A stretch of DNA of 64,000 bases from a virus (lineage: Duplodnaviria; Caudoviricetes), in IMG/VR virus record IMGVR_UViG_3300032138_000002, positions 95,484-159,483 of that record; one strand, written 5' to 3'. Under the pieces are notes generated by a model. It ran no database searches. It was given only the letters and a program-made list of their open reading frames with translations, and was not told the DNA's origin. Positions 1 through 64,000 of this stretch are shown piece after piece. The translations under genes were made by a program, and so were the position numbers. The stretch's first letter is position 1, and every line of letters begins with the position of its first letter.

Positions 1-3000
1 TCAAAGCCGCCGGGTGAGGCACAGCGATTAACGATAATCGACTCTGTTTTAGGTCGCGAGGGTAATTCGAAGTTAAGGTTTCCTGTCAAGAACGCAACTT
101 CCGGCGTTTGAGAGGCTAAGTCTTCGGAATTATGAACAAACCATCGGTTATTTGCCGTACGGCTATTGGAGGATACCACGTCGGTGTTGCGAGAGAAGTT
201 TCCAATTACAGTGGTTTTTTGTTGGGCAGACCCCGTAGCTGTCTTAAGATTTTTAATAACAACCGGGCGTTTCGTGCCAAGATTAATATCAGATCTTGCA
301 AGATCCAGATTAAGTGTTCCGGATTTTGTTTTACGGGGCTCATAAATACTGACATCTGCGCCAATGCCGCCGGCTAACGTTGCCGGGGAAGCGCCTGTGC
401 CGCCGGCAACAAAAGTTCCGACAACATCTGTGAACGTAATATCATTTCCCGCGGCGCCCGGAGCGGTCGCGGTCACCTTGAATTTATTCGTAGTGCTGCC
501 TGCTTCGGCAGTGATCCCAGCAACACCATTGGTTGCGTCACCTGATCCTGCTCCATACGCAACAGAGTTTGATGGAGATGGAGTGCCGCCGCCAATAGCG
601 ATGATTATGCGGGCGCGGATGGCTGCAGCGGTTCCCGCTGAGCTAAATTCTACTTGGTTTGCGGTACCGGCAGATGGTGTTCCAGCCACCATTTTGATAG
701 TTATGTCGGTTCCGGCGCCTCCAACTGCAGATGGAACATTAACTGTGAATTTGTCATTGTCGCTGGAGCCAGCCAGGCTCAAAACGTCGTCGCGGGAAGC
801 TGCCACGGATGCGCTCAAAAAACTTGCAGGCCCGGATATTCTAAATCTTTCAGGACGAGAGTAGTTATTTTGGCTTCCGGAGGCGACAGGTTGTTTGCGA
901 TTTAAGAACCCTCCCTCGTTTTGTCGAGCGAATGGGCCTTGGAGGGGTGTTTCAATAGTGGCGGCGACGTCTTGTTGAATGTTGGTAAAAATTAGTCCCT
1001 GACTACTGCTATAAAGCGATGGGAAACTATTTGGCATCCGACTTCGTTTACTTCCCCACAGCCGGCTGTCGACAGATGGGAACACCTGCACCTTTGGAAT
1101 AAGATTAATCGGAGTCCAACCGGGTGTTTCTTCGTCTGGTTCGGGGGTTGAATCGGGCTCTTGGTAATCAATCAAATTAATAGAATTGACTGAAAGGGTG
1201 GCATCCCTAACTGATGGGGCCTCTAGCGTCTGCTCCTTTTTTAAATTGGTCGCGCCGGCGTGGAGTACCACGTCTTTGTTCAGGGCAGACAGGCCGCCTC
1301 GTTTAGACAATAAGTTTTCCGCTTCTTGATTAGAGCTTTTCTTGGGAATATTAGATGAATGTCTTCCTCCCATGGGGTTAAACATCACTCGTCGAAGGGC
1401 TTCGCGGGTTTCGTCGACTGAAGTATTACCTGAACTAATAGCTGAGATCTTTGTGGGGTCCGCTGCTGTCTTCCACCAAACTGGGTTGGTGTTTTGACTG
1501 CCTTCTGTTGGGGACGCTTCTACAGTGGCGTGGTTCTCTCCCCAAGCAGTGCCATTATTCGAGGCCTCGCTTATGTTGTCAGGCTGTTTTGTTTCGAGTT
1601 TGGCCGCGGAACCCTTACCTCCGATATAGTAATCCAACATGGGGTATTTATTCCAGTATTTGTTCCTTTCTAGAACATGGCTCTCGACAATAGTGCGCAG
1701 ACCAGAGGATTTTCCGGCGGAAGCGGGAAAAAGTTGTTCCACCATATATCCGATCGCATTATCGATCCAGCGATAATAGCTGAGATATTTATCAATGTCC
1801 GGGTCGTTATCAATCTTTTCGAAGAAAAGCTGTCTTAGCTTCCCAAGAGTTTTATAATCTTGACGGTAGCGGTTTACCCCATGACCAATCAGGCTATTAA
1901 AATCTTTTAGCGTCGCAAAGAAATTAATCATTTCTTCGGAAATAGCCCTATACATACTTTTTTCTAGAGAAAATTGATAGGTCGTCGGGCGAGTTTCCCG
2001 AGTAAATTCAATGTCGTCGCGCTCTAAAATTGTCACCATATCTGAGCTATCAATCTCTTCTGGAAGGGATTGTTTAGCATTAGAAATATATTGATTTCCC
2101 ACCACATTTGAGTTCGATGTGGCGAAGAAGCCTCCCCGGCCAGTTTGGTTGTAGCCAAGAACGTTTCCGAGCCAGCGATATCGTTTGGTCATCGGAATGG
2201 AGCCAGATGAAAAATCCTCGATTTGGAAACGCCCTGAAGCGTTGGAACTCGTTACCGTACTAAAGTCCCAGTTTAAAAGCAGTGTCGCGCTCTTGGGGAC
2301 ATATTGATTATTACCCTGAAAGACGGGAGCAATAGGCACAGCCGACGATGAATTTTCAAACAAATAAGCACTTTCATAGGGATAAAAGCGTCCAAAGTTA
2401 GTAATGTCAGACGCATGCGCATCAATTTCATCGTTTTGAACATAGTCAAACCAAGCTCGGGTAGACCCTATCTTAAGGTCGGTATGATTTAGGAGGGAGC
2501 CCGTAAAGTCGGTACGATACGCGCCGGTATAGAGACGCTTAGGATTTTTTAAAAATTCGTCTCCATAACTCTCTGCTACTGATGCAGTTAAATAAAAGCT
2601 ATTTGTTTTTACATAACCGTCGTATGATACTCCATAAAATTCATATTTGTAACCATTAGCATCTTCGCTGCCATCGACTGTATCTCTGTAAGGGTACGAC
2701 TTAGGTACAACACGTACAGCGATATTCCATTTTTGATTCTCATACTGATCCTTGAAATAAGAGCTTGTCAGGGTAGTGAGGCCGGGCATCGCGGCATTAG
2801 ACGCAGATAAGATAAATTTTACATTTTGAGAATTTTCTTTTTCTCTTGCAACATACACCTGGAAATTGGCGTAGTCAGTGGTCGCGTAACCTGTAGGCCA
2901 CCGTGTTTCGGTGCCGTCGGATGTATCACCAACTTGATGAATTCCAAAAACCGAAGAAGACAGGTAGGGATAAAGCGCGTTAGCTGAGGAACCAGAATAA

Positions 3001-5216
3001 TAAATCGACAGTTGATTTGGGAGAAGGAACTCGCACTCATAAGTTTGAGCCATTCCATTTTCCAAAAATGTTTCCGCGGGATATTGAGAGGCTGAGATGA
3101 AGCCTGTAGTCGTCGCAGACGATAATTTATATTGGTACATGGTTGCGCCCCAATTATCTTGGGTGCTAAAATCTACAAATTTCTTTTTCTTGGTACGTAA
3201 ATTAACATTCTTATCAAATTCGTGAGTATTGTTGTGAGTATAAACGTTCAACTTTACAATTTCTTCATCGATTCCGAAACAACGAATAAGATTACGAATT
3301 GACTTTTCAGTTCCTTTAGCCTTATAAATGTCTGTGAGGTTGTTATAAATGTTTTTATAAATCAGATTTTTAACATTAGACAACTTATCCGAAAAACGAA
3401 TGAAATCATTTTGATTCATAAATTGTTCTAATACTGATGCGTCTGCGAACATCTCTGTGGTCAGGAACCCTTTGCCTTGCAAAACCTTCTCATTATATGG
3501 GAATGCCTTTTGTTGACTTCCGCTTATACTTGCGCTAACATATGTTTTATCTTGTAAACGTGGGAGATATTTAATTTGTGCAGATACGTCATCAAAATAA
3601 TTTGCCATAATCTGAGTTAATTTGAGGAGGTTTTTCCCAGTTTCATCATCTTCTGAAATAATCCACTCGGGCAGCGAATTATAAAGGGAGGCGGCATTTT
3701 CAAAGTCATAAACCTGTCCCTCTCCCGTCTTGGCCGTTATAAGATTACCCACCTCGGGATGGGCACGATACATAATAGGGTCTTTAAATTCTGTTATCGA
3801 GGCAGAAGATTCTACAATCGCGGATCCCGTATTCCTGGCTGTGGCTGTATAGCCAGTCCAAGTTCCGTTCGAAACACGGCCAGAAAAGTCCAATACAATG
3901 GAATCTAAACTGGTTGCTCCGGTGATACCCTCATTAAATTTAAAATATACTCCGAGATCTGTGTTGGCTAAATCGACATTTGTACCTGCGCCGATGGCGC
4001 CATTGTAATTGAGGCCCACTTGTTTAGCATCCCTGCTCGACTTCCAGAATCTAAGTTCGTCTAGGGAGCCTGAGAGCTTACCATAGCCTCTCATAAGCTC
4101 CATGTCCTCTCCAACGGCTGTGTTGTAGGTCCCGCCTTCTGTACCCGAAGGAGAGGCCACTAAGGCCCCTACATTCGCCACCATGGCCCCACTCACATAA
4201 TCAATAGTGGAGCCGGTGAAGAGTGACTGATTATAACGGCCGTCGACATAAAGAGAAACTTCTACGGCCTTCATATCCGGCTGGAGGCCGCCGCCGCTGG
4301 CCTGCGTCGTATCCACCGGTGGGAAAGTTTGTAAACTGCCGAGTGAGCCGGTATTTTTAATAGTAACGGCGTAGTGCTGCCATGTGTTATCGGCCATACT
4401 AGTGGTAGTAATACTTCCAATTGGTACTCGCCAGAACCCATTGGTACCTGACATGCACGTGACATACAACGGGCTGCTATTCGTATTTCCTGAAACTTCA
4501 ACTCGGAGGCGCCCATAATTTACACTGGACGAGATGCTGCTGGTTGTAAAACAATCAAAAATGGTTTCAAACCCGCCACCATTAATACTTGATAAGAACT
4601 CTGACTTCTTCAACCAAAATTCGACAGTATTTCCTGTAGCGCCGTTTATTTCTAGATTCGAGCCCCGCTTATCACTGAGATTAAAAAAGTTGGCGCCCTT
4701 TCGTGTTGAAGTTCTGTCTTGTATCTCGATAAAACTATTGCGAACAGCGTTATTGTCTGCATCCGCATTGGGACCGCCTTTTACTAAAATATATTCTAAA
4801 TCGGAGGATTTATCGTAATCTCCAATAGTTGCAGCTTTGGTCCCCCAGCCGTCGCCCTCATTGTCCGGTGAAAATATAGCGTATCCAGTAGTTCGAGGAT
4901 ATAACTCATTGAAAATATAGAGATCTAAGTAAGAAGAAGAATTGAGCCATGCCTGCTTTTCATATAAAGATCCGTCATACGGATAATCCTCGTACACTCT
5001 CCGAATAGAAGCTTCGTAGTATTCTTCAGCCGAACCAAATTTAACAAAGTTCGCCGGAGAAGAATAATCAATAGGGGGAACATACCGGTGTTGAGCCTGC
5101 GCAACTGCATAAGCATTTCTATCCGACTCTGCGTTGTCTCCAATTTCTTTGGTAGATTTCGCAACAAATATTTTTTTTTGGCCTTGGCCTTTAAATAAGT
5201 CTTTTAGATCGCTCAT
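1..5216 (-). CDS. Large baseplate wedge/tail protein with LamG (concanavalin A-like) domain; runs off the left window edge (>1,738 aa)
   Basis: Not in the ORF track. ATG at 5216 overlaps the upstream TGA (ATGA). Translates MSDLKDLFKGQGQKKIFVAK...NFVKFGSAEEYY...YPYDGS, and the same frame is open at the window edge (...KTESIIVNRCASPGGF). Absence from the track is consistent with no in-window stop. LamG-type motifs TVEFWLKK, WQHYAVTI, LYVDG, GSLDELRFW; wedge-type IYKAKGTEKSIRNLIRCFG. Confidence 0.8.
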   Translation of the reverse strand, partial: MSDLKDLFKGQGQKKIFVAKSTKEIGDNAESDRNAYAVAQAQHRYVPPIDYSSPANFVKFGSAEEYYEASIRRVYEDYPYDGSLYEKQAWLNSSSYLDLYIFNELYPRTTGYAIFSPDNEGDGWGTKAATIGDYDKSSDLEYILVKGGPNADADNNAVRNSFIEIQDRTSTRKGANFFNLSDKRGSNLEINGATGNTVEFWLKKSEFLSSINGGGFETIFDCFTTSSISSSVNYGRLRVEVSGNTNSSPLYVTCMSGTNGFWRVPIGSITTTSMADNTWQHYAVTIKNTGSLGSLQTFPPVDTTQASGGGLQPDMKAVEVSLYVDGRYNQSLFTGSTIDYVSGAMVANVGALVASPSGTEGGTYNTAVGEDMELMRGYGKLSGSLDELRFWKSSRDAKQVGLNYNGAIGAGTNVDLANTDLGVYFKFNEGITGATSLDSIVLDFSGRVSNGTWTGYTATARNTGSAIVESSASITEFKDPIMYRAHPEVGNLITAKTGEGQVYDFENAASLYNSLPEWIISEDDETGKNLLKLTQIMANYFDDVSAQIKYLPRLQDKTYVSASISGSQQKAFPYNEKVLQGKGFLTTEMFADASVLEQFMNQNDFIRFSDKLSNVKNLIYKNIYNNLTDIYKAKGTEKSIRNLIRCFGIDEEIVKLNVYTHNNTHEFDKNVNLRTKKKKFVDFSTQDNWGATMYQYKLSSATTTGFISASQYPAETFLENGMAQTYECEFLLPNQLSIYYSGSSANALYPYLSSSVFGIHQVGDTSDGTETRWPTGYATTDYANFQVYVAREKENSQNVKFILSASNAAMPGLTTLTSSYFKDQYENQKWNIAVRVVPKSYPYRDTVDGSEDANGYKYEFYGVSYDGYVKTNSFYLTASVAESYGDEFLKNPKRLYTGAYRTDFTGSLLNHTDLKIGSTRAWFDYVQNDEIDAHASDITNFGRFYPYESAYLFENSSSAVPIAPVFQGNNQYVPKSATLLLNWDFSTVTSSNASGRFQIEDFSSGSIPMTKRYRWLGNVLGYNQTGRGGFFATSNSNVVGNQYISNAKQSLPEEIDSSDMVTILERDDIEFTRETRPTTYQFSLEKSMYRAISEEMINFFATLKDFNSLIGHGVNRYRQDYKTLGKLRQLFFEKIDNDPDIDKYLSYYRWIDNAIGYMVEQLFPASAGKSSGLRTIVESHVLERNKYWNKYPMLDYYIGGKGSAAKLETKQPDNISEASNNGTAWGENHATVEASPTEGSQNTNPVWWKTAADPTKISAISSGNTSVDETREALRRVMFNPMGGRHSSNIPKKSSNQEAENLLSKRGGLSALNKDVVLHAGATNLKKEQTLEAPSVRDATLSVNSINLIDYQEPDSTPEPDEETPGWTPINLIPKVQVFPSVDSRLWGSKRSRMPNSFPSLYSSSQGLIFTNIQQDVAATIETPLQGPFARQNEGGFLNRKQPVASGSQNNYSRPERFRISGPASFLSASVAASRDDVLSLAGSSDNDKFTVNVPSAVGGAGTDITIKMVAGTPSAGTANQVEFSSAGTAAAIRARIIIAIGGGTPSPSNSVAYGAGSGDATNGVAGITAEAGSTTNKFKVTATAPGAAGNDITFTDVVGTFVAGGTGASPATLAGGIGADVSIYEPRKTKSGTLNLDLARSDINLGTKRPVVIKNLKTATGSAQQKTTVIGNFSRNTDVVSSNSRTANNRWFVHNSEDLASQTPEVAFLTGNLNFELPSRPKTESIIVNRCASPGGF

Positions 5217-6850
5217 GATTTTTCTTCAACTCTGAATTTGAATATCTCTGGCTGTTCCAGATAACCTTCTCCTGTATAGTATGCAAACTTAATGCCGTAC
5301 GCATAGTCTCGTTCTAAGAGTGATATGTCAAAATCAAAATAGTTGCCAGAAACATCAAAGGATAACCTGGTATAATCAGATTTAGATCCTGTAGCGCCTG
5401 GTGCGCTTCCTGTTCCAAACACCACTGCGTCGGTATTGTCTGCTAATCTATAAACTCTATAATAGGCATTATCAATAATCGTATTTTGTACGTCTGCCGT
5501 GGCTTTTGTGTAAATATTTTTTGTGTCGCCTATTTCCCGGATAAATACTCGGAACCGGGGCTTTTCTGTTTTGCCATATAAATCTTTTAAATTAGTAATT
5601 TTAGTGGTATAAGTTGGCGTTGAATAAATGGGGGAAGTACTAAGAGTGGTGGGAACGAAGCTTCCTGTGCTGAACTGAGCTATAACGTTCGAACCGGCTG
5701 CATTGTTTGTGTCCTCACTTCCCGTAAACCATACATCATATATGCGCGTTAATGGCGTAGACGCGCCTGTAAGAGCGACAGAGGCCGAATATATCCCCGT
5801 AGATACATAACCCCCTGTAACGGCGAAAACGTTAGTGCTTCGTACGTGTTGGCCGTCCGCTACACTTTCTAAAGCATCACCCGTAGGGGCTGTGTTGTCA
5901 AGGTTTCCAGAGAAAAAAGAAACATAGATTTCACCGGTGTAATCCGTAGCGATGTTGGGGATATCAGTGAGTTGTCCCCGGACATAGTTGTACAGGTAGA
6001 GAGTATTCAAGTTTTCTAAAGCGGTAGAAAGAGAACTGCTATAAAAGAAATTTCCCCTGTCATCTTTTTCGGTGTTGTCGTAACGAGCCTCAACACAAGG
6101 GCGTTTGAAAAAAAACTCACTCCCGCGGGCAAAGAATTTTTTAGTATAATAGGATTCCTTAGATCCTGTGGTATTAAGCACGAGGGCTGTCGACGTACCG
6201 GCGGAAGAATAAGCTTCTTGAGACCCTGTTAATTTTACCATAACACCGTAGTTGGGAATGCCCCCTCCTGAAGCTCCCTTTATCCATTGTTCAACCAATT
6301 CGGAGATATCCACTTCCATACTCTCAGTACCATCTGGAAACGTCACAGTATAAGTCGTCGCGGGGCTTTGTTGACCGTAAAAGTCTCCCCCTACATTGTC
6401 CCAGCTAAGGAGACCTGCTGATGATGTAGCTCGGCGGAGCCAATTGGAACCCGAACCGTCATAGGTGGAATCCGAATATTCATCATTATCTAGGCCGTTT
6501 CCCTCTTCCCACTCTTGACGCATAGGCGCTACTACCAATTGGATGTTTTTAGGCACCGTAAAGGCATGTGCGGCATTGAAAAGGCGAAGATAGAAAGAAA
6601 CATTTCCCGATGCAGGAAGAGTGCCCGCGGTTCGATCGGAACTAATATCTGAAATAGGAAATCGTACCATGGAGCGTGCTAGCTCCTGGGAATATCCATA
6701 GGTGCTGCCAGAATTTTGTCCGTAAATCGAAAATACTTCCATAATATCCGATTCGCCTGTATTGGAGCCGGTTCCGCGGGTGGTTAAATTAGCCTTAAAC
6801 GCATTTGTGATGGTATTATCGGCATCGGCAGTATATCTTTTTATAGGCAT
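5213..6850 (-). CDS. Virion structural (baseplate-region) protein
   Basis: 545 aa, S/T/G-rich with beta-strand-like composition; coupled to wedge genes on both sides. Confidence 0.6.
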   Translation of the reverse strand: MPIKRYTADADNTITNAFKANLTTRGTGSNTGESDIMEVFSIYGQNSGSTYGYSQELARSMVRFPISDISSDRTAGTLPASGNVSFYLRLFNAAHAFTVPKNIQLVVAPMRQEWEEGNGLDNDEYSDSTYDGSGSNWLRRATSSAGLLSWDNVGGDFYGQQSPATTYTVTFPDGTESMEVDISELVEQWIKGASGGGIPNYGVMVKLTGSQEAYSSAGTSTALVLNTTGSKESYYTKKFFARGSEFFFKRPCVEARYDNTEKDDRGNFFYSSSLSTALENLNTLYLYNYVRGQLTDIPNIATDYTGEIYVSFFSGNLDNTAPTGDALESVADGQHVRSTNVFAVTGGYVSTGIYSASVALTGASTPLTRIYDVWFTGSEDTNNAAGSNVIAQFSTGSFVPTTLSTSPIYSTPTYTTKITNLKDLYGKTEKPRFRVFIREIGDTKNIYTKATADVQNTIIDNAYYRVYRLADNTDAVVFGTGSAPGATGSKSDYTRLSFDVSGNYFDFDISLLERDYAYGIKFAYYTGEGYLEQPEIFKFRVEEKS

Positions 6851-8640
6851 TATTTAATAACCCCTATAATGTCCTCTTGCGTGTCTTTTAGTTCAAGCAC
6901 AAAACTGTCCGGTACCAAAAGCATCTGGCCATCATACGATGTATTGGCTTCAACATCAAAGAATATATCCGAATACCCCGTACCCGTTTTCTGGAAGATT
7001 GTGACGTCTAAAGTATCAACAACTCCGTCTGTAGAGTTCAGGGTCCGATATATCTGTGCTATTGATAAGGCCTCACCTACATTCATTTTGGTATTGAATA
7101 GTTGAGCCACTCGTCTTTTTAGGTCCAACATCAAATCAATGGAATTCACGTTTCTCTGTGCTATTACCGAAAATCTCACACCTATATTAATTACATTTGC
7201 ATCGAGTATATCTATTGTATCGTTTAGCATCTTGTAATCATTTATCCAAACTTTCAAATTATTTTTAACCGTGGGGGTGCTCTGCACCAAATTGCCATTA
7301 TACTCGGAAACAACATAAATGTTTAAGTTTCTCTTAAAAGAATCTTTGTCTTGCGCGATGGAGCATCTCTTAACTGCACCAAATTTAGGGGGCATGCTGT
7401 AAATCATACTTATATAATCTTGTGTGGTAACGGCCCTGTTTTGTGCAGCAAAATAATTTTTAGCCAATAATTTAAGTTCTGTTGTATTCGGAGTGTCGAT
7501 GTCTCCTACAATACGCCGTTCATTGTCAACCTGGAGGCTTGTTCTTACGTCGGACACTTTAGAGGATACAAGAGACGCCTCATCGGAAAACTGCATTTCA
7601 TAGCCTCCCATTTGTACAAGTGTTCCGACGCCGGCGTTAACATCATTGCTGGTGTTTGCTCTGTAAGAGATATATAGGGTGGTGTTCGAGGGACCTACAC
7701 CAAATTTATCATTAGCCACCAATTTTCCAGGATCAAGAGACATGGCGGTGGTATAGTCTTTAGCGTGGCGTTTTAAAACAACCGCAGAGGGGTCCGCTAC
7801 GGCATTATTAGTTACATCCAGATCCGATCCATGGCCGAATTGTAGGGTCGTTGAGCTACGATTATAAGCGGTCGAAAACCGACGCGTTACAATGTGGGGG
7901 GTAAGAATATAGGGTACCCTGTTGCTATCACTGCCTCTATTTTTTACATTACGATATATTACGTTCTGAGCTAAAGACGGCACCTCATAATATATATTTC
8001 CATTACTATCGGCTACTGATAATATTTCCGTCAAGAATGGATCAGGGATAGTCACTGAGCGGAATTTGCGAAAGCCGCCTATATTGGCTGTGTGGACGCG
8101 TCGGGTCCCAGATATAACTTCGGCGTCGATTTTAATGGCGTAGTGCGTTGGTACGCCCGTAGTTGCATTTGTGGTCGCGACAACAACCTCTGCGTCTGCT
8201 CTAGTAAAATCTACATCATCTATTAAAGTATATGGGTTTCCCCCGGTTGAAGTCACGATGGCTCCGCGTTTGAGGAGAGGAAGATAATCACTATCCACAC
8301 CAATCCCATTAGCGTTGGCGGGTACTAAGACATAAAAGGAAACCGTGCCGGTGGCCGTTGCAGTCGGCTTATAATTATAACCAAGCTGCTTCGCGAGACG
8401 AACAATATTTTGATATTCCGTAGCTGTATCTAGAAAAGATTCGTTGGCCTGATAATCCAGGTAAAACGAGAGTACGTCGCCGACATAGGCCACGGCATCG
8501 AACATTAACGATCCAAAGGATGCTTTGGAAAAATCTTTATACTGATCTGGATAATAACGCTTTGTGTGTTCTACCAAATCGCTTTTAATATCGTTAAAGG
8601 TCCTGCTCGTGTATTTAATTGGAATGTCTTGGTCTGCCAT
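6850..8640 (-). CDS. Baseplate wedge subunit (T4 gp6/baseplate J-like)
   Basis: KYTSRTFNDIKSDL, AYVGDVLSFYLDYQANESFLDTA, AKQLGY, AQNRAVTTQDY motifs typical of gp6-like wedges. Confidence 0.85.
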   Translation of the reverse strand: MADQDIPIKYTSRTFNDIKSDLVEHTKRYYPDQYKDFSKASFGSLMFDAVAYVGDVLSFYLDYQANESFLDTATEYQNIVRLAKQLGYNYKPTATATGTVSFYVLVPANANGIGVDSDYLPLLKRGAIVTSTGGNPYTLIDDVDFTRADAEVVVATTNATTGVPTHYAIKIDAEVISGTRRVHTANIGGFRKFRSVTIPDPFLTEILSVADSNGNIYYEVPSLAQNVIYRNVKNRGSDSNRVPYILTPHIVTRRFSTAYNRSSTTLQFGHGSDLDVTNNAVADPSAVVLKRHAKDYTTAMSLDPGKLVANDKFGVGPSNTTLYISYRANTSNDVNAGVGTLVQMGGYEMQFSDEASLVSSKVSDVRTSLQVDNERRIVGDIDTPNTTELKLLAKNYFAAQNRAVTTQDYISMIYSMPPKFGAVKRCSIAQDKDSFKRNLNIYVVSEYNGNLVQSTPTVKNNLKVWINDYKMLNDTIDILDANVINIGVRFSVIAQRNVNSIDLMLDLKRRVAQLFNTKMNVGEALSIAQIYRTLNSTDGVVDTLDVTIFQKTGTGYSDIFFDVEANTSYDGQMLLVPDSFVLELKDTQEDIIGVIK

Positions 8641-8676
8641 AGCTTAAAGCCCCTTAAATGTCAAAAATAATTAGTG

Positions 8677-9084
8677 TTATTTCACAATTATGTCAAGAAC
8701 ATCCGACTCATTTAAATTGGCGATGCGGTAGACAACACGGACAACCAGAACATTGGGAGAGATCTGTTCATATGCCGATACTAGATTGCCCGTTGTCGTT
8801 CTGGTAAAAACTCCTACAGAAATTAGTTCAACATAAGGCAAATAAATGGCGACCTGTGAGTTGATTCTACCCTGAATTGCCCCTTCGGTGGCTAGCGTCC
8901 CATTCTCAAATAAGAAGTTTCTTAACCCAACTCCAAATCCGGTTTCCATGATCTTCTCCCCGGGACTAGTCAAAATTAAATTTTTAAAATTTTGTTTAAC
9001 ATTGTCTTTTATATTCTGAATTGCGGTGTACGCGCCATTGGTTTCGTCCATGGTGAGGGGCAGTTGTGGTTGGATATTGGGCAT
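8677..9084 (-). CDS. Baseplate wedge protein, gp25/GPW family
   Basis: VKQNFKNLILTSPGEKIM..GFGVGLRNFLFE...YLPYV; adjacent to the gp6-like gene. Confidence 0.85.
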   Translation of the reverse strand: MPNIQPQLPLTMDETNGAYTAIQNIKDNVKQNFKNLILTSPGEKIMETGFGVGLRNFLFENGTLATEGAIQGRINSQVAIYLPYVELISVGVFTRTTTGNLVSAYEQISPNVLVVRVVYRIANLNESDVLDIIVK

Positions 9085-12000
9085 TTATGTTTGTTCTCCT
9101 AATTTGATAATTTCTTTTTTTAGCTGATCTAAAAATGGGATAATTGCATTATTATATTCCGCGTTGTCGGATGATTGCATCGCCAACGTGTGTAATAAAT
9201 ATGTTGTATACAAAGAATATATATCTTTTATAGGCAATATCTCATTAAACAAGGTGTCCCACGCGGTTCCCTCTTGTAATAGACATGCCAACTCTTTCCA
9301 AATTGTGTTGCCATAAAGATAGACTGGTGCGTGTGTGAAGGGTGATGGGATCTCATATTGGCCCGTCGGGTCCGGGCTTTCGGCGCCACCGCCCGATTTG
9401 GTATCTGCAACTTGGCCCGCGTAATCTCCGGAACCATATATCACGCTGCGGCGGGGGTCTATTCCGGATCCGGGGAGGTGGGGGATCCCCGCCACTGAAT
9501 GTGGTAAAAGTTTAACAAATTCTCTTAAAGTGGCTGTTGCTGGATCAATGGCCGTCTCATTAAAAACATCTAATTCTGGGCTAGCTAGCGACTTGGCAGC
9601 TTCCGCAATTCGAAGTGTTAGGGGGATTTTTTGATAGGGGAAATGTTCGCCAATGTTTTGTAAACCAATAAGTGGTTCCTCTGTGCCCGCGGTTGAGGAT
9701 GCGATAATAAATCGGAGGGGCATCCAAAGACGATCAAATAATATTTCATCCGGAGTACTGGCCGCTATTGCAGCTACAGGGTCCGAATTAAAAGCGATCG
9801 GAAGAAGATCGGGTGTTGCAGCGATGCCCGTGAGCGTCTGTTCCTCTTCGCCCTCCACTGTCCCACTAAACGTGTCCCAATAGGCAGCATCGTTGCCAAA
9901 TAAACCCACTATACTGTCCCTCAAAAGATAGTTGAGGCGCACTCCCAGCTTGAGGTTGGGTAACAAATTAGATACAGTAATTGTATCGGAAGTACCGTCA
10001 GATGACGGATCCCGAAGGGAAATCTTTTTGTATACTCGTATTATGCGAATCGTCTTAGTTGTGGCGGTGACATACTGGTCGTCGTCTTCACTATCTTTAT
10101 ACTGGATACCGTTGATGAGCCCAGCCTTCTTAATAACTTGCCCTTCGTTGCCGAGTTCTGTTCCCTTCGAAGCAACGCCAAATTGGATCGGGACGCGCAG
10201 CGTTTGTTCTCTTTCTACTATTGTGCCGGTATCTTGATCGAAAACCTTTGCAAGGTGATAAGCCTGTTCTGTGAAAATTGGTTCGGATACAGCTTTGTTA
10301 GTTTTCTCATTTAAGTTTAAGAACAGGTCTTTTAATTCTTTTATATTTTTAGGCAACGAAAACTTTCGGGTGGTCCCGCTGGGCAAATAGTTCCATGTCC
10401 CTATGTTGGTCCCGGGGGCGGACGCTTCTTTGGTGTTCTGTGCGGTAGTTTTTGATGTGAGGTCTAGCTGGGGTCCATACCACACATTGAGTTCTTCTCG
10501 ACTAGTATAATATGTGTCTTCCCGCTGGCCGCTCAAAGGAAAGGTTACTGTCTCAGGGGCAGTTCCAGTATACCACGTGATTTCAGATGTTTTATAGGAT
10601 GAAGGTGTCGAACCGCCATAACCCACCTTATTCAAGAATGGGGCCGTGGCGAGGGCCCATGGAAAATATTTCTTCTTTGCCGCGGAATAAAAATTGCGAG
10701 TATCCCACGGGACCGCACACCCGAGATATCGACCGCCGGCGCCGACCGACGTAGGGTTTCGCGCAGCCGCATTGGTATCTGGTTTCCGCTCAGCGTCGAC
10801 TTCGTTATCTTCTAAACCGGTCCAGGAACGTGTCCACCGGGCGTCTCTTAAGGGAACAGTCTCAAAAATATGGTTTTGTTCAATCGGGTTGAGTTGTGGG
10901 GTGATAAGACGTGTGCGGAGAATCCAATCCACATCATTTGAATTTAAAGTGCCGGCAGGGCCCCCTATAAAATTTTTCACGGATGGGCCATATGGCATAT
11001 TAGAAATGCGACCACTATAGTACCCAAACACTTTTGCGCTGTTTACCATGGTAGAAACCATGTCCCAGACAGGGGAATACCAAACGCCGGAGGCCGGGAG
11101 CCCATTTGTAACTTCCCAAGAATTATCTTCGTCAGGCGCGACGTACCAACCCAGTGGAATCATTAATTCTTTTTTATAATTATTTTCAAAATAAGATGCA
11201 TCCCCCCCTATTATTTTTAATAGGTCTATTGTTTCTTCGGTAGAGAAAGTAATGGGGCGGCTAGAACTGTCGCTTTCAAATATAGCATCGCCGTCGGGGT
11301 GTTGTTGCAAATACGGGAATCTCTCTTTGATCTCCCCCCGCTTTTCTTCCCAGGAATCAAATATAGAAATATTCCCCAATGATGATGCTGCGGCTTGAGA
11401 CGCGCCTTTCACATTAATAGCGTCGAATTGAACAAAATTTTCAAAGAAAAAGCCGCCTCGTACTGGAATTTGTTCCTTTTTCCATTCCTCCAAGCTCAAA
11501 TCATCGTCTGGAGTTTCTGTCGCCTCTAATACAGCTTTAGTTTGCCACACTAATGTATCTAAATCCGCGGGGATGATGGCGTCGGGCTTCGAGGCCCCTG
11601 TGGCTCCATATTTAGGATTGGAGAACTGGGGAACACTATCTGTCCCTAAAAGACGAGTGTCGGCCCACATATTTTTATTTAAGACAGGGAAGCCGTAGTG
11701 ATTATTTTGAGCCGATACATCGAGCGGAAAGTTAGGGCCAAACGAAGCCTCCGGGTCGCAAGATGGCGCGTCTCCTGATGCAATTAACCCCGTTATGGTA
11801 TCGTCCATGGGAGCCAGCGCATTATATTTAATATTATTCACGTCTAAACTTTCGTTATAACGCAGAAGTTTAATTTTTTGTAAATGTGCGTAAATTTCGG
11901 CGGTGAACTCTGTATTCTGGTTAGCTGCTGTGTTTAGCTGAGCGAGTACCTCCGGGTTGTTTAACAAATCAGAAGCTTGCGGATATGCGGCAAGGTAGCC

Positions 12001-15000
12001 AAGCAGATTAAACAATGCGGGGACCGTTTCCATTCTTTCTATTAGAACGAGAAATGATTCAAGTAACGCATCATTATTTTTAAGGGCCGGTGATTCGCTT
12101 AAATCACCTTTTTTGAAATTAGATCTCGCTATCGTTTTAAAAAGTTGTTTGACTTCTTCAATTTTAAAAAAATCGTATTCCGATGATTGCAATTTTAACA
12201 ACGTCGCCGGAAGATTGGACGGGCTAAATGTTGCTTCACCACCTTGCTCTCGACCAATCATTAGTCTACCCACTAGACTATTACACATTTCGTTCCAAAG
12301 GGTGGCCGGCCCAAGAGGATCATCCGAATAAGCATTTCCGGCAGAGGATACATCGCCGAGGAGTACATCCTGAGGAGCTAAGGATTGTTGGGAAACCACC
12401 TCGGCCAATTTCTGACCAGAAGCTTCAGTGCCCCATGCAGTGCTTTTGGGGGTCCATATAAGTGGGGGGGCAAAATTTAAGTTTTTTATTGTATTAACAG
12501 TGGATAACAAATAATCTCTAATTGTTCCAATCATTGTGTAGGCTTCTTCTACTGTTAATTCGAGAGGGGCGTCACTGAAACTTCCTAATAATGAATTTAG
12601 CTCTTGGATTGCCGATGACAGTGTGTTTTGCACCATTGTTAATAGACCACTGGGAAGGTTATGTGCCTCTATCTGTGTCTCTACCATAATTAGCGTCCCG
12701 CGGGCGTGACTTAGATTATCAAGCGATGCTTGAATAACCTCGGAAAAGTTTCCTTCTGCCTTGTAAGGAAGGGTTGGATCCCCAAAAACCACAGGGTGTA
12801 TTTGTGCTTGGGACAAACTTTGAAGAGGGCCTGGTGTCACTCCTGCGGGACCATGTTCAATTAGGTTCGCGGCAGGCTCTAAGAGTAGATTATCGTCTCC
12901 GGAAAATACATCGGCAGCGGCGCCGCCCTTTTTCCAGAAACCACTTATTTTGGTCGTTTCATAAGGAAGGGTAAATGTAAAAAGTTCGAAAAAAGTAGCA
13001 AAGTTAGACCCCAAATCTGCGGCAGGATCCTGTGTCCTTTTTATTAGTGCTGCCGCGATATCTGCCATCACATCGTCATAAAGATCTTCTTTTACTCCAT
13101 CAAAATAATTATTGGCTATTTTTTGACGGGCTGTTTTATGAACAGCCGAATCTACTAGTATATTCTTCAAGTCTTGTTCGGGATTAGCATCCGTATTATT
13201 CACGCCATTTATCATATCCATTAGCGATTTCCCCACCTCTTTTTTTAACAATTGGTCGGCAGCTAACTGATCCGCAATATCGCCCGGGCTTAATCCTATG
13301 GCGGCTAATGTTCTCGTGTGTTCGGCATATTTGCCGTCCCCGTCGTTGCATATATCGTATCCGCTCAAGCTCTCAGTAATATTATATATTTCCTCTATTT
13401 GTTCACAGATAGATAAATCAGCTAGATCACCTATACTTTTATAAAAATATATTAAAGATTTCCGAATAGTGAACTTTTGATTAATAATTTCATACCCATG
13501 ATCTTCATTAAAATAATATACGCGATCGATGAGACTATTGGAGGGGGTGCCACCCAACAATCGGCAAATATCTAAAGGAGTTAACACCAAAAATAATTGT
13601 GTAATGTATTTTACAAAATCAATATCGACGTCGAGGTGATCATCCATGTTGGGGGGAAACTTCAAAGCTTCGGGAGAAAGGGAACCGGCGGTGGGGAGGC
13701 GCCCTGTTCTAGAAGCCTGAGGCGGACATAAACTGTTCAGCCGTTCAATGAGTTCATTGATTCTCTGAATTACTAGTCTTTCTACCAATCCATCGATATA
13801 ATTTTGCATCCGGTCTTGCATCGTTTGCAATCGTTGGGCCGGGCTCACCCCATCCACCCCTAGGGCTTTTTGTGCAAATCCCAACGCATCGTAAATATTG
13901 ATATTAATATTGATTTTACCGGGACAATGTTTTTTGGCAGGGAGTTCGTCATCTATCCTATTGTATAAGTTGGTGACGGCGGACGTCCCAGTCTGTGATA
14001 GCATTTCATACATTTCTTTAATATTGGCTACCAGTATGGCGGCGCCGCCTACAATAACCATACAAATTACTGTTTTAGTGTCTTTAGTAAGCGCATTGAC
14101 GACGCCTTCAATGTCTCTAGGCTCTAAAAGTTCTACCTCTTTATCTTTAAGTGTCTTTTGTTTTGTAGAGTGAATCGGGGATGTTTTAGATACTATTTTA
14201 AAATCAGATACTAAACTTTTCCATGTTTTAGCGCCCACCACTCCATCTTTTTTTAGGGAGGACCCTCCTTGGTATGATTTAACCATTCGCTTAGTTTTTG
14301 GGCCAAAGATGCCGTCTATTTTTAAAGGGCGCATTCCTTCAACCTCTATGGGCTTTATATCATTAGGGGAACCGGGGACGGGTTCGGTAATGTAGTCGGG
14401 ACCAAATATCATTAAATTAAGCAATGTTTGTAATAGTTCTACTAACTTACCTTCATTTCCGCTTCTTAGTGTTTTTAAATTTTCACTCTCGGGAAGGGTC
14501 ATCTGGGGAGCTTCCTCGGCCGCTAAAGCATCTGCTGCCGCGGTGGCAACGTCGCCGACTGTCGTATCGAAGAACCCTTCGAGATCTCGATAGGCCTCTA
14601 ATATTTCAGGGTCGTTGTTGACACCAGAAATAATACCATTAGTTGCGGCGCGCTTCATTTCTCCGAGAAGCTGCTGGTATATCGCCTCTCCGTCGAAAAT
14701 GGTTTCGCCCGTTGCCGGGTTGACTTGATGAATGTTGCGTATTTGCTCTAAATAATAAACAGCTTTTTCCGGATCTCCGAAAATAGCCGTTAATGTTGTG
14801 TCACAAAACATGTCAATAATATCTTCAATTGTAAAAGTGATATTCATACATGCCAGGGCGCGTTCGGCAAGCTCCCTGATGGTTACTTTAGACAATATTT
14901 TTCTTTGTGCTTCCAACAGGGACGTAATTTTAGTCCCCTGATGTGACATATCGATCATAAAATTATCTCGGATATCAGTAACTTGAGTATCTAAAATTGT

Positions 15001-16815
15001 ATTATGTTGACGACGATTAGTACTATTGTTCAGTTGAACCTGCTCTCCGCGGACCTGTTCAGCGGTTTGGGGGACCGGGGGTTCCTCCTTAATTTCTTCA
15101 ATGGCGTTTGCGATGGGGGCTATGTTAGCTTTTTTGCGGCGGCCGTCGAGATAACGATCGCCATCCGGATCGAAATACTTTAAAGTAGTATCAGATAACT
15201 GAATATATTTACGCACAAATTCAGATAAAGGCAATGGGCCCGAACTATCTATAGAACTTTCATCCGTGGAAACTTCTATTTTCTCAATAGAGACACAATC
15301 CCCATCACCTGAAGAATCGAACTTAGCCAAATTTATAAGGAAATTCACCGCCCTTTCGTCGGAAAGGGATGAAAAAAAGAGGGGCCCTATCTGTCCGGTA
15401 TTATTGTTAATCTTGTCTAGCGCAGAGGGAGAGTTATTTAAATTAAGGGGGGCGCTTTTATAATAACTTTTAATATATTTATCTATTTTAGCCTGTCCGA
15501 GTGTGTTACCTTCGGGATCGACTTCGGCTCCTAAAATATCTGAGTCAAAATCATTTGGTGAATTAAGGTACTCGAACTTATCAATAACATTACGCGTGAA
15601 CATGAGGCCATATGTGGCCACATTTGACTTAAATTCTTTCTCTAGCTCAACAAAAAGATCGCCGATCTTTTTCTTTTCGTTGGTCACTTTTGACCCCACC
15701 GCCACAGTCGTCTTGCCATCGCTTACGGTGGCAGCTACCGGTGGCTCTGTCTCCACCGCCTCAACTTCTGTAAACGTTAATGGTGCGGATACCTTTATTT
15801 GACTATTCACTGTCCATCTCGCCGAGATAAGATCGATAATTTCTTGGCCTGTTTTTTCAATATTTTTAAGTATTTTCGCCAATTTACGTGTTTTACGTAC
15901 CACATACATTACTTTTAATTCATTTCGGTTAATGAACATATAAAAAGGGCTATTCAGAGAAATTTTGTTCACCTTGAGATATTCCTGCACATCATTCTGT
16001 AATCGCTCTAGAGTGAATATCTCCCCAGCCCACGTAACATCGCCGAAATTATCAAAATATACCCACTCATTATTTTGAGGCCTTTTGTCAAGATCTTGAT
16101 AATATTCAAGTCTTTCTATAAAACCACCCAACTGAGAGGTAAAATCAGTGTAATCATCAAAAGAAAGGATATAGAGGGGGTCAACGATATCTTTGAAAGT
16201 CTCGTGTTCTTCCTGTTCAGAAAACCGTTGATTGTCTATTTTTAATGCGAGTGCTCCCAAATTTAAAGTACTATCTTCCCATGGGCGCGGGGCACGAATG
16301 AGATTTTTAAATCGTTTGCCATCATAAGTAATTTTAATTCGTATAAAACCGGTAGCCACTTCCTCGGAGGTGAATTCTGTCTCACCACCCATCATCATAT
16401 CAATTATTACCGGTTCCACTACGGGTTCAGATTCTGTTATTTTGTTATCAACCCAATCGACTTCGGCAAAGGGGCCCTGGTCTAATGCAGCGCTTGCGGC
16501 GGTGGATCCTTGGGTTTCATAAAGTATCTGCGGGCCCAGTTCAAATATCCCGGAAATATCTTTACCGTATTTAAAAGCGATCATCATCAGGCCCAGCATT
16601 TTGTAATGATCGGCGCGCGGGGCATTGACTGTCGCGGGGGCGTTGGACATATAGGCGCCCTGATTTATCGTTATATTAGGTTTCTCAACATAGAGATAGT
16701 TCCCCACATCTTGTGTGGCCCCGGAGGGTAGTTTGAGACGAAAAATAATATTATAATCCCCATTTCCATCAATATAGGGTTCGTTAACGGGTATATTTGT
16801 CCAGTCTTCTGCCAT
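9085..16815 (-). CDS. Giant (2,576 aa) virion-associated protein with an internal peptidoglycan-binding (PG_binding_1-like) domain
   Basis: LRSGNEGKLVELLQTLLN...IDGIFGPKTKRMVKSYQ...DGVVGAKTWKSL at about 14213-14475; lies within the baseplate operon. Confidence 0.6.
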   Translation of the reverse strand: MAEDWTNIPVNEPYIDGNGDYNIIFRLKLPSGATQDVGNYLYVEKPNITINQGAYMSNAPATVNAPRADHYKMLGLMMIAFKYGKDISGIFELGPQILYETQGSTAASAALDQGPFAEVDWVDNKITESEPVVEPVIIDMMMGGETEFTSEEVATGFIRIKITYDGKRFKNLIRAPRPWEDSTLNLGALALKIDNQRFSEQEEHETFKDIVDPLYILSFDDYTDFTSQLGGFIERLEYYQDLDKRPQNNEWVYFDNFGDVTWAGEIFTLERLQNDVQEYLKVNKISLNSPFYMFINRNELKVMYVVRKTRKLAKILKNIEKTGQEIIDLISARWTVNSQIKVSAPLTFTEVEAVETEPPVAATVSDGKTTVAVGSKVTNEKKKIGDLFVELEKEFKSNVATYGLMFTRNVIDKFEYLNSPNDFDSDILGAEVDPEGNTLGQAKIDKYIKSYYKSAPLNLNNSPSALDKINNNTGQIGPLFFSSLSDERAVNFLINLAKFDSSGDGDCVSIEKIEVSTDESSIDSSGPLPLSEFVRKYIQLSDTTLKYFDPDGDRYLDGRRKKANIAPIANAIEEIKEEPPVPQTAEQVRGEQVQLNNSTNRRQHNTILDTQVTDIRDNFMIDMSHQGTKITSLLEAQRKILSKVTIRELAERALACMNITFTIEDIIDMFCDTTLTAIFGDPEKAVYYLEQIRNIHQVNPATGETIFDGEAIYQQLLGEMKRAATNGIISGVNNDPEILEAYRDLEGFFDTTVGDVATAAADALAAEEAPQMTLPESENLKTLRSGNEGKLVELLQTLLNLMIFGPDYITEPVPGSPNDIKPIEVEGMRPLKIDGIFGPKTKRMVKSYQGGSSLKKDGVVGAKTWKSLVSDFKIVSKTSPIHSTKQKTLKDKEVELLEPRDIEGVVNALTKDTKTVICMVIVGGAAILVANIKEMYEMLSQTGTSAVTNLYNRIDDELPAKKHCPGKINININIYDALGFAQKALGVDGVSPAQRLQTMQDRMQNYIDGLVERLVIQRINELIERLNSLCPPQASRTGRLPTAGSLSPEALKFPPNMDDHLDVDIDFVKYITQLFLVLTPLDICRLLGGTPSNSLIDRVYYFNEDHGYEIINQKFTIRKSLIYFYKSIGDLADLSICEQIEEIYNITESLSGYDICNDGDGKYAEHTRTLAAIGLSPGDIADQLAADQLLKKEVGKSLMDMINGVNNTDANPEQDLKNILVDSAVHKTARQKIANNYFDGVKEDLYDDVMADIAAALIKRTQDPAADLGSNFATFFELFTFTLPYETTKISGFWKKGGAAADVFSGDDNLLLEPAANLIEHGPAGVTPGPLQSLSQAQIHPVVFGDPTLPYKAEGNFSEVIQASLDNLSHARGTLIMVETQIEAHNLPSGLLTMVQNTLSSAIQELNSLLGSFSDAPLELTVEEAYTMIGTIRDYLLSTVNTIKNLNFAPPLIWTPKSTAWGTEASGQKLAEVVSQQSLAPQDVLLGDVSSAGNAYSDDPLGPATLWNEMCNSLVGRLMIGREQGGEATFSPSNLPATLLKLQSSEYDFFKIEEVKQLFKTIARSNFKKGDLSESPALKNNDALLESFLVLIERMETVPALFNLLGYLAAYPQASDLLNNPEVLAQLNTAANQNTEFTAEIYAHLQKIKLLRYNESLDVNNIKYNALAPMDDTITGLIASGDAPSCDPEASFGPNFPLDVSAQNNHYGFPVLNKNMWADTRLLGTDSVPQFSNPKYGATGASKPDAIIPADLDTLVWQTKAVLEATETPDDDLSLEEWKKEQIPVRGGFFFENFVQFDAINVKGASQAAASSLGNISIFDSWEEKRGEIKERFPYLQQHPDGDAIFESDSSSRPITFSTEETIDLLKIIGGDASYFENNYKKELMIPLGWYVAPDEDNSWEVTNGLPASGVWYSPVWDMVSTMVNSAKVFGYYSGRISNMPYGPSVKNFIGGPAGTLNSNDVDWILRTRLITPQLNPIEQNHIFETVPLRDARWTRSWTGLEDNEVDAERKPDTNAAARNPTSVGAGGRYLGCAVPWDTRNFYSAAKKKYFPWALATAPFLNKVGYGGSTPSSYKTSEITWYTGTAPETVTFPLSGQREDTYYTSREELNVWYGPQLDLTSKTTAQNTKEASAPGTNIGTWNYLPSGTTRKFSLPKNIKELKDLFLNLNEKTNKAVSEPIFTEQAYHLAKVFDQDTGTIVEREQTLRVPIQFGVASKGTELGNEGQVIKKAGLINGIQYKDSEDDDQYVTATTKTIRIIRVYKKISLRDPSSDGTSDTITVSNLLPNLKLGVRLNYLLRDSIVGLFGNDAAYWDTFSGTVEGEEEQTLTGIAATPDLLPIAFNSDPVAAIAASTPDEILFDRLWMPLRFIIASSTAGTEEPLIGLQNIGEHFPYQKIPLTLRIAEAAKSLASPELDVFNETAIDPATATLREFVKLLPHSVAGIPHLPGSGIDPRRSVIYGSGDYAGQVADTKSGGGAESPDPTGQYEIPSPFTHAPVYLYGNTIWKELACLLQEGTAWDTLFNEILPIKDIYSLYTTYLLHTLAMQSSDNAEYNNAIIPFLDQLKKEIIKLGEQT

Positions 16816-16817
16816 AA

Positions 16818-17894
16818 TTAATTAGTTAATACTCCATCACTGCAAATATACTTTGCGCCGGGGGAGTTTTTAACGGGCTTGTCTGTTGGCGGTTTAAGGA
16901 ATGTATTGGCAATCTCTATGGTTTTTTTAGCGCTCTTATCAGCTAAATCTGCCTGCTGATTTGAAATTTTACCGTTTGTGGTCCCAATGCCGCGTGATGC
17001 TTTTTTTACATCGCTTTTTTTGGATGGCATCGTTACTTGAAGTCCTAGGGACGCTGCGATAGCTCCTCCGGCGTTGGGGGGGTGGGTATGACCGCTAATA
17101 TCTTTGAGTGCTGATGATATCTTGGAAAGTGCCTTTGTGTTTTCCTTATTAATTTCCCCTTGATACTCTAAGAAATTATACATTTCATTTCGTATAATAC
17201 CGATGTAATCTAAAATTCCATTAAGGCAATCTACAAGGTTTTGTCCTTTTACCACGGGTTGCATATTAATTCCCTCCGTAGGGTGCGTCATAGCAATTAA
17301 ATTTATTAGCCCTCTAGAGAACTTTTGGGCCCCTTTGGAATTTACTGTGTCAGTTCCTGCTACAATTTTTATGCTCGATCGAGCACAAACCCTTGTGGAA
17401 TCGGCGTTTAAGGCGATGGCAGATTTACTTTTTATGTCACCGATCGATCCGGGTGGAAGGCTCAAGTATTCGTCGACGTTACCCTTTTGAGTAATTAATA
17501 TTTTTGCAGCATCCGACTTAAAATTGGTTTGGTAATAACGATCGTTTCGTGGATCAGCGCTCATTGGACCGGCAACTAAGTGAATGGCGCCGGCTCCTGT
17601 TTGGTCCCAGAGACCCCCTTTACCGTCCATATCTTTACCGAGAATTACAAAAGCCCCATACTCCCCTTCCAGATAATTGCCTTTAGGGGCTTTTCTAATA
17701 ATGGGTTGAGGGTCTATGTCCGGACCCATCAGTTCTTGTTGCTCTGGTGCGAGCCCGTCATATTTACCCGCGTTTATTATAAGACCCTTGTTATCAATCG
17801 ATTTTGTTTGGGTTTTAGCAGGCGTTTTTGTCAAGGATGCCTCAACTTCCCTCTGTAGTTCTTCTCGTGTGAATATTTGATTATTTGTCGTCAT
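16818..17894 (-). CDS. Putative baseplate central spike (gp5/gpV C-terminal-like) protein
   Basis: Beta-strand-rich middle region and a C-terminal GHTHPP (HxH) motif of the kind seen in contractile spike tips; position between hub and wedge genes. Confidence 0.5.
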   Translation of the reverse strand: MTTNNQIFTREELQREVEASLTKTPAKTQTKSIDNKGLIINAGKYDGLAPEQQELMGPDIDPQPIIRKAPKGNYLEGEYGAFVILGKDMDGKGGLWDQTGAGAIHLVAGPMSADPRNDRYYQTNFKSDAAKILITQKGNVDEYLSLPPGSIGDIKSKSAIALNADSTRVCARSSIKIVAGTDTVNSKGAQKFSRGLINLIAMTHPTEGINMQPVVKGQNLVDCLNGILDYIGIIRNEMYNFLEYQGEINKENTKALSKISSALKDISGHTHPPNAGGAIAASLGLQVTMPSKKSDVKKASRGIGTTNGKISNQQADLADKSAKKTIEIANTFLKPPTDKPVKNSPGAKYICSDGVLTN

Positions 17895-17934
17895 TTCATA
17901 GCCTATTAGTGTAATTACTTCCTCGTAATCATTA

Positions 17935-19959
17935 TTAAACTAAAGGTACCACTGTGTTAAAAGCTGGCTCGGGTTCGGGCTTACCGTTCCTCTTGTAAAC
18001 TCCCGGATTTAGCGTGCGCTGCCCCAGTAACTCTTTACCCGCTCTAATAAATGCGTTATTTTGGCCCGCCCAACCATAGCGTAAGTCACTTATATAACAT
18101 CTTCCGTTGACATTGCCGTATTGACGTCCGACATAGCTAAGCCAGTCACTGTTACCAGTGGACAGAAGGGCTCCAACGCTGGCATAAAAAGCGTCGTGAG
18201 GACTGGCTCCCTTATAGCGGCTGTAGCCATAATAAGTATAAAAAGAGCCGTCTTGGTGGTGGCCGCCGTAAGCATGATTGGTCATTCCTTGATCCAACTC
18301 TGAGCCTTTCCCCAGCGAGTTAGCCTGCCAAAATGCCATAGTCACCTTTGACATTTTACTCTTTTTGACAATGGGAACACGCCACCATGGAAAGCATTTT
18401 TTAGCCCACTTGGATTCATCGGGCTCCCACCCATAGTCAACGCCGTACAGAATATCACCACCCAGTGGAATTCCTGGGCCGGTGCCAAGTTCTTGATATG
18501 GGAACCGCAAGGGCACCTTCATATACGATGCATTTTCAGCATATGCGCTGCCGTTGTTAGCAATGTCTTGACAAAGTATCCACGATGTTTCAAGCTGAGC
18601 CAACGTTGGAAGCTGGTAAAAAGAGTTTCTTCCCAGGGTTAGGGCAATTTGTTTATTTAATTTAAAAGTAGAATCAGCACTTGCCGCATTGGCCACAGGC
18701 TTACCAAGCCCTAAAATATAGTAACCGCCGGCTTCACAAACCTTTGCCATCGAAAAACTGCCGCCGGTAGAGGCTCCGTAAAACTCAATCCCCGGGGCGG
18801 CCTGGGAAATCCAGTTACAATTAGCAATAAGCTCATCAAATGGCGCGCAATGGGTGATCTTGCCGTCTGTTGTGGCCCACATGTGTACTCCTGGGACCTT
18901 ACCGGCCGCGGAAGCTTCAGCCTTTGTCTTTCCCGCATCTAAAGCTGCGTAGTATCTGTCAGTTCTTTTTGTAAACGATTGAGGGCCTTTAAACGGGAAT
19001 TTGTCGATTTGGTCGGCGCGCCTTGCCGCAACCGCTGTTTCGTGTATACAAAACATTGTTACACCCCTCTTCATATATTTAATATGGTGGGGATATCGAC
19101 CCTTAAAACGAACAGCCAAGGGGTCATATCCAGCTTTTTCTTTGCACGTCAGCCAGTTTATGATTTGTAGCCGAGGATCATAAGTTCCGGCCAACTTACT
19201 TTGAAAAGGGCCATTCGGATCATTGGGGTCTGCGCCACCTTGCGTTACGCTATATTTAGCTGGTCCTTTTTGGTACATTCCTGGAAGAGGGAAGGCTTGA
19301 GCGTCTGTAAAAGCTGGAATATTTCCGGGGCCCGAATGATTGGCTACATTCTGAGACGTCGATCCCAGTGGCCCGGGTGTTCCATTGTTGTATTGCTGCT
19401 GTGTATTCTGGGGTTTGTAGGGGGTGGGGGTCCTACCTATGCACGACTGTTCTCGACTGTTTGCTTTTCCCAGAAGCTCGGGGCCGGTTTGGGTAGTGTA
19501 ATCATTATACGCCACGCGTACAACATCATAAGGTTTTATTTCCTCAGTTAACCCAGCGGGGTTGTTTCTATTGATAAATATATCGTGCTTTACAATAGCA
19601 TTAATATCGCGGGTGGACATGTCGACAAACGTTTTTTCGAATGTCCAGTGAAAGAAATCTTTCATGGGAGGCGATGCTGGGCCCGGGATTACAGTTGGTG
19701 CTTCAGACTGGTGAAAGCCCGGGATGCGGGCCATGACCTGTGTGTATCCCTCGGTGTCTTTTCGTGTCGCCAGAACTATGGCAAGAAGATAAGGGGGCGT
19801 TAGCTGTGGGCCACTTTTATTTATAAAATGCGACCGCATCTCAGAATCTAGATCGGCCGTGCTCCCGTGGGTCGAAACATAGGGAGAAGGGCGGCGCGAA
19901 TAAATAATAGGATTAAGAGCGGATGCCGCAGGATCCTCATAGTGTACTAATAAAGACAT
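17935..19959 (-). CDS. Putative baseplate hub protein with N-acetylmuramoyl-L-alanine amidase (Amidase_2)-like domain
   Basis: N-terminal AIVL...VMARIP (gp5 OB-like). C-terminal FCIHETA, HMWATTDGKI, GIEF, PTLAQL, NH...HHQDG follow the Zn-amidase motif order. Confidence 0.45.
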   Translation of the reverse strand: MSLLVHYEDPAASALNPIIYSRRPSPYVSTHGSTADLDSEMRSHFINKSGPQLTPPYLLAIVLATRKDTEGYTQVMARIPGFHQSEAPTVIPGPASPPMKDFFHWTFEKTFVDMSTRDINAIVKHDIFINRNNPAGLTEEIKPYDVVRVAYNDYTTQTGPELLGKANSREQSCIGRTPTPYKPQNTQQQYNNGTPGPLGSTSQNVANHSGPGNIPAFTDAQAFPLPGMYQKGPAKYSVTQGGADPNDPNGPFQSKLAGTYDPRLQIINWLTCKEKAGYDPLAVRFKGRYPHHIKYMKRGVTMFCIHETAVAARRADQIDKFPFKGPQSFTKRTDRYYAALDAGKTKAEASAAGKVPGVHMWATTDGKITHCAPFDELIANCNWISQAAPGIEFYGASTGGSFSMAKVCEAGGYYILGLGKPVANAASADSTFKLNKQIALTLGRNSFYQLPTLAQLETSWILCQDIANNGSAYAENASYMKVPLRFPYQELGTGPGIPLGGDILYGVDYGWEPDESKWAKKCFPWWRVPIVKKSKMSKVTMAFWQANSLGKGSELDQGMTNHAYGGHHQDGSFYTYYGYSRYKGASPHDAFYASVGALLSTGNSDWLSYVGRQYGNVNGRCYISDLRYGWAGQNNAFIRAGKELLGQRTLNPGVYKRNGKPEPEPAFNTVVPLV

Positions 19960-19962
19960 TCA

Positions 19963-20247
19963 CTATTTTTCTCCTTGGATCAGATCGTACAATTCCTGTT
20001 TATCATTGTCGGTGAGACCCACTTCTTTGCTTTCCTTTTTTTGGATCAACGCCGCTATTTTAACCAATTGTTCGTTGGATCGCTGGAGTGTTTCCACATA
20101 TTTAGCGGCTATAGCTCCGACCTTTTCATGATTGGCGCTATCAACAGCCAAAAGATTCATAACATCTCTGAGAAGTGCTTGCGTTACTTCTCTATCATCA
20201 GTAATGTTCTGAATGGCCTCTTGGAGGTAGTGTTCTATATTTTTCAT
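19963..20247 (-). CDS. Hypothetical phage protein (helical)
   Basis: 94 aa with SD GAGGTG; first gene of the baseplate operon. Confidence 0.7.
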   Translation of the reverse strand: MKNIEHYLQEAIQNITDDREVTQALLRDVMNLLAVDSANHEKVGAIAAKYVETLQRSNEQLVKIAALIQKKESKEVGLTDNDKQELYDLIQGEK

Positions 20248-20281
20248 TTTTCACCTCTATATCTTCAATAATTAGAGGCAT

Positions 20282-20965
20282 TTATATTTTTCCATCATTC
20301 CAATCAGAACGAAAGTTCCTATATTTTATTCGTAGTTTATTCAAACTATTAACCACCTGCTTGGTGTTTAGCCCCGTTAGTTCTCTTAAATACAGATAGA
20401 CTGCTTTTTTGTTAAATATTTCAATGTCATCCGAACTATTAAATAAAACGTCTATTGCTTTGAGAACCTTGCGTTCATTTTCTTTTAATTTAAGTTGGTG
20501 CCAGGTCGACATTTCTTCTTTGAAAAGTAACCAGAATTCTTGATGTTCTCTCTCGGACACGTAACCTTCATCATTTGATAAATATCGCTGCTCTAGTCCA
20601 CTGTTAATATCATCAAAATTTAACTCCCGGCGCGTTTTTGTAGCGTTTTTTTTGACCTTGTGAATAAACCAATTTTTTGTGATAACACTAAAATAAGAAA
20701 ATGCCTTTGACCCCTTATCGGGATCGTATTTGTCTAAGATCGTCGTAAGCCAGAGTTTACATTCTTCCATTAAAAACTCAATATTTGGAAGATTGGAGAA
20801 CTTATAAGTATAAACAATCTTGTTTACTAGCTCGTGAAAAGCCGGTTGTATCAACCTAATATAAAGCTCCTGTTTTTCATCGCGGTCATCGGACAAGGCA
20901 TATTGAACGACGGCGTTCTCATGTTCTTTGGTAAAATAATGTCTACTCTTCCTCTTCTGGGCCAT
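20282..20965 (-). CDS. Phage RNA polymerase sigma factor (T4 gp55-like late sigma)
   Basis: HYFTKEHE, KYDPDKGSKAFSYFSVITKNWF (sigma region 2-like) and a C-terminal HTH-like YLRELTGLNTKQV. Confidence 0.75.
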   Translation of the reverse strand: MAQKRKSRHYFTKEHENAVVQYALSDDRDEKQELYIRLIQPAFHELVNKIVYTYKFSNLPNIEFLMEECKLWLTTILDKYDPDKGSKAFSYFSVITKNWFIHKVKKNATKTRRELNFDDINSGLEQRYLSNDEGYVSEREHQEFWLLFKEEMSTWHQLKLKENERKVLKAIDVLFNSSDDIEIFNKKAVYLYLRELTGLNTKQVVNSLNKLRIKYRNFRSDWNDGKI

Positions 20966-21239
20966 CTTCTTCCTCTTCAGTTACAGCTAGGGCTCTTTCG
21001 TACCCCTTTACGCGTTCAGTGAACTCTTTTGAGTGTTTTATAAGACTTTGAAGAGTGGAATCTCCATAAAAAGTTTCCATCGCGTGGATACTTTCAAGGT
21101 GACTGCCAAAGCCAGTCAGATCATCCAGTAAATCCTCCATATGTTCGAGCACATAAAAATAGTCTCTTAATACGTTTCTTAAGTACCATATAAAAAATAT
21201 ATTCAAGAGAACTGAGAATGCTAATAGTGTTGTGATCAT
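20943..21239 (-). CDS. Small N-terminally membrane-anchored protein
   Basis: Hydrophobic N-terminus LLAFSVLLNIFFIWYL; overlaps neighbouring genes. Confidence 0.65.
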   Translation of the reverse strand: MITTLLAFSVLLNIFFIWYLRNVLRDYFYVLEHMEDLLDDLTGFGSHLESIHAMETFYGDSTLQSLIKHSKEFTERVKGYERALAVTEEEEDGPEEEE

Positions 21240-21493
21240 GGGTGATATTCTTCGGTTTTGAGCTTTTTCTTCTCTTCGGCTACCTCTTTTTTGGTAGCTT
21301 CTATATGTTGCTTAACCAAATCTCCAACTTTTTTCTTGTTTGTCCGTTTAGGGGTTTTTGGAATAGGGGTGTAAACCTTTTTTAAAGTATTGATCTCTCC
21401 ACATTCCTGACACTTTTCAAGGCGCTCATCCATGGCATGAACCACCATAAACTCTTTTTCGCACCCTGCGCATCGGTAATGATAACGAGGCAT
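21236..21493 (-). CDS. FmdB-family zinc-ribbon protein
   Basis: MPRYHYRCAGC...CQECG. Likely start at 21493 (TAATG overlap), not 21523. Confidence 0.8.
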   Translation of the reverse strand: MPRYHYRCAGCEKEFMVVHAMDERLEKCQECGEINTLKKVYTPIPKTPKRTNKKKVGDLVKQHIEATKKEVAEEKKKLKTEEYHP

Positions 21494-21807
21494 TAAATTT
21501 CGTCGGGATCCAACGTGCTGCACTCCACTTCTCCATCATCATCATCTTCTGTGATAGTTTTTGTGGCAGTAGCTAATGCATCTGCGTCTTCGTGGGAAAC
21601 CTTCACCAAAGGTGGGTTAAGAACCACTAAGGTTCCATCAGTGTTTGGGGTTAGACGTAAGCCCTTCAAAGTGGGAACAATATCGCTTTGTTCGAGCAAC
21701 GATTTTTGTAGTGCCATCATTACAGTTCCAACTGCTTGGTCTGATAGCAAAAATTCTGTCAAATTGGTTGTAGTGTCGGTTGTAGTTGTCATTTTCTTAT
21801 TCACCAT
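21493..21807 (-). CDS. Hypothetical protein
   Basis: 104-aa ORF coupled to both neighbours. Confidence 0.6.
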   Translation of the reverse strand: MVNKKMTTTTDTTTNLTEFLLSDQAVGTVMMALQKSLLEQSDIVPTLKGLRLTPNTDGTLVVLNPPLVKVSHEDADALATATKTITEDDDDGEVECSTLDPDEI

Positions 21808-22766
21808 TTAAAGTTTTGTTTATAATATTGGATTAACGTGGGCAATTCGTTATCGAAATCCTTTTGATTGTTCCAGCCGAGGGCTCTCAGTTTTTCATCG
21901 TTGAGCGCGTACCGAACATCTTGTCCTTCTCTAACATATGATAAATCCACATATTCTTCCCAATTATACTTGTTCTCGAAGAAAGTGTTAATGATTTTTT
22001 TTACGGTGTCGCGGTTGGCTTGTTGAAGATTGCCCGCCACATTATATATTTCATTTATCGAACCTTTTTCGATAATTGTCATGACTGCTTCGGCGGTGTC
22101 GTCAGCATGCAGCCAGTTTCTTACTGGTTCGCCTGCGTTATGAAGCCTTATCTTTTTGTTCCTTTGTAGTAGTTTTACTGCAACGGGAATCAACTTTTCT
22201 GGATATTGGCCAATTCCATAATTGTTGGTGGGGCGGAGTATATTATACTGAAGTCCATATGTTCTTGCCCAGGCTAAGATAAGCATGTCTGCGGCGGCCT
22301 TTGAAGCAGCGTAAGGGTTGCTTGGGTTTAAGAGGGCGGTTTCGGTAAAGGCTCCGTGTTCAATGTCTCCATAGACTTCATCTGTGCTAAAATGAAAGAA
22401 CACCGGTGGGTTGGCAATATTGTTAGGCTTATTTCTTATTAAGTCTAGTAAATTGCGAACTCCATCCACGTTTGTGTGTAAAAAGTCAGTACTATCAATT
22501 ATACTATTACCTACGTGAGATTCTGCAGCGATATTAATCACATAGTCACAATCAGGTAAAAATGATAGTTCGCAAATATCTTCGTTGATAAAAGTGAAGT
22601 TCTCTTCTGTCGGAGTATTAAATTCGCGGAAATCATAAAGAAAATCCTCGTTGGCTGCATAGGTTAAAGAATCAACCCCATAAACCTTCCACCCTCTTTC
22701 AAGACACTTGCGGGTAACATAGTGGCCAATAAGCCCTAAACAGCCTGTAATCGTCACTAACTTCAT
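21801..22766 (-). CDS. rfbB: dTDP-glucose 4,6-dehydratase
   Basis: TGCLGLIG Rossmann motif, AAESHV, STDEVYG, YAASK, NNYG..QYPEKLIP. Confidence 0.9.
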   Translation of the reverse strand: MKLVTITGCLGLIGHYVTRKCLERGWKVYGVDSLTYAANEDFLYDFREFNTPTEENFTFINEDICELSFLPDCDYVINIAAESHVGNSIIDSTDFLHTNVDGVRNLLDLIRNKPNNIANPPVFFHFSTDEVYGDIEHGAFTETALLNPSNPYAASKAAADMLILAWARTYGLQYNILRPTNNYGIGQYPEKLIPVAVKLLQRNKKIRLHNAGEPVRNWLHADDTAEAVMTIIEKGSINEIYNVAGNLQQANRDTVKKIINTFFENKYNWEEYVDLSYVREGQDVRYALNDEKLRALGWNNQKDFDNELPTLIQYYKQNFKW

Positions 22767-23206
22767 CTTATTAACTCTTCCTTATAGTAAGCGGCTCTGT
22801 CGCTGCATATGCCCGCACAGTGCCTTAATTCCTCAGTTATTTCAGGAGGGGGTTTTACAGCTATCGAATTTTTAACCAAGGTTTGACCTGGGTATGTCCA
22901 AATATAACCCCTGTTAGTTAAAGCAAAATTATCAGTCTGATGCCAAAAACAATGGACGTCCAACCTCAGCAATCTTTCAAGGGCGTTTAAATTTTTGGCG
23001 TGACACCAGAAGTTTTTATTAAAAAGGAAGTTGGTTGGGATATATTGATCAGAACCATCATGTCCCAAATAAAAGCTCCCCTCTTTCCACCACACATCTA
23101 TTTCTACTTCAAACCCCTTATAAACTGCGTCTAAAATATAGTTGGGAGTATTTTCAAAAGCAGGCTGTGGGCCTATGATGTTGCCTCTATGGGCTATTAT
23201 TTTCAT
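22763..23206 (-). CDS. Glycerophosphodiester phosphodiesterase-like (PLC-like) protein
   Basis: IIAHRGN...ENT...VEIDVW...LGHD...WCHAKN...GICSD. Start at 23206 (ATGA overlap). Confidence 0.75.
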   Translation of the reverse strand: MKIIAHRGNIIGPQPAFENTPNYILDAVYKGFEVEIDVWWKEGSFYLGHDGSDQYIPTNFLFNKNFWCHAKNLNALERLLRLDVHCFWHQTDNFALTNRGYIWTYPGQTLVKNSIAVKPPPEITEELRHCAGICSDRAAYYKEELIR

Positions 23207-23946
23207 CCAATATTCCTGAGAATAAAATTCTCCATCATTATAACACATTCTGGGAGGGGTTGTTTAGCTGTGTTTATGGTTAAATCTGGGGTTTGGGGTT
23301 CTTCAAAGGGGTCTGAAATGCCAGTAAAATTATAGATCTTATCGGGGTGACCATCAGGTAGGAGCGCCTTAGCATATAACCCCTTTATATCTCTTTTCTT
23401 TACCGTCTCTAAATCGCATTTTATGTATATTGTTTTAACGCTAGAATCTTTTTTCTGGTTTTCTATTCTTATCTCTTCATAGGGGTTGATAGCAGCGATG
23501 ATTGATATTATGCTGTTTCTGGCTAATATTTTGCTCACAAAACTTAAACGCCTAATATTGTTGTTTCTGTCTTCTTTGGAAAAACCCAAGTCTTTGCACA
23601 GGTTTTCGCGATACTCGTCGCCGTCAATTACCTCTACCAAATAACCTTTTTTTCTCAGTCTCTGCGCTGTGTGCTGCGCTAGTGTGCTCTTGCCGGCACC
23701 AGATAAGCCCGTCATATGAAGTGAAATGCCTTTGGTTCGACCCCAACGAATGACAGCCCAAAATCGTTCATGATAAATATAGGCAAACAAAGTGACAATT
23801 TGGTGGAGCACACTAATGCTGACAGACGTGGCTGCTGAACTGGTAATAAAATATGAACAACATAATAGGCTCAAAAAGCCTAACAGTCTCCACGACAAAG
23901 ATTTAACTATACTGCGTCGTCGGGTATCAATCATCCAGATATCCAT
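23203..23946 (-). CDS. cysC: Adenylyl-sulfate (APS) kinase with N-terminal DUF2061-like membrane domain
   Basis: TGLSGAGKST P-loop, IDGD, LGFSKEDR..NIRR, RDIKGLY, FTGISDPFEEP. N-terminal RRSIVKSLSWR...HERFW. Confidence 0.9.
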   Translation of the reverse strand: MDIWMIDTRRRSIVKSLSWRLLGFLSLLCCSYFITSSAATSVSISVLHQIVTLFAYIYHERFWAVIRWGRTKGISLHMTGLSGAGKSTLAQHTAQRLRKKGYLVEVIDGDEYRENLCKDLGFSKEDRNNNIRRLSFVSKILARNSIISIIAAINPYEEIRIENQKKDSSVKTIYIKCDLETVKKRDIKGLYAKALLPDGHPDKIYNFTGISDPFEEPQTPDLTINTAKQPLPECVIMMENFILRNIG

Positions 23947-24754
23947 AGTGACGGAGCCATGGGCCGCACTCTGTCTCTATAAAAGCTATTTGTTCGTCGG
24001 TCAAAGTTTCTTTGTATCCCCCCACTTTGCCGTTATTTGATGTAATGTGTTCTTTTAACATTAACGTGGCCGAATATCGGGGGTCACTCCAATCACCAGA
24101 AGTCAACAAATTGTCCGTATCATCTTTAATGCCTTCCGCTTTCATGATAATCGACTTAAGTACCTCTTCTTTCATGGTATCGATCTCGGGAAAAAAGTTT
24201 CTCATCAAAGTTTTGAGTGTTTCAAGGGGGTCAACCTTATAATCCTCATAACACCATTCATAGCGTTTAACATATTTGTTTATATCAGGAATTGCTTCGT
24301 TATCGACATATTGCTGGACCTTGGAAAAATCCTTTTGCTTTGATGCGGCATACCACATCAGGTGTTCTTTCACTATGTTTTCGAACTCCTCTTGTGATAA
24401 TTCTACGTTTCCATGGTGTTCCCTTCTTTTACGCAACGCCGAGGCCGCAGTATCGCGGATATCACGACGTACGGTAATTAAAAAATCACACACGATATCT
24501 CCCGTATGTTCCTTTGCTATGAGTATATCCACGGGAGCAGGGGGTTCTTTTGTGTGATATTCACAATAATCCTGACTGAGGGCTACGGCGACGTTAAGTT
24601 GGCAGGTTTCGCAGAAAATTCGCATAAGATTGAGAAGCAGAGTGCTTCCAGATTGCGGCATTCCCCCTATACACACAATCGGTGGCCGTTTTTTTTGCCA
24701 TGTCTTTTTCCGCATTCGTGTCCAGATGTTATCGTCTTTCCAGGACAAGTCCAT
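23927..24754 (-). CDS. PAPS-dependent sulfotransferase-like protein
   Basis: GGMPQSGSTLL (5'-PSB loop), RRDIRDTAAS (3'-PB), YED, GKVGGYK; adjacent to cysC. Confidence 0.75.
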   Translation of the reverse strand: MDLSWKDDNIWTRMRKKTWQKKRPPIVCIGGMPQSGSTLLLNLMRIFCETCQLNVAVALSQDYCEYHTKEPPAPVDILIAKEHTGDIVCDFLITVRRDIRDTAASALRKRREHHGNVELSQEEFENIVKEHLMWYAASKQKDFSKVQQYVDNEAIPDINKYVKRYEWCYEDYKVDPLETLKTLMRNFFPEIDTMKEEVLKSIIMKAEGIKDDTDNLLTSGDWSDPRYSATLMLKEHITSNNGKVGGYKETLTDEQIAFIETECGPWLRHYGYLDD

Positions 24755-25467
24755 TATTGGTTCTCCAAAAAATATTTGAGGTCTTCAGGAGTACCTAGGC
24801 CCCACATTTTGTTAACATAAAATGGAATTAAAGTTTTTCCGTCTTCTAGCATTTCGTTATAAACCGGGGCAATATAATATTCCCCATTTACTCTCACGTT
24901 TTTTTCTATCATTTGGTGAGCATATTTAACGAACTCTGAGCCTCGTCGATACCAATATATACCACATGTGGCGATATTGGAAATAGGCCTTTTCTCAGCC
25001 ACCTCTGTAACAAAACCGCGAGAATTTGTCTTTACAAAGGACCATTTTGGGTGTACGGCATTGAACGTGAAGACCATCGAATCTACATCAGTTAAGTTCT
25101 TCAAAGTTTTAAAATTCTCGGCCTCGTACTCAATAAATTGATCAGAATTGGCGATTAATAAGTCCTCGTCGTCGTTAATAAGATCTTGAGCTAATAGGGC
25201 AGTGCAAGCCGCTCCTTCAGTTAACTCTTTTACCTCCACATGAGAACAGCGGCCATTTGTTATACGTTCCAGAGTATCTAAGAGACCGGCATACTTTTTT
25301 ACGTGATCGTGCCTTACTAAAAATATATATTCACAATCAAAATCTAGATTTTCTACCACCGTTTGGATCATGGGTCTTCCACGAACATCAATCAATGGTT
25401 TGGGAAAAGTATATCCCTCTTTGGTGAATCTACTGCCTTCACCCGCCATGGGTATTAAAACTTTCAT
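24754..25467 (-). CDS. Sugar-phosphate nucleotidyltransferase (NTP_transferase family)
   Basis: LIPMAGEGSRF...PKPLI, NSDQ, VAEK, NGEYYIAPVYN, LGTPEDL. Confidence 0.85.
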   Translation of the reverse strand: MKVLIPMAGEGSRFTKEGYTFPKPLIDVRGRPMIQTVVENLDFDCEYIFLVRHDHVKKYAGLLDTLERITNGRCSHVEVKELTEGAACTALLAQDLINDDEDLLIANSDQFIEYEAENFKTLKNLTDVDSMVFTFNAVHPKWSFVKTNSRGFVTEVAEKRPISNIATCGIYWYRRGSEFVKYAHQMIEKNVRVNGEYYIAPVYNEMLEDGKTLIPFYVNKMWGLGTPEDLKYFLENQ

Positions 25468-26083
25468 CTATAAATCTTTTAACCCCCTTTTTAATTACTT
25501 CGGTGGCATTGGTGACTTTCATTACACTACACCCGGATGCACGTGCAGCTTTTTCCCCTTTGGGGGAATCTTCTATTATCATAGCATTTTTAGGGACACA
25601 ATTAAAGTGTTTTAATACCTGAATATAACCTTCGGGGTCTGGTTTTGCATTAATCACATCTTCATTAGTTAAAAAGTACTCAAGATGCTCTAAAATACCA
25701 GCTTCAGTCAATACAAGTGAGGCCGTTTCTCGAATACTATTAGTAAAACACGCAATTCGGGCGTTATTGGATTTAAGCCATTGTATTAATTCAACTTTTT
25801 CCGGTCTTTCTTCGGATTGTGCTCTGATTATCTCTAGAGTGCGCTCTTGCTTAAAATCAAATATGTCTTGAACATTATCTTTTTCAATTTTATTGGCCTC
25901 CACCAGCATTTTTAATTTTATCTTAGTGGGGAGGCCGTTGTATATTTTATAATGTTCCTCTAGGGGAATCTCATAGTTACAAACATGTTTTAATGCAGCA
26001 TTGAATGCTTCTAAATGCCATCCGCAAGCATCTACCAACACCCCGTCCATATCAAAAATAACTAGTTCTGGAAACCTAGACAT
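25439..26083 (-). CDS. HAD-family phosphatase (beta-PGM-like)
   Basis: FDMDGVLVD, TNS, KPDPEGY, IEDS. Likely start at 26083. Confidence 0.85.
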   Translation of the reverse strand: MSRFPELVIFDMDGVLVDACGWHLEAFNAALKHVCNYEIPLEEHYKIYNGLPTKIKLKMLVEANKIEKDNVQDIFDFKQERTLEIIRAQSEERPEKVELIQWLKSNNARIACFTNSIRETASLVLTEAGILEHLEYFLTNEDVINAKPDPEGYIQVLKHFNCVPKNAMIIEDSPKGEKAARASGCSVMKVTNATEVIKKGVKRFIDESFNTHGG

Positions 26084-26849
26084 TTGTACCTCTAGCCGCT
26101 GGGTCAATATTGTATTCATCCAGGAGACTTTTAAGTTTTTTAGGATAACACTGAAAATCCCATTTACCTTTTACGACCGCGGTGGCAAAATAAGGATAAA
26201 CATGACTATCCCAGTGAAAGTCTCCTCGCATTTGTTCGCCTTCCATAAAAGTCATCGCGCACTTAAATGCATGTTTTGCACAAACAATATTACTGTTGGC
26301 TTCGAATTTCCATATATTCTCACCGGGAGTTTCCTCATAGATACGCATTAAATTTTCTTTTTTACACAATGTGGGTTGAATTGCGAATTGTAAATCCGGA
26401 GGGCAATAAAAAACATTCTCGTGAAGCATGGTGGGAGTTAAGGTTTCATATGGTCTGTACGTTGCCCGTACAAATTTAATAAAATCAAGTTGTTGTTCTT
26501 TTATCAAGCTACAACATTTCTCTATTATTTGATTATTCGGCTCCCCATATAAAAACATATCCTCATGGTGAAATACAATTATGTCTTCTTCGACTTGCTG
26601 AATACCTTGCAAAACGCGTTGTTGATAGGGCAGTGCATCGTCATACCGCAACAAAACCCAGTCGGAATTTAAATCCGGCGTGCTTTGGTCAGCAATTAGA
26701 TATTTCTTTACTTCCGGCAAAAACTTGTCCATTTGAGCGAACATGGGTTTCCAGATATCTGAATAATCTGAATGGGAATAGAAAACGGCGGCGTACACTA
26801 GTATTCCTACAACAATGCCATGAAGTCTGCGTGGGCGGTGGCGCCACAC
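26076..26849 (-). CDS. Putative glycosyltransferase (GT-A-like)
   Basis: SHSDYSDIW, HHEDMFL, QPTL, WKFE, AVVKGKW; inside the glycan cluster. True start uncertain. Confidence 0.5.
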   Translation of the reverse strand: MWRHRPRRLHGIVVGILVYAAVFYSHSDYSDIWKPMFAQMDKFLPEVKKYLIADQSTPDLNSDWVLLRYDDALPYQQRVLQGIQQVEEDIIVFHHEDMFLYGEPNNQIIEKCCSLIKEQQLDFIKFVRATYRPYETLTPTMLHENVFYCPPDLQFAIQPTLCKKENLMRIYEETPGENIWKFEANSNIVCAKHAFKCAMTFMEGEQMRGDFHWDSHVYPYFATAVVKGKWDFQCYPKKLKSLLDEYNIDPAARGTNV

Positions 26850-27607
26850 TCATCCATTTGTTTAAAGAAATCAACGGATAAGCTTCGATTCACATCGTCG
26901 ATAAAAGGCGAGAACTTATCATGAGTTAATTCCTTTTTTTCGAACGTTAAAAGATGATCTATCTTTGTTTCTAGCACTTTGTCCCACACGCGTGTTCCGA
27001 TTGTTGGGATTGTTCCCAGTTCACACACATCCCGTAGACCTTTCACCGTACGCATTGAGCCGGCAATAATTTCTGCGCAGTCTGATTTACGCTTTTGAGC
27101 AAAAGCTACGTGTGCGGCAGCGTCCACTCCCTGCTCTTCCATCCGGCCGGGAATCAAACTAACATAACGGACATTATAAGTGAAACATGATAAGGCAGTT
27201 GAACAGTCGGCGACGCCGGTGACGTTTGTTTCCATAAAATTATTCAATTGGTCTACAACCTCAAGCACTCCGTGAAATGGGGGTATTTTTAGGCCTAGGC
27301 GTGTGGTGCCGTCTGTAAACTGACATATATACTCGGCCCATTTAACAATGTCATGAGGACACATCTCCGAATTTGGCGCTTGTACATATACGACGCCTTT
27401 GTTGTCGCCTCGTATTTTGGTTACAAGCGCACATAACTTCGGGAGATGTTCCGTCCATTGTTCTAGGCGATCCATATTTACCTTTTTAAATGCATTTGGA
27501 TTTGTGGTGATCCCGCGCACGTGAGTACTATCGACGGTATTTTTAAGGCGCCCCCAGACATTTTCGATATATTCTATATCGGCAGTATCAAAAAAGAAAT
27601 CAAACAT
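26807..27607 (-). CDS. Transaldolase/fructose-6-phosphate aldolase family protein (divergent)
   Basis: FDTAD, GITTNP, LKIP (Schiff-base Lys), NVT, YVS..GR, AGSMR. Confidence 0.8.
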   Translation of the reverse strand: MFDFFFDTADIEYIENVWGRLKNTVDSTHVRGITTNPNAFKKVNMDRLEQWTEHLPKLCALVTKIRGDNKGVVYVQAPNSEMCPHDIVKWAEYICQFTDGTTRLGLKIPPFHGVLEVVDQLNNFMETNVTGVADCSTALSCFTYNVRYVSLIPGRMEEQGVDAAAHVAFAQKRKSDCAEIIAGSMRTVKGLRDVCELGTIPTIGTRVWDKVLETKIDHLLTFEKKELTHDKFSPFIDDVNRSLSVDFFKQMDECGATAHADFMALL

Positions 27608-27965
27608 TTTTTTCCTCCTCGGCTTTTAATAATGTTTTTTTAACAGTGTCCCAATCAGTGAATTTTATTCCCTTATCATCTATAAAATAATCTACATGGG
27701 GTTTTCCAAACAATAACTCATCATAAGGGATGCAGTATTTGTCTAGCCAATCTAAAACAAGCTTCCCTTGATTTGCAATAATTCTTCCCACGTTGTTTTC
27801 ACAAGTTCTCATGTTTCGAGCAGTAAAAATGACAATATAATATCCACGTTGTTTTAAAAATTCTAATGTTTCTACAGCGTTAGGCAAAGGTTTTACATCA
27901 CGGTAACTCTGGTCTGCGGCTTTGGTCTCGCATATTGTCCCGTCTAAATCAACGCATATCTTCAT
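27600..27965 (-). CDS. Capsule-biosynthesis HAD phosphatase (EcbF/BcbF-like)
   Basis: CVDLDGTIC, FTARNM, WL...IPYDEL.FGKP..YFIDDK. Confidence 0.85.
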   Translation of the reverse strand: MKICVDLDGTICETKAADQSYRDVKPLPNAVETLEFLKQRGYYIVIFTARNMRTCENNVGRIIANQGKLVLDWLDKYCIPYDELLFGKPHVDYFIDDKGIKFTDWDTVKKTLLKAEEEKNV

Positions 27966-28953
27966 AATCTAACGCCTCGTTTAAAAGTTTGATACCAGTA
28001 GTATACATCACCGTTTGCCGGGGCAAGCTATCATAATGTCGCGAGCACATACCAATGTATATCAATCCTTGAATTAACTTAGCTCTATTATCTCTGAATC
28101 TGTCGAATTTATTAAACACTTTTTTAATTTTTTCTTTATTATCATTTGCAAAGGTAACCTGAAAGTGGTTTAAGTCTTTATTCTCTTCTAACTCAAATTC
28201 ATCAAAAATAATATATTCATATCCCCCTTCGAAAGAATGAACAAGTTTAGCTATATCATAGAGTGGATCACCAAACACACCGTCCTCACCAAAATGCCCG
28301 CGAGGGTCTACGAATTTTAACAAATGGGTCTGAGTTTTTGCATTTACCCCACAAAGAATATTCGAAAAACAAAAATCTCCATGAATAACCGAAAGTTGAC
28401 GCAAAGGCGTTAAATAATGTCGAATAAGTTCCTGTAGCTGATTCCATAAACAGTGGAAGTTCGCATAGGAGCGTCCGTCGATAATAAGTTTTTGATGGGT
28501 GGCTATGACTGCAAATTTAGGGTTTTCTAGTAATTCTTTATAATAACGTTCCGTTTTGCCAATGTACATTGCTTCTGCGTACGCTGTGAAATCGTCGTTT
28601 TTATGGGTTGTTACAAAAGAATCTAAAGCGTCGTTAATACCCGATGCAACATTTTCCCAAAAGGCTTGATCGAAATCCTCGTATACCATATAATCACCCA
28701 GATTATTATAAGCGTAGTACTCTAATTCCATCGAATGCTCCCCATCTTCATGTGAAGATTTGCGAAATCTAGGGAAAAAGATAGAGTGCGGTGTCGTCTC
28801 TATATCTTTATAATAATTTATTTCATCAAAGAGGCGTGTTTCGCGGCTTCGTTTCGTTATGGTTCCTAACGATGAGTCAATCGAAAACGAATTATAGGCT
28901 CTCGTTATATGCTGCTTCATAGACTTCCTCGATGGACAAGATCGATAAGCCAT
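27949..28953 (-). CDS. Sugar kinase, aminoglycoside-phosphotransferase/choline-kinase fold (BcbE/KfoE kinase-like)
   Basis: RAYNSF, DEINYY, IHGDFCFSNIL, FVDPRG, GDPLYDIAKL. Likely start about 28920. Confidence 0.75.
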   Translation of the reverse strand: MAYRSCPSRKSMKQHITRAYNSFSIDSSLGTITKRSRETRLFDEINYYKDIETTPHSIFFPRFRKSSHEDGEHSMELEYYAYNNLGDYMVYEDFDQAFWENVASGINDALDSFVTTHKNDDFTAYAEAMYIGKTERYYKELLENPKFAVIATHQKLIIDGRSYANFHCLWNQLQELIRHYLTPLRQLSVIHGDFCFSNILCGVNAKTQTHLLKFVDPRGHFGEDGVFGDPLYDIAKLVHSFEGGYEYIIFDEFELEENKDLNHFQVTFANDNKEKIKKVFNKFDRFRDNRAKLIQGLIYIGMCSRHYDSLPRQTVMYTTGIKLLNEALDYEDMR

Positions 28954-30292
28954 TATTCACCGCAAATTTGTTAAGATCGCCGCCTTTTGTCATCGTCCCA
29001 TCGTCATTCATAATTTCACAAATAATAGCAGCCGGTTTAAGACCCGCTAGTTTCATTAATTCTACAGAGCCTTCCGTGTGCCCTCTGCGCTCCTTCAGGA
29101 GGCCGTCACGTGCCCTCAGGGGGAACAGGTGGCCTGGGCGTGTAAGGTCGTCAGGCTTTGACGTGGGGTCCAGCAATACTTGAAGAGTAACCAGCCGATC
29201 GTACACTGACATGCCCGTAGTTGTGCCGTGCTTTGGGGCACCATCAACCGATACGGTAAACGGAGTTTCGTTAGCATCCGTATTATTCTCAACCATGGGT
29301 GGAATTTCCAAACGCTTAAGATCGGCGTCCGTCATGGGCACACACATCAACCCCTTCGCTTTATTCATGGTAAAAACAAGGTTTTCGACGGATGCGCGTT
29401 CGGCAGCGATCACAATATCCCCCTCATTTTCGCGATCATATTCATCCACCAAAATAATTGGTTTCCCTTGTCTAAGTTCTTCGAGGGCGTTTTGCATTTT
29501 TCTGCTTTTAATCATTTCATTTTCCTTTGTAGCTGATTTGGCAATAAAAATGTCTACTTTGCTAGACATTTTTTTAATTTCTAACCATGTTTCAAATTCG
29601 GCGAGGCTTTCTGGAGTGTCCATCGATCTCATTTCTAGAATATTGTAATCGAAGATATTCTTACCGGCTGCAATTGCTTCATTAAAAACTGGTGAAATAT
29701 AAAATTCGTTATTAACACGAATATTTTTGGTGATCATGGAATTGGCAAATTCTATAAAATCGGATCCGTGGCGCCAATAAAAGGCGCCCGCCAAGGCTGT
29801 TGTAGAAATAACTTCCTTTTCAGCTACTCGATTTACGCGGCCACCATCACCAACCTCGGCATAACTCCATGATTTATTTCCGCTCTTATCATTAAAAGTA
29901 AAAATCATTCCGTCGATGTCTGGATTGTTGATTGTTGTAGTAAATGTTTCCGTTTCCCAGAGGAAATAGTTATCACAATTGACAATCATTAGCTCTTCGT
30001 CGTTGTCGATATGGCGCGCCGCTAACAATGCTGTACAAGCTTGGCCGTCGGTTATACCATCTGCTACCACAAGTCGGCAATCGGGGACAATTTGTTTCAG
30101 TGTTTGATCGATATGATATTTATCGATATGTTCTTTCTGTACAATAAAAATATATTGCCCCTCTATGTTTAAACTCTCCACAACGCGTTGTATCATTGGT
30201 TCGCCGGCGATGTCGATTAGGGGCTTAGGTAAACTATACCCCACTTCTTTAAAACGCTTTCCGGCGCCTGCCATTGGTATTAATATATTCAC
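28892..30292 (-). CDS. ribB: Fusion: sugar-phosphate nucleotidyltransferase plus 3,4-dihydroxy-2-butanone-4-phosphate synthase (RibB)
   Basis: N-terminal LIPMAGAGKRF...PKPLI, NCDN, VAEK, NNEFYISPVFN. C-terminal DEYDRENEGD, GLMC, FTVSVD, TTGMS..DR, RPGHLFPL, RRGHTEG, CEIMNDDGTM. Likely GTG start at 30292. Confidence 0.9.
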   Translation of the reverse strand: MNILIPMAGAGKRFKEVGYSLPKPLIDIAGEPMIQRVVESLNIEGQYIFIVQKEHIDKYHIDQTLKQIVPDCRLVVADGITDGQACTALLAARHIDNDEELMIVNCDNYFLWETETFTTTINNPDIDGMIFTFNDKSGNKSWSYAEVGDGGRVNRVAEKEVISTTALAGAFYWRHGSDFIEFANSMITKNIRVNNEFYISPVFNEAIAAGKNIFDYNILEMRSMDTPESLAEFETWLEIKKMSSKVDIFIAKSATKENEMIKSRKMQNALEELRQGKPIILVDEYDRENEGDIVIAAERASVENLVFTMNKAKGLMCVPMTDADLKRLEIPPMVENNTDANETPFTVSVDGAPKHGTTTGMSVYDRLVTLQVLLDPTSKPDDLTRPGHLFPLRARDGLLKERRGHTEGSVELMKLAGLKPAAIICEIMNDDGTMTKGGDLNKFAVNNGLSILSIEEVYEAAYNESL

Positions 30293-30294
30293 TT

Positions 30295-31176
30295 TTATTC
30301 CCACTCCGTTTGAAGGGCTATAGCACTGTCCCATAACTCATTTTTTATTAGAAACCATTTCATCAGCAAAATACCATTGACAGCCAAATAATAAGGATAC
30401 TTATGTAAATTTTTACTGCGTTCCTCCGGAGGTTTTGTTTTTTCGTTGCTCCGAAAATCATTCATTTTAGATTCGGGCCAGCCTGATGTCACTGTCTCCC
30501 TATATTCACTTCTCAATTGCAAATAGTCTAACAACACTTTTTCATAAAGGCTGCAAAAAATATCCATGTTTTTGGAATTAGAATAGAACCACATATCCGC
30601 GGGCCCTTCATTGAAAAGATCCCAATCAGCTTGATATAAATAATTCATATCCAACGTCGGGTCAAAGTTGATACATTGACACGGAAAAGGATTTTGTTTT
30701 CCTGGGCCGCTCGTGGCGCGATTGATGCGACCTAAGTCGAAGCGTGCCTTAATAACACAGTCATATTTAAACCCTTGTTCTTTTTCATATTCTCGCTTAA
30801 GAACAAGCGACTGAGAAAGAGAATAATATTGACTTAACAACCTCTCTGGGCCCACGTACCCAGTACCAGAAGTCGACGTCATTGTCCAATTTCCCAAAAA
30901 ATTATAGGGATCGATATCTTCTCGACTTACCTCGTGTTCTTGAGCAATGGGTACAAAGTCAATTTGGGGCTCTATAATGTGTTTTCTAGGCTTATATAAA
31001 TCAACTAGTTTCTCCTCTAGATGGGGCTCCCAATTGTGAAAGAACACATCAATTTCGCAATCCTCCGAGCCATGGCTAAGAATATGTTTCTTAATATATT
31101 CAAACCCATCCATGCCCCGGGAGGAACTATCTTTCAGGGAATCGAAATAACCCGATAAACAGAGAGCGATTTTCAT
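30295..31176 (-). CDS. Putative glycosyltransferase-like protein
   Basis: MKIALCLSG...DVFFHNW...YDCVIKARFDL...DMWFY; directly upstream of the nucleotidyltransferase-RibB gene. Confidence 0.55.
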   Translation of the reverse strand: MKIALCLSGYFDSLKDSSSRGMDGFEYIKKHILSHGSEDCEIDVFFHNWEPHLEEKLVDLYKPRKHIIEPQIDFVPIAQEHEVSREDIDPYNFLGNWTMTSTSGTGYVGPERLLSQYYSLSQSLVLKREYEKEQGFKYDCVIKARFDLGRINRATSGPGKQNPFPCQCINFDPTLDMNYLYQADWDLFNEGPADMWFYSNSKNMDIFCSLYEKVLLDYLQLRSEYRETVTSGWPESKMNDFRSNEKTKPPEERSKNLHKYPYYLAVNGILLMKWFLIKNELWDSAIALQTEWE

Positions 31177-31202
31177 TGGTAAATGCCTTTTAGATAATAA
31201 TC

Positions 31203-31230
31203 ATTATACCACAATTTGATTTTTTTTAAA
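31203..31230 (-). promoter_or_regulatory. Extended -10 sigma70-type promoter (TGgTATAAT) for the 31176-21801 sub-operon
   Basis: Minus strand TGGTATAAT at 31211-31203, in the only sizeable intergenic gap of the cluster; weak -35 (TTTAAA). Confidence 0.6.
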
Positions 31231-31242
31231 TACATTAATATT

Positions 31243-32253
31243 TTAAGTTTCATCTCGATCTATAGTGGTATCGGCGGGGGGTTTGACGGCCCGCACATAA
31301 TAGGCAGGTCGGGTAGTAAATAAATCCGTTCCCATAGTTACGGTAATATCTTTAAAGCCGGCAATATAAAAATCTCTCAACAAATAGCGTGGATCTTCCA
31401 CTCGGCAATTCATAGGAGCCTGTCCGTATTCTTTTTGCTGGCGCAAGCCCCATGTGCCCGTATAGCCGTTGCTTATTTCCATATCTATAAAATGGTGGGA
31501 CACGATCCCCCCTGGCTTTAACACACGAAAGCTTTCTTCGATCAAAGACATCCGATTATAATAATCGGGAATGTGAATAAAGACTGCGGAAGACATGACA
31601 AAATCGTATTCTTCGGACAGTGCCGGTTTTAAGTCCCAGCCACTGGTTTCAAAGCTTTGTGATTTGCCGGCGCCATGGATATCTTCGGCATATTTTTTAC
31701 TATATATAATATTTTGTTCAGAGATGTCGCAGCCATCCACTCTTTCAAACTCAGCTATATCGAGCAAATTTTTAAGATTACGTCCGCAGCCACAGCCAAC
31801 ATCTAAAGCTTTTTTTCCCTTCCAACTGGGCGCATCAGAATATACATCCCCCAATAACACCGTCCAATATTCTCTATCCTCATCCCGTTCCTTGTGATTT
31901 CCGACTGTCATTCCAGTGTGCTCGGCCTCAAAAAAACCTTTTTGGTAGGCGGTGTAGGTTTCTATATTGGGGGCGCCGGTTGTTTCTATCCAATCGAGGG
32001 CGAAGTATTCACCCACCGTTACCCCCTCGTCGACCAAATCTTGGCGGAAGACATCTAAACTGCTTTGATAAGAAGCACCAAACACCTCGCTGAATATCCA
32101 TATAACGCCGGGGCGGAGGGATAATCTCTGGGAGCGCATTTCCATGCGGATGTCTTTGTAATTTGTATATATTGTAGTATCCGGCTTCCCAAAGTTTTTT
32201 TCATCATTGCAATAGATTTCATAACCCTTCATTACGTCTGGAAGATGGTTCAT
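31243..32253 (-). CDS. Class I SAM-dependent methyltransferase
   Basis: ALDVGCGCGRN, GCDIS, YDFVMS, RVLKPGG. Confidence 0.85.
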   Translation of the reverse strand: MNHLPDVMKGYEIYCNDEKNFGKPDTTIYTNYKDIRMEMRSQRLSLRPGVIWIFSEVFGASYQSSLDVFRQDLVDEGVTVGEYFALDWIETTGAPNIETYTAYQKGFFEAEHTGMTVGNHKERDEDREYWTVLLGDVYSDAPSWKGKKALDVGCGCGRNLKNLLDIAEFERVDGCDISEQNIIYSKKYAEDIHGAGKSQSFETSGWDLKPALSEEYDFVMSSAVFIHIPDYYNRMSLIEESFRVLKPGGIVSHHFIDMEISNGYTGTWGLRQQKEYGQAPMNCRVEDPRYLLRDFYIAGFKDITVTMGTDLFTTRPAYYVRAVKPPADTTIDRDET

Positions 32254-32873
32254 TATCTCACCTTTTTCCTGGTTAAAAACAAGTCGAACTCTCTTAAATC
32301 TCGATAGGGTGGATCCTCGGGAAGATCGTCCACAGTTTCAGGATAATTTTGCATTAACATAAGGCCTCGGGCTGCTTGTTCCGGAGTCATATACATATTC
32401 CAGCCTTCTTCTTCAATCATATCCTCATGATAGGGGACTTCTGATCTTCCTTCATATCTGGCTTTGCGAAAATATTCTACGGCTTTTATGTCGTCAGTCA
32501 AGATCATTCCTCCTTTGCCAATTTTAAGATGTTTTTTAATATGAAAAGATAAACACATGTGAGTACCCGGGATATACATGCCTGAAGTAAATCTCTTTGC
32601 CGCATCATAAATTGGGAAAGGTTTAAGTTGATAAATCCCCTTCCATTTTATATCTTCTAGCTGAAGGTTGCCTCCGGCCTGTATAATAGATTGCGGTGGC
32701 GAAAGATAAGTGCGACTAGGAATAGTTACGGTCTGGTTTTTTACACCCGCGTATTTACAAGCTAGAAAAAGTGCGTTGGTACAATTATTGACCGATACGG
32801 CATAGGGCGCGCCTGCATAGTGTGCCACCTCTTCCTCAAACATTTTAACTATTTTATAAGGATTGTGCAGCAT
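32253..32873 (-). CDS. DegT/DnrJ/EryC1/StrS aminotransferase (short form, 206 aa)
   Basis: FEEEVA..YAVSVNNCTNAL, YDAA, SFHIKKHL, GKGGMILTDD. Confidence 0.8.
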   Translation of the reverse strand: MLHNPYKIVKMFEEEVAHYAGAPYAVSVNNCTNALFLACKYAGVKNQTVTIPSRTYLSPPQSIIQAGGNLQLEDIKWKGIYQLKPFPIYDAAKRFTSGMYIPGTHMCLSFHIKKHLKIGKGGMILTDDIKAVEYFRKARYEGRSEVPYHEDMIEEEGWNMYMTPEQAARGLMLMQNYPETVDDLPEDPPYRDLREFDLFLTRKKVR

Positions 32874-33712
32874 TATGTCAAATATTTATAGCGCGCCTGA
32901 AAGACAAAATTAGTATATTTTATCAGATCTTCTGTTTCATATTTTTTGGCAAATTTGCAAAAGGTTTGGATACTATCAATAGCGCTATATTCGCCGTTTA
33001 CTTCAGCAAAGACTGGAAGAATAAAAAAATACGTCGAGAGTTTATCCAACAGCTTTAATTTTTCTTCATCATTGTTTGTTTGAGGATCCGGGTGTCCATG
33101 CAACTCCATTGCCATGGTATTTATTTTATTATAATATTTGAAAGTTTCAAATATTTCATATTCGCTCCCCTCTGCATCTATCTTAAGATAATCGATATGG
33201 GGAAGAGGTATTCTTTCTATAATGTCATTTAGTGATATTGTATCACATGTTTGACCCACAGGGGCATATTGCGGATCCGACAAGAAACCCGCACTACAGA
33301 CGACATCACCCGACATTCCACTTTCATGGGCGTAAAGCTTAACAATTCGGTCACTCTCAGAACTCACAGCTTGATGAAAAATATATACATTGTCGTGACC
33401 CATCTGTTCCATAAGATGCGTTGCAACCTGGTAATTCTCAAGACACGGCTCAAAGCCGTATACATGTTCATAACGGGTGGCAGCGCGTGCCAAGAAAGTT
33501 CCTACATTAGAACCAATATCAACGCATATGCCCGTTAATTTTCCGTCGGATGGGGGGAGCGGATAAGACGATCTTGTTTCCTTCTCCATTTCTTGGATCC
33601 AGGCATTGATTTTCTCTTTCGTTGATAAATTTTTAAAAATAAATTCTTGTGATTTGACAGATGTCATGATTATTCCTTCTCCAAAATATAATACTTTTCC
33701 GTGAAGCCGCAC
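32873..33712 (-). CDS. FkbM-family methyltransferase
   Basis: VDIGSNVG, GFEP, YLKIDAEGSEYEI, ELH. Likely start about 33667. Confidence 0.85.
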   Translation of the reverse strand: MRLHGKVLYFGEGIIMTSVKSQEFIFKNLSTKEKINAWIQEMEKETRSSYPLPPSDGKLTGICVDIGSNVGTFLARAATRYEHVYGFEPCLENYQVATHLMEQMGHDNVYIFHQAVSSESDRIVKLYAHESGMSGDVVCSAGFLSDPQYAPVGQTCDTISLNDIIERIPLPHIDYLKIDAEGSEYEIFETFKYYNKINTMAMELHGHPDPQTNNDEEKLKLLDKLSTYFFILPVFAEVNGEYSAIDSIQTFCKFAKKYETEDLIKYTNFVFQARYKYLT

Positions 33713-34062
33713 TTTTTAAACATCCAATAGCTTTCCGCATTTGCAATTTTTACTTTGGCTTGTGCGTTGGGGTGGCGTTTCATTAATTCGTTAATCATGA
33801 ATTTTCCCACTCCCTTTCCTTGGTGTCCCGGTTCCACCGCAATCCGAATATCTCCGTCTATTTGACCCACGAAGCCTATAGGGCTTTTATTTTCCAAACA
33901 AATATAATATCCATGACCATACTTAAACATAAATTTAAAATGCTCAAAGCGTCCAATGTGGCGTTGATCTATAAAGCCGTTCTTCACCTCCTTTTCGTTA
34001 CGGAGGGCTCGAATATACTCCCAATATTTAAGTTCATTGTTTACCAACTTCATCAGTTGCAA
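33670..34062 (-). CDS. GNAT-family acetyltransferase (PseH-like)
   Basis: IRALRN, HQGKGVGK acetyl-CoA motif, N..S...F.KCGF. Confidence 0.75.
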   Translation of the reverse strand: MQLMKLVNNELKYWEYIRALRNEKEVKNGFIDQRHIGRFEHFKFMFKYGHGYYICLENKSPIGFVGQIDGDIRIAVEPGHQGKGVGKFMINELMKRHPNAQAKVKIANAESYWMFKKCGFTEKYYILEKE

Positions 34063-34841
34063 TCCTTAAATAAATCGGGGTGGCCAGTGCGATTCCAATA
34101 AGCTCGGAGGTAGTCTCGTTCTATACCCAAATTCAGATGCCAATGAAGAGTGGTGCCAATATCGATATATGTGTTATTACTATTAAATTCAAATAAACGA
34201 TGAATAAGAATTTCGCTGAGACTGCTGGCTGAAAATAAAAAGATGTGATTTTCAATATTGTTTTCTTCGGCCCACCCTTTCATCTCGTCAATTAAATGGT
34301 GATCATTAACAATACAGTTTCGACCTACTCGAAAATCTTTCACTACCTCAAAAGGAAGTTTTTCAAAAGACGCATCTTTGCTACAAACAACCACTATTTT
34401 TTTGTTCGTGAACTCAGGGACCATTTGGTTCAAGAAAAGCGAATAATTGGAATTTACCAACAAATTCGGACTTGTCCAATGTTCTTCATCATCAGGTCGA
34501 AGTTCTCGCAACATAGGAATGTCTTGCTGAATTAAGCACGTGCAATTTCCGCAACCTGCGCCAACAAAATAGTTTTTCTTAGAAAATTGAAAGGAATCTA
34601 CCAGTGCTTCCCGGACAAAGCCGTGTTTTTGAGGTAAAAACTCTTTATGATCGTCTTCGGAGTAACCAAATGTGTGTAGCTTGGTGCCCACAAGTACGTG
34701 ATCACTAGCCAGTACTAACTTTTCATTTCGCATGATGCAAGTCTCACCATCAGAAAACCTAGTAAAAGCAAAATGTTCTCCTCTTTTTAATTTATTGAGG
34801 AGAAGAAAAAAATCTTCTTTAAAACCTTTACTCATTCTCAA
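34053..34841 (-). CDS. GT-D fold (DUF1792-like) glycosyltransferase
   Basis: FAFTRFSDGE, YIDIGT. Confidence 0.6.
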   Translation of the reverse strand: MRMSKGFKEDFFLLLNKLKRGEHFAFTRFSDGETCIMRNEKLVLASDHVLVGTKLHTFGYSEDDHKEFLPQKHGFVREALVDSFQFSKKNYFVGAGCGNCTCLIQQDIPMLRELRPDDEEHWTSPNLLVNSNYSLFLNQMVPEFTNKKIVVVCSKDASFEKLPFEVVKDFRVGRNCIVNDHHLIDEMKGWAEENNIENHIFLFSASSLSEILIHRLFEFNSNNTYIDIGTTLHWHLNLGIERDYLRAYWNRTGHPDLFKDCN

Positions 34842-35847
34842 ACATGTTTAGTATTCTAGTAATTGCCGTGGCGCTATGTCCGGTGCCGTATGGACACGAT
34901 ATCCCTTCATTAACTCTGAAGTCATTTGCGGCCTCATTTACTATAGCATATAAATCTACAGGATTATAGCATAAAACAGAAAATTCACCTAGGCCTGCTG
35001 TTCTTTCTGTTTTTTTGCGGCAGACGACGCTTCGTTTGCGGAGAAACGAGGATTCTTCTTGAAGGCCTCCTGAATCCGTGATGAGAAATCGGCACCGGGC
35101 CACTTCTTCAATAAACTGATTATAGGGGAGCGGTGGAAGCACCGTAACATGTTTAAGATTAGCAACGTGCTTTTGCACATTAGGGTTAGGATGTGCATAA
35201 TAGACAAATTCTAATTCGTCAAAAGCTTTTGCCACGCGGTCGAATTGCTCGAACCACTCTGGGATAATCTCATGGTTTTCTCGTCGATGCATAGTGATAA
35301 GAACTTTGTTACTATACTCGATCTCCAAATATTTCTTACGTAGATTATCGAGAACAGTGTTACCTACAACATAAACCGATCCTTGGGTGTTTTCTTTTTT
35401 TAAGTTGGCCGCATCTTGGTTGGTGGGGCACAAGTGGATTGAAGCCAACCGGGAGATGGCCTGGCGATTAAATTCTTCAGGATAAGGATTGGAATTATCG
35501 TGTGTCCGGAGGCCCGCTTCTAAGTGAATAACTGGAATTTGTCTATGAAATGCCGCTAAAGAGGCTGCAAACGCCGAAGTAGTGTCTCCTTGGACCAGCA
35601 CGTAATCGTAATTTTCGTTCCAGAGATCCTTTGTGTTCATGATAGACTGTACAATGCTATCTAACCGGTTATCTCCATCTATAATAGTGGCAACATAGTC
35701 GACTTTACTAGTAGCTCCGTCCGGAAGTAAATCCATATGTTGTCCCGTAAAAAATACTTTAAAATCGATGCCGGTATCGTCAAATTCTTCTATAAGCGGG
35801 AGTATTTTAATATATTCCGGTCGTGTTCCATAACATAATAAGATCAT
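34828..35847 (-). CDS. wecB: UDP-N-acetylglucosamine 2-epimerase (non-hydrolysing)
   Basis: GTRPEYIK, TGQH, VQGDT, HLEAGLR, PEEFNR, HRREN, TDSGGLQEE. Confidence 0.92.
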   Translation of the reverse strand: MILLCYGTRPEYIKILPLIEEFDDTGIDFKVFFTGQHMDLLPDGATSKVDYVATIIDGDNRLDSIVQSIMNTKDLWNENYDYVLVQGDTTSAFAASLAAFHRQIPVIHLEAGLRTHDNSNPYPEEFNRQAISRLASIHLCPTNQDAANLKKENTQGSVYVVGNTVLDNLRKKYLEIEYSNKVLITMHRRENHEIIPEWFEQFDRVAKAFDELEFVYYAHPNPNVQKHVANLKHVTVLPPLPYNQFIEEVARCRFLITDSGGLQEESSFLRKRSVVCRKKTERTAGLGEFSVLCYNPVDLYAIVNEAANDFRVNEGISCPYGTGHSATAITRILNMFENE

Positions 35848-37454
35848 AATTTTATACCTCTAACTGTTTTCCAACCGTTCTGAAGTGCATTTTGCACTAC
35901 GCCGTCTCTTTCCGAGAAGAATTGTTGGTGTGATGTTTCGTTATTGTTCGAAGTGGCCTTACTGTCGATGCCTAGCTCGTTTCCAAGCACCGATCCGTGA
36001 AGAGAATTATCTTCCGGGGGATGGGGCGGGCAATAAGTTTTAATGCCACCTTTTTTTTGAGCTAAAAAAGAGAACTGAATATCTTCCCCATTATCCCATG
36101 TAGTGGGCATCTCACTCCATAGGTGGCTTAACCATTCTCTTTTAAAAAACCACGCATGGCCAACTAAATCAACCTCAGTGGTTTCCTCGTTTTGAATTGG
36201 CCAGCCGCAGCGGTCGTGTTGGACATAATAAGGGCTTTTAAGTATTACGCCGGCTGAGCCCAGAATTCCTTCGTGAGTTTCCATAGTTTCCAAACAGTTT
36301 TTAAACCACTGTGTGCCCGGGACAGTATCATCATCAAAAATAGCGATATATTCAGTATCGGCCAGAAGTGCGGCGGCAAATCGGCCATAAAATTTCCAAT
36401 TAAAGTCGTTATCAATGATTCTATCAACGTTTAGCGTGTCCCTGTCATAATGTTGGTTATCCTCATGGGCGTTAATCCACACCCAAGTTTGTTTAGGTTG
36501 AATTGTTTGTTTTTTGATGGCGCCCACCTGTAATGGAATGTTTTCAGGGCGTCTATACATATTAAGTATCACGGTGATGTCCGCTTGGGAAGCTTTTGTT
36601 TTTACGACCTCATCGATGGTATTTAGAAAAAGTTTCTCCGCTCTTTCTTGATTTTCTTGCACTGCGGCGAGAAGAGGAGCACCCTTCAGTTTGAACCATG
36701 GCTCATGGGCCGCGCTAATATTCTTATTGCATGTTAACTCACAATCTAAGATGCGGGCCTCCACAGCTAAGCGACTAAAAGTTTCAAATACTTGTGGAAA
36801 GAAAACTAAACCGGAATACCGGGCCAACTTTTTGATAAAGGAGGAATAATCCGGATCTGTAACTAAATCAAAAGCTAGATTATGTTTATGACAATGAGCT
36901 TCCGCTTGGAATTGGCCTTTGACCAAATTATGAGTTTTTAAAACGGCTTTTTTCCCGTTTTTTTCACTCTTGATATTATTTCTCAAGATATCAATGTGCT
37001 CTTCGGACCAGAACGTGCTCCCGAAGGTTATGATATTGCCGAGTTTGAGATTATTCTTTACAATTTCCCCATGCTTGGTGCTCTGGCAGAAAACCTTTTG
37101 AGCTTTTTTATAAAAATCGCGGTTAACGATCTCTTCTTTGGGAGCAAGAAAGTTTGTATATGGAGAAGGGTCTCGTGAGCGTAAATATTTGTGATCATGT
37201 TCAACAATAAAATATGTCGTGGACCCCAAAAGGGATCGCACGTGGGGATCTAAGCCTACAAAATTAGAAACGATAAAGATATACTCATCGGCCATACTTT
37301 TAATAAACAGGTCACTGGTGCCTCTAGATGGAGAAAAGACCACCGTGTGGCCGGCATCTTGTAGCAGGGACATCAGGTGAGCATCCACAATCTCGGCGCC
37401 TCCCTGCACCTCGGCGACAGAAAAATCCGATATCCAAACTATCTTATGCATCAA
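35844..37454 (-). CDS. Two-domain glycosyltransferase (GT-B-like N-terminus plus GT-A-like C-terminus)
   Basis: GGAE, ETFSRLAVEA (GT4-like); AIFDDD, GEDIQFS (GT-A-like). Confidence 0.7.
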   Translation of the reverse strand: MMHKIVWISDFSVAEVQGGAEIVDAHLMSLLQDAGHTVVFSPSRGTSDLFIKSMADEYIFIVSNFVGLDPHVRSLLGSTTYFIVEHDHKYLRSRDPSPYTNFLAPKEEIVNRDFYKKAQKVFCQSTKHGEIVKNNLKLGNIITFGSTFWSEEHIDILRNNIKSEKNGKKAVLKTHNLVKGQFQAEAHCHKHNLAFDLVTDPDYSSFIKKLARYSGLVFFPQVFETFSRLAVEARILDCELTCNKNISAAHEPWFKLKGAPLLAAVQENQERAEKLFLNTIDEVVKTKASQADITVILNMYRRPENIPLQVGAIKKQTIQPKQTWVWINAHEDNQHYDRDTLNVDRIIDNDFNWKFYGRFAAALLADTEYIAIFDDDTVPGTQWFKNCLETMETHEGILGSAGVILKSPYYVQHDRCGWPIQNEETTEVDLVGHAWFFKREWLSHLWSEMPTTWDNGEDIQFSFLAQKKGGIKTYCPPHPPEDNSLHGSVLGNELGIDSKATSNNNETSHQQFFSERDGVVQNALQNGWKTVRGIKL

Positions 37455-38704
37455 TCAAATACCAACACTTCCTCATCTGTTGATTCTTCCGGTGAAGTGT
37501 CTAATTCTATTCCAAGTGCTTCAACAAATGTTTTGTATATCTTCTTTTCTTCCCAATTCCGAAGAATATACCCTTTCAGGCGTTTTGACATTTTTATTTT
37601 ATCTTTATAATTTTTGAAAATATCTCGCAATCCTCGCTTATAGGATTTCTTATCGGGGTAGCACCACTGGGAAGCGGCTTCTAAAACGCCGGGCCAAACA
37701 GCCTCGGGGTGGATGGGGGCCACCTCGTGTTCTACTACCGTATAGTGTTCGATGACTTTGCCTTTAACGGGCGCCGATAAAAAGTCTATATGACCTGACC
37801 AGCCGGGTGCAATAATGGGCAGCCCGTTGTACGCAGCCTCAAAAAGGGGCAAGCCAAAACCTTCTCCGTGGGTCAAAGACACCATTGCCTTTATTTGGTC
37901 ATGAATATAAAGACCTGTAAGTTCTTCATCAGTCATATCGCCATGGAGGAGATAAACACTACATGTCCGTTCACCTAGAGATGTTAAGAGATTATCGAGT
38001 TTCCGTGTGGTAAAATCATGATCCATTGTAGAATTTTTAGCCGTATTGGTTTTTATTACCAGTCCAACTTCATCATCTCTGAATTCTTCTACAAACCACG
38101 AAATTGTATTCTCCAAATTCTTTCGGGGGCACCATTGGGCGACTATCAAAAAATTAAAGTCGTGCTTCAATTCTAAATCGACCTTCTTTGGTTTGATTTT
38201 TTTTACAGGGTAATTTACTGCCTCGATATGAGGTTGTGCCATCAAAAGTCCTTTATCCTGGCCAGTCTGCGTATCAGTAATATTATATGAAGAATTCAGT
38301 ATACTTTTTTTCGTGTGTTCCGAGGTGGTAATGATCCGATTCATTTGATTAATCTTTTGTAACCATTGGGCCGACACAATATTAGTTTCGGCGCCGGCTG
38401 TGTATCCCACATTATAGGGGGCGCCCCCCACTTCGAATTCGCCCGGAATGGTTACTTGTAAGGTCATATCGAAAGGTGCGCCTTGACCTTGCGTGTGATT
38501 AATGGTTTTTTGTACCAAAAAATCAATCCAGTTCTTTTCGGCTGTATCTTCGGACACATTGCCGGTGCTACCCCACGGAATATCGAGGGCATAAATATCA
38601 AAGATGTCTTCACGGGACCGGAGAGCCCTTAAAGCAAAACGGGCTTGTTCCCCGTAGCCCGATCGACTACGAAATGGGCCCTTTACAATTATTTTCTTTC
38701 TCAT
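37451..38704 (-). CDS. Glycosyltransferase family 4
   Basis: SRSGYGEQAR, RKN, GEGFGLPLFEAA, WSGHIDF. Confidence 0.85.
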   Translation of the reverse strand: MRKKIIVKGPFRSRSGYGEQARFALRALRSREDIFDIYALDIPWGSTGNVSEDTAEKNWIDFLVQKTINHTQGQGAPFDMTLQVTIPGEFEVGGAPYNVGYTAGAETNIVSAQWLQKINQMNRIITTSEHTKKSILNSSYNITDTQTGQDKGLLMAQPHIEAVNYPVKKIKPKKVDLELKHDFNFLIVAQWCPRKNLENTISWFVEEFRDDEVGLVIKTNTAKNSTMDHDFTTRKLDNLLTSLGERTCSVYLLHGDMTDEELTGLYIHDQIKAMVSLTHGEGFGLPLFEAAYNGLPIIAPGWSGHIDFLSAPVKGKVIEHYTVVEHEVAPIHPEAVWPGVLEAASQWCYPDKKSYKRGLRDIFKNYKDKIKMSKRLKGYILRNWEEKKIYKTFVEALGIELDTSPEESTDEEVLVFD

Positions 38705-39972
38705 TTCATCTCCTTACACGTCCAGGGTGAATATTTCTTTCGGTTTTCCCATGAGCCATGTTCTTCGTGAAGATTTTTAAGGATAATGTGCCAGCTTTTT
38801 TGAAATTTATCGAAATCATAATTGGTCTCTACATGCTTCCGACCTAGACGACCCATATGTTCCCTTTCTTCTTTAGGCATATTCATCATTTCTTTCAGTG
38901 CGTTAATAAAATCTTCTTTGCACACTCGATCTTCGTAAATCCAAGGGACGTCTTGCGATCCAATAATTGCTTTGGAAGCAGGCTCTAAACCAATGCCAAA
39001 CCAATGTTCTCCATCGGTTACTTGTTCTTGAAGACCACCCGTCATATTAACAATTACAGGGGTGCCGGCAGATAACGATTCAAGAGTGGCTAGCCCGAAC
39101 CCTTCAGCATCTGAGATATTGATTGTGCAATCAACCATACTGTACACCTGCCCTAAAACCTCCGGAGGATATTTATCTACAGATAGCATCACTGACATGT
39201 GCTCGGGGTCGGCTAGCCCCAACTCATTAATAATAGCATGTAAGTCTTGACCATGGGGATCTTTGGGATCCGTATGCATAATCAACATTGCCTTATCATA
39301 ACCCACCTCTTTCAAGAAATCGTTAAACCACCATAAAACAGAACCAGACATTTTTCTCTTAGCATTTCGATTATTCCAAAAGAATATGAATTTATCCTTC
39401 GCTGATGGTGGGAGAGCTTTGGTTCGATAATCGGCGCGTTCCTCGTCGCTGAGAGGTTTAAAGATCTCCGGGTGTACAGCATGAGGTAGATAAATACTAT
39501 CAACCTCTGGTGAGACTTGTTTAACTATGTCATCGGTAACTTTGGAGATACTGACCACTAAATCATTAGAATTATAGAAATTTCGGTTATATGTTGGTAA
39601 GGGATAATTATCCCAAACGTGATAATAAACCATTGGAACATTGGCTCGAACCTCGTTATCCATATCCCACAACCAGGGATAAAAGCGGGGATCGGTCATG
39701 AACCAGATAATATCAGGCTTCCATTCTGCCATAAATTGGCGGACGAGTTGTTGGTTTCCGTAACCATCTACCGGGTGGATTACCCAATCTTCACCGAAAC
39801 GTTCCGACATCGATGGGCTATAATCCTCATGTTTAATAGCTCCTCCCAAGGAACGTACTTGAAATTCTTCTGTCTCCAGGAGAGCTTCAATCATATACCG
39901 AGTTTGTGTCCCAACTCCGGATGGGGACATCGGGTGATCACTCAGAGTGAGCACTTTAATTTTTTTAGCCAC
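38701..39972 (-). CDS. Glycosyltransferase family 4
   Basis: SGVGTQ, NNRNAKRK, AEGFGLATLES, TGGLQEQ. Confidence 0.85.
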   Translation of the reverse strand: MAKKIKVLTLSDHPMSPSGVGTQTRYMIEALLETEEFQVRSLGGAIKHEDYSPSMSERFGEDWVIHPVDGYGNQQLVRQFMAEWKPDIIWFMTDPRFYPWLWDMDNEVRANVPMVYYHVWDNYPLPTYNRNFYNSNDLVVSISKVTDDIVKQVSPEVDSIYLPHAVHPEIFKPLSDEERADYRTKALPPSAKDKFIFFWNNRNAKRKMSGSVLWWFNDFLKEVGYDKAMLIMHTDPKDPHGQDLHAIINELGLADPEHMSVMLSVDKYPPEVLGQVYSMVDCTINISDAEGFGLATLESLSAGTPVIVNMTGGLQEQVTDGEHWFGIGLEPASKAIIGSQDVPWIYEDRVCKEDFINALKEMMNMPKEEREHMGRLGRKHVETNYDFDKFQKSWHIILKNLHEEHGSWENRKKYSPWTCKEMK

Positions 39973-39983
39973 ATTAACCTCTT

Positions 39984-40745
39984 TTAATTACTGCAATGTT
40001 CGGTACCGCTGAATTCACAAAACTTGCAAGATAAACGGTTCTTCACATATTTTTTGTTATCTACATTATACAAAAACTTTTTCATGTAGTTAAGTGATTC
40101 CGTGATTTTTTTTTCATCACTTGTAATTTCCATCAACTCGACGCGATTTTGGCCCGAAGCAATGCGTTTTAAGATACCAAAATGTACGTGAATATCATCT
40201 GGTGATAAATTATACTTTTGGGCATAGTAGTGTTTATAATACAAAAGTTGATATTTTAACACAGTATCATTTTTTTGCCAGGTACTCCAACCTCTAGTAG
40301 ATGTTTTCCAGTCAATAATGTGAATTTTATCACCGGACCTAACCACCATATCAATAAATCCTTTAAAGTTACGGGAGACAGTCGATTCTGGGATGGCCTC
40401 ATAGAGTTTTTCTTCGACTGTTAACACCTCAAAATCTCCGAAATAGTCGTCCATTCGAGCGGCCACATGCTCCAAAATCTGAGGTCCTTGACTTTTCATT
40501 TCCCGATAAAGTGCCTCGTCATATTCTTGTAGGGTGGAGGTTTCCTCCTCAAACTGCGATAGAAAGATCTCTATTAAATTATCGAGAGAGGTCTCCTGTA
40601 CCTTTTCACAGGCGGCGTGGATCGCTGTCCCAAAGCTTGTATATAAATTACCTTCAAAGACTTTGAGGCCATCCACATACAGAAGTTTATGATAAAAAGG
40701 ACACTTGGCCCAATTCTTAATTTCCGAATACGAAATATGTGACAT
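39984..40745 (-). CDS. PD-(D/E)XK Cas4/AddB-like exonuclease with Fe-S cysteines
   Basis: ISYS..CP, GTAIH, GFID, IIDWKT, QLLYY, CKFC....C. Confidence 0.85.
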   Translation of the reverse strand: MSHISYSEIKNWAKCPFYHKLLYVDGLKVFEGNLYTSFGTAIHAACEKVQETSLDNLIEIFLSQFEEETSTLQEYDEALYREMKSQGPQILEHVAARMDDYFGDFEVLTVEEKLYEAIPESTVSRNFKGFIDMVVRSGDKIHIIDWKTSTRGWSTWQKNDTVLKYQLLYYKHYYAQKYNLSPDDIHVHFGILKRIASGQNRVELMEITSDEKKITESLNYMKKFLYNVDNKKYVKNRLSCKFCEFSGTEHCSN

Positions 40746-40751
40746 CTTATT

Positions 40752-41096
40752 TTACTTTTTTTGTTTTCTAGAGCGGGACGCTTTTTTAGGCGTCTCCCCT
40801 ATCTTACCAGACTTTTGTGTGTTTGTCAAGGTTTTTTTCTCGAATATCCAGGTACCCGTGAGGGTTTCTGTAGATGTGTTTGAGACGTATCCGGGGCCCT
40901 CAACGCACGTGCCAAATTCAATATCCCGGGATGCGAGGATATCTCTTATTTGTGTAGCTTTAATGAGCACTGCATTGGGGTTTCGTTGTGGTGGAAAGTC
41001 GGGTCCGCGGGGATAACTTGGGGCCCCGTTTAGTTCCATGGTAACAGTGACCTCAATAGTCTTTTCTTGATTATTTTCTTTGATATCAATCTTCAT
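40752..41096 (-). CDS. Hypothetical protein with basic C-terminus
   Basis: 114-aa ORF coupled to the upstream gene. Confidence 0.6.
   Translation of the reverse strand: MKIDIKENNQEKTIEVTVTMELNGAPSYPRGPDFPPQRNPNAVLIKATQIRDILASRDIEFGTCVEGPGYVSNTSTETLTGTWIFEKKTLTNTQKSGKIGETPKKASRSRKQKK
40801..40829 (-). promoter_or_regulatory. Near-consensus sigma70 promoter embedded in a coding sequence
   Basis: Minus strand TTGACA (40829-40824), 17-nt spacer ending in TGg, TAAGAT (40806-40801); 55 nt upstream of the nuclease start. Confidence 0.7.
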
Positions 41097-41766
41097 TTTC
41101 TATTAATTCCTTTAGACGATTATACAATATTGGACTAACATCTTTAAGGTTTTTTTCATTGCCCAATATATATTCTTCGAATCCTTTTGCAAAGTATTCC
41201 CGCAGAGAGGTGATTGCGTAAGGCGATATAAATAGATTGTAAGTTAAAGTTAAGAGTACCGGATACCCTACAACGGTATATAAAAACATATCAAAATCCT
41301 GGTCATATTCTGGATCTAAGAAATATTTCGCCGGAATTTTAAAGTCGCGGTCGGTTAATATCTCGTAAAGCTTTTTGCGCTTTTCGATAAATTCATTCTC
41401 TAGCTGCATGTCAGCATACAGGTCTTGCGCAAAATATTCTTCAGCACAATGAGCGAATTCGTGAATCAGATCATCAATCAGATCTTCGGTAGACGATTGA
41501 GCGTTAGTTATATAAACGGTGCCGTCTTTGTAAAGAGCGTTTATTTGTCTTTCTTCAAACTCCGGAGTATGTCCGATGATAATCATCTCTAGATCGCGTA
41601 TTAGACGTCGAGGAACTGCCTCCTGCGCCTTTTTCAGCGCGCGGGGGACATTGATATTACTGGGTAACATGTCCTTAAGATAAACTGGAATATTGCCATA
41701 AATATAATAATATTCTTTTTTTGCCTTTTTTGATTTCTCGACAATATATGTTTTGATATCGCTCAT
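41086..41766 (-). CDS. Putative zinc metallopeptidase (HExxH)
   Basis: LIHEFAH and downstream EYFAKGFEEY, resembling ATLF-like zincins. Confidence 0.55.
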   Translation of the reverse strand: MSDIKTYIVEKSKKAKKEYYYIYGNIPVYLKDMLPSNINVPRALKKAQEAVPRRLIRDLEMIIIGHTPEFEERQINALYKDGTVYITNAQSSTEDLIDDLIHEFAHCAEEYFAQDLYADMQLENEFIEKRKKLYEILTDRDFKIPAKYFLDPEYDQDFDMFLYTVVGYPVLLTLTYNLFISPYAITSLREYFAKGFEEYILGNEKNLKDVSPILYNRLKELIENED

Positions 41767-42044
41767 TTATTCTGATTGAATTCCACCAAAGTTTGTCCCA
41801 CTTCGACGTCAGCCAAAGCCTGCTCATATCCGCGGATATAGTTTTCTTCAGCGATGACCATTAAGAATTCAGGGAATTCTGTTGCCAGTGTCTCAACAAT
41901 CATCTCGACGGTAACAGTATCATCTTTGGCTTTCTGTTTGGTTCCTACATAATTCACAAGCCATGTCTTTAGCTCATTTTCTTGAACAACAATCTTTTTA
42001 AGATCGGGGTTATCTTGATTTTTATCATTAAATTCAATTTCCAT
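41763..42044 (-). CDS. Hypothetical phage protein
   Basis: 93 aa with SD GAGGT; EFPEFLMVIAEENYIRGYEQAL. Confidence 0.7.
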   Translation of the reverse strand: MEIEFNDKNQDNPDLKKIVVQENELKTWLVNYVGTKQKAKDDTVTVEMIVETLATEFPEFLMVIAEENYIRGYEQALADVEVGQTLVEFNQNK

Positions 42045-42101
42045 TTTTTAGACCTCTTTTAAGTAATTAGGCTCAACGATCGACGAAATTCTGGATTAAT
42101 T

Positions 42102-43415
42102 TTATAAAATTTCCGCTGAGATTGTGGCGACTTTTGAACGTTCGCCTTTTTTAAGTGTTATATGCCCTGCGATATCTTGATTCTTAAAATTTTCAACAAC
42201 ATATGTTAAACCATTTGTTGTCTCGTTCACATACACATTGTCGATTTGTTCGATATCGCCGGTGAAAACTATCTTGGTTCCTTCACCAACTCTTGTAAGT
42301 ATAGTCTTTATTTCATGTTTTGTTAACTGTTGCGCTTCATCAATAATAATAAAGGCATTGGAGATAGAGCGGCCGCGAATATAAGTCAACGCCTCAATTT
42401 CAATTACTCCGTCGTCCATATATAAATCCATATTGCGTTTATCGCCCATTAAAAACTCTAAATTATCTTTGATTGGGGACAGCCATGGCATCATTTTCTC
42501 TTCTAGTGTCCCGGGTAAAAATCCGATATCTTTTCCCATGGGTTGAACCGGGCGGGAGACAATTACTCTTTTATATGGCACGTCGTCTCTCGTATGTTCT
42601 AGCGTCTGTTCTAAGCCGGCGGCGATGGCACAGAGTGTTTTGCCGGAGCCCGCACGCCCTATTAGCGTCACCACGGGGATATCTTTATCCATCAATAGCT
42701 GAAGTGCAAAGGTTTGCTCCTTATTTCGGGGTCGAATACCCCACACTCTCTCATGTTTAAACAATTTTGTTAGAGGCATATTATAACATTTAAAGCGGGC
42801 TAAGGCCGTTTTTTTCTCATTAGCGTTTGATACCAGCATTACCATTTCATTGGGGAATAACTCAATCTCTTTTTGATCGGCATAAACCTCATCCCCGCTA
42901 TAGAATTGATCGATAGTTTCGTCATCCACCAAGTAAGTATCGAACCCTTTATAAAGATAATCTCTATTCTTTACCACTTCCCCTTCGATGTAATCACATG
43001 CATTAATTCCTATAGAATCACACTTGATCCGCATATTTATGTCCCGAGATATTACGGTAACGGTTCCATCGGGATTTTTCTGTTGAGTGTCTAACGCTAC
43101 GCTAATTATCTCGTTATCAGCCTCGGCCTTTTCAAAACTTTCGCTTAAGAGTTCCAAACGGCCAGTCTGAACTCGAACTATACCCTTATCCGGACCCAGA
43201 GATACACCGTCTTTCAAGTTGCCTTTTCCGCGGAGTTCGTCGAGTGCTCGAATAGTCTCTCTAGCGTTAATTCCTACACTGTCTTGGCGTTTTTTGTGTT
43301 TATCGATCTCTTCGAGTACTTTGAATGGTACAATGATGTCCGCATCACCATAGGCGAAAAGGGAAGAGGCATCAGTTAGAAAAACACTGGTGTCTAAAAC
43401 ATAAAATTTTGACAT
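42102..43415 (-). CDS. phoH: PIN-PhoH protein (PhoH2/YlaK type)
   Basis: N-terminal PIN YVLDTSV, EEID, SRDINMRIK; GRAGSGKT, GFLPG, YIRGRS, IIDEAQ, TGD..QID. Confidence 0.92.
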   Translation of the reverse strand: MSKFYVLDTSVFLTDASSLFAYGDADIIVPFKVLEEIDKHKKRQDSVGINARETIRALDELRGKGNLKDGVSLGPDKGIVRVQTGRLELLSESFEKAEADNEIISVALDTQQKNPDGTVTVISRDINMRIKCDSIGINACDYIEGEVVKNRDYLYKGFDTYLVDDETIDQFYSGDEVYADQKEIELFPNEMVMLVSNANEKKTALARFKCYNMPLTKLFKHERVWGIRPRNKEQTFALQLLMDKDIPVVTLIGRAGSGKTLCAIAAGLEQTLEHTRDDVPYKRVIVSRPVQPMGKDIGFLPGTLEEKMMPWLSPIKDNLEFLMGDKRNMDLYMDDGVIEIEALTYIRGRSISNAFIIIDEAQQLTKHEIKTILTRVGEGTKIVFTGDIEQIDNVYVNETTNGLTYVVENFKNQDIAGHITLKKGERSKVATISAEIL

Positions 43416-43427
43416 TACCCATCCATA

Positions 43428-43724
43428 TTAAGGTGTGACTACAACATCCGGGCCGATAATAAGAATATCATCTGCCCGATTAGGTTCGTCGAATAAAAAA
43501 TAGCTATCCAGAGTATAAGTCCTCTCGATTCCACGACTGTTTCGACTAAAAAATATAAGATTGTTGTCAATTTCAGTATTAAACGTTCCCGGGTCCGTAG
43601 CACTGGGGGCGTTTTCAACTATTGGAAAAGAAGTCTTTGTTTTTACAGAAGAATTTGAGGAGGCCCCCAAACATCCAATTAAAACTGCGGTGGCGGAGAC
43701 GCTTGCGATATTAAAGCTTTTCAT
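43428..43724 (-). CDS. Putative small lipoprotein
   Basis: SD AGGTG; signal-like N-terminus with lipobox-like LIGC. Confidence 0.55.
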   Translation of the reverse strand: MKSFNIASVSATAVLIGCLGASSNSSVKTKTSFPIVENAPSATDPGTFNTEIDNNLIFFSRNSRGIERTYTLDSYFLFDEPNRADDILIIGPDVVVTP

Positions 43725-43800
43725 ATGTTTTTCACCTATGAGTTATAATCTATATAGTTTTTTACTCGCTTTAAGCTCTAGTTATTTTAGGGGCACACAT

Positions 43801-44565
43801 ATGTATTATACCAAATCACTATTACTTTTTTTCGTTTCTTTTCTTTTTATTTCTTGCGCGAGTGTATCATGTGGAGAAGTTAACACTCGACCGAATACAT
43901 TAGACTTCTCACATACGCACGAATTACCGCGTAAATCTTTCTTAAAAATCAACAAGAATATTAATTTTAAAATATGTATGGATGAGACAAAACCGGAAGA
44001 TTGTATGAAACAACGCATGCGCTCTACGGGCTCAGGATTTATTATTGGGAATGCCCCCGGGGGTGCATTTATAATGACGGCTGCGCACGTATGTGACGTT
44101 GCTGATTTAGTAGAACAGTTCACGGCGGATCCAAAAATTACTTTTTTAGGCGAAAATACCATGGTCGAAGACGTGCGTGGACAAACGTTTTCCGCGGTAG
44201 TGCTAGAAATGGATAAAGCGGCCGATTTGTGTGTAGCCTTTGTGCACGGACTTCAAAGTCCGCCTGTTGATATCGCTTATAACGGGCCTAGGCCAGGAGA
44301 TCAAGCTCATAATTTGGCGGCGCCGGTTGGATTTATGGCCAAAGGCCTCATTCCCACACTGCATGGGAATTATAACGGCCGGTATGGGAGGTACGCCTCA
44401 TATTCTATTCCCGCGGTTGGTGGATCCTCCGGAAGCCCTATCTTTGATGCGAATGGTAAAGTCATTGGGATGATCCACTCGGTACATACAAGGTTCCAAT
44501 TTTTGACCTTTTCACCAACACACAAAGAAATATATAGTTTAGCTGCTAAGTATACTCGTTTATAG
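43801..44565 (+). CDS. Trypsin-like (S1) serine protease, probable lipoprotein
   Basis: TGSGF, TAAHVC (His), DLC (Asp), GGSSGSP (Ser). True start most likely 43801 (MYYTKSLLLFFVSFLFISC); the track's extension overlaps the opposite-strand gene. Confidence 0.85.
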   Translation: MYYTKSLLLFFVSFLFISCASVSCGEVNTRPNTLDFSHTHELPRKSFLKINKNINFKICMDETKPEDCMKQRMRSTGSGFIIGNAPGGAFIMTAAHVCDVADLVEQFTADPKITFLGENTMVEDVRGQTFSAVVLEMDKAADLCVAFVHGLQSPPVDIAYNGPRPGDQAHNLAAPVGFMAKGLIPTLHGNYNGRYGRYASYSIPAVGGSSGSPIFDANGKVIGMIHSVHTRFQFLTFSPTHKEIYSLAAKYTRL

Positions 44566-44634
44566 ACATACAAGCGCGACAGCTAGGCACAAAGAAACAA
44601 GAACATTTTGAAATAGTGGGTGTCGATCAAGCAT
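44560..44634 (-). CDS. Small hydrophobic peptide, 24 aa (MLDRHPLFQNVLVSLCLAVALVCL)
   Basis: Strong SD AAGGAG 7 nt before the ATG, plus an upstream CTATATA motif; below the ORF-track cutoff. Confidence 0.45.
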   Translation of the reverse strand: MLDRHPLFQNVLVSLCLAVALVCL

Positions 44635-44674
44635 AATATACTCCTTTTTTAAGCAGTATATAGGTCCTTCAACT

Positions 44675-44902
44675 TTATTCAGCGCCATTTTCTTTTTTAT
44701 CCCACGGATACTTCGTATATCCGTCTTTATGCCACCCTTGTCCTTTTAGTCGAAAGGAATTTCGTGACATAACTTTTTTTAGTTCACATTCGGGTGCTAT
44801 CACATCTTTAGATGTGGGACATTCCGGAAGTGGGTCGTCGATCTTTTGCAACCTTTCGAGATAACAGTCACATTTTTTACAATAGTATTCGTAGATGGGC
44901 AT
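44675..44902 (-). CDS. FmdB-family zinc-ribbon protein
   Basis: MPIYEYYCKKC...CP...C...FRLKGQGWHKDGY. Start at 44902 (TAATG overlap). Confidence 0.85.
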   Translation of the reverse strand: MPIYEYYCKKCDCYLERLQKIDDPLPECPTSKDVIAPECELKKVMSRNSFRLKGQGWHKDGYTKYPWDKKENGAE

Positions 44903-45600
44903 TAAATAATCTCGTCGACTAGACCGTAGTCTAAACATGTTTCTGCATCAAACCACAAATCGTGTTTCAGAATTTCCTTAAGTTTTTTCTTAGGGATCTT
45001 GGTACGTTCAGAATAAAAATCCTTAATCAGAGTCATAAATTGATCATTGTTCGCCATACTGTCTTTGAGTTCTTCGTATTTCCCCCACATTCCTGAAGAT
45101 AATTGATGGATCAGCATAAATGAGTTCTTTCTGATCTGGCGGTGGTGGGCGGCAATACTCATTATAGTTGCTGCGGAGGCCGCACAACCCTCCACAATGC
45201 TCACAACGGGGACGTCGGAGGCCTCAATATAATCTACCGCAGAAAGGCCCGCAAATACGCTTCCACCGAAACTATTAATGTGTAAGTGAATTGATCCGGG
45301 TTCTGATAGATTCAAAAGATTGGACTGATTAACCAAATTTTTGCTTAAATCCGCTAGATTTTTGTTTAATGTCAATATTTTGGGTCTGACTACCTCTGAA
45401 TAGAAATATATGGAATTATTTTTGACTTCCACCATATTATCGTCATCTTTGCCGGCCGCAGGCGCGCCGCTAAGCATCGATAAGAGACCCGCCAAATCTT
45501 CTTTTGTCTGTTCATTTTCAGACTTTTGTTTTGTTCCTTTGCCGCCTAGCCAATAAATGTCTTTCATAGTGAAATTACTCCGTTGTATATTATCATGCAT
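44902..45600 (-). CDS. clpP: ClpP-family protease
   Basis: HINSFGGSV, AASAAT (Ser), LIHQ (His), DLWFDAE..LDYGLVDEI. Likely start about 45567. Confidence 0.85.
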   Translation of the reverse strand: MHDNIQRSNFTMKDIYWLGGKGTKQKSENEQTKEDLAGLLSMLSGAPAAGKDDDNMVEVKNNSIYFYSEVVRPKILTLNKNLADLSKNLVNQSNLLNLSEPGSIHLHINSFGGSVFAGLSAVDYIEASDVPVVSIVEGCAASAATIMSIAAHHRQIRKNSFMLIHQLSSGMWGKYEELKDSMANNDQFMTLIKDFYSERTKIPKKKLKEILKHDLWFDAETCLDYGLVDEII

Positions 45601-45833
45601 GTATAAGCAACGCCGATCAGGGCGTACGCAATTGCAAAAAACATGGCACGTCGGTCATGGTTTTCAGGGTGCCTGCTTTTCCATACACTAAATTTGAAAA
45701 ATGCTATCAAGAAACAATTGAGCGTGATCAGAAGCAAAAAACCTTGTATGAGCGCTATCATCAAAACGAATGTTAACGTTAGTGTACATATAGCGTCTTG
45801 CAGCGGGGTGATTATTTTCTTTTCTTCGCTCAT
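45564..45833 (-). CDS. Small membrane protein
   Basis: Two hydrophobic segments; preceded by TGaTACTAT (extended -10) at 45855-45847. Confidence 0.6.
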   Translation of the reverse strand: MSEEKKIITPLQDAICTLTLTFVLMIALIQGFLLLITLNCFLIAFFKFSVWKSRHPENHDRRAMFFAIAYALIGVAYTCMIIYNGVISL

Positions 45834-45906
45834 TTAATTATTATTCATAGTATCATATTCAAAGTCAGATTTTAATAGGGAATTCGCTTAAGTCTTCTTA
45901 ACTCTA

Positions 45907-45915
45907 TGTTATAAT
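45907..45915 (+). promoter_or_regulatory. Extended -10 promoter (TGtTATAAT), probably leaderless
   Basis: TATAAT at 45910-45915; ATG at 45922. Confidence 0.6.
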
Positions 45916-45921
45916 AGATAT

Positions 45922-46944
45922 ATGATTATTAAAATTTTATCTCTTTGTGCTGCTCTTTTAGCTCCTGAATCTACAGGGCTTGACCCTCATGGCCGTGCCC
46001 TGCATTTGCCCCTCAAATCGGATTTTAACACATCCTATGGAGCTTGCATCGCCACTGTGAAGCAAGCGCGGAGGCTTAAGGTAGATCCATTCGTTATGGC
46101 GGCGTTAATGTATCGTACCACCCAATTTTCACCAAAAGTGGCCGGCCAATCACGGCTAGCCATCACTATCCGGAAGCAATACGGGTGCAGTGGCGGGGGT
46201 CAATTTGTGAAAAGCTCTTGCAGTGCGTTTATGCTAGCGCCACAATATCTACGTAGCTTATTAGACCGAACAATCAGCGAAAGTGAACGGGGTACCGATC
46301 GTATTGCAGATTACCGCGTAGGATTGTGCGAATTCCTAAACGGAGGTGACCGATGCACCCGGAGATCGCAAAAAGAAGCTAAAATTATAGAAAACATGGC
46401 TTTTCGGTTTATGAACGTATATGGCCGGATCCACACCAGCTTTACTTGGGTTTCTCCCTTTAAGCCGCGGCGCACACAACAAGAGATCGATCGGGATATT
46501 GATCAGCGCGAAAGACAATTAGACCGCCAATATTATGGGGGACCTCCCAATCTCAATAATATGATATATGGGCTCGGCTATCAACCTCGGGCCGGAAATT
46601 CTACCCAAAGCCCGGTTACCGCGAGGAGGGCTCAAAAAGATTTAAAACTCATTGCAGAATTAATGGGCCCGCGTATTAAAGTGGAAATATCTGAAGCTAG
46701 TCGACGTACGGTTAATTTTTATGTACACGTGACCCTGGAACAATATATGAAAGATATTTTGCGGCACGTTAAATCGAACACCTCTAGAATATATGAAAAT
46801 CATTATCAGGCGGCGGACTTAAAAGAATATGAGAATGGCGTGTACAAGTTAGTACTAAAATCTCGAAGATATAATTTAGGCCCTATAATTCTCACATTTT
46901 CTCCGGGTCAGAACGTATATCAAGTCATGATCCTTCGTCGATAG
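45922..46944 (+). CDS. Secreted protein with a possibly degenerate lytic-transglycosylase-like segment
   Basis: Signal-like N-terminus; VDPFVMAALMYRTTQFSPK resembles the SLT motif DP....A....ES.F.P without the Glu. Confidence 0.45.
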   Translation: MIIKILSLCAALLAPESTGLDPHGRALHLPLKSDFNTSYGACIATVKQARRLKVDPFVMAALMYRTTQFSPKVAGQSRLAITIRKQYGCSGGGQFVKSSCSAFMLAPQYLRSLLDRTISESERGTDRIADYRVGLCEFLNGGDRCTRRSQKEAKIIENMAFRFMNVYGRIHTSFTWVSPFKPRRTQQEIDRDIDQRERQLDRQYYGGPPNLNNMIYGLGYQPRAGNSTQSPVTARRAQKDLKLIAELMGPRIKVEISEASRRTVNFYVHVTLEQYMKDILRHVKSNTSRIYENHYQAADLKEYENGVYKLVLKSRRYNLGPIILTFSPGQNVYQVMILRR

Positions 46945-46973
46945 TTAACAAAAAGCTAAATATGTGATATAGT
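46945..46973 (+). promoter_or_regulatory. sigma70-type promoter upstream of the Fis-like gene
   Basis: TTAACA, 17-nt spacer ending in TGa, TATAGT. Confidence 0.55.
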
Positions 46974-46997
46974 ACTAATGAAATATTAGTTAAATAT

Positions 46998-47336
46998 ATG
47001 AATAATAATAAGAAATATTACTCTTTAGATAATAAATTAAGAAAAGAAAATAAAACTAATGAAGACTTTATGTTGATCTTAGATCGTTTAACTTTGGAAG
47101 AAGTTATTGGCTTAAAATTAGAATCAGCATGTAAAATAGTCAATGGTAAATTATATGGTATACCTCTGTGGAAGTCCCTTAAGACTATAGTCAATGACGC
47201 GATATTAATGTATGCATACTCAGCCTCTAAAACCAAATCCGACGCTGCTAGATTTTTAGGTATTAACCTTTCTCAATATAATTACTTACTTAAAAGATAT
47301 CAGACAAAATCGTATTTTGAAGATGATGGGAACTAA
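46998..47336 (+). CDS. Fis-like helix-turn-helix DNA-binding protein
   Basis: C-terminal KTKSDAARFLGINLSQYNYLLKRY (Fis/HTH_8 pattern). Confidence 0.7.
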   Translation: MNNNKKYYSLDNKLRKENKTNEDFMLILDRLTLEEVIGLKLESACKIVNGKLYGIPLWKSLKTIVNDAILMYAYSASKTKSDAARFLGINLSQYNYLLKRYQTKSYFEDDGN

Positions 47337-47381
47337 TATATTAATACAATTACGAATTGGTGCCCCACCGGGTGGAATTCC

Positions 47382-47420
47382 GCTGGAAGGTGGTTGGACT
47401 TTCAGCACTTTTACTTTTTT
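47382..47420 (+). terminator. Possible intrinsic terminator or structured RNA
   Basis: GCTGGAAG, 9-nt loop, CTTTCAGC stem followed by ACTTTTACTTTTTT. Confidence 0.4.
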
Positions 47421-47441
47421 AAAAGTTTGTGGAGCGTATAA

Positions 47442-47714
47442 ATGAAACATCAAAAACTATTTGAAGCTGCTATATCTAGATTTAAAGCTGATCGTGATCA
47501 AGCTGCAGCCCAATTAGATCTTTTTCTTAATAATTCCGTGGCAGTGGGTGAACATCCCAATATTGTGGATGATATTATTATTTTAACTAAACAATTAACA
47601 GAGGCGGAGGACAATTTAAATACTTTGCGCGCATTTAGTCATTATGACGAAAGGAGAAACCGTAATCATGACAGAGACCGATCAAACAAAAACAACAACG
47701 ACCCCCGAGACTAA
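47442..47714 (+). CDS. Hypothetical phage protein
   Basis: SD GGAG; NNSVAVGEHPNIVD motif followed by a coiled-coil-like segment. Confidence 0.7.
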   Translation: MKHQKLFEAAISRFKADRDQAAAQLDLFLNNSVAVGEHPNIVDDIIILTKQLTEAEDNLNTLRAFSHYDERRNRNHDRDRSNKNNNDPRD

Positions 47715-47895
47715 AAAACAGGGGCCGGCCTGGAAGAACAGCCGGCTCTTTAATTCATTCGAAGAGGCTAACACAGAGAGGACAACGTTGAACACCAACA
47801 GTGAGCTAGAAACAAAAATTAAAAGACGAAGCGGAGGAAAGTTTGTTGTCAAAACACGCAAAAACAAAAATGTCACAACAAAAACCACCAACTGA
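47668..47895 (+). CDS. Hypothetical basic protein
   Basis: SD AAGGAG upstream of the ATG at 47668. Confidence 0.6.
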   Translation: MTETDQTKTTTTPETKKQGPAWKNSRLFNSFEEANTERTTLNTNSELETKIKRRSGGKFVVKTRKNKNVTTKTTN

Positions 47896-48208
47896 TTGGT
47901 TTGGTGAATTACAGGCCACCCCTGATCGATGGCAGGAGGCTAAGCCCAAGTTAAGCGATTCGGAAATATCGAAAGCCGCCGAAATATATAAGTCTTTTGT
48001 AGATCCCGCTAGTCAAGGGCCTTTATACCACGTCATGCGTAGAAAGTGTCACAAAGATACTTTTAATAAATGGTGGACCCTTGCGGCCGCACACAATAAA
48101 AGCCCGGTGGATCACGGCTATTCCATCGACCAATATATTCTAGATAAAAAGTTGGGCCCCGACGAATGCCCGAATGCGCCTTGTTGTTGCGGGGCATGCC
48201 CAAAATGA
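47870..48208 (+). CDS. Hypothetical protein with Cys-rich C-terminus
   Basis: Ends ECPNAPCCCGACPK; coupled ORF. Confidence 0.5.
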   Translation: MSQQKPPTDWFGELQATPDRWQEAKPKLSDSEISKAAEIYKSFVDPASQGPLYHVMRRKCHKDTFNKWWTLAAAHNKSPVDHGYSIDQYILDKKLGPDECPNAPCCCGACPK

Positions 48209-48390
48209 ATGATGTTACCAAACCTATGGAAATTGCCAGATTTCCTTCATATCAGCAGGCTTTCGCAGAGGTGCGAGAAATTCTAGAAATGTCGGCCGAC
48301 GATAAAACATTTGTAATCTTGCCTAAAATAGAAAAACAAGATGACGATTGGTATTTAGTGACTGTCGTCGTGAAGCCCAGAAAGAAATGA
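48205..48390 (+). CDS. Hypothetical protein
   Basis: ATGA overlap with the previous stop. Confidence 0.5.
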   Translation: MNDVTKPMEIARFPSYQQAFAEVREILEMSADDKTFVILPKIEKQDDDWYLVTVVVKPRKK

Positions 48391-48466
48391 ACATAACTTC
48401 CCGATCGGGCAGATCGCTAAATTTTTGTCAGACACAGCTTATTACGAAGTAAAAAACCGGTTTTTC

Positions 48467-48495
48467 TTGACTTTCAGCGCTGAGTGTGGTAGAAT
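48467..48495 (+). promoter_or_regulatory. sigma70 promoter of the tRNA gene
   Basis: TTGACT, 17-nt spacer ending in TGg, TAGAAT. Confidence 0.75.
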
Positions 48496-48501
48496 AAATA
48501 G

Positions 48502-48575
48502 ACCCTCTTAGCTCAGTAGGATAGAGCAACAGACTTCTAATCTGTAGGTCATTGGTTCAAATCCAATAGAGGGTG
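48502..48575 (+). tRNA. tRNA-Arg (anticodon UCU), CCA not encoded
   Basis: Acceptor stem ACCCTCT/AGAGGGT, D-arm GCTC/GAGC, anticodon arm ACAGA-CT TCT AA-TCTGT, T-arm ATTGG-TTCAAAT-CCAAT, discriminator G followed by CTA. Confidence 0.95.
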
Positions 48576-48600
48576 CTATTTAGAATAGAGGTCCGGATGG

Positions 48601-48681
48601 ATGACCGGTGCAGAAACAGCTTATGTGATTATGTGGTTCGGCGCCTGTGTTTATCTCAGCGTCTTCTATGAAGGAAAATGA
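48601..48681 (+). CDS. Small hydrophobic peptide, 26 aa (MTGAETAYVIMWFGACVYLSVFYEGK)
   Basis: SD GAGGT; ATGA-coupled to the next small ORF. Confidence 0.4.
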   Translation: MTGAETAYVIMWFGACVYLSVFYEGK

Positions 48682-48845
48682 GTGATTTTGTTTTATTTTT
48701 TCTTGTACTCTTTTATCACGTGATGGTCGTGTATGCCCTCAGTCGACCGCCTAGAGAAATTAAAAATACCACCTCTTATGAAGACAGAACTCCGATGAAC
48801 CAGTCACGTGAACCATATGAAAATAACGATAGCAATATCAACTAA
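48678..48845 (+). CDS. Small single-TM protein, 55 aa (MSDFVLFFLVLFYHVMVVYALSRPP...)
   Basis: ATGA overlap and AAGGA upstream; fills the gap before the next gene. Confidence 0.45.
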   Translation: MSDFVLFFLVLFYHVMVVYALSRPPREIKNTTSYEDRTPMNQSREPYENNDSNIN

Positions 48846-48863
48846 TTGGAACTATTTAACGAT

Positions 48864-51521
48864 ATGAAAGACTTTCACAAATCTTGGAAAAATTTTATAA
48901 ACGAGGTTACAGAAGAAGAACTAGAAGATATATCGGGTGTCCTCCATGATATTAAATACGAGGACCTATCATTTCAAGATGTATTTGGAGATAAAACACG
49001 CCTCATTACGCCTTTGCCCGTTAAAGACGAACATTTCGACGCCTTAAAAAACGTTCTAGAACAGAACGGCTATATGCCAGATTTCAGTACAGGACTTGCC
49101 TCTTATTACGAGGCACATGTTCCGGAATCAAGGACGGGAGAGAACATGCCAGCGATACGCAAAATCATGATGCCCTCCCAAGTGGAAAACCTAGATTTTT
49201 CTGATGAAAAAATCAAGAAGACCATCCGCAAAAAACAAGTGAAAATAGGTAAACTCTTACAAAAAGGCGCCAGATTATTTAAAAACACTCAAGATGCCAC
49301 GGAAGAGTTTAATTCTGTTGGCCCCACCGATTTCCCGGCAGGGGAATACGCAGAGTACCGAAAGACGTCGATGGATCTCGAAGATAAAATGGATAAGGGA
49401 CAAAAAAAGCTTAATGACGTGTTCCAGAACAGTTTCAGGGCCAATCCCGGTTCTCTTAATATATATGCGGAGTTAGCCACGTGGTGGAACAAGAAATCGA
49501 CTTATTATCGCGAAAATCCCGACGCCGCCGAGCTAGGGGGTTTATCCGACAAATATTCTATTATTATTAGTCGACACCCTATCGATGTGTTGCGAATGAG
49601 TGATTTTGACGACATTCAAAGCTGCCACTCTCCGGGTTCGCGCGGAGGTGATGCGCAATATTATAAATGCGCAGTTGCCGAAGCACATGGCCATGGTCTC
49701 GTAGCTTATGTGGTGGAAAATAAAAATCTCCAAAGCGCGAAAGAAGAACATGATGATACAGACGGCGCTAAAATGTCCAATGAGGAATTCCTAGCAGATC
49801 TGGATAAATATGACGCTGAGCTTTTTTGGGATCCTGAAAGGCAAGAAGGTTTCGTAGAGCCGCTCTCTCGCGTACGCTTGAGAAAATTTGTACAGCCCAC
49901 GCTCTCAGCGCAACTGGCGGTACCAGAAGCTAGAGTATATGGGCAAAAGTTCCCCAGTCTTGCTAAAACTATAACCAAATGGGCTAGAACTGCACAAAAA
50001 GATACGATCGACAAAATTATGGATTCTAAAAATGCGGAAGACCCGGACGAGAGTGCTTTCGTTCAAGACCCTGACCCGGGCCACGCCGCGGCCCTCGACT
50101 TATATAAATGGGAGCGCCATGGCGGCTCTTATTCGGACACTACAGCCGATAATATGATGCGAAACTTGTTAAATGTCCCTGTGATGGGGACACCCCGGGT
50201 CGACAGTTCAACAGAAGATAGTTTGTCTCTTAATTCTAGTGTTTTAGATCGATGGGAAACAGAAATAGAAGAAATCACCGACCGTTACAATAATCGGTAT
50301 CAAGCGACCCAGGTTGATGGTTCAGTAGAGGACGATGGCGGAGCAGGGGCGTTTATATCCGCCTCGGCGTCGGCCCTTATATATATTGATGAAAAGAAGC
50401 TTACAAAGAGCGCCTTCAATGATGAAACACGGAAGGCTATAGACCAAATCCCTCAGGTTTTAGATGATTGGGGGTATACTTGGGCTGAGGATGGCTGGGT
50501 CACCTACGATGTCGTTAATAAAAATCATCGCTTGTGGAATACGATGCCGCGATGGTACCATGCTAATGGTGAAAGCTGGGTGCGTATCGCCCTACCCGTT
50601 AACTTGGAATATATAGGCGCAGAAACGAACTATGTGTACGACCCTGATGAATATGAAACCCTATGTTCTCATTTAGATACTGAAGTAGATGACCAGCATG
50701 ATGCCATTACTGAGGTGGTCAGTCACCACTTGAAACGAGAAGGAATCATGGAGGGGGGCGCCATTCTCGAACTAGCTGTTAACTTGGATGAAGCATCGCT
50801 GAGCGAATGGGATTACGAAGTGGATGATGAAAACAACCCTACCGTAATTACAATGACTTGTTGGGTGAATGTAGATTTTGAAATTCTCCAAAAAGGCATA
50901 CCTGTTAGTTTTGAGGAAAAGCCTGAATCTGATGACATCATCGCGATGTACGATAACAATCCCATCGCGTTAGTAACCCGAGTTAAAGGATGGGATACGG
51001 ATCCCGATACGTATACCGTACGTTCTCCAGAGTTTATGAAAGAGCAATACAACAAGATGCCCTCGTTAGAGGCCGTAAAGGAACTTATACAGACCGAAAT
51101 AGGTGTAATGGTGCTTCGACCCAAGGGTAGCTCAAACACGCCCTTAGGATACGAATCCTCCTCGAATTACCGCAGTGCGGTGTGGGAACTAATGAAAGCA
51201 TCTCTTCTTGAAGTCAAAAGCAAAGTCAGTACTTCAGGCGGCATCGATAAAGTGGAGTTTGCTTATCCTGATCGTACTCTACGCGCATCAGGCCCTACCG
51301 CACTAGATGAATACCGTATGACGGTGCGATTACAAGTAACTGAAGAAGATCCGGACGAAGTAATATGGAACGCGTGGCAAATTGTCGAGGATATTGATGA
51401 CGAAGAACAGTGGCAAGAAATTTATTCCACCGCCTTTAAAAAAGTCGCCAAAGCTGATCCACAAATGACCCTCCCCCTCCAAGAACTAAAAAACCGATTT
51501 GCTAAATTTATGAAAAAATAA
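48864..51521 (+). CDS. Large acidic phage protein of unknown function (possible internal head protein)
   Basis: About 885 aa. Likely start at 48864 (MKDFHKSWKNFINE), just after ACTATTTA; contains IISRHPIDVLRMSDF..SCHS. Confidence 0.75.
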   Translation: MKDFHKSWKNFINEVTEEELEDISGVLHDIKYEDLSFQDVFGDKTRLITPLPVKDEHFDALKNVLEQNGYMPDFSTGLASYYEAHVPESRTGENMPAIRKIMMPSQVENLDFSDEKIKKTIRKKQVKIGKLLQKGARLFKNTQDATEEFNSVGPTDFPAGEYAEYRKTSMDLEDKMDKGQKKLNDVFQNSFRANPGSLNIYAELATWWNKKSTYYRENPDAAELGGLSDKYSIIISRHPIDVLRMSDFDDIQSCHSPGSRGGDAQYYKCAVAEAHGHGLVAYVVENKNLQSAKEEHDDTDGAKMSNEEFLADLDKYDAELFWDPERQEGFVEPLSRVRLRKFVQPTLSAQLAVPEARVYGQKFPSLAKTITKWARTAQKDTIDKIMDSKNAEDPDESAFVQDPDPGHAAALDLYKWERHGGSYSDTTADNMMRNLLNVPVMGTPRVDSSTEDSLSLNSSVLDRWETEIEEITDRYNNRYQATQVDGSVEDDGGAGAFISASASALIYIDEKKLTKSAFNDETRKAIDQIPQVLDDWGYTWAEDGWVTYDVVNKNHRLWNTMPRWYHANGESWVRIALPVNLEYIGAETNYVYDPDEYETLCSHLDTEVDDQHDAITEVVSHHLKREGIMEGGAILELAVNLDEASLSEWDYEVDDENNPTVITMTCWVNVDFEILQKGIPVSFEEKPESDDIIAMYDNNPIALVTRVKGWDTDPDTYTVRSPEFMKEQYNKMPSLEAVKELIQTEIGVMVLRPKGSSNTPLGYESSSNYRSAVWELMKASLLEVKSKVSTSGGIDKVEFAYPDRTLRASGPTALDEYRMTVRLQVTEEDPDEVIWNAWQIVEDIDDEEQWQEIYSTAFKKVAKADPQMTLPLQELKNRFAKFMKK

Positions 51522-51522
51522 A

Positions 51523-51732
51523 ATGGAAGTTGGTACTTTAGTAAAAGAAAAAGAAGGTGCTCGAAGATGCGGAATTATCCTTGGACCTGCATATTATCAC
51601 AAACGACCATCAGGGGATCGCGTCCGACGCGGCGGGAAAAGAGTGATTGTTCTTTGGCCAGATGGTACCAAGCGCGCTTACAGGATCCCCTTTTTAGAGC
51701 CCGAGCTATTTGACAAAATCTCAGAGATCTGA
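51523..51732 (+). CDS. Small SH3/KOW-like hypothetical protein
   Basis: MEVGTLVK...GIIL...VIVLWPDG pattern. Confidence 0.55.
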   Translation: MEVGTLVKEKEGARRCGIILGPAYYHKRPSGDRVRRGGKRVIVLWPDGTKRAYRIPFLEPELFDKISEI

Positions 51733-51738
51733 TATATT
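51710..51738 (+). promoter_or_regulatory. sigma70 promoter, leaderless
   Basis: TTGACA, 17-nt spacer ending in TGa, TATATT; ATG at 51745. Confidence 0.7.
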
Positions 51739-51744
51739 AAAAGA

Positions 51745-51993
51745 ATGCCCCCTGTAACAGATACAGATATACACAAACCCCAAACCGGCGATTTAGTTTA
51801 TATTATCGACCCGGATGGTATCGAACCCATTAAAATGGGGATTGGTCTCGTTCTAGGTGACACTAAAATATATTTAGAAAGTCATAATCAGTGGACCAGA
51901 AGCACGCCCGTACTATGGGATGGTGTCATCCATTACTTGGATAGGCCCTATTGGATACTAGAAGTCTTTCGAAAGGCGGTGCAACCCTCTTAA
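51745..51993 (+). CDS. Small SH3/KOW-like hypothetical protein
   Basis: PQTGDLVY...GIGLVL...VLWDG. Confidence 0.55.
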   Translation: MPPVTDTDIHKPQTGDLVYIIDPDGIEPIKMGIGLVLGDTKIYLESHNQWTRSTPVLWDGVIHYLDRPYWILEVFRKAVQPS

Positions 51994-52784
51994 AATTCTT
52001 CCTCAGTCGGAGAAACTTCAGCCTCGTATTCGGGTGTTGTTGGCTCGTCGACCATGGTTTTAAGTTGACCTTCCCATGTATCCATCCATAATTTCATATT
52101 AGTAATCAAATACGTGACATAAATTTCTTTATCGGTAGGGTTTCCTAAGCTATTAAACGTATCTAGAATTTGGTTTTCAGTTTCATTGATAACATCATAA
52201 GCCGCATCTCGCCCGGTTGGATCATCCGCGTACTTTTCGATTCCGAAATCAGTTCTTTTTTCATCGTCCGTGGGTTCTTTTTCAGTATCGATCCCCAAAT
52301 CCAGGAAAGCTTCTTCCTCGGCAGCTTCTTCAGTCTCAGGTTCATCGTCAGTAAATTCAACATCGATCTCAGTAAGATCTTCACTTGTGTCGCCCTCAAT
52401 GTCAACCACTTCTTCTGAGTCTATTTTTTCGATGGCTTTATCCATTACCTGATCGGGCAAAAGAAGTTCCTGAAGACCCTTTATTACATGCGCTCGGAAC
52501 GATTCTCTCTGTACTTCGGTGGTTTCCAAAGACTTATAAGCGGTTTCATATTTACCTAAGATCTTTTTAAGCAAAGTTTTCAAATAGTTGATACCAGTTG
52601 ATTTTTCAGGATATTTAGTAGAAATGTCGGATTCAACTAGTCTGCGAATAATCGTTCGCAATTGTTGTTCTTCTTGAAATAACGCTTGTTCCTGTGATGT
52701 TCTTTTCTCTTTTACAATTGCAATTGCCTTGCGAATTTGCGTACGCAATTTTAATTCTTCAACGAGTTGCTCTCTGTCAATCAT
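51990..52784 (-). CDS. Acidic hypothetical protein (possible head-associated)
   Basis: LRTQIRKAI and LRTIIRRLVE amphipathic motifs; STGINYL; YLITNMKLW. Confidence 0.7.
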   Translation of the reverse strand: MIDREQLVEELKLRTQIRKAIAIVKEKRTSQEQALFQEEQQLRTIIRRLVESDISTKYPEKSTGINYLKTLLKKILGKYETAYKSLETTEVQRESFRAHVIKGLQELLLPDQVMDKAIEKIDSEEVVDIEGDTSEDLTEIDVEFTDDEPETEEAAEEEAFLDLGIDTEKEPTDDEKRTDFGIEKYADDPTGRDAAYDVINETENQILDTFNSLGNPTDKEIYVTYLITNMKLWMDTWEGQLKTMVDEPTTPEYEAEVSPTEEEF

Positions 52785-55177
52785 TCTGTTTCTCCTATAA
52801 CCTTCAATAAGTAGTTCATTACTTCGTCAATAAACTCAGTATCTTCTTGCATTTTCCTTACTTTTCTTTTTGGCTTTGCCGCTGCTATCCCCACACTGCC
52901 TAGACCCATAGCGCTCGTTTCATCGCGTTTTCTTTTTTTGTGCTTTCGTCTCTTAACTCCCGGGAAGGGCGATTTTGTATACGCACCCTCTATATCCCCC
53001 GATTCGGGTGCTGGTGGTATTGCGCCAGGCCCCGCGCACTGTTCCCCCAATTCATCCCCATGCAGCAATTCAATATCATAGAATTCTTTGCCAAAATATT
53101 TCTTGGACTTTTTTCCCTCTTCCTCGAAAGCTCCGAAACCAACGGGGGCCGGCCCTACTTTCTTGGGGCGTTTCTTTGTGTAAGGAGGTCCGGGCTTTTG
53201 TTTTCCAGTCGAGAGCATCTTGTGCCAACTTTTTAAATAATTCTTTTTAGTGGGGCTCTTTTGGTAATCGCCTTCATCCAATAAATATTCCACCATATCC
53301 AAGAGGCTCTCGGCCACCATTTCTTTTTTTTTACCACCCAGCATGGCAAATATCTCTTCGGCATTGCCGCTCTTGATTGTCTCTGCGGGCATGTACTCTA
53401 AAAACTCTTCATAATTATTGTTAACGATAAACTGCCTTAGAAAACGGGCACTTAGCTGTTCTCCGGTGGAAGCTTGTGTAACAGGCGTTTCTACCACACG
53501 AACATTCACTCCTTCGGGTGCATACTTACGAACTTCCTCTCCAAACCTTCCTGCATCTTTTTCGCTCGTGAGCATAGAATATGTCTGCCCGGGCGAGGAA
53601 TAATACTGTAAAATATCAAAGGCTTTGCTGAGGGGGGTCGCTGATTTAGTTCCCTCATGGTTTAATTCGCCCTCTACCACCTCCACGAAATCGTAGTTGG
53701 TTATTCCGGCATCTTCTAAAATCATACCCCATATTATCATGGCAGTATTGTAATTGACGATGGTATCGCCGATCATTCTAGGGCTGTCGCCACCAGAGCC
53801 CATAATGATCAATATACGATCATTATTAGCGACAGATTTAACCATATCTAAGTGACCCCGATGAGGAGGCTTAAACCCTCCGGGTACTAATGCGATGGTT
53901 GTATCATTGTTCACATCGGTTTCATAATCTTTGACTTCCTCTTCCTCTTCTGTAAGATTTAAAGGTTTGCCCCCGCGACCATACCGGAAAAGTCCCAATA
54001 TTTGGTTCATTGGTGCGAAATTTCCAGTAAATTTATAGGTTTGCCCTCCGTAATCGAACACAAACCCTTCAACAGCAGTGGAAACGTTTTCAAGTTTCTT
54101 TAACTTCGCCATCTGTTGTTGTAATACCTTCATAGCTGTTTCGTCATTCGAACCTTCAATGGCTATAATAGCCTTTTGAAGTTCTTGACGTAAGCGCATC
54201 ACCTCCTTGGGATTGTCTAAAATAAATGCGCTATGAAGGCCTCTCAACATCTCCACCGAAAAATCATGAATGATTTCTTCCAGCGGTAATATTGCATTTT
54301 TCATTAAAGTTTTTTCAGACTTAACAACTTGTCTTACTTTTTCTTTATCTTCTCTATCCAGACCCTTAACAATATTATTAAACGTCACACCGGGTACTTT
54401 GAACAAGCGTTTTATAAGCAATTTCATATGCTTATCAGGTAAATCAACCCGAGATTCAATAAAAGGGGTGATACGAGCGATAATAAAATCAGCAATCGTT
54501 TGATTATCGCTTATTCCTACGGTATTTACCATTTGTTGAATTTGATCAACGGCCGAGTCAAGCGCTACATCATTACTAAGTGCCCTGAGATTTACAATTG
54601 CGTTTCTCTGAAGTGAGTAATCTTCATCTTCAACTGCACTCTGCATCTGTTTTAAGGCCTTATCTAAAGCCCGGACGTTTTTTGAGACGTCGACGTCTTT
54701 AATTGTGCCTGTTTCCTTATCGAATTGCGCGTGTCCCACCTGATGGATATTCAGGGTTTTTGTATCATAATTGATGATATTGGGGGTGCGCGGATCTTGG
54801 ACTTCCGCATTGTAATATATATTTGCGTCTGGTCCAAAGATGGCCATTTGGGTTTCGGGATCCAAGGACCGAACCGCTTTTTCAAAAGTTCTGAAAGCGT
54901 CCCCAAAAGCTTTTTGTAATTGAGGGTTGGGATGATCAGTAAACTTGTTGATTATATCTTCTACGCTTAATCCACCCGATTTGATGTTCCCTTTATTTCT
55001 TGCCGCCCGCGCCGAACCGTTTTGAACAGAATAAGAGATAAAGAGGTTTTGGCCATCGGTCTTCTCAGTACCCTCTAGTTCGCCCGCAGATGCGGCTGTA
55101 AGAACTTCAATGAGTTCCTTGAAGGTTAACTCATAGTTCTCGTAAAGATGCTGCATATGGCCAGCTACGCCACCCAT
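52781..55177 (-). CDS. Fusion of an RNA-ligase-like nucleotidyltransferase domain and an HxGH cytidylyl/adenylyltransferase domain
   Basis: TEKTDGQN, NAEV, VEGFVF, YKFTG (ligase motifs I, III, IV, V); PGGFKPPHRGH and LSARFLR (HxGH family). Confidence 0.65.
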   Translation of the reverse strand: MGGVAGHMQHLYENYELTFKELIEVLTAASAGELEGTEKTDGQNLFISYSVQNGSARAARNKGNIKSGGLSVEDIINKFTDHPNPQLQKAFGDAFRTFEKAVRSLDPETQMAIFGPDANIYYNAEVQDPRTPNIINYDTKTLNIHQVGHAQFDKETGTIKDVDVSKNVRALDKALKQMQSAVEDEDYSLQRNAIVNLRALSNDVALDSAVDQIQQMVNTVGISDNQTIADFIIARITPFIESRVDLPDKHMKLLIKRLFKVPGVTFNNIVKGLDREDKEKVRQVVKSEKTLMKNAILPLEEIIHDFSVEMLRGLHSAFILDNPKEVMRLRQELQKAIIAIEGSNDETAMKVLQQQMAKLKKLENVSTAVEGFVFDYGGQTYKFTGNFAPMNQILGLFRYGRGGKPLNLTEEEEEVKDYETDVNNDTTIALVPGGFKPPHRGHLDMVKSVANNDRILIIMGSGGDSPRMIGDTIVNYNTAMIIWGMILEDAGITNYDFVEVVEGELNHEGTKSATPLSKAFDILQYYSSPGQTYSMLTSEKDAGRFGEEVRKYAPEGVNVRVVETPVTQASTGEQLSARFLRQFIVNNNYEEFLEYMPAETIKSGNAEEIFAMLGGKKKEMVAESLLDMVEYLLDEGDYQKSPTKKNYLKSWHKMLSTGKQKPGPPYTKKRPKKVGPAPVGFGAFEEEGKKSKKYFGKEFYDIELLHGDELGEQCAGPGAIPPAPESGDIEGAYTKSPFPGVKRRKHKKRKRDETSAMGLGSVGIAAAKPKRKVRKMQEDTEFIDEVMNYLLKVIGETE

Positions 55178-55178
55178 C

Positions 55179-55436
55179 TTACTTTTCCTTCTTTTCTTCT
55201 AAGACCGAGACTTTCTCCTCAAGAATATTAAGGCGCTCCTCCATGCGACGAGCGTGTCTTTTGACTTCTTTCAGGTGTTGCTTGGCAATTTGAATTTTGT
55301 TTTTTTCTTTAATCGTACGCGGCTTAAGCGATTTGAGAGTTTCTTCCAAACTCTGGATATAACTCCTCATCGTGGGGACGTCTAGCGATTCCCCCATAAC
55401 AAACTGACGAGTTAGCCGGCCAAGGTCGACTGTCAT
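55179..55436 (-). CDS. Small coiled-coil protein
   Basis: Coupled ORF with a heptad-rich C-terminus. Confidence 0.65.
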   Translation of the reverse strand: MTVDLGRLTRQFVMGESLDVPTMRSYIQSLEETLKSLKPRTIKEKNKIQIAKQHLKEVKRHARRMEERLNILEEKVSVLEEKKEK

Positions 55437-55723
55437 TTTTTTGACGTCTTCTTGGTGGTCTTTTTCGTGGTCTTTTTGACAGTAGTTTTGGTCGCAGTCG
55501 AAGCGGCTGTTTTTGCAGACAACTGTGCTTCAAGCTTAGAAATAAGTGTGGCTGCGGCTACAACTTGAGTTGTTGCTTCCGAAGCCTCAGCCTCTGCTTC
55601 GACAGCGCGGGTTTCCGCCACGGTTGCTCGCGTTTCTGCGGCCGCAACAATTACCTGGACTGCTTCTTGAACAGTCTTCTCTGCTTCCAATTTTGCCAAT
55701 AATCTTCTTTTTCTTCTACCCAT
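55433..55723 (-). CDS. Ala/Lys/Thr-rich protein with histone-H1-like tail
   Basis: SD AAGGAG; ends KTTVKKTTKKTTKKTSKK. Confidence 0.65.
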   Translation of the reverse strand: MGRRKRRLLAKLEAEKTVQEAVQVIVAAAETRATVAETRAVEAEAEASEATTQVVAAATLISKLEAQLSAKTAASTATKTTVKKTTKKTTKKTSKK

Positions 55724-55734
55724 GACTATACTCC

Positions 55735-56874
55735 TTATTTTTTAGTCCATTCTGTTAAAAGTTTGCCATAAAGGCTACCTTCATACCATTCTTTAAGCTT
55801 TGTTCCACCATCTTCGTTTGTCGTTCCAGCCGGCTTTGTAAGCACCTGAGCCGCTTCTGGGTCATCCTCAGAACCAGCGATAGGCTTTTTTGCGGAAGGT
55901 GAAAAAGTCGTTCCCTCTTCCCCGGGGCCCCACGGATCCGAATCGGGTGCTTGCTGTCCCTCTTCCTCTGTGGCCGCGGCTTCCTCGGCAGGTGTCATCG
56001 CGACCTCATGAATACGATCGGGGTGCATTCTATTGCGACCGACATCTTTGTCCTCGTTGCCTTTGCGAGCCGCTGCTCCACCTTCTTCGAGATCTTCATC
56101 AGGCTCTGCGCCTTCGTCGACTTCTTCGCCCTGTTGCTGTGTTTCGTTGCCTTGTGCCGCGGCCATCTTTATCATCTTCCCGAGAAATCCTGGATCAGTG
56201 TTAAAGGCGGCCTCCACATTAGGGACAGCCAAGGCCCCGTGATATATGATACGTTGAAGGACGTCGCCCCAATCATCGATGGTCTTTACGTTCTGTATTA
56301 GCACCCCCAGAGCCTGCTTTATAGTTGAAGATTCCTCTTCATGCACCAAATCACCTGTTGTGCCCTTTTGGGTCAATTCTTCGGTGGTTTCTTTAATTGC
56401 CTCGATAATAATATTTCGGAGGGCTTTGTTATTCGTAGTCATCTGTTTTTTCTCCTGTAAGTTTAAGTCGACTGAATTTTCCCAATCTCTAAAACACAAA
56501 TTACCACGAAGGTAAGCGTCTTCCTCCATTTTCCGAAGGTGGGGATCTGTTTGTGCGTAGCCCTCGTCAGTGGGGCCGGAATTATCAAAATGCCCTGCAC
56601 AATTTTGAGCATGATGAGTAAGCTCATGAGAAAGTGATCTCATGATATCTTTAGGGTGTCTGCCGTCGACAAAAACAGTGATTGCGCGCTGGTCTGGGTC
56701 ATAGTGGGCCGTACGGCCAAGAGGGTTTTTTGAATTTTTTAAGTCAGATTCCAATTGCACAGTTACTGGTTTGTCGAATTGAAGAACTTTTTGAGCATAT
56801 GGGTAATACTTTTCAAAGAGTTGTTCTACGACAGACATGTCTTGTTTAGAGTTATTTTTAAGTTTATAAACCAT
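55735..56874 (-). CDS. HExxH metallopeptidase-like domain fused to an acidic domain
   Basis: RHPKDIMRSLSHELTHHAQ...MEEDAYLRGN. Confidence 0.7.
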   Translation of the reverse strand: MVYKLKNNSKQDMSVVEQLFEKYYPYAQKVLQFDKPVTVQLESDLKNSKNPLGRTAHYDPDQRAITVFVDGRHPKDIMRSLSHELTHHAQNCAGHFDNSGPTDEGYAQTDPHLRKMEEDAYLRGNLCFRDWENSVDLNLQEKKQMTTNNKALRNIIIEAIKETTEELTQKGTTGDLVHEEESSTIKQALGVLIQNVKTIDDWGDVLQRIIYHGALAVPNVEAAFNTDPGFLGKMIKMAAAQGNETQQQGEEVDEGAEPDEDLEEGGAAARKGNEDKDVGRNRMHPDRIHEVAMTPAEEAAATEEEGQQAPDSDPWGPGEEGTTFSPSAKKPIAGSEDDPEAAQVLTKPAGTTNEDGGTKLKEWYEGSLYGKLLTEWTKK

Positions 56875-56921
56875 GACCTAAATTTAAATAGTTCTAAGTT
56901 CGCAATAATGCACAATTATGA

Positions 56922-64000: not shown

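Follow-up and report, generated by a model that had tools for sequence, protein, structure and literature searches.

A conserved phage gene set joining RibB and a divergent aldolase to sugar-activation genes: a candidate route to an unusual activated sugar

Described activation pathways and the phage cassette

Several sugars are activated by a common logic: from a sugar omega-phosphate, a kinase acting at the anomeric position and a phosphatase of the HAD type produce the sugar 1-phosphate, which then becomes an NDP-sugar. This is the case for GDP-D-glycero-alpha-D-manno-heptose (GmhA, HddA, GmhB, HddC) and for MurNAc recycling (MupP, AmgK, MurU); AmgK has the APH fold and HddA is a GHMP kinase. 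A phage-encoded route of this kind leads to UDP-arabinose in HY126, RB69 and DLP3 through arabinose-5-phosphate isomerase, AfhE and AfhF (PMC13326640, PMC6024577). AfhE converts Araf5P to Araf1,5P2 and also forms UDP-Ara, and AfhF takes off the 5-phosphate (PMC13326640). Group 2 capsule loci (BcbE/F/G of P. multocida types B and E; KfoD/KfoE of E. coli K4) put a ketose on a glycan (PMC13552107): BcbE, BcbF and BcbG are tied to fructose side chains and KfoE is called a fructosyltransferase (PMC13552107, PMC8858990). The earlier note on this DNA had taken it as established that BcbE/KfoE are a nucleotidyltransferase/kinase; the fructose link stands in the literature, but that assignment is shaky, with KfoE described as above and BcbE listed as a protein of about 241 aa with a nucleotide-diphospho-sugar-transferase fold (PMC11641403).

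The window, a stretch of 64,000 nucleotides of phage DNA (IMG/VR record IMGVR_UViG_3300032138_000002), carries five genes on the minus strand (31176-26807) that overlap or abut in the ORF list. Like the Afh route, this cassette is phage-encoded and contains an APH-fold kinase, a 1xpj-type small HAD phosphatase and a MurU/LicC-like nucleotidyltransferase (NT), homologous in sequence and structure, and we propose that it also starts from ribulose 5-phosphate. Where the Afh route has a SIS isomerase, however, the cassette has RibB and an aldolase, and a search of this phage genome for a SIS isomerase found none. The Afh kinase is fused to the NT, whereas the NT is fused to RibB here and to the HAD elsewhere. 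The cassette sugar must be different from arabinose. The heptose and MurNAc pathways share the logic of the cassette, and a MurU-type NT is matched weakly here, but they use other sugars and other sugar-phosphate-forming enzymes; no RibB or aldolase is reported for Bcb/Kfo loci. A Bacillota genome encodes NT, APH kinase and SIS isomerase in one fusion within a glycosyltransferase-rich locus, which shows that systems of this kind vary in their “front end”, where the sugar phosphate is formed.

The five tightly packed genes after an extended -10 motif that the earlier note described are real. The motif, TGGTATAAT (TGgTATAAT; 31203..31211, minus strand), is promoter-like as a consensus match only, and lies in the 66-nt gap between the stop of a methyltransferase gene and the start of the first cassette gene. 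A consensus scan reads it as TTTAAA-16-TATAAT with TG; promoter-like sites number 72 in the region as a whole, compared with 51.7 +/- 7.5 after shuffling.

Co-occurrence and fusions across phage loci

RibB, kinase and aldolase genes are adjacent in all 39 phage loci examined, including that of Synechococcus phage S-SKS1; grouped by aldolase identity, these loci make up 27 distinct sequences at the 95% level and 16 lineages at 60%. Within +/-8 kb, 38 of the 39 also contain the HAD phosphatase and 38 the NT, and a DUF7796-related GT-A-like family occurs in 36, often in two copies. The association of these genes is far above random expectation, and a chance neighbourhood is excluded.

Most lineages have separate RibB and NT genes, in the order RibB-kinase-NT-HAD-aldolase. 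Fusions join different parts in different lineages: NT-RibB in several of them (the window phage, S-SKS1 and others), NT-HAD in L032 and L039, and HAD-aldolase in P0409. Such lineage-dependent fusions tie the parts into a shared pathway, without proving that the steps are consecutive.

A RibB domain and a divergent aldolase

The RibB (DHBP_synthase) domain (28892..29500, minus strand) forms part of a 480-aa NT-RibB fusion (30334-28892, minus strand) and, judged by its sequence, is canonical. It matches PF00926 at 2.2e-72, TIGR00506 at 218 bits (cut-off 177) and the solved V. cholerae RibB at 204 bits, and the alignment with the latter retains the motifs DRENEGD, PFTVSV, RPGH.FPL and GHTEG. Equivalog-level match and active-site motifs are thus common to this domain and riboflavin-pathway RibB, but the phage domain is fused to a sugar NT. 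The phage genome encodes no second DHBP synthase, and RibA and lumazine synthase were looked for there and not found; riboflavin synthesis is therefore not the context of this domain. Presumably its product is diverted into a glycan precursor.

The aldolase (266 aa; 27607-26807, minus strand) is a divergent class I member of the TAL/FSA family. It matches PF00923 (TAL_FSA) at 38.1 bits (cut-off 27), reaches 30.5 against TIGR00875 (cut-off 245.95), and is annotated ‘transaldolase’ in PHROGs; its AF2 model (pLDDT 97) has TM scores of 0.76-0.79 to decameric TAL/FSA structures. With the known family members (TalB, FsaA/B, TalC, sulfofructose transaldolase) it shares the TIM barrel, the Schiff-base Lys, the catalytic Asp, the TTNP Asn, the NxT Thr and the Arg/Ser/Arg phosphate site, and its Ser150 is as in TAL. 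Alignment with E. coli TalB, FsaA and FsaB and cyanophage TalC bears out the motifs reported earlier: LKIP with Schiff-base Lys107, NVTGV for NVTL.F, and SLIPGR for SPFVGR/APYVNR. Retained are D7, N36, K107, N128, T130 and S150, together with the phosphate-site residues R155, S184 and R186.

Three other positions set the family apart. Of the 102 family representatives, 100-102 have Q76, G131 and I/L152 at sites that Glu/Gln, Leu and Phe/Tyr occupy in known enzymes: Gln replaces the TAL Glu, Gly the Leu after the NxT Thr, and Ile/Leu the TAL Phe or FSA Tyr. During FSA catalysis, the carbonyl oxygen of the acceptor (C4) receives its proton from Tyr131, and the donor is bound by Asp6, Asn28 and residue 129 (PMC13259622). 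Read against these roles, the donor and phosphate sites are conserved and the region around the acceptor carbonyl is remodelled. The family has neither of the known acid/base residues (TAL Glu, FSA Tyr); the nearly invariant Asp134, which 85 of the 102 representatives have and for which 8 have Glu, is at most a candidate substitute. A C-terminal extension of about 45 aa is also present, and the family profile recovers only 374 proteins among 1.84 billion.

Furthermore, the aldolase forms a clade apart from the TalB, FSA and cyanophage TalC references (SH-aLRT 100) and, unlike those enzymes, is always RibB-linked. The earlier note had proposed phylogeny and synteny as checks, with grouping with TalC and missing synteny elsewhere as findings against its reading. 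The aldolase is separate from TalC and is accompanied by RibB, kinase, HAD and NT in 38 other phage loci, so neither objection applies. Its contrast with the carbon-rerouting role of TalC is partly moot: psbA was looked for in this phage and not found, and the structural genes gave no match to S-SKS1 or other cyanophages.

Collectively, we consider it probable, if by a narrow margin over doubt, that the five genes form one conserved pathway, with a RibB-aldolase front end, an Afh-like back end and GT-A-like transfer to a glycan. RibB would convert ribulose 5-phosphate to 3,4-dihydroxy-2-butanone 4-phosphate (DHBP) and formate, and the aldolase, via Schiff-base Lys107, would join a dihydroxyacetone-type C3 unit to the C4 compound DHBP. 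Structurally, DHBP corresponds to glyceraldehyde 3-phosphate with a methyl ketone in place of the aldehyde, so that a 4-C-methyl-branched 2-ketohexose 6-phosphate would be the most parsimonious product, and a 4-C-methyl ketose is our leading guess for the cassette sugar. To our knowledge, ketone acceptors are not known for natural TAL/FSA enzymes, and they are thermodynamically poor. Here we infer the use of DHBP by the aldolase, the sugar, the step order, the nucleotide and the acceptor. The earlier note's core idea, that aldolase and RibB together yield an unusual ketose for subsequent phosphorylation, nucleotide activation and transfer, is strengthened, short of proof, by synteny, fusions, the non-TalC clade and the missing TAL/FSA signatures, and its interpretation as a whole is partly supported. 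Most likely, this marine phage set would build and activate an unusual, so far undescribed sugar.

Activation, transfer and competing readings

The kinase (334-aa ORF; 28953-27949, minus strand) is an APH/choline-kinase-fold protein and a candidate anomeric sugar-phosphate kinase; databases begin it at Met12, making nt 28920 the probable start. Its match to PF01636 (APH; 1.4e-4, 22.1 bits) is under the 23.2 cut-off. It also matches the C-terminal halves of the NT-kinase fusions PHROGs 24015 and 4098, and its Atlas model has TM scores of 0.81-0.91 (query-normalised) when compared with APH-type proteins that stand alone and with bacterial fusions over their C-terminal halves; several of these fusions combine NT and APH domains. 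By tblastn, RB69-like phages have a ‘UDP-arabinose biosynthesis’ enzyme 29% identical to the kinase (E 1e-8), and their phosphatase genes adjoining NT-kinase are about 30% identical to the cassette phosphatase. The latter, a small HAD of the BcbF/AfhF/1xpj type (121 aa; 27965-27600, minus strand), matches TIGR01689 (EcbF-BcbF) at 1.7e-24 and 86 bits, under the 162 cut-off, and in the PDB 1xpj at 8.5e-24 and the ‘capsule biosynthesis protein’ 9iqw at 7e-7. The NT domain of the fusion (about residues 14-250; 29585..30334, minus strand) matches PF00483 at 3.1e-08 and PF12804 at 8.3e-07, gives weak NCBIfam matches to RmlA-long, GlmU and MurU, and is 48-49% identical to stand-alone cyanomyovirus NTs. 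These similarities identify kinase, phosphatase and NT as homologues of the phage AfhE/AfhF enzymes, a link better documented than that to Bcb/Kfo. By this homology, the kinase would form a bisphosphate by adding a phosphate at the anomeric hydroxyl, the phosphatase would remove the distal phosphate and the NT domain would form the NDP-sugar, in that order.

The adjoining 293-aa DUF7796-related protein (31176-30295, minus strand), predicted to have a fold like that of GT-A enzymes or nucleotide-diphospho-sugar transferases, is the candidate transferase of the activated sugar. It gave no match to Pfam, while its homologues bear PF25072 (DUF7796). Its AF2 model (pLDDT 70, pTM 0.77) reaches Z 8-10 to ArnC, GtrB and mannosylglycerate synthase (VIA) and matches the GT6 enzyme BoGT6a (Foldseek E 4.5e-4). 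The “GT-like” label given earlier may thus be kept, weakly supported: the model is of medium confidence and Z 8-10 is also reached with IspD/GlmU-type NTs (VIA).

An ordinary ketose could be activated instead: the aldolase would supply or balance F6P, leading through the 2,6-bisphosphate and fructose 2-phosphate to NDP-fructofuranose, a course that Bcb- and Kfo-type capsule decoration with fructose may also take, and RibB would have a separate role in the same glycan. The BcbF-like HAD (TIGR01689, 9iqw), the F6P-like donor and phosphate sites of the aldolase, the association of BcbE/BcbF/BcbG with fructose side chains (PMC13552107) and the likeness of BcbE in size and fold, by description, to the 293-aa family (GT-A-like proteins of about 240-290 aa; PMC11641403) all fit. 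We nevertheless consider this unlikely, as it leaves RibB in 39 of 39 loci and the NT-RibB fusion unexplained, offers no reason for an aldolase remodelled to lack Glu and Tyr when F6P is abundant in the host, and has a HAD score under its cut-off.

DHBP is a glycerol-3-phosphate-like monoester, and the substrates of the NT family extend beyond sugar phosphates, phosphocholine (LicC) being one example, which makes direct activation of DHBP conceivable. The RibB-fused NT would then make NDP-dihydroxybutanone, linked to the glycan by a phosphodiester as in teichoic acids, and kinase, phosphatase and aldolase would serve a second sugar. The NT-RibB fusion of several lineages, weak IspD, CTP_transf_3 and LicC-type matches (LicC/IspD-like enzymes use alkyl or polyol phosphates) and a second NT and HAD pair nearby in the same phage point this way. 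It seems improbable, however, given that RibB and NT are separate in most lineages, that NT-HAD and HAD-aldolase fusions also exist, that the aldolase of 39/39 loci is left without a role, and that the Afh route already offers a precedent for kinase, HAD and NT working as one unit of three steps (PMC13326640).

In the favoured single-pathway reading, the acceptor is likely the glycan made by the surrounding 18-kb island and not DNA. Around the cassette, in this phage as at other loci, lie GT2, GT4, GT10, GT11, GT25, UDP-GlcNAc 2-epimerase, aminotransferase, acetyltransferase and methyltransferase genes, as well as APS kinase and a sulfotransferase-like protein. The closest characterised kinase/HAD/NT homologues do serve phage DNA arabosylation (PMC13326640, PMC6024577), two island GT4 genes have weak ‘GT4-conflict’ family matches, and a PD-(D/E)XK nuclease follows the island, as would suit an NDP-sugar that hypermodifies DNA, like the arabinosyl-5-hydroxycytosine of RB69-like phages. 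Yet the Afh context is DNA modification, whereas the cassette sits among glycan-type genes in an island that encodes no base-modifying enzyme of the ThyA kind; the approximately 90%-complete genome yielded no pyrimidine hydroxylase or hydroxymethylase of ThyA or ThyX type, and bacterial NT-kinase fusions too lie in polysaccharide loci, so we regard DNA as an improbable target.

Very improbable is a set of ordinary auxiliary metabolic genes (TalC-like carbon rerouting and a riboflavin-boosting RibB next to sugar-activation genes by chance), which the TAL_FSA and ‘transaldolase’ annotations and the canonical RibB domain would allow, but which is opposed by an aldolase outside the TalC, FSA and TalB references, without the TAL Glu and Phe and far under the TIGR00875 cut-off, by a genome in which no other riboflavin genes were found, and by the strict synteny and the fusions.

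The cassette and its recurrence across phage loci

The window forms the final 64 kb of a 159,483-bp IMG/VR virus record that is estimated to be about 90% complete, and it carries five overlapping or abutting ORFs on the minus strand between 31176 and 26807. The first (31176-30295, minus) encodes a 293-aa protein with no Pfam or NCBIfam match. It is followed by a 480-aa ORF (30334-28892, minus) that joins an N-terminal sugar-phosphate nucleotidyltransferase (NT) to a canonical RibB domain (PF00926, 2.2e-72; TIGR00506), by a 334-aa ORF for an APH-fold kinase (28953-27949, minus; weak PF01636 match, probable start at Met12), by a 121-aa ORF for a small HAD phosphatase (27965-27600, minus; TIGR01689 EcbF-BcbF, 1.7e-24; PDB 1xpj, 8.5e-24) and by a 266-aa ORF for a protein of the transaldolase / fructose-6-phosphate aldolase (TAL/FSA) family (27607-26807, minus; PF00923), here called the aldolase. 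The internal promoter proposed in an earlier note corresponds to TGgTATAAT at 31211-31203 (minus), a match to consensus only, which lies within the sole sizeable upstream gap. That first description of the genes proved right in all checkable details, including the NVTGV and SLIPGR motifs of the aldolase, which we found again by alignment. No description of the cassette was found in the literature searched.

Opposite the RibB domain lies a 145-aa antisense ORF (29211-29648, plus) that appears "conserved" in 14 loci and is most likely the shadow of the conserved RibB coding sequence, not a gene.

An alignment-based scan of IMG/VR found 37 loci that encode relatives of the aldolase, with 38-74% identity, and the same gene arrangement is present in Synechococcus phage S-SKS1. 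With the window included, the locus set comprises 39 loci, 27 of them distinct at 95% aldolase identity, in 16 lineages at 60%. RibB, kinase and aldolase are adjacent in every one of the 39; within 8 kb on either side, one locus lacks the HAD and a different one the NT. The architectures seen include the NT-RibB fusion, NT and RibB as separate genes, a RibB-kinase-NT-HAD-aldolase order and an NT-HAD fusion, and a more distant relative (P0409) is a HAD-aldolase fusion. Furthermore, relatives of the 293-aa protein form a family that is found with the cassette in 36 of the 39 loci, often in two copies, and an SDR epimerase/dehydratase family is found with it in 29. Given this co-occurrence and the varied fusions, the cassette is a single functional module and no chance neighbourhood. 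It is a mobile module common to diverse phages. In bacterial genomes the cassette did not turn up: the aldolase scan of genome contigs, in which close relatives only are detectable, gave an ordinary Virgibacillus transaldolase at 28% identity.

In one sublineage of the numbered comparison loci (L021, also L022-L024, L028 and L029), a 409-aa RuBisCO-large-subunit-like protein (PF00016, 7.6e-33) is encoded just downstream of the cassette (L021:9855-11084). Ketose (bis)phosphates and diketones are substrates of RuBisCO-like proteins, so this one may act on an intermediate of the cassette pathway. A methyltransferase with a sugar C-methyltransferase C-terminal domain (PF08484, 5.4e-08) also recurs beside the cassette, in S-SKS1 (L001:12908-13930, SWZG_00045) and nine other loci (for example L007:8816-9926), and hints that NDP-sugars are further branched or methylated there.

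The aldolase within the TAL/FSA superfamily

The aldolase passes the threshold of the superfamily (38.1 bits against PF00923, gathering cut-off 27) and falls below that of the FSA equivalog TIGR00875 (30.5 bits, cut-off 245.95). Its AF2 model (pLDDT 97) is a TIM-barrel that matches TAL/FSA structures with a Foldseek E of about 3e-11 and TM 0.76-0.79, and the decameric structures of sulfofructose transaldolase, T. maritima Tal and FSA fit it equally. The family is widespread: by word-based search it comprises at least 281 clusters at 90% identity, to which marine surveys contribute many, and at 50% identity there are about 115 protein clusters, of which many come from Tara and other marine metagenomes. 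When 1.84 billion representatives were searched exhaustively with a profile, only 374 proteins came up at E <= 1e-3, of which 115 reached E <= 1e-30. In this search every full-length member of the family scored at least 113 bits; the top full-length protein from outside the family, among the matches listed, scores 62 bits and is canonical TAL/FSA-type by Pfam. In a tree with TalB, FsaA/B, three cyanophage TalC-type proteins, a Bacillus-type Tal and this 62-bit canonical representative as references, 53 family rows are split from all references by a branch with SH-aLRT 100, which, the reference set being small, gives the separation of the aldolase clade and no root.

Residues K107, D7 and R155/S184/R186 of the aldolase align with K132, D17 and R181/S226/R228 of TalB, and the Schiff-base Lys (K107), the catalytic Asp (D7) and the Arg/Ser/Arg phosphate site are 93-100% conserved among 102 representatives. 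Conserved as well are the Asn of TTNP (N36) and the Asn and Thr of NxT (N128, T130); the donor-side Ser (S150) is as in TAL, Asp134 is near-invariant, and the family has a C-terminal extension of about 45 residues. At the position of the TAL acid/base Glu (TalB Glu96) the family has Gln76 (100 of 102), as in FSA. The position of the FSA Tyr (Tyr131) and of the TAL Phe (SPF) is occupied by Ile or Leu152 in all 102, unlike both, and the Leu-after-Thr position differs too, with Gly131 throughout. Thus, whereas classical transaldolases (TalB, cyanophage TalC) have Glu and Phe, this family has Gln76 and Ile/Leu152; with FSA it shares the Gln and Thr of the Gln59/Thr109 water network, but the FSA Tyr131 is replaced by Ile/Leu. 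The aldolase belongs to the superfamily but does not have the set of catalytic features that defines either TAL or FSA.

QM/MM work on FSA has identified Tyr131 as the proton shuttle that protonates the acceptor carbonyl oxygen at C4, and has the donor held by Asp6, Asn28 and residue 129 (PMC13259622). Mapped on the residues of the aldolase, these roles point to a conserved donor pocket and phosphate site beside a remodelled acceptor-carbonyl region.

An Afh-like activation unit behind RibB and the aldolase

The RibB domain scores at equivalog level (TIGR00506, 218.4 bits, cut-off 177.45) and aligns with the solved V. cholerae RibB at 204 bits, with the active-site motifs conserved. RibB converts ribulose 5-phosphate to 3,4-dihydroxy-2-butanone 4-phosphate (DHBP). 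Neither RibA nor lumazine synthase was found in the phage genome (about 90% complete), so that RibB does not serve riboflavin synthesis in this phage.

The kinase scores 22.1 bits against PF01636 (gathering cut-off 23.2), and some of its homologues do carry this domain. Its Atlas model matches, with TM 0.81-0.91, stand-alone APH-type proteins and the C-terminal halves of bacterial proteins of about 510-550 aa (several with both NTP_transferase and APH domains, some named "capsular biosynthesis protein" or "WeoK"); it also matches PHROGs consisting of NT-kinase fusions. By tblastn, the kinase is 29% identical (E 1e-8) to the C-terminal part of the RB69-like "putative enzyme involved in UDP-arabinose biosynthesis", and the HAD is about 30% identical to the product of the gene adjoining that enzyme in RB69-like phages (Mosigvirus). 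With 86.1 bits against TIGR01689 (BcbF/EcbF; cut-off 162), the HAD is related to this family and no member of it by the curated threshold.

Experimental work on phage HY126 has shown that an isomerase converts ribulose 5-phosphate to arabinose 5-phosphate, AfhE (NT plus kinase) phosphorylates C1 of arabinofuranose 5-phosphate and later synthesizes UDP-arabinose, and AfhF, whose homologues have PDB 1xpj as their reported best structural match, strips the 5-phosphate (PMC13326640). We found that all members of the Afh-type trio (APH-fold kinase, 1xpj-type HAD and MurU/LicC-like NT) are homologous to proteins of the cassette and that their genes are adjacent in the window. In the Afh module a SIS isomerase supplies arabinose 5-phosphate, whereas the cassette has RibB and the aldolase in that place, and no SIS domain (arabinose-5-phosphate isomerase) was found in the phage genome. 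Among 401 Bacillota genomes searched with the kinase, a single match emerged, a 699-aa triple fusion of NT, APH kinase and SIS (L042:9087-11186, a locus of Bacillota genome G331), which sits beside a WavE-family protein in a glycosyltransferase-rich locus and probably represents a bacterial NDP-arabinose-type pathway for polysaccharide. Collectively, the pattern is that of a conserved activation unit with a variable enzyme supplying the sugar phosphate, and the cassette is an Afh-like module for sugar activation, with RibB plus the aldolase as its novel front end.

The small HAD is widely labelled "phosphoheptose isomerase", in S-SKS1 (NC_020851, 36761-37117), many T4-like phage records and PHROG 1238, which looks like a misannotation that has been propagated; it is a HAD phosphatase of AfhF/BcbF/1xpj type.

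The model of the 293-aa protein is of medium confidence (pLDDT 70, pTM 0.77) and resembles the nucleotide-diphospho-sugar-transferase fold with Z 8-10, equally for GT-A glycosyltransferases and for nucleotidyltransferases; Foldseek weakly favours GT6 and GT8 (E 4.5e-4, TM 0.34-0.41). Homologues carry DUF7796, and D43, Y138-D139, R145 and D147 are invariant. BcbE is required for the fructose side chains of P. multocida (PMC13552107), and since a 241-aa "BcbE-like" capsule protein has the nucleotide-diphospho-sugar-transferase fold (PMC11641403), the 293-aa family, as modelled, may be the BcbE counterpart. The earlier note had equated BcbE/KfoE with the nucleotidyltransferase/kinase, which is probably wrong, although a connection with capsule loci that add ketose decorations may persist in another form. 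Its broader proposal, in which aldolase and RibB build an unusual ketose that is then phosphorylated, nucleotide-activated and transferred, is partly supported: the aldolase lies outside the TalC and TalB references and the cassette is syntenic in 39 loci. An ordinary fructose route of the Bcb type, with the kinship of the HAD to BcbF for it and the divergent aldolase against it, is an improbable reading of the cassette.

Proposed pathway, its target and the phage

We lean slightly towards a general scheme that consists of the RibB/aldolase front end, the Afh-like back end and transfer. In structure, DHBP equals glyceraldehyde 3-phosphate whose aldehyde hydrogen is replaced by methyl. RibB would make it from ribulose 5-phosphate, and the aldolase would transfer or add a dihydroxyacetone unit onto its carbonyl, giving a 2-ketose of six carbons that carries a 4-C-methyl branch and a 6-phosphate. 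Kinase, phosphatase and NT would turn this ketose phosphate into an NDP-ketose, and the GT-A-like 293-aa protein would transfer it. Such a product would fit the kept donor and phosphate sites, because its spacing between Schiff-base carbon and phosphate would equal that of fructose 6-phosphate, and the altered residues around C4 would fit the 4-C-methyl branch. As the specific sugar, the 4-C-methyl-branched ketose that we infer through this chain of reasoning is a tentative candidate. We propose with similar reserve that the aldolase could be the first natural TAL/FSA enzyme with a ketone electrophile, and that marine phages could turn the C-methyl-branched ketose phosphate, formed without SAM, into an NDP-ketofuranose via the Afh-like module and attach it to a glycan of the virion or the host surface.

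That DHBP is itself activated with a nucleotide, with the NT-RibB fusion for this reading and the constant company of the aldolase against it, we hold to be quite unlikely. Three further uses of DHBP were set aside: as an aldol donor via C3 it would yield a quaternary centre, as a donor via C1 its phosphate would be out of reach of the conserved phosphate site, and as a hydroxyacetone donor after dephosphorylation it would release formaldehyde.

The cassette lies within an island of about 18 kb that also holds an SDR epimerase/dehydratase, an APS kinase and a sulfotransferase-like protein, a second NT plus HAD pair, methyltransferases, a DegT-type fragment, a GNAT, a UDP-GlcNAc 2-epimerase, one GT2 and two GT4 genes. 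GT2, GT10, GT11 and GT25 genes and sugar C-methyltransferase-like genes are found in other cassette loci. Because of these glycan-type neighbours, and because the phage genome (about 90% complete) has no ThyA or ThyX homologue, a glycan is the more likely target of the NDP-sugar; that it goes to DNA instead has a slim chance.

Directly downstream of the cassette, a module at 24754-26849 (minus) encodes a 257-aa protein found in viruses only (it probably starts at Met36), a 226-aa beta-phosphoglucomutase-like HAD and a 237-aa stand-alone NT. The closest relatives (8 loci) preserve this module intact, its NT is 47-49% identical to the HAD-adjoining NTs of many cyanomyoviruses (S-CAM9, S-PRM1, S-8S5x), and its product may be a second NDP-sugar. 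The APS kinase, which carries a DUF2061 membrane domain at its N-terminus, overlaps the sulfotransferase-like gene (23203-24754, minus; PF00685 2e-4, a weak match below cut-off), and the pair suggests a PAPS supply for glycan sulfation.

If the proposed pathway is true, RibB gains a second biological role beyond riboflavin synthesis, the transaldolase superfamily has a third catalytic type, with neither the TAL Glu nor the FSA Tyr, and a phage-made nucleotide sugar is missing from current glycan inventories. The Afh logic would be generalised to a variable sugar-phosphate "front end" and a conserved kinase/phosphatase/NT "back end", which may explain fructofuranose activation in capsule loci, and a ketone-accepting aldolase would interest the biocatalysis of branched sugars. 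As the aldolase family is widespread and one of its carriers, S-SKS1 (on Synechococcus WH7803), is in culture, the prediction is directly testable.

The phage has no psbA, and its structural genes gave no match to S-SKS1, so that it is not to be assumed a cyanophage. Overall kinship with S-SKS1 was rejected: a 576-aa protein has no phage match, and a 798-aa protein (52781-55177, minus) matched other phages only, namely Microcystis phage Mel-JY01, to whose "cytidylyltransferase like protein" its N-terminal half is 29% identical, and uncultured jumbo phages; uncultured phages of about 460-480 kb were also matched. Further large genes of the window likewise lack any match among phages, and the phage is therefore only distantly related to cultured phages. 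A 226-aa protein of the window (41086-41766, minus) matches PF07737 (anthrax lethal-factor N/C domain; 3.3e-05) near its C-terminus at a sub-threshold 24.1 bits (cut-off 27.4), which may reflect a mere metalloprotease-like motif.

What the first reader, a model, noticed from the sequence alone, without database searches (positions are those of the whole stretch)
28892..30292. Intact RibB fused to a sugar nucleotidyltransferase in a glycan cluster, with no other riboflavin genes
Seen: one reading frame joins an NTP_transferase domain to a RibB domain with the conserved motifs intact (RENEGD, GLMC, FTVSVD, TTG.S..DR, RPGH.FPL, RGHTE, CEI). No ribA, ribD, ribH or ribE lies in the window. Established: RibB converts ribulose-5-phosphate to 3,4-dihydroxy-2-butanone 4-phosphate (a 1-deoxy-tetrulose phosphate) plus formate. 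Inference: the fusion suggests DHBP is channelled into glycan synthesis rather than flavin synthesis, either activated as an NDP-tetrulose/tetritol analogous to CDP-glycerol, or used as a building block for an unusual sugar. That would be a new role for RibB.
Basis: partly seen in the sequence, partly recalled or inferred. Interest (0 to 1): 0.8.

Follow-up and report, generated by a model that had tools for sequence, protein, structure and literature searches.

The report
Phage RibB recruited into sugar-nucleotide synthesis
A marine phage fuses an intact riboflavin-pathway enzyme (RibB) to a sugar-activating enzyme inside a conserved five-enzyme gene cassette, which strongly suggests that RibB's four-carbon product is used to build an unusual activated sugar rather than vitamin B2.

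Summary
A single frame (28892-30292, minus strand, 466 aa from a GTG start) encodes a sugar-phosphate nucleotidyltransferase (NT) joined by a flexible linker to a RibB domain with every catalytic motif intact. Contigs from three other studies bridge the junction without indels, and all 25 substitutions seen are synonymous. The window belongs to a 159-kb phage record that has no ribA, ribD, ribE or ribH.

The main new result is the context. RibB is always found with the same APH-like kinase, small BcbF-type HAD phosphatase, NT and divergent transaldolase-like (TAL-like) enzyme. This held in all 17 viral loci, in both loci found through the TAL-like gene alone, and in all 6 contexts found through the kinase alone. 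Independent fusions link all five parts. Cassette RibBs form their own clade.

The kinase-phosphatase-NT trio is widespread in cellular glycan loci without RibB or TAL-like genes. In Pasteurella its BcbF-containing gene set is genetically tied to adding a fructose side chain.

My best reading is that RibB makes DHBP, the TAL-like enzyme builds it into a new ketose phosphate, and the trio, including the fused NT, converts that to an NDP-sugar. The exact chemistry is inferred. I found no description in the searchable literature. The scan had noted this same stretch of the same genome in an overlapping window.

The parts
28892..30292 (-). NT-RibB fusion gene (466 aa from GTG 30292; an alternative ATG at 30334 gives 480 aa). 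It matches PHROG phrog_3980, annotated 'unknown function'.
29570..30292 (-). N-terminal sugar-phosphate nucleotidyltransferase domain (about residues 1-241). The G-x-G-x-R...K-P-L signature is invariant in the family. It belongs to the same family as the NT of the cellular kinase-BcbF-NT trio.
29510..29569 (-). Inter-domain linker (residues 242-261). It is low-confidence and probably flexible.
   Evidence: pLDDT below 50, pTM 0.55
28895..29509 (-). C-terminal RibB (DHBP synthase) domain. All catalytic motifs are intact. Clade-specific substitutions sit beside catalytic residues.
27949..28920 (-). APH-like (protein-kinase-fold) small-molecule kinase with invariant HGDxCxSNI and DPRG motifs. It overlaps the end of the fusion gene. 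It is the cassette partner, and homologues sit next to BcbF-type HADs in cells.
27600..27965 (-). Small BcbF/EcbF-type HAD phosphatase (121 aa)
   Evidence: (TIGR01689 E 1.7e-24, below cut-off)
26807..27607 (-). Divergent transaldolase/FSA-like enzyme. The Schiff-base Lys107, TTNP motif and phosphate-site Arg/Ser are kept. It has Gln at the TAL Glu position and Ile at the FSA Tyr / TAL Phe position.
30295..31176 (-). Conserved virus-specific protein (293 aa) with a weak DUF7796 lead. It lies next to the cassette in most loci and is a possible transferase.
26076..26849 (-). Conserved virus-specific protein directly downstream of the TAL-like gene, with a weak GT2-like lead. Function unknown.

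Best explanation
The gene encodes a real bifunctional enzyme that belongs to a five-enzyme, essentially virus-borne pathway making a nucleotide-activated unusual sugar.

Shown: the fusion is intact and under purifying selection. RibB is invariably linked to an APH-like kinase, a BcbF-type HAD phosphatase, an NT and a divergent TAL-like enzyme. Gene fusions connect all five parts. The kinase-phosphatase-NT trio is a widespread cellular module that lacks RibB and the TAL-like gene.

Inferred, step by step:
1. The RibB domain converts ribulose-5-phosphate to DHBP plus formate.
2. The TAL-like enzyme uses DHBP to build a larger ketose phosphate. DHBP is the methyl-ketone analogue of glyceraldehyde-3-phosphate, so the most economical chemistry is transfer of the dihydroxyacetone unit of fructose-6-P or sedoheptulose-7-P onto the DHBP carbonyl. 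That would give a 4-C-methyl-branched hexulose 6-phosphate, an analogue of fructose-6-P.
3. The kinase and phosphatase move the phosphate to the anomeric position, following the logic of the heptose route or the MupP/AmgK/MurU route.
4. The fused NT domain makes the NDP-sugar.
5. Neighbouring transferases attach it to a glycan.

The fusion therefore joins the first and last enzymes of the route. I put pathway membership at about 0.75 and the specific branched-ketose chemistry at about 0.25-0.3.
For: Integrity.

Linkage: RibB, kinase, HAD and TAL-like genes are present in all 17 viral loci (about 9 distinct lineages), with one or more NTs close by. They are also in both loci recovered by searching with the TAL-like profile alone, and in 6 of 6 contexts recovered through divergent kinase-family members alone.

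Fusions: NT-RibB (window, about 60 clusters, S-SKS1); RibB-NT-like-kinase in one 817-aa ORF; NT-HAD; HAD-TAL-like. The NT tree hints that NT-RibB fusion arose twice.

Separate origin: 32 cassette RibBs form one clade against 79 cellular RibBs (SH-aLRT 99), with unfused forms basal.

Cellular trio: of 79 loci found through the BcbF-type HAD, 66 have the same kinase family and 71-73 an NT 26-42% identical to the fused NT, but only 1 has RibB or TAL-like, and that one is the same contig as L099. True BcbF-family members (above the NCBIfam cut-off) sit with these partners in Aeromonas, Vibrio and Photobacterium.

Ketose link: bcbE and bcbG mutants of P. multocida lose the capsule's fructose side chain, and BcbE/F/G are predicted to add it (PMC13552107).

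TAL-like enzyme: it keeps the Schiff-base Lys and the acceptor-phosphate site but has Ile where TAL has Phe and FSA has Tyr, next to the acceptor carbonyl. The family is tiny and sharply bounded (255 of 1.84 billion representatives) and nearly absent from about 185,000 cellular species genomes.

Donor supply: one locus adds class I FBP aldolase and GlpX directly upstream of RibB, which fits a need for F6P or S7P.

The virus has no other rib gene and no second transaldolase.
Against: No biochemistry exists for any cassette enzyme. Aldolases that use ketones as electrophiles are rare (PMC6202814 abstract), and none is known in the transaldolase family. The TAL-like enzyme lacks both known general acid/base residues, so it may not be an aldolase at all. 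The fructose link rests on genetics for BcbE and BcbG only. I could not confirm that BcbE and BcbG are the kinase and NT homologues, and the window's HAD scores below the curated BcbF cut-off (86 against 162 bits). Nucleotide-activated ketofuranoses are not described in the literature I could search. Conserved gene order in phages can partly reflect shared ancestry rather than function, although the fusions and rearrangements argue against that here.
Confidence: 0.6

Rival explanations
1. Direct activation. The NT domain takes DHBP itself, or a reduced 1-deoxy-tetritol phosphate, and makes an NDP-linked C4 unit for phosphodiester-type incorporation. This would be analogous to CDP-glycerol, CDP-ribitol (Bcs1/TarIJ, where an NT is fused to a ribulose-5-P-using enzyme) or CDP-6-fructose.
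For: The architecture parallels Bcs1-type NT plus Ru5P-enzyme fusions (my own knowledge). RibB is fused to NT-type domains in two different topologies. There are weak IspD and NTP_transf_3 matches. Several loci carry more than one NT.
Against: It leaves the invariably linked kinase, phosphatase and TAL-like enzyme without a role. No reductase is conserved in the minimal cassette. By sequence and fold the NT domain resembles sugar-1-phosphate NTs (4evw, HddC, RmlA) more than IspD or TarI. It belongs to the same family as the NT of the cellular kinase-phosphatase-NT trio. The unfused arrangement is ancestral. The linker is flexible.
Confidence: 0.15
2. Neofunctionalised RibB. The domain keeps the RibB catalytic machinery but acts on a different ketose phosphate, for example one made by the TAL-like enzyme. 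It would perform an analogous dehydration, rearrangement and deformylation to give a 1-deoxy or chain-shortened sugar.
For: Cassette RibBs form a separate clade. Seven otherwise near-invariant columns carry clade-specific changes, several beside catalytic residues: I to M next to the catalytic Cys, A to P next to the conserved Thr, V/I to L next to His, and Gly to Leu at a position that is Gly in 79 of 79 cellular RibBs.
Against: Identity to bona fide RibBs is 45-57%. The score is above NCBI's equivalog cut-off. All catalytic and metal-binding positions are conserved. The stem branch is moderate, about 0.38 substitutions per site. The fold superposes at about 1.8 A.
Confidence: 0.15
3. Auxiliary metabolic gene for riboflavin. 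The phage RibB simply boosts host flavin synthesis during infection, and the fusion and neighbourhood are incidental.
For: The RibB domain looks fully functional. Phages often carry single rate-limiting host metabolic genes. The sequence databases simply annotate the fused protein as 3,4-dihydroxy-2-butanone 4-phosphate synthase.
Against: There are no other rib genes in the virus. Linkage to the cassette is invariant across 37-75% identity and across rearrangements. Fusions to NT and kinase recur. The RibB clade is cassette-specific. I found no viral RibB of this clade outside the cassette.
Confidence: 0.05

Closest known systems
RibB / DHBP synthase of riboflavin biosynthesis (e.g. V. cholerae RibB, PDB 4p8e/7uez; E. 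coli RibB 1g57)
   Same: The C-terminal domain has the same fold, 45-57% identity, all catalytic motifs, and passes the curated equivalog cut-off.
   Different: It is fused to an NT and has no rib-gene context. It sits in a separate virus-associated clade with seven clade-specific substitutions near the active site, and it is always embedded in a kinase/phosphatase/NT/TAL-like cassette. Cellular RibB is free or fused to RibA.
BcbE/BcbF/BcbG-type module of Pasteurella multocida type B/E capsules (fructose side-chain addition) and the widespread cellular kinase - BcbF-HAD - NT trio
   Same: The small HAD family, APH-like kinase family and NT family are homologous and similarly adjacent. They sit in glycan loci.
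   Different: Cellular trios lack RibB and the TAL-like enzyme (1 of 79 loci), so they presumably act on an ordinary metabolite such as fructose-6-P. The window's HAD is below the curated BcbF cut-off. I could not confirm the identity of BcbE and BcbG as kinase and NT. The trio's biochemistry is unknown.
GDP/ADP-heptose pathway (GmhA, HddA/HldE, GmhB, HddC) and the MupP/AmgK/MurU route to UDP-MurNAc
   Same: The logic matches: a sugar omega-phosphate is converted via a kinase, a HAD phosphatase and an NT to an NDP-sugar. HldE shows that non-consecutive enzymes of one pathway can be fused. The NT domain's second-best PDB sequence match is HddC. AmgK is also an APH-fold kinase (my own knowledge).
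   Different: The kinase here is APH-like, not GHMP or ribokinase-like as in the heptose route. The front end is RibB plus a TAL-like enzyme rather than a SIS isomerase. The sugar is unknown.
Bcs1/Acs1 and TarI-TarJ (CDP-ribitol synthesis)
   Same: An N-terminal NT is fused or coupled to an enzyme that consumes ribulose-5-phosphate in a surface-glycan locus (my own knowledge).
   Different: The partner there is an SDR reductase and the NT is IspD-family. Here the partner is RibB, the IspD match is below cut-off, and a kinase, phosphatase and aldolase-like enzyme are obligatory partners.
Short transaldolases / fructose-6-phosphate aldolase (FSA, TalC; PDB 3r8r, 3s0c), including the cyanophage talC auxiliary gene
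   Same: The neighbour gene is TAL_FSA by Pfam and keeps the Schiff-base Lys, Asp, TTNP motif and phosphate-binding Arg/Ser. The S-SKS1 orthologue has been listed as a 'tal' auxiliary gene (PMC4053976).
   Different: It lacks both the TAL Glu and the FSA Tyr, has a roughly 45-aa C-terminal extension, and forms a tiny discrete family found only beside RibB.

Membership tests
DHBP synthase (RibB; PF00926 / TIGR00506) | Profile score above curated cut-offs | tested here: met
   PF00926 243 bits (cut-off 26.4). TIGR00506 218 bits (cut-off 177).
DHBP synthase (RibB; PF00926 / TIGR00506) | Catalytic and metal-binding residues (E. coli numbering from my own knowledge: Glu38, Glu40, Cys67, His136, Arg150, His153, Glu174) | tested here: met
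   RENEGD, GLMC, RPGH, RRGHTE and CE motifs align with V. cholerae RibB. These columns are conserved in both cassette and cellular sets.
DHBP synthase (RibB; PF00926 / TIGR00506) | RibB fold | tested here: met
   Foldseek TM 0.85-0.91 normalised to target, rmsd about 1.8 A against RibB structures.
DHBP synthase (RibB; PF00926 / TIGR00506) | Converts ribulose-5-P to DHBP plus formate | not testable with these tools
   This needs an enzyme assay or ribB complementation.
Riboflavin-pathway gene (functional role) | Co-occurrence with ribA/ribD/ribH/ribE, or placement among cellular RibBs | tested here: not met
   No other rib family in the 159-kb virus. It forms a separate clade from 79 cellular RibBs.
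Sugar-phosphate nucleotidyltransferase (PF00483, RmlA/GalU/HddC-like) | Profile above cut-off, N-terminal G-x-G-x-R ... K-P-L signature, and Rossmann-like NT fold | tested here: met
   PF00483 33.9 bits (cut-off 21.2). G9, G11, R13, K23, P24 and L25 are invariant in 26 fusions. Best structural matches are 4evw and RmlA.
Sugar-phosphate nucleotidyltransferase (PF00483, RmlA/GalU/HddC-like) | Substrate is a glycosyl-1(2)-phosphate plus an NTP | not testable with these tools
   Inferred only, from homology to the NT of the kinase-phosphatase-NT trio.
IspD/TarI-type alditol-phosphate cytidylyltransferase (as in Bcs1) | PF01128 membership | tested here: not met
   PF01128 19.5 bits, below the cut-off of 27.
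BcbF/EcbF capsule phosphatase module (neighbour gene 27600-27965 with kinase and NT) | TIGR01689 score above cut-off | tested here: not met
   86 bits against a cut-off of 162. It is homologous but outside the curated subfamily. Aeromonas, Vibrio and Photobacterium members score 207-218 bits.
BcbF/EcbF capsule phosphatase module (neighbour gene 27600-27965 with kinase and NT) | Adjacent APH-like kinase and NT of the same families | tested here: met
   66 of 79 and 71-73 of 79 cellular loci. The same families are in the window.
Transaldolase / FSA (neighbour gene 26807-27607) | Schiff-base Lys, catalytic Asp, phosphate-binding Arg/Ser | tested here: met
   K107, R155, S184 and R186 are invariant, and the DTAD motif is present.
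Transaldolase / FSA (neighbour gene 26807-27607) | General acid/base: Glu (TAL) or Tyr (FSA) | tested here: not met
   Invariant Gln76 and Ile152 occupy these positions in the profile alignment to 3r8r and 4xz9.

The most novel reading that the evidence does not exclude
Phages carry a previously undescribed route in which RibB has a non-flavin role. Its product DHBP serves as a C4 methyl-ketone building block. A new kind of transaldolase accepts this ketone to make a C-methyl-branched ketose phosphate. An uncharacterised kinase/BcbF-phosphatase/NT trio, the same module that cells probably use to activate fructofuranose, then converts it to a nucleotide-activated branched ketose for virion or host-surface glycans.
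Probability: 0.25. Interest if true: 0.9.

Novelty: new variant of a known kind. Interest (0 to 1): 0.8.

Why it matters
RibB is regarded as a dedicated riboflavin enzyme. A conserved, selected, non-flavin use of it would be a new metabolic role and a new source of carbon skeletons for glycans. The cassette also points to two unsolved problems. One is what the widespread kinase/BcbF-phosphatase/NT trio does, which probably bears on how bacteria activate fructose-type ketoses for capsules and LPS, including capsules of animal pathogens. The other is whether a transaldolase-family enzyme can use a ketone acceptor to make branched sugars, which would interest biocatalysis. In practical terms, 'ribB' and 'tal' genes counted as auxiliary metabolic genes in marine viromes may be misassigned. 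A cultured system, Synechococcus phage S-SKS1 on WH7803, carries the same fusion and cassette, so the idea can be tested directly.

Tried and rejected
1. A literature hit for 'RibB' in the jumbo-phage review was the word 'ribbon'.
2. Searches for DHBP synthase with cyanophage, nucleotidyltransferase, transaldolase or auxiliary metabolic gene found nothing relevant.
3. The S-SKS1 papers do not discuss its RibB.
4. Single-sequence PDB searches for the kinase and the TAL-like protein were uninformative. The kinase profile gave only a weak APH hit.
5. An exact-word genome scan with the window's kinase found no cellular relative. Relatives appeared only via the HAD-anchored loci.
6. Atlas look-ups of the two conserved unknown neighbours gave only virus-specific 'hypothetical' clusters, with weak DUF7796, sulfotransferase-like and GT2 leads.
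7. I tried to show that Pasteurella BcbE and BcbG are the kinase and NT. The paper gives no domains, reference 12 is not open, taxon names are hidden for the genome handles, and NCBIfam has no models for them. This is unresolved.
8. The lead that the V. cholerae wav core cluster relates to fructose could not be checked, because the search matched 'wave'. It remains my own recollection only.
9. No paper on NDP-fructose donors in bacteria was found.
10. Homology of the 'X' segment between RibB and the kinase (L099, L008) to the Aeromonas kinase N-domain or to the window's 257-aa protein was weak or absent.
11. The model gave no confident inter-domain contact, so nothing can be said about channelling.
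12. I considered and rejected the TAL-like gene as a simple pentose-phosphate auxiliary gene. It lacks both catalytic acid/base residues and occurs only beside RibB.
Full report
**What is there.** The window is the last 64 kb of a 159,483-bp IMG/VR virus record estimated about 90% complete. It is a tailed phage with a T4-type baseplate wedge gene. On the minus strand, one open frame runs from 30334 to 28892. The probable start is the GTG at 30292: it lies two bases after the upstream TAA, follows a GGAG-like motif, and gives the 466 aa seen in most homologues. Pfam finds NTP_transferase (residues 22-199) and DHBP_synthase (282-473, E 2e-72). NCBI's ribB equivalog model scores 218 bits against a cut-off of 177.

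An AlphaFold2 model built from 26 family members gives two confident domains joined by a disordered linker (residues 242-261), with no confident inter-domain geometry (pTM 0.55). By fold, the C-domain superposes on RibB structures (TM 0.85-0.91, about 1.8 A). The N-domain is closest to the uncharacterised V. cholerae NDP-sugar pyrophosphorylase 4evw, then to RmlA-type enzymes.

**Is the fused frame real?** Yes. The stretch occurs in sequencing runs from 19 studies of marine, seawater and hydrothermal-vent samples. Contigs from three other studies bridge the junction without any indel. All 25 substitutions they carry are synonymous. About 60 protein clusters at 41-94% identity share the architecture, as does the isolated Synechococcus phage S-SKS1 at 40% identity, where the gene is annotated simply as DHBP synthase. 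PHROGs files the family as phrog_3980, 'unknown function'.

**No flavin context.** ribA, ribH, ribE and ribD families are absent from the entire viral record, while control genomes scored positive.

**The decisive finding: a conserved cassette.** I mapped the window's proteins onto 17 viral loci (about 9 distinct lineages, 37-75% identity). Every one has RibB, the same APH-like kinase, the same small HAD phosphatase and the same transaldolase-like (TAL-like) gene close together, with one or more NTs.
- In the window's lineage and in S-SKS1, the order is [NT-RibB][kinase][HAD][TAL-like].
- In more basal lineages, RibB is a free gene and the order is [RibB][kinase][NT][HAD][TAL-like].

Two independent tests agree:
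- A search of about 185,000 species genomes with the TAL-like profile alone returned only two contigs, and both carry RibB, kinase, NT, HAD and TAL-like in order.
- Six contexts were chosen only because they encode divergent members of the kinase family, and all six have a DHBP synthase gene in the locus, adjacent in five.

Gene fusions tie the parts together:
- NT-RibB (this gene).
- RibB-NT-like-kinase in one 817-aa frame.
- NT-HAD.
- HAD-TAL-like.

The NT tree suggests the NT-RibB fusion may have formed twice, from different NT paralogues. The best 80 cellular hits to the fusion match only one half of it: the RibB half in all but one, and the NT half in that one.

**Phylogeny and active site.** Thirty-two cassette RibBs form one clade against 79 cellular RibBs from many phyla (SH-aLRT 99). 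Unfused forms are basal, so the fusion is derived within a RibB lineage that was already cassette-linked. All catalytic columns are shared. However, seven otherwise near-invariant columns carry clade-specific residues, several next to catalytic ones. One example is a Gly that is invariant in 79 of 79 cellular sequences but is Leu in 31 of 32 cassette sequences. This leaves some room for altered specificity, but 45-57% identity to authentic RibBs argues for the normal reaction.

**What the partners are.**
- The kinase has the protein-kinase-like small-molecule kinase signature (HGDxCxSNI, DPRG).
- The HAD is related to the BcbF/EcbF 'capsule biosynthesis phosphatase' family (E 1.7e-24, though below the curated cut-off).
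- The TAL-like enzyme belongs with the short transaldolase/FSA enzymes. It keeps the Schiff-base lysine and phosphate site, but has Gln at the TAL Glu position and Ile at the FSA Tyr / TAL Phe position. It forms a tiny discrete family: 255 of 1.84 billion representatives, 113 of them at E <= 1e-30. It is the only TAL/FSA gene in the virus.

**The trio exists on its own in cells.** Searching cellular genomes with the HAD family gave 79 loci. Of these, 66 have the same kinase family and 71-73 have an NT 26-42% identical to the fused NT, usually adjacent. Only one has RibB or a TAL-like gene, and it is the same contig as L099. HADs scoring above the curated BcbF cut-off in Aeromonas, Vibrio and Photobacterium have these partners. 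In Aeromonas they sit in an LPS locus beside WaaL and WavE genes.

A 2026 study shows that P. multocida bcbE and bcbG mutants lose the fructose side chain of the type B capsule, and that BcbE/F/G are predicted to add it (PMC13552107). The trio is otherwise uncharacterised.

**Mechanism proposed.** The viral cassette is a widespread sugar-activation trio plus two virus-specific front-end enzymes. Transaldolase-type enzymes make 2-ketose omega-phosphates, and the trio is tied to a ketose (fructose). DHBP (CH3-CO-CHOH-CH2OP) is the methyl-ketone analogue of glyceraldehyde-3-phosphate (OHC-CHOH-CH2OP). The TAL-like enzyme keeps the acceptor-phosphate site and replaces the bulky aromatic residue beside the acceptor carbonyl with Ile.

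The most economical pathway is therefore:
1. Ru5P is converted to DHBP by RibB.
2. A dihydroxyacetone unit from F6P or S7P is added to DHBP by the TAL-like enzyme, giving a 4-C-methyl-hexulose-6-P.
3. The kinase and phosphatase give the anomeric phosphate.
4. The fused NT makes the NDP-sugar.
5. Neighbouring transferases attach it.

One locus adds FBP aldolase and GlpX just upstream of RibB, which fits a demand for F6P or S7P. Only the gene linkage is shown; each chemical step is inferred. Ketone-accepting aldolases are rare (PMC6202814), and the TAL-like enzyme lacks both known acid/base residues. I therefore put pathway membership at about 0.75 and this specific chemistry at about 0.25-0.3.

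**Rivals.**
- Direct NDP-activation of DHBP, analogous to CDP-ribitol synthesis by Bcs1, would leave the kinase, phosphatase and TAL-like enzyme unexplained, and the NT is not IspD-like (about 0.15).
- A RibB with changed substrate is allowed by the clade-specific substitutions (about 0.15).
- A riboflavin auxiliary gene is contradicted by the context (about 0.05).

**Novelty.** I found no description of this cassette, or of a non-flavin role for RibB, in the searchable literature. The S-SKS1 TAL-like gene has been tabulated as a pentose-phosphate 'tal' auxiliary gene (PMC4053976). The enzyme families are known, but the combination and the implied use of DHBP are new, so I rate it a new variant of a known kind (nucleotide-sugar biosynthesis) with high interest. 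First-stage notes from this scan on the same genome had proposed a heptose-like logic and a 'rare-ketose pathway'. I tested and extended these here.

Noticed in passing
window 24754-26119 (minus strand): A second NT (237 aa, 45% identical to the fused NT) overlaps a beta-phosphoglucomutase-like HAD_2 gene. The same pair is fused into one protein of about 455 aa in very many marine bacteria and T4-like cyanophages (S-CAM9, S-PRM1 and others) and in locus L103. This is probably a separate NDP-sugar route.
   Followed up: partly
cellular loci L108-L185; L169:5971-9605: The APH-like kinase, BcbF-type HAD and NT form a widespread, uncharacterised three-gene module in bacterial and archaeal glycan loci (Paenibacillus, Aeromonas, Vibrio, Bradyrhizobium, haloarchaea, Asgard and CPR MAGs). 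NCBIfam has no model for the kinase or the NT. In Aeromonas the module lies between WaaL and WavE genes.
   Followed up: partly
L101:11593-12822; L102:4384-6377: Some cassette loci carry extra sugar-phosphate enzymes. L101 has a RuBisCO large-subunit-like protein (409 aa). L102 has a GlpX-type FBPase plus a class I FBP aldolase directly upstream of RibB, with a Wzx-like flippase nearby.
   Followed up: no
L002 (S-SKS1) 14736-15545; window 26807-27607: The cassette's TAL-like gene is annotated 'transaldolase' in S-SKS1 and listed as a 'tal' auxiliary metabolic gene in Hurwitz et al. 2013. It lacks both known catalytic acid/base residues and is probably not a pentose-phosphate transaldolase. The small HAD next to it is annotated 'phosphoheptose isomerase', which looks wrong.
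   Followed up: partly
window 23203-24754 (minus strand): An APS kinase with an N-terminal DUF2061 membrane segment overlaps a sulfotransferase-like gene. This suggests PAPS-dependent sulfation within the same glycan locus.
   Followed up: no
window 42102-43415 (minus strand): A PIN-domain plus PhoH-like ATPase fusion (437 aa).
   Followed up: no
window 41086-41766 (minus strand): A 226-aa protein has a weak, sub-threshold Pfam match to the ATLF metalloprotease-type domain (E 3e-5, 24 bits against a cut-off of 27). It is probably just a small zinc-metalloprotease-like fold.
   Followed up: no
window 31243-39972 (minus strand): The rest of the locus encodes methyltransferases, a split DegT-type aminotransferase fragment (206 aa), a GNAT acetyltransferase, a UDP-GlcNAc 2-epimerase, a GT2 and two GT4-type glycosyltransferases. 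The two GT4 genes are conserved next to the cassette in most viral loci.
   Followed up: partly
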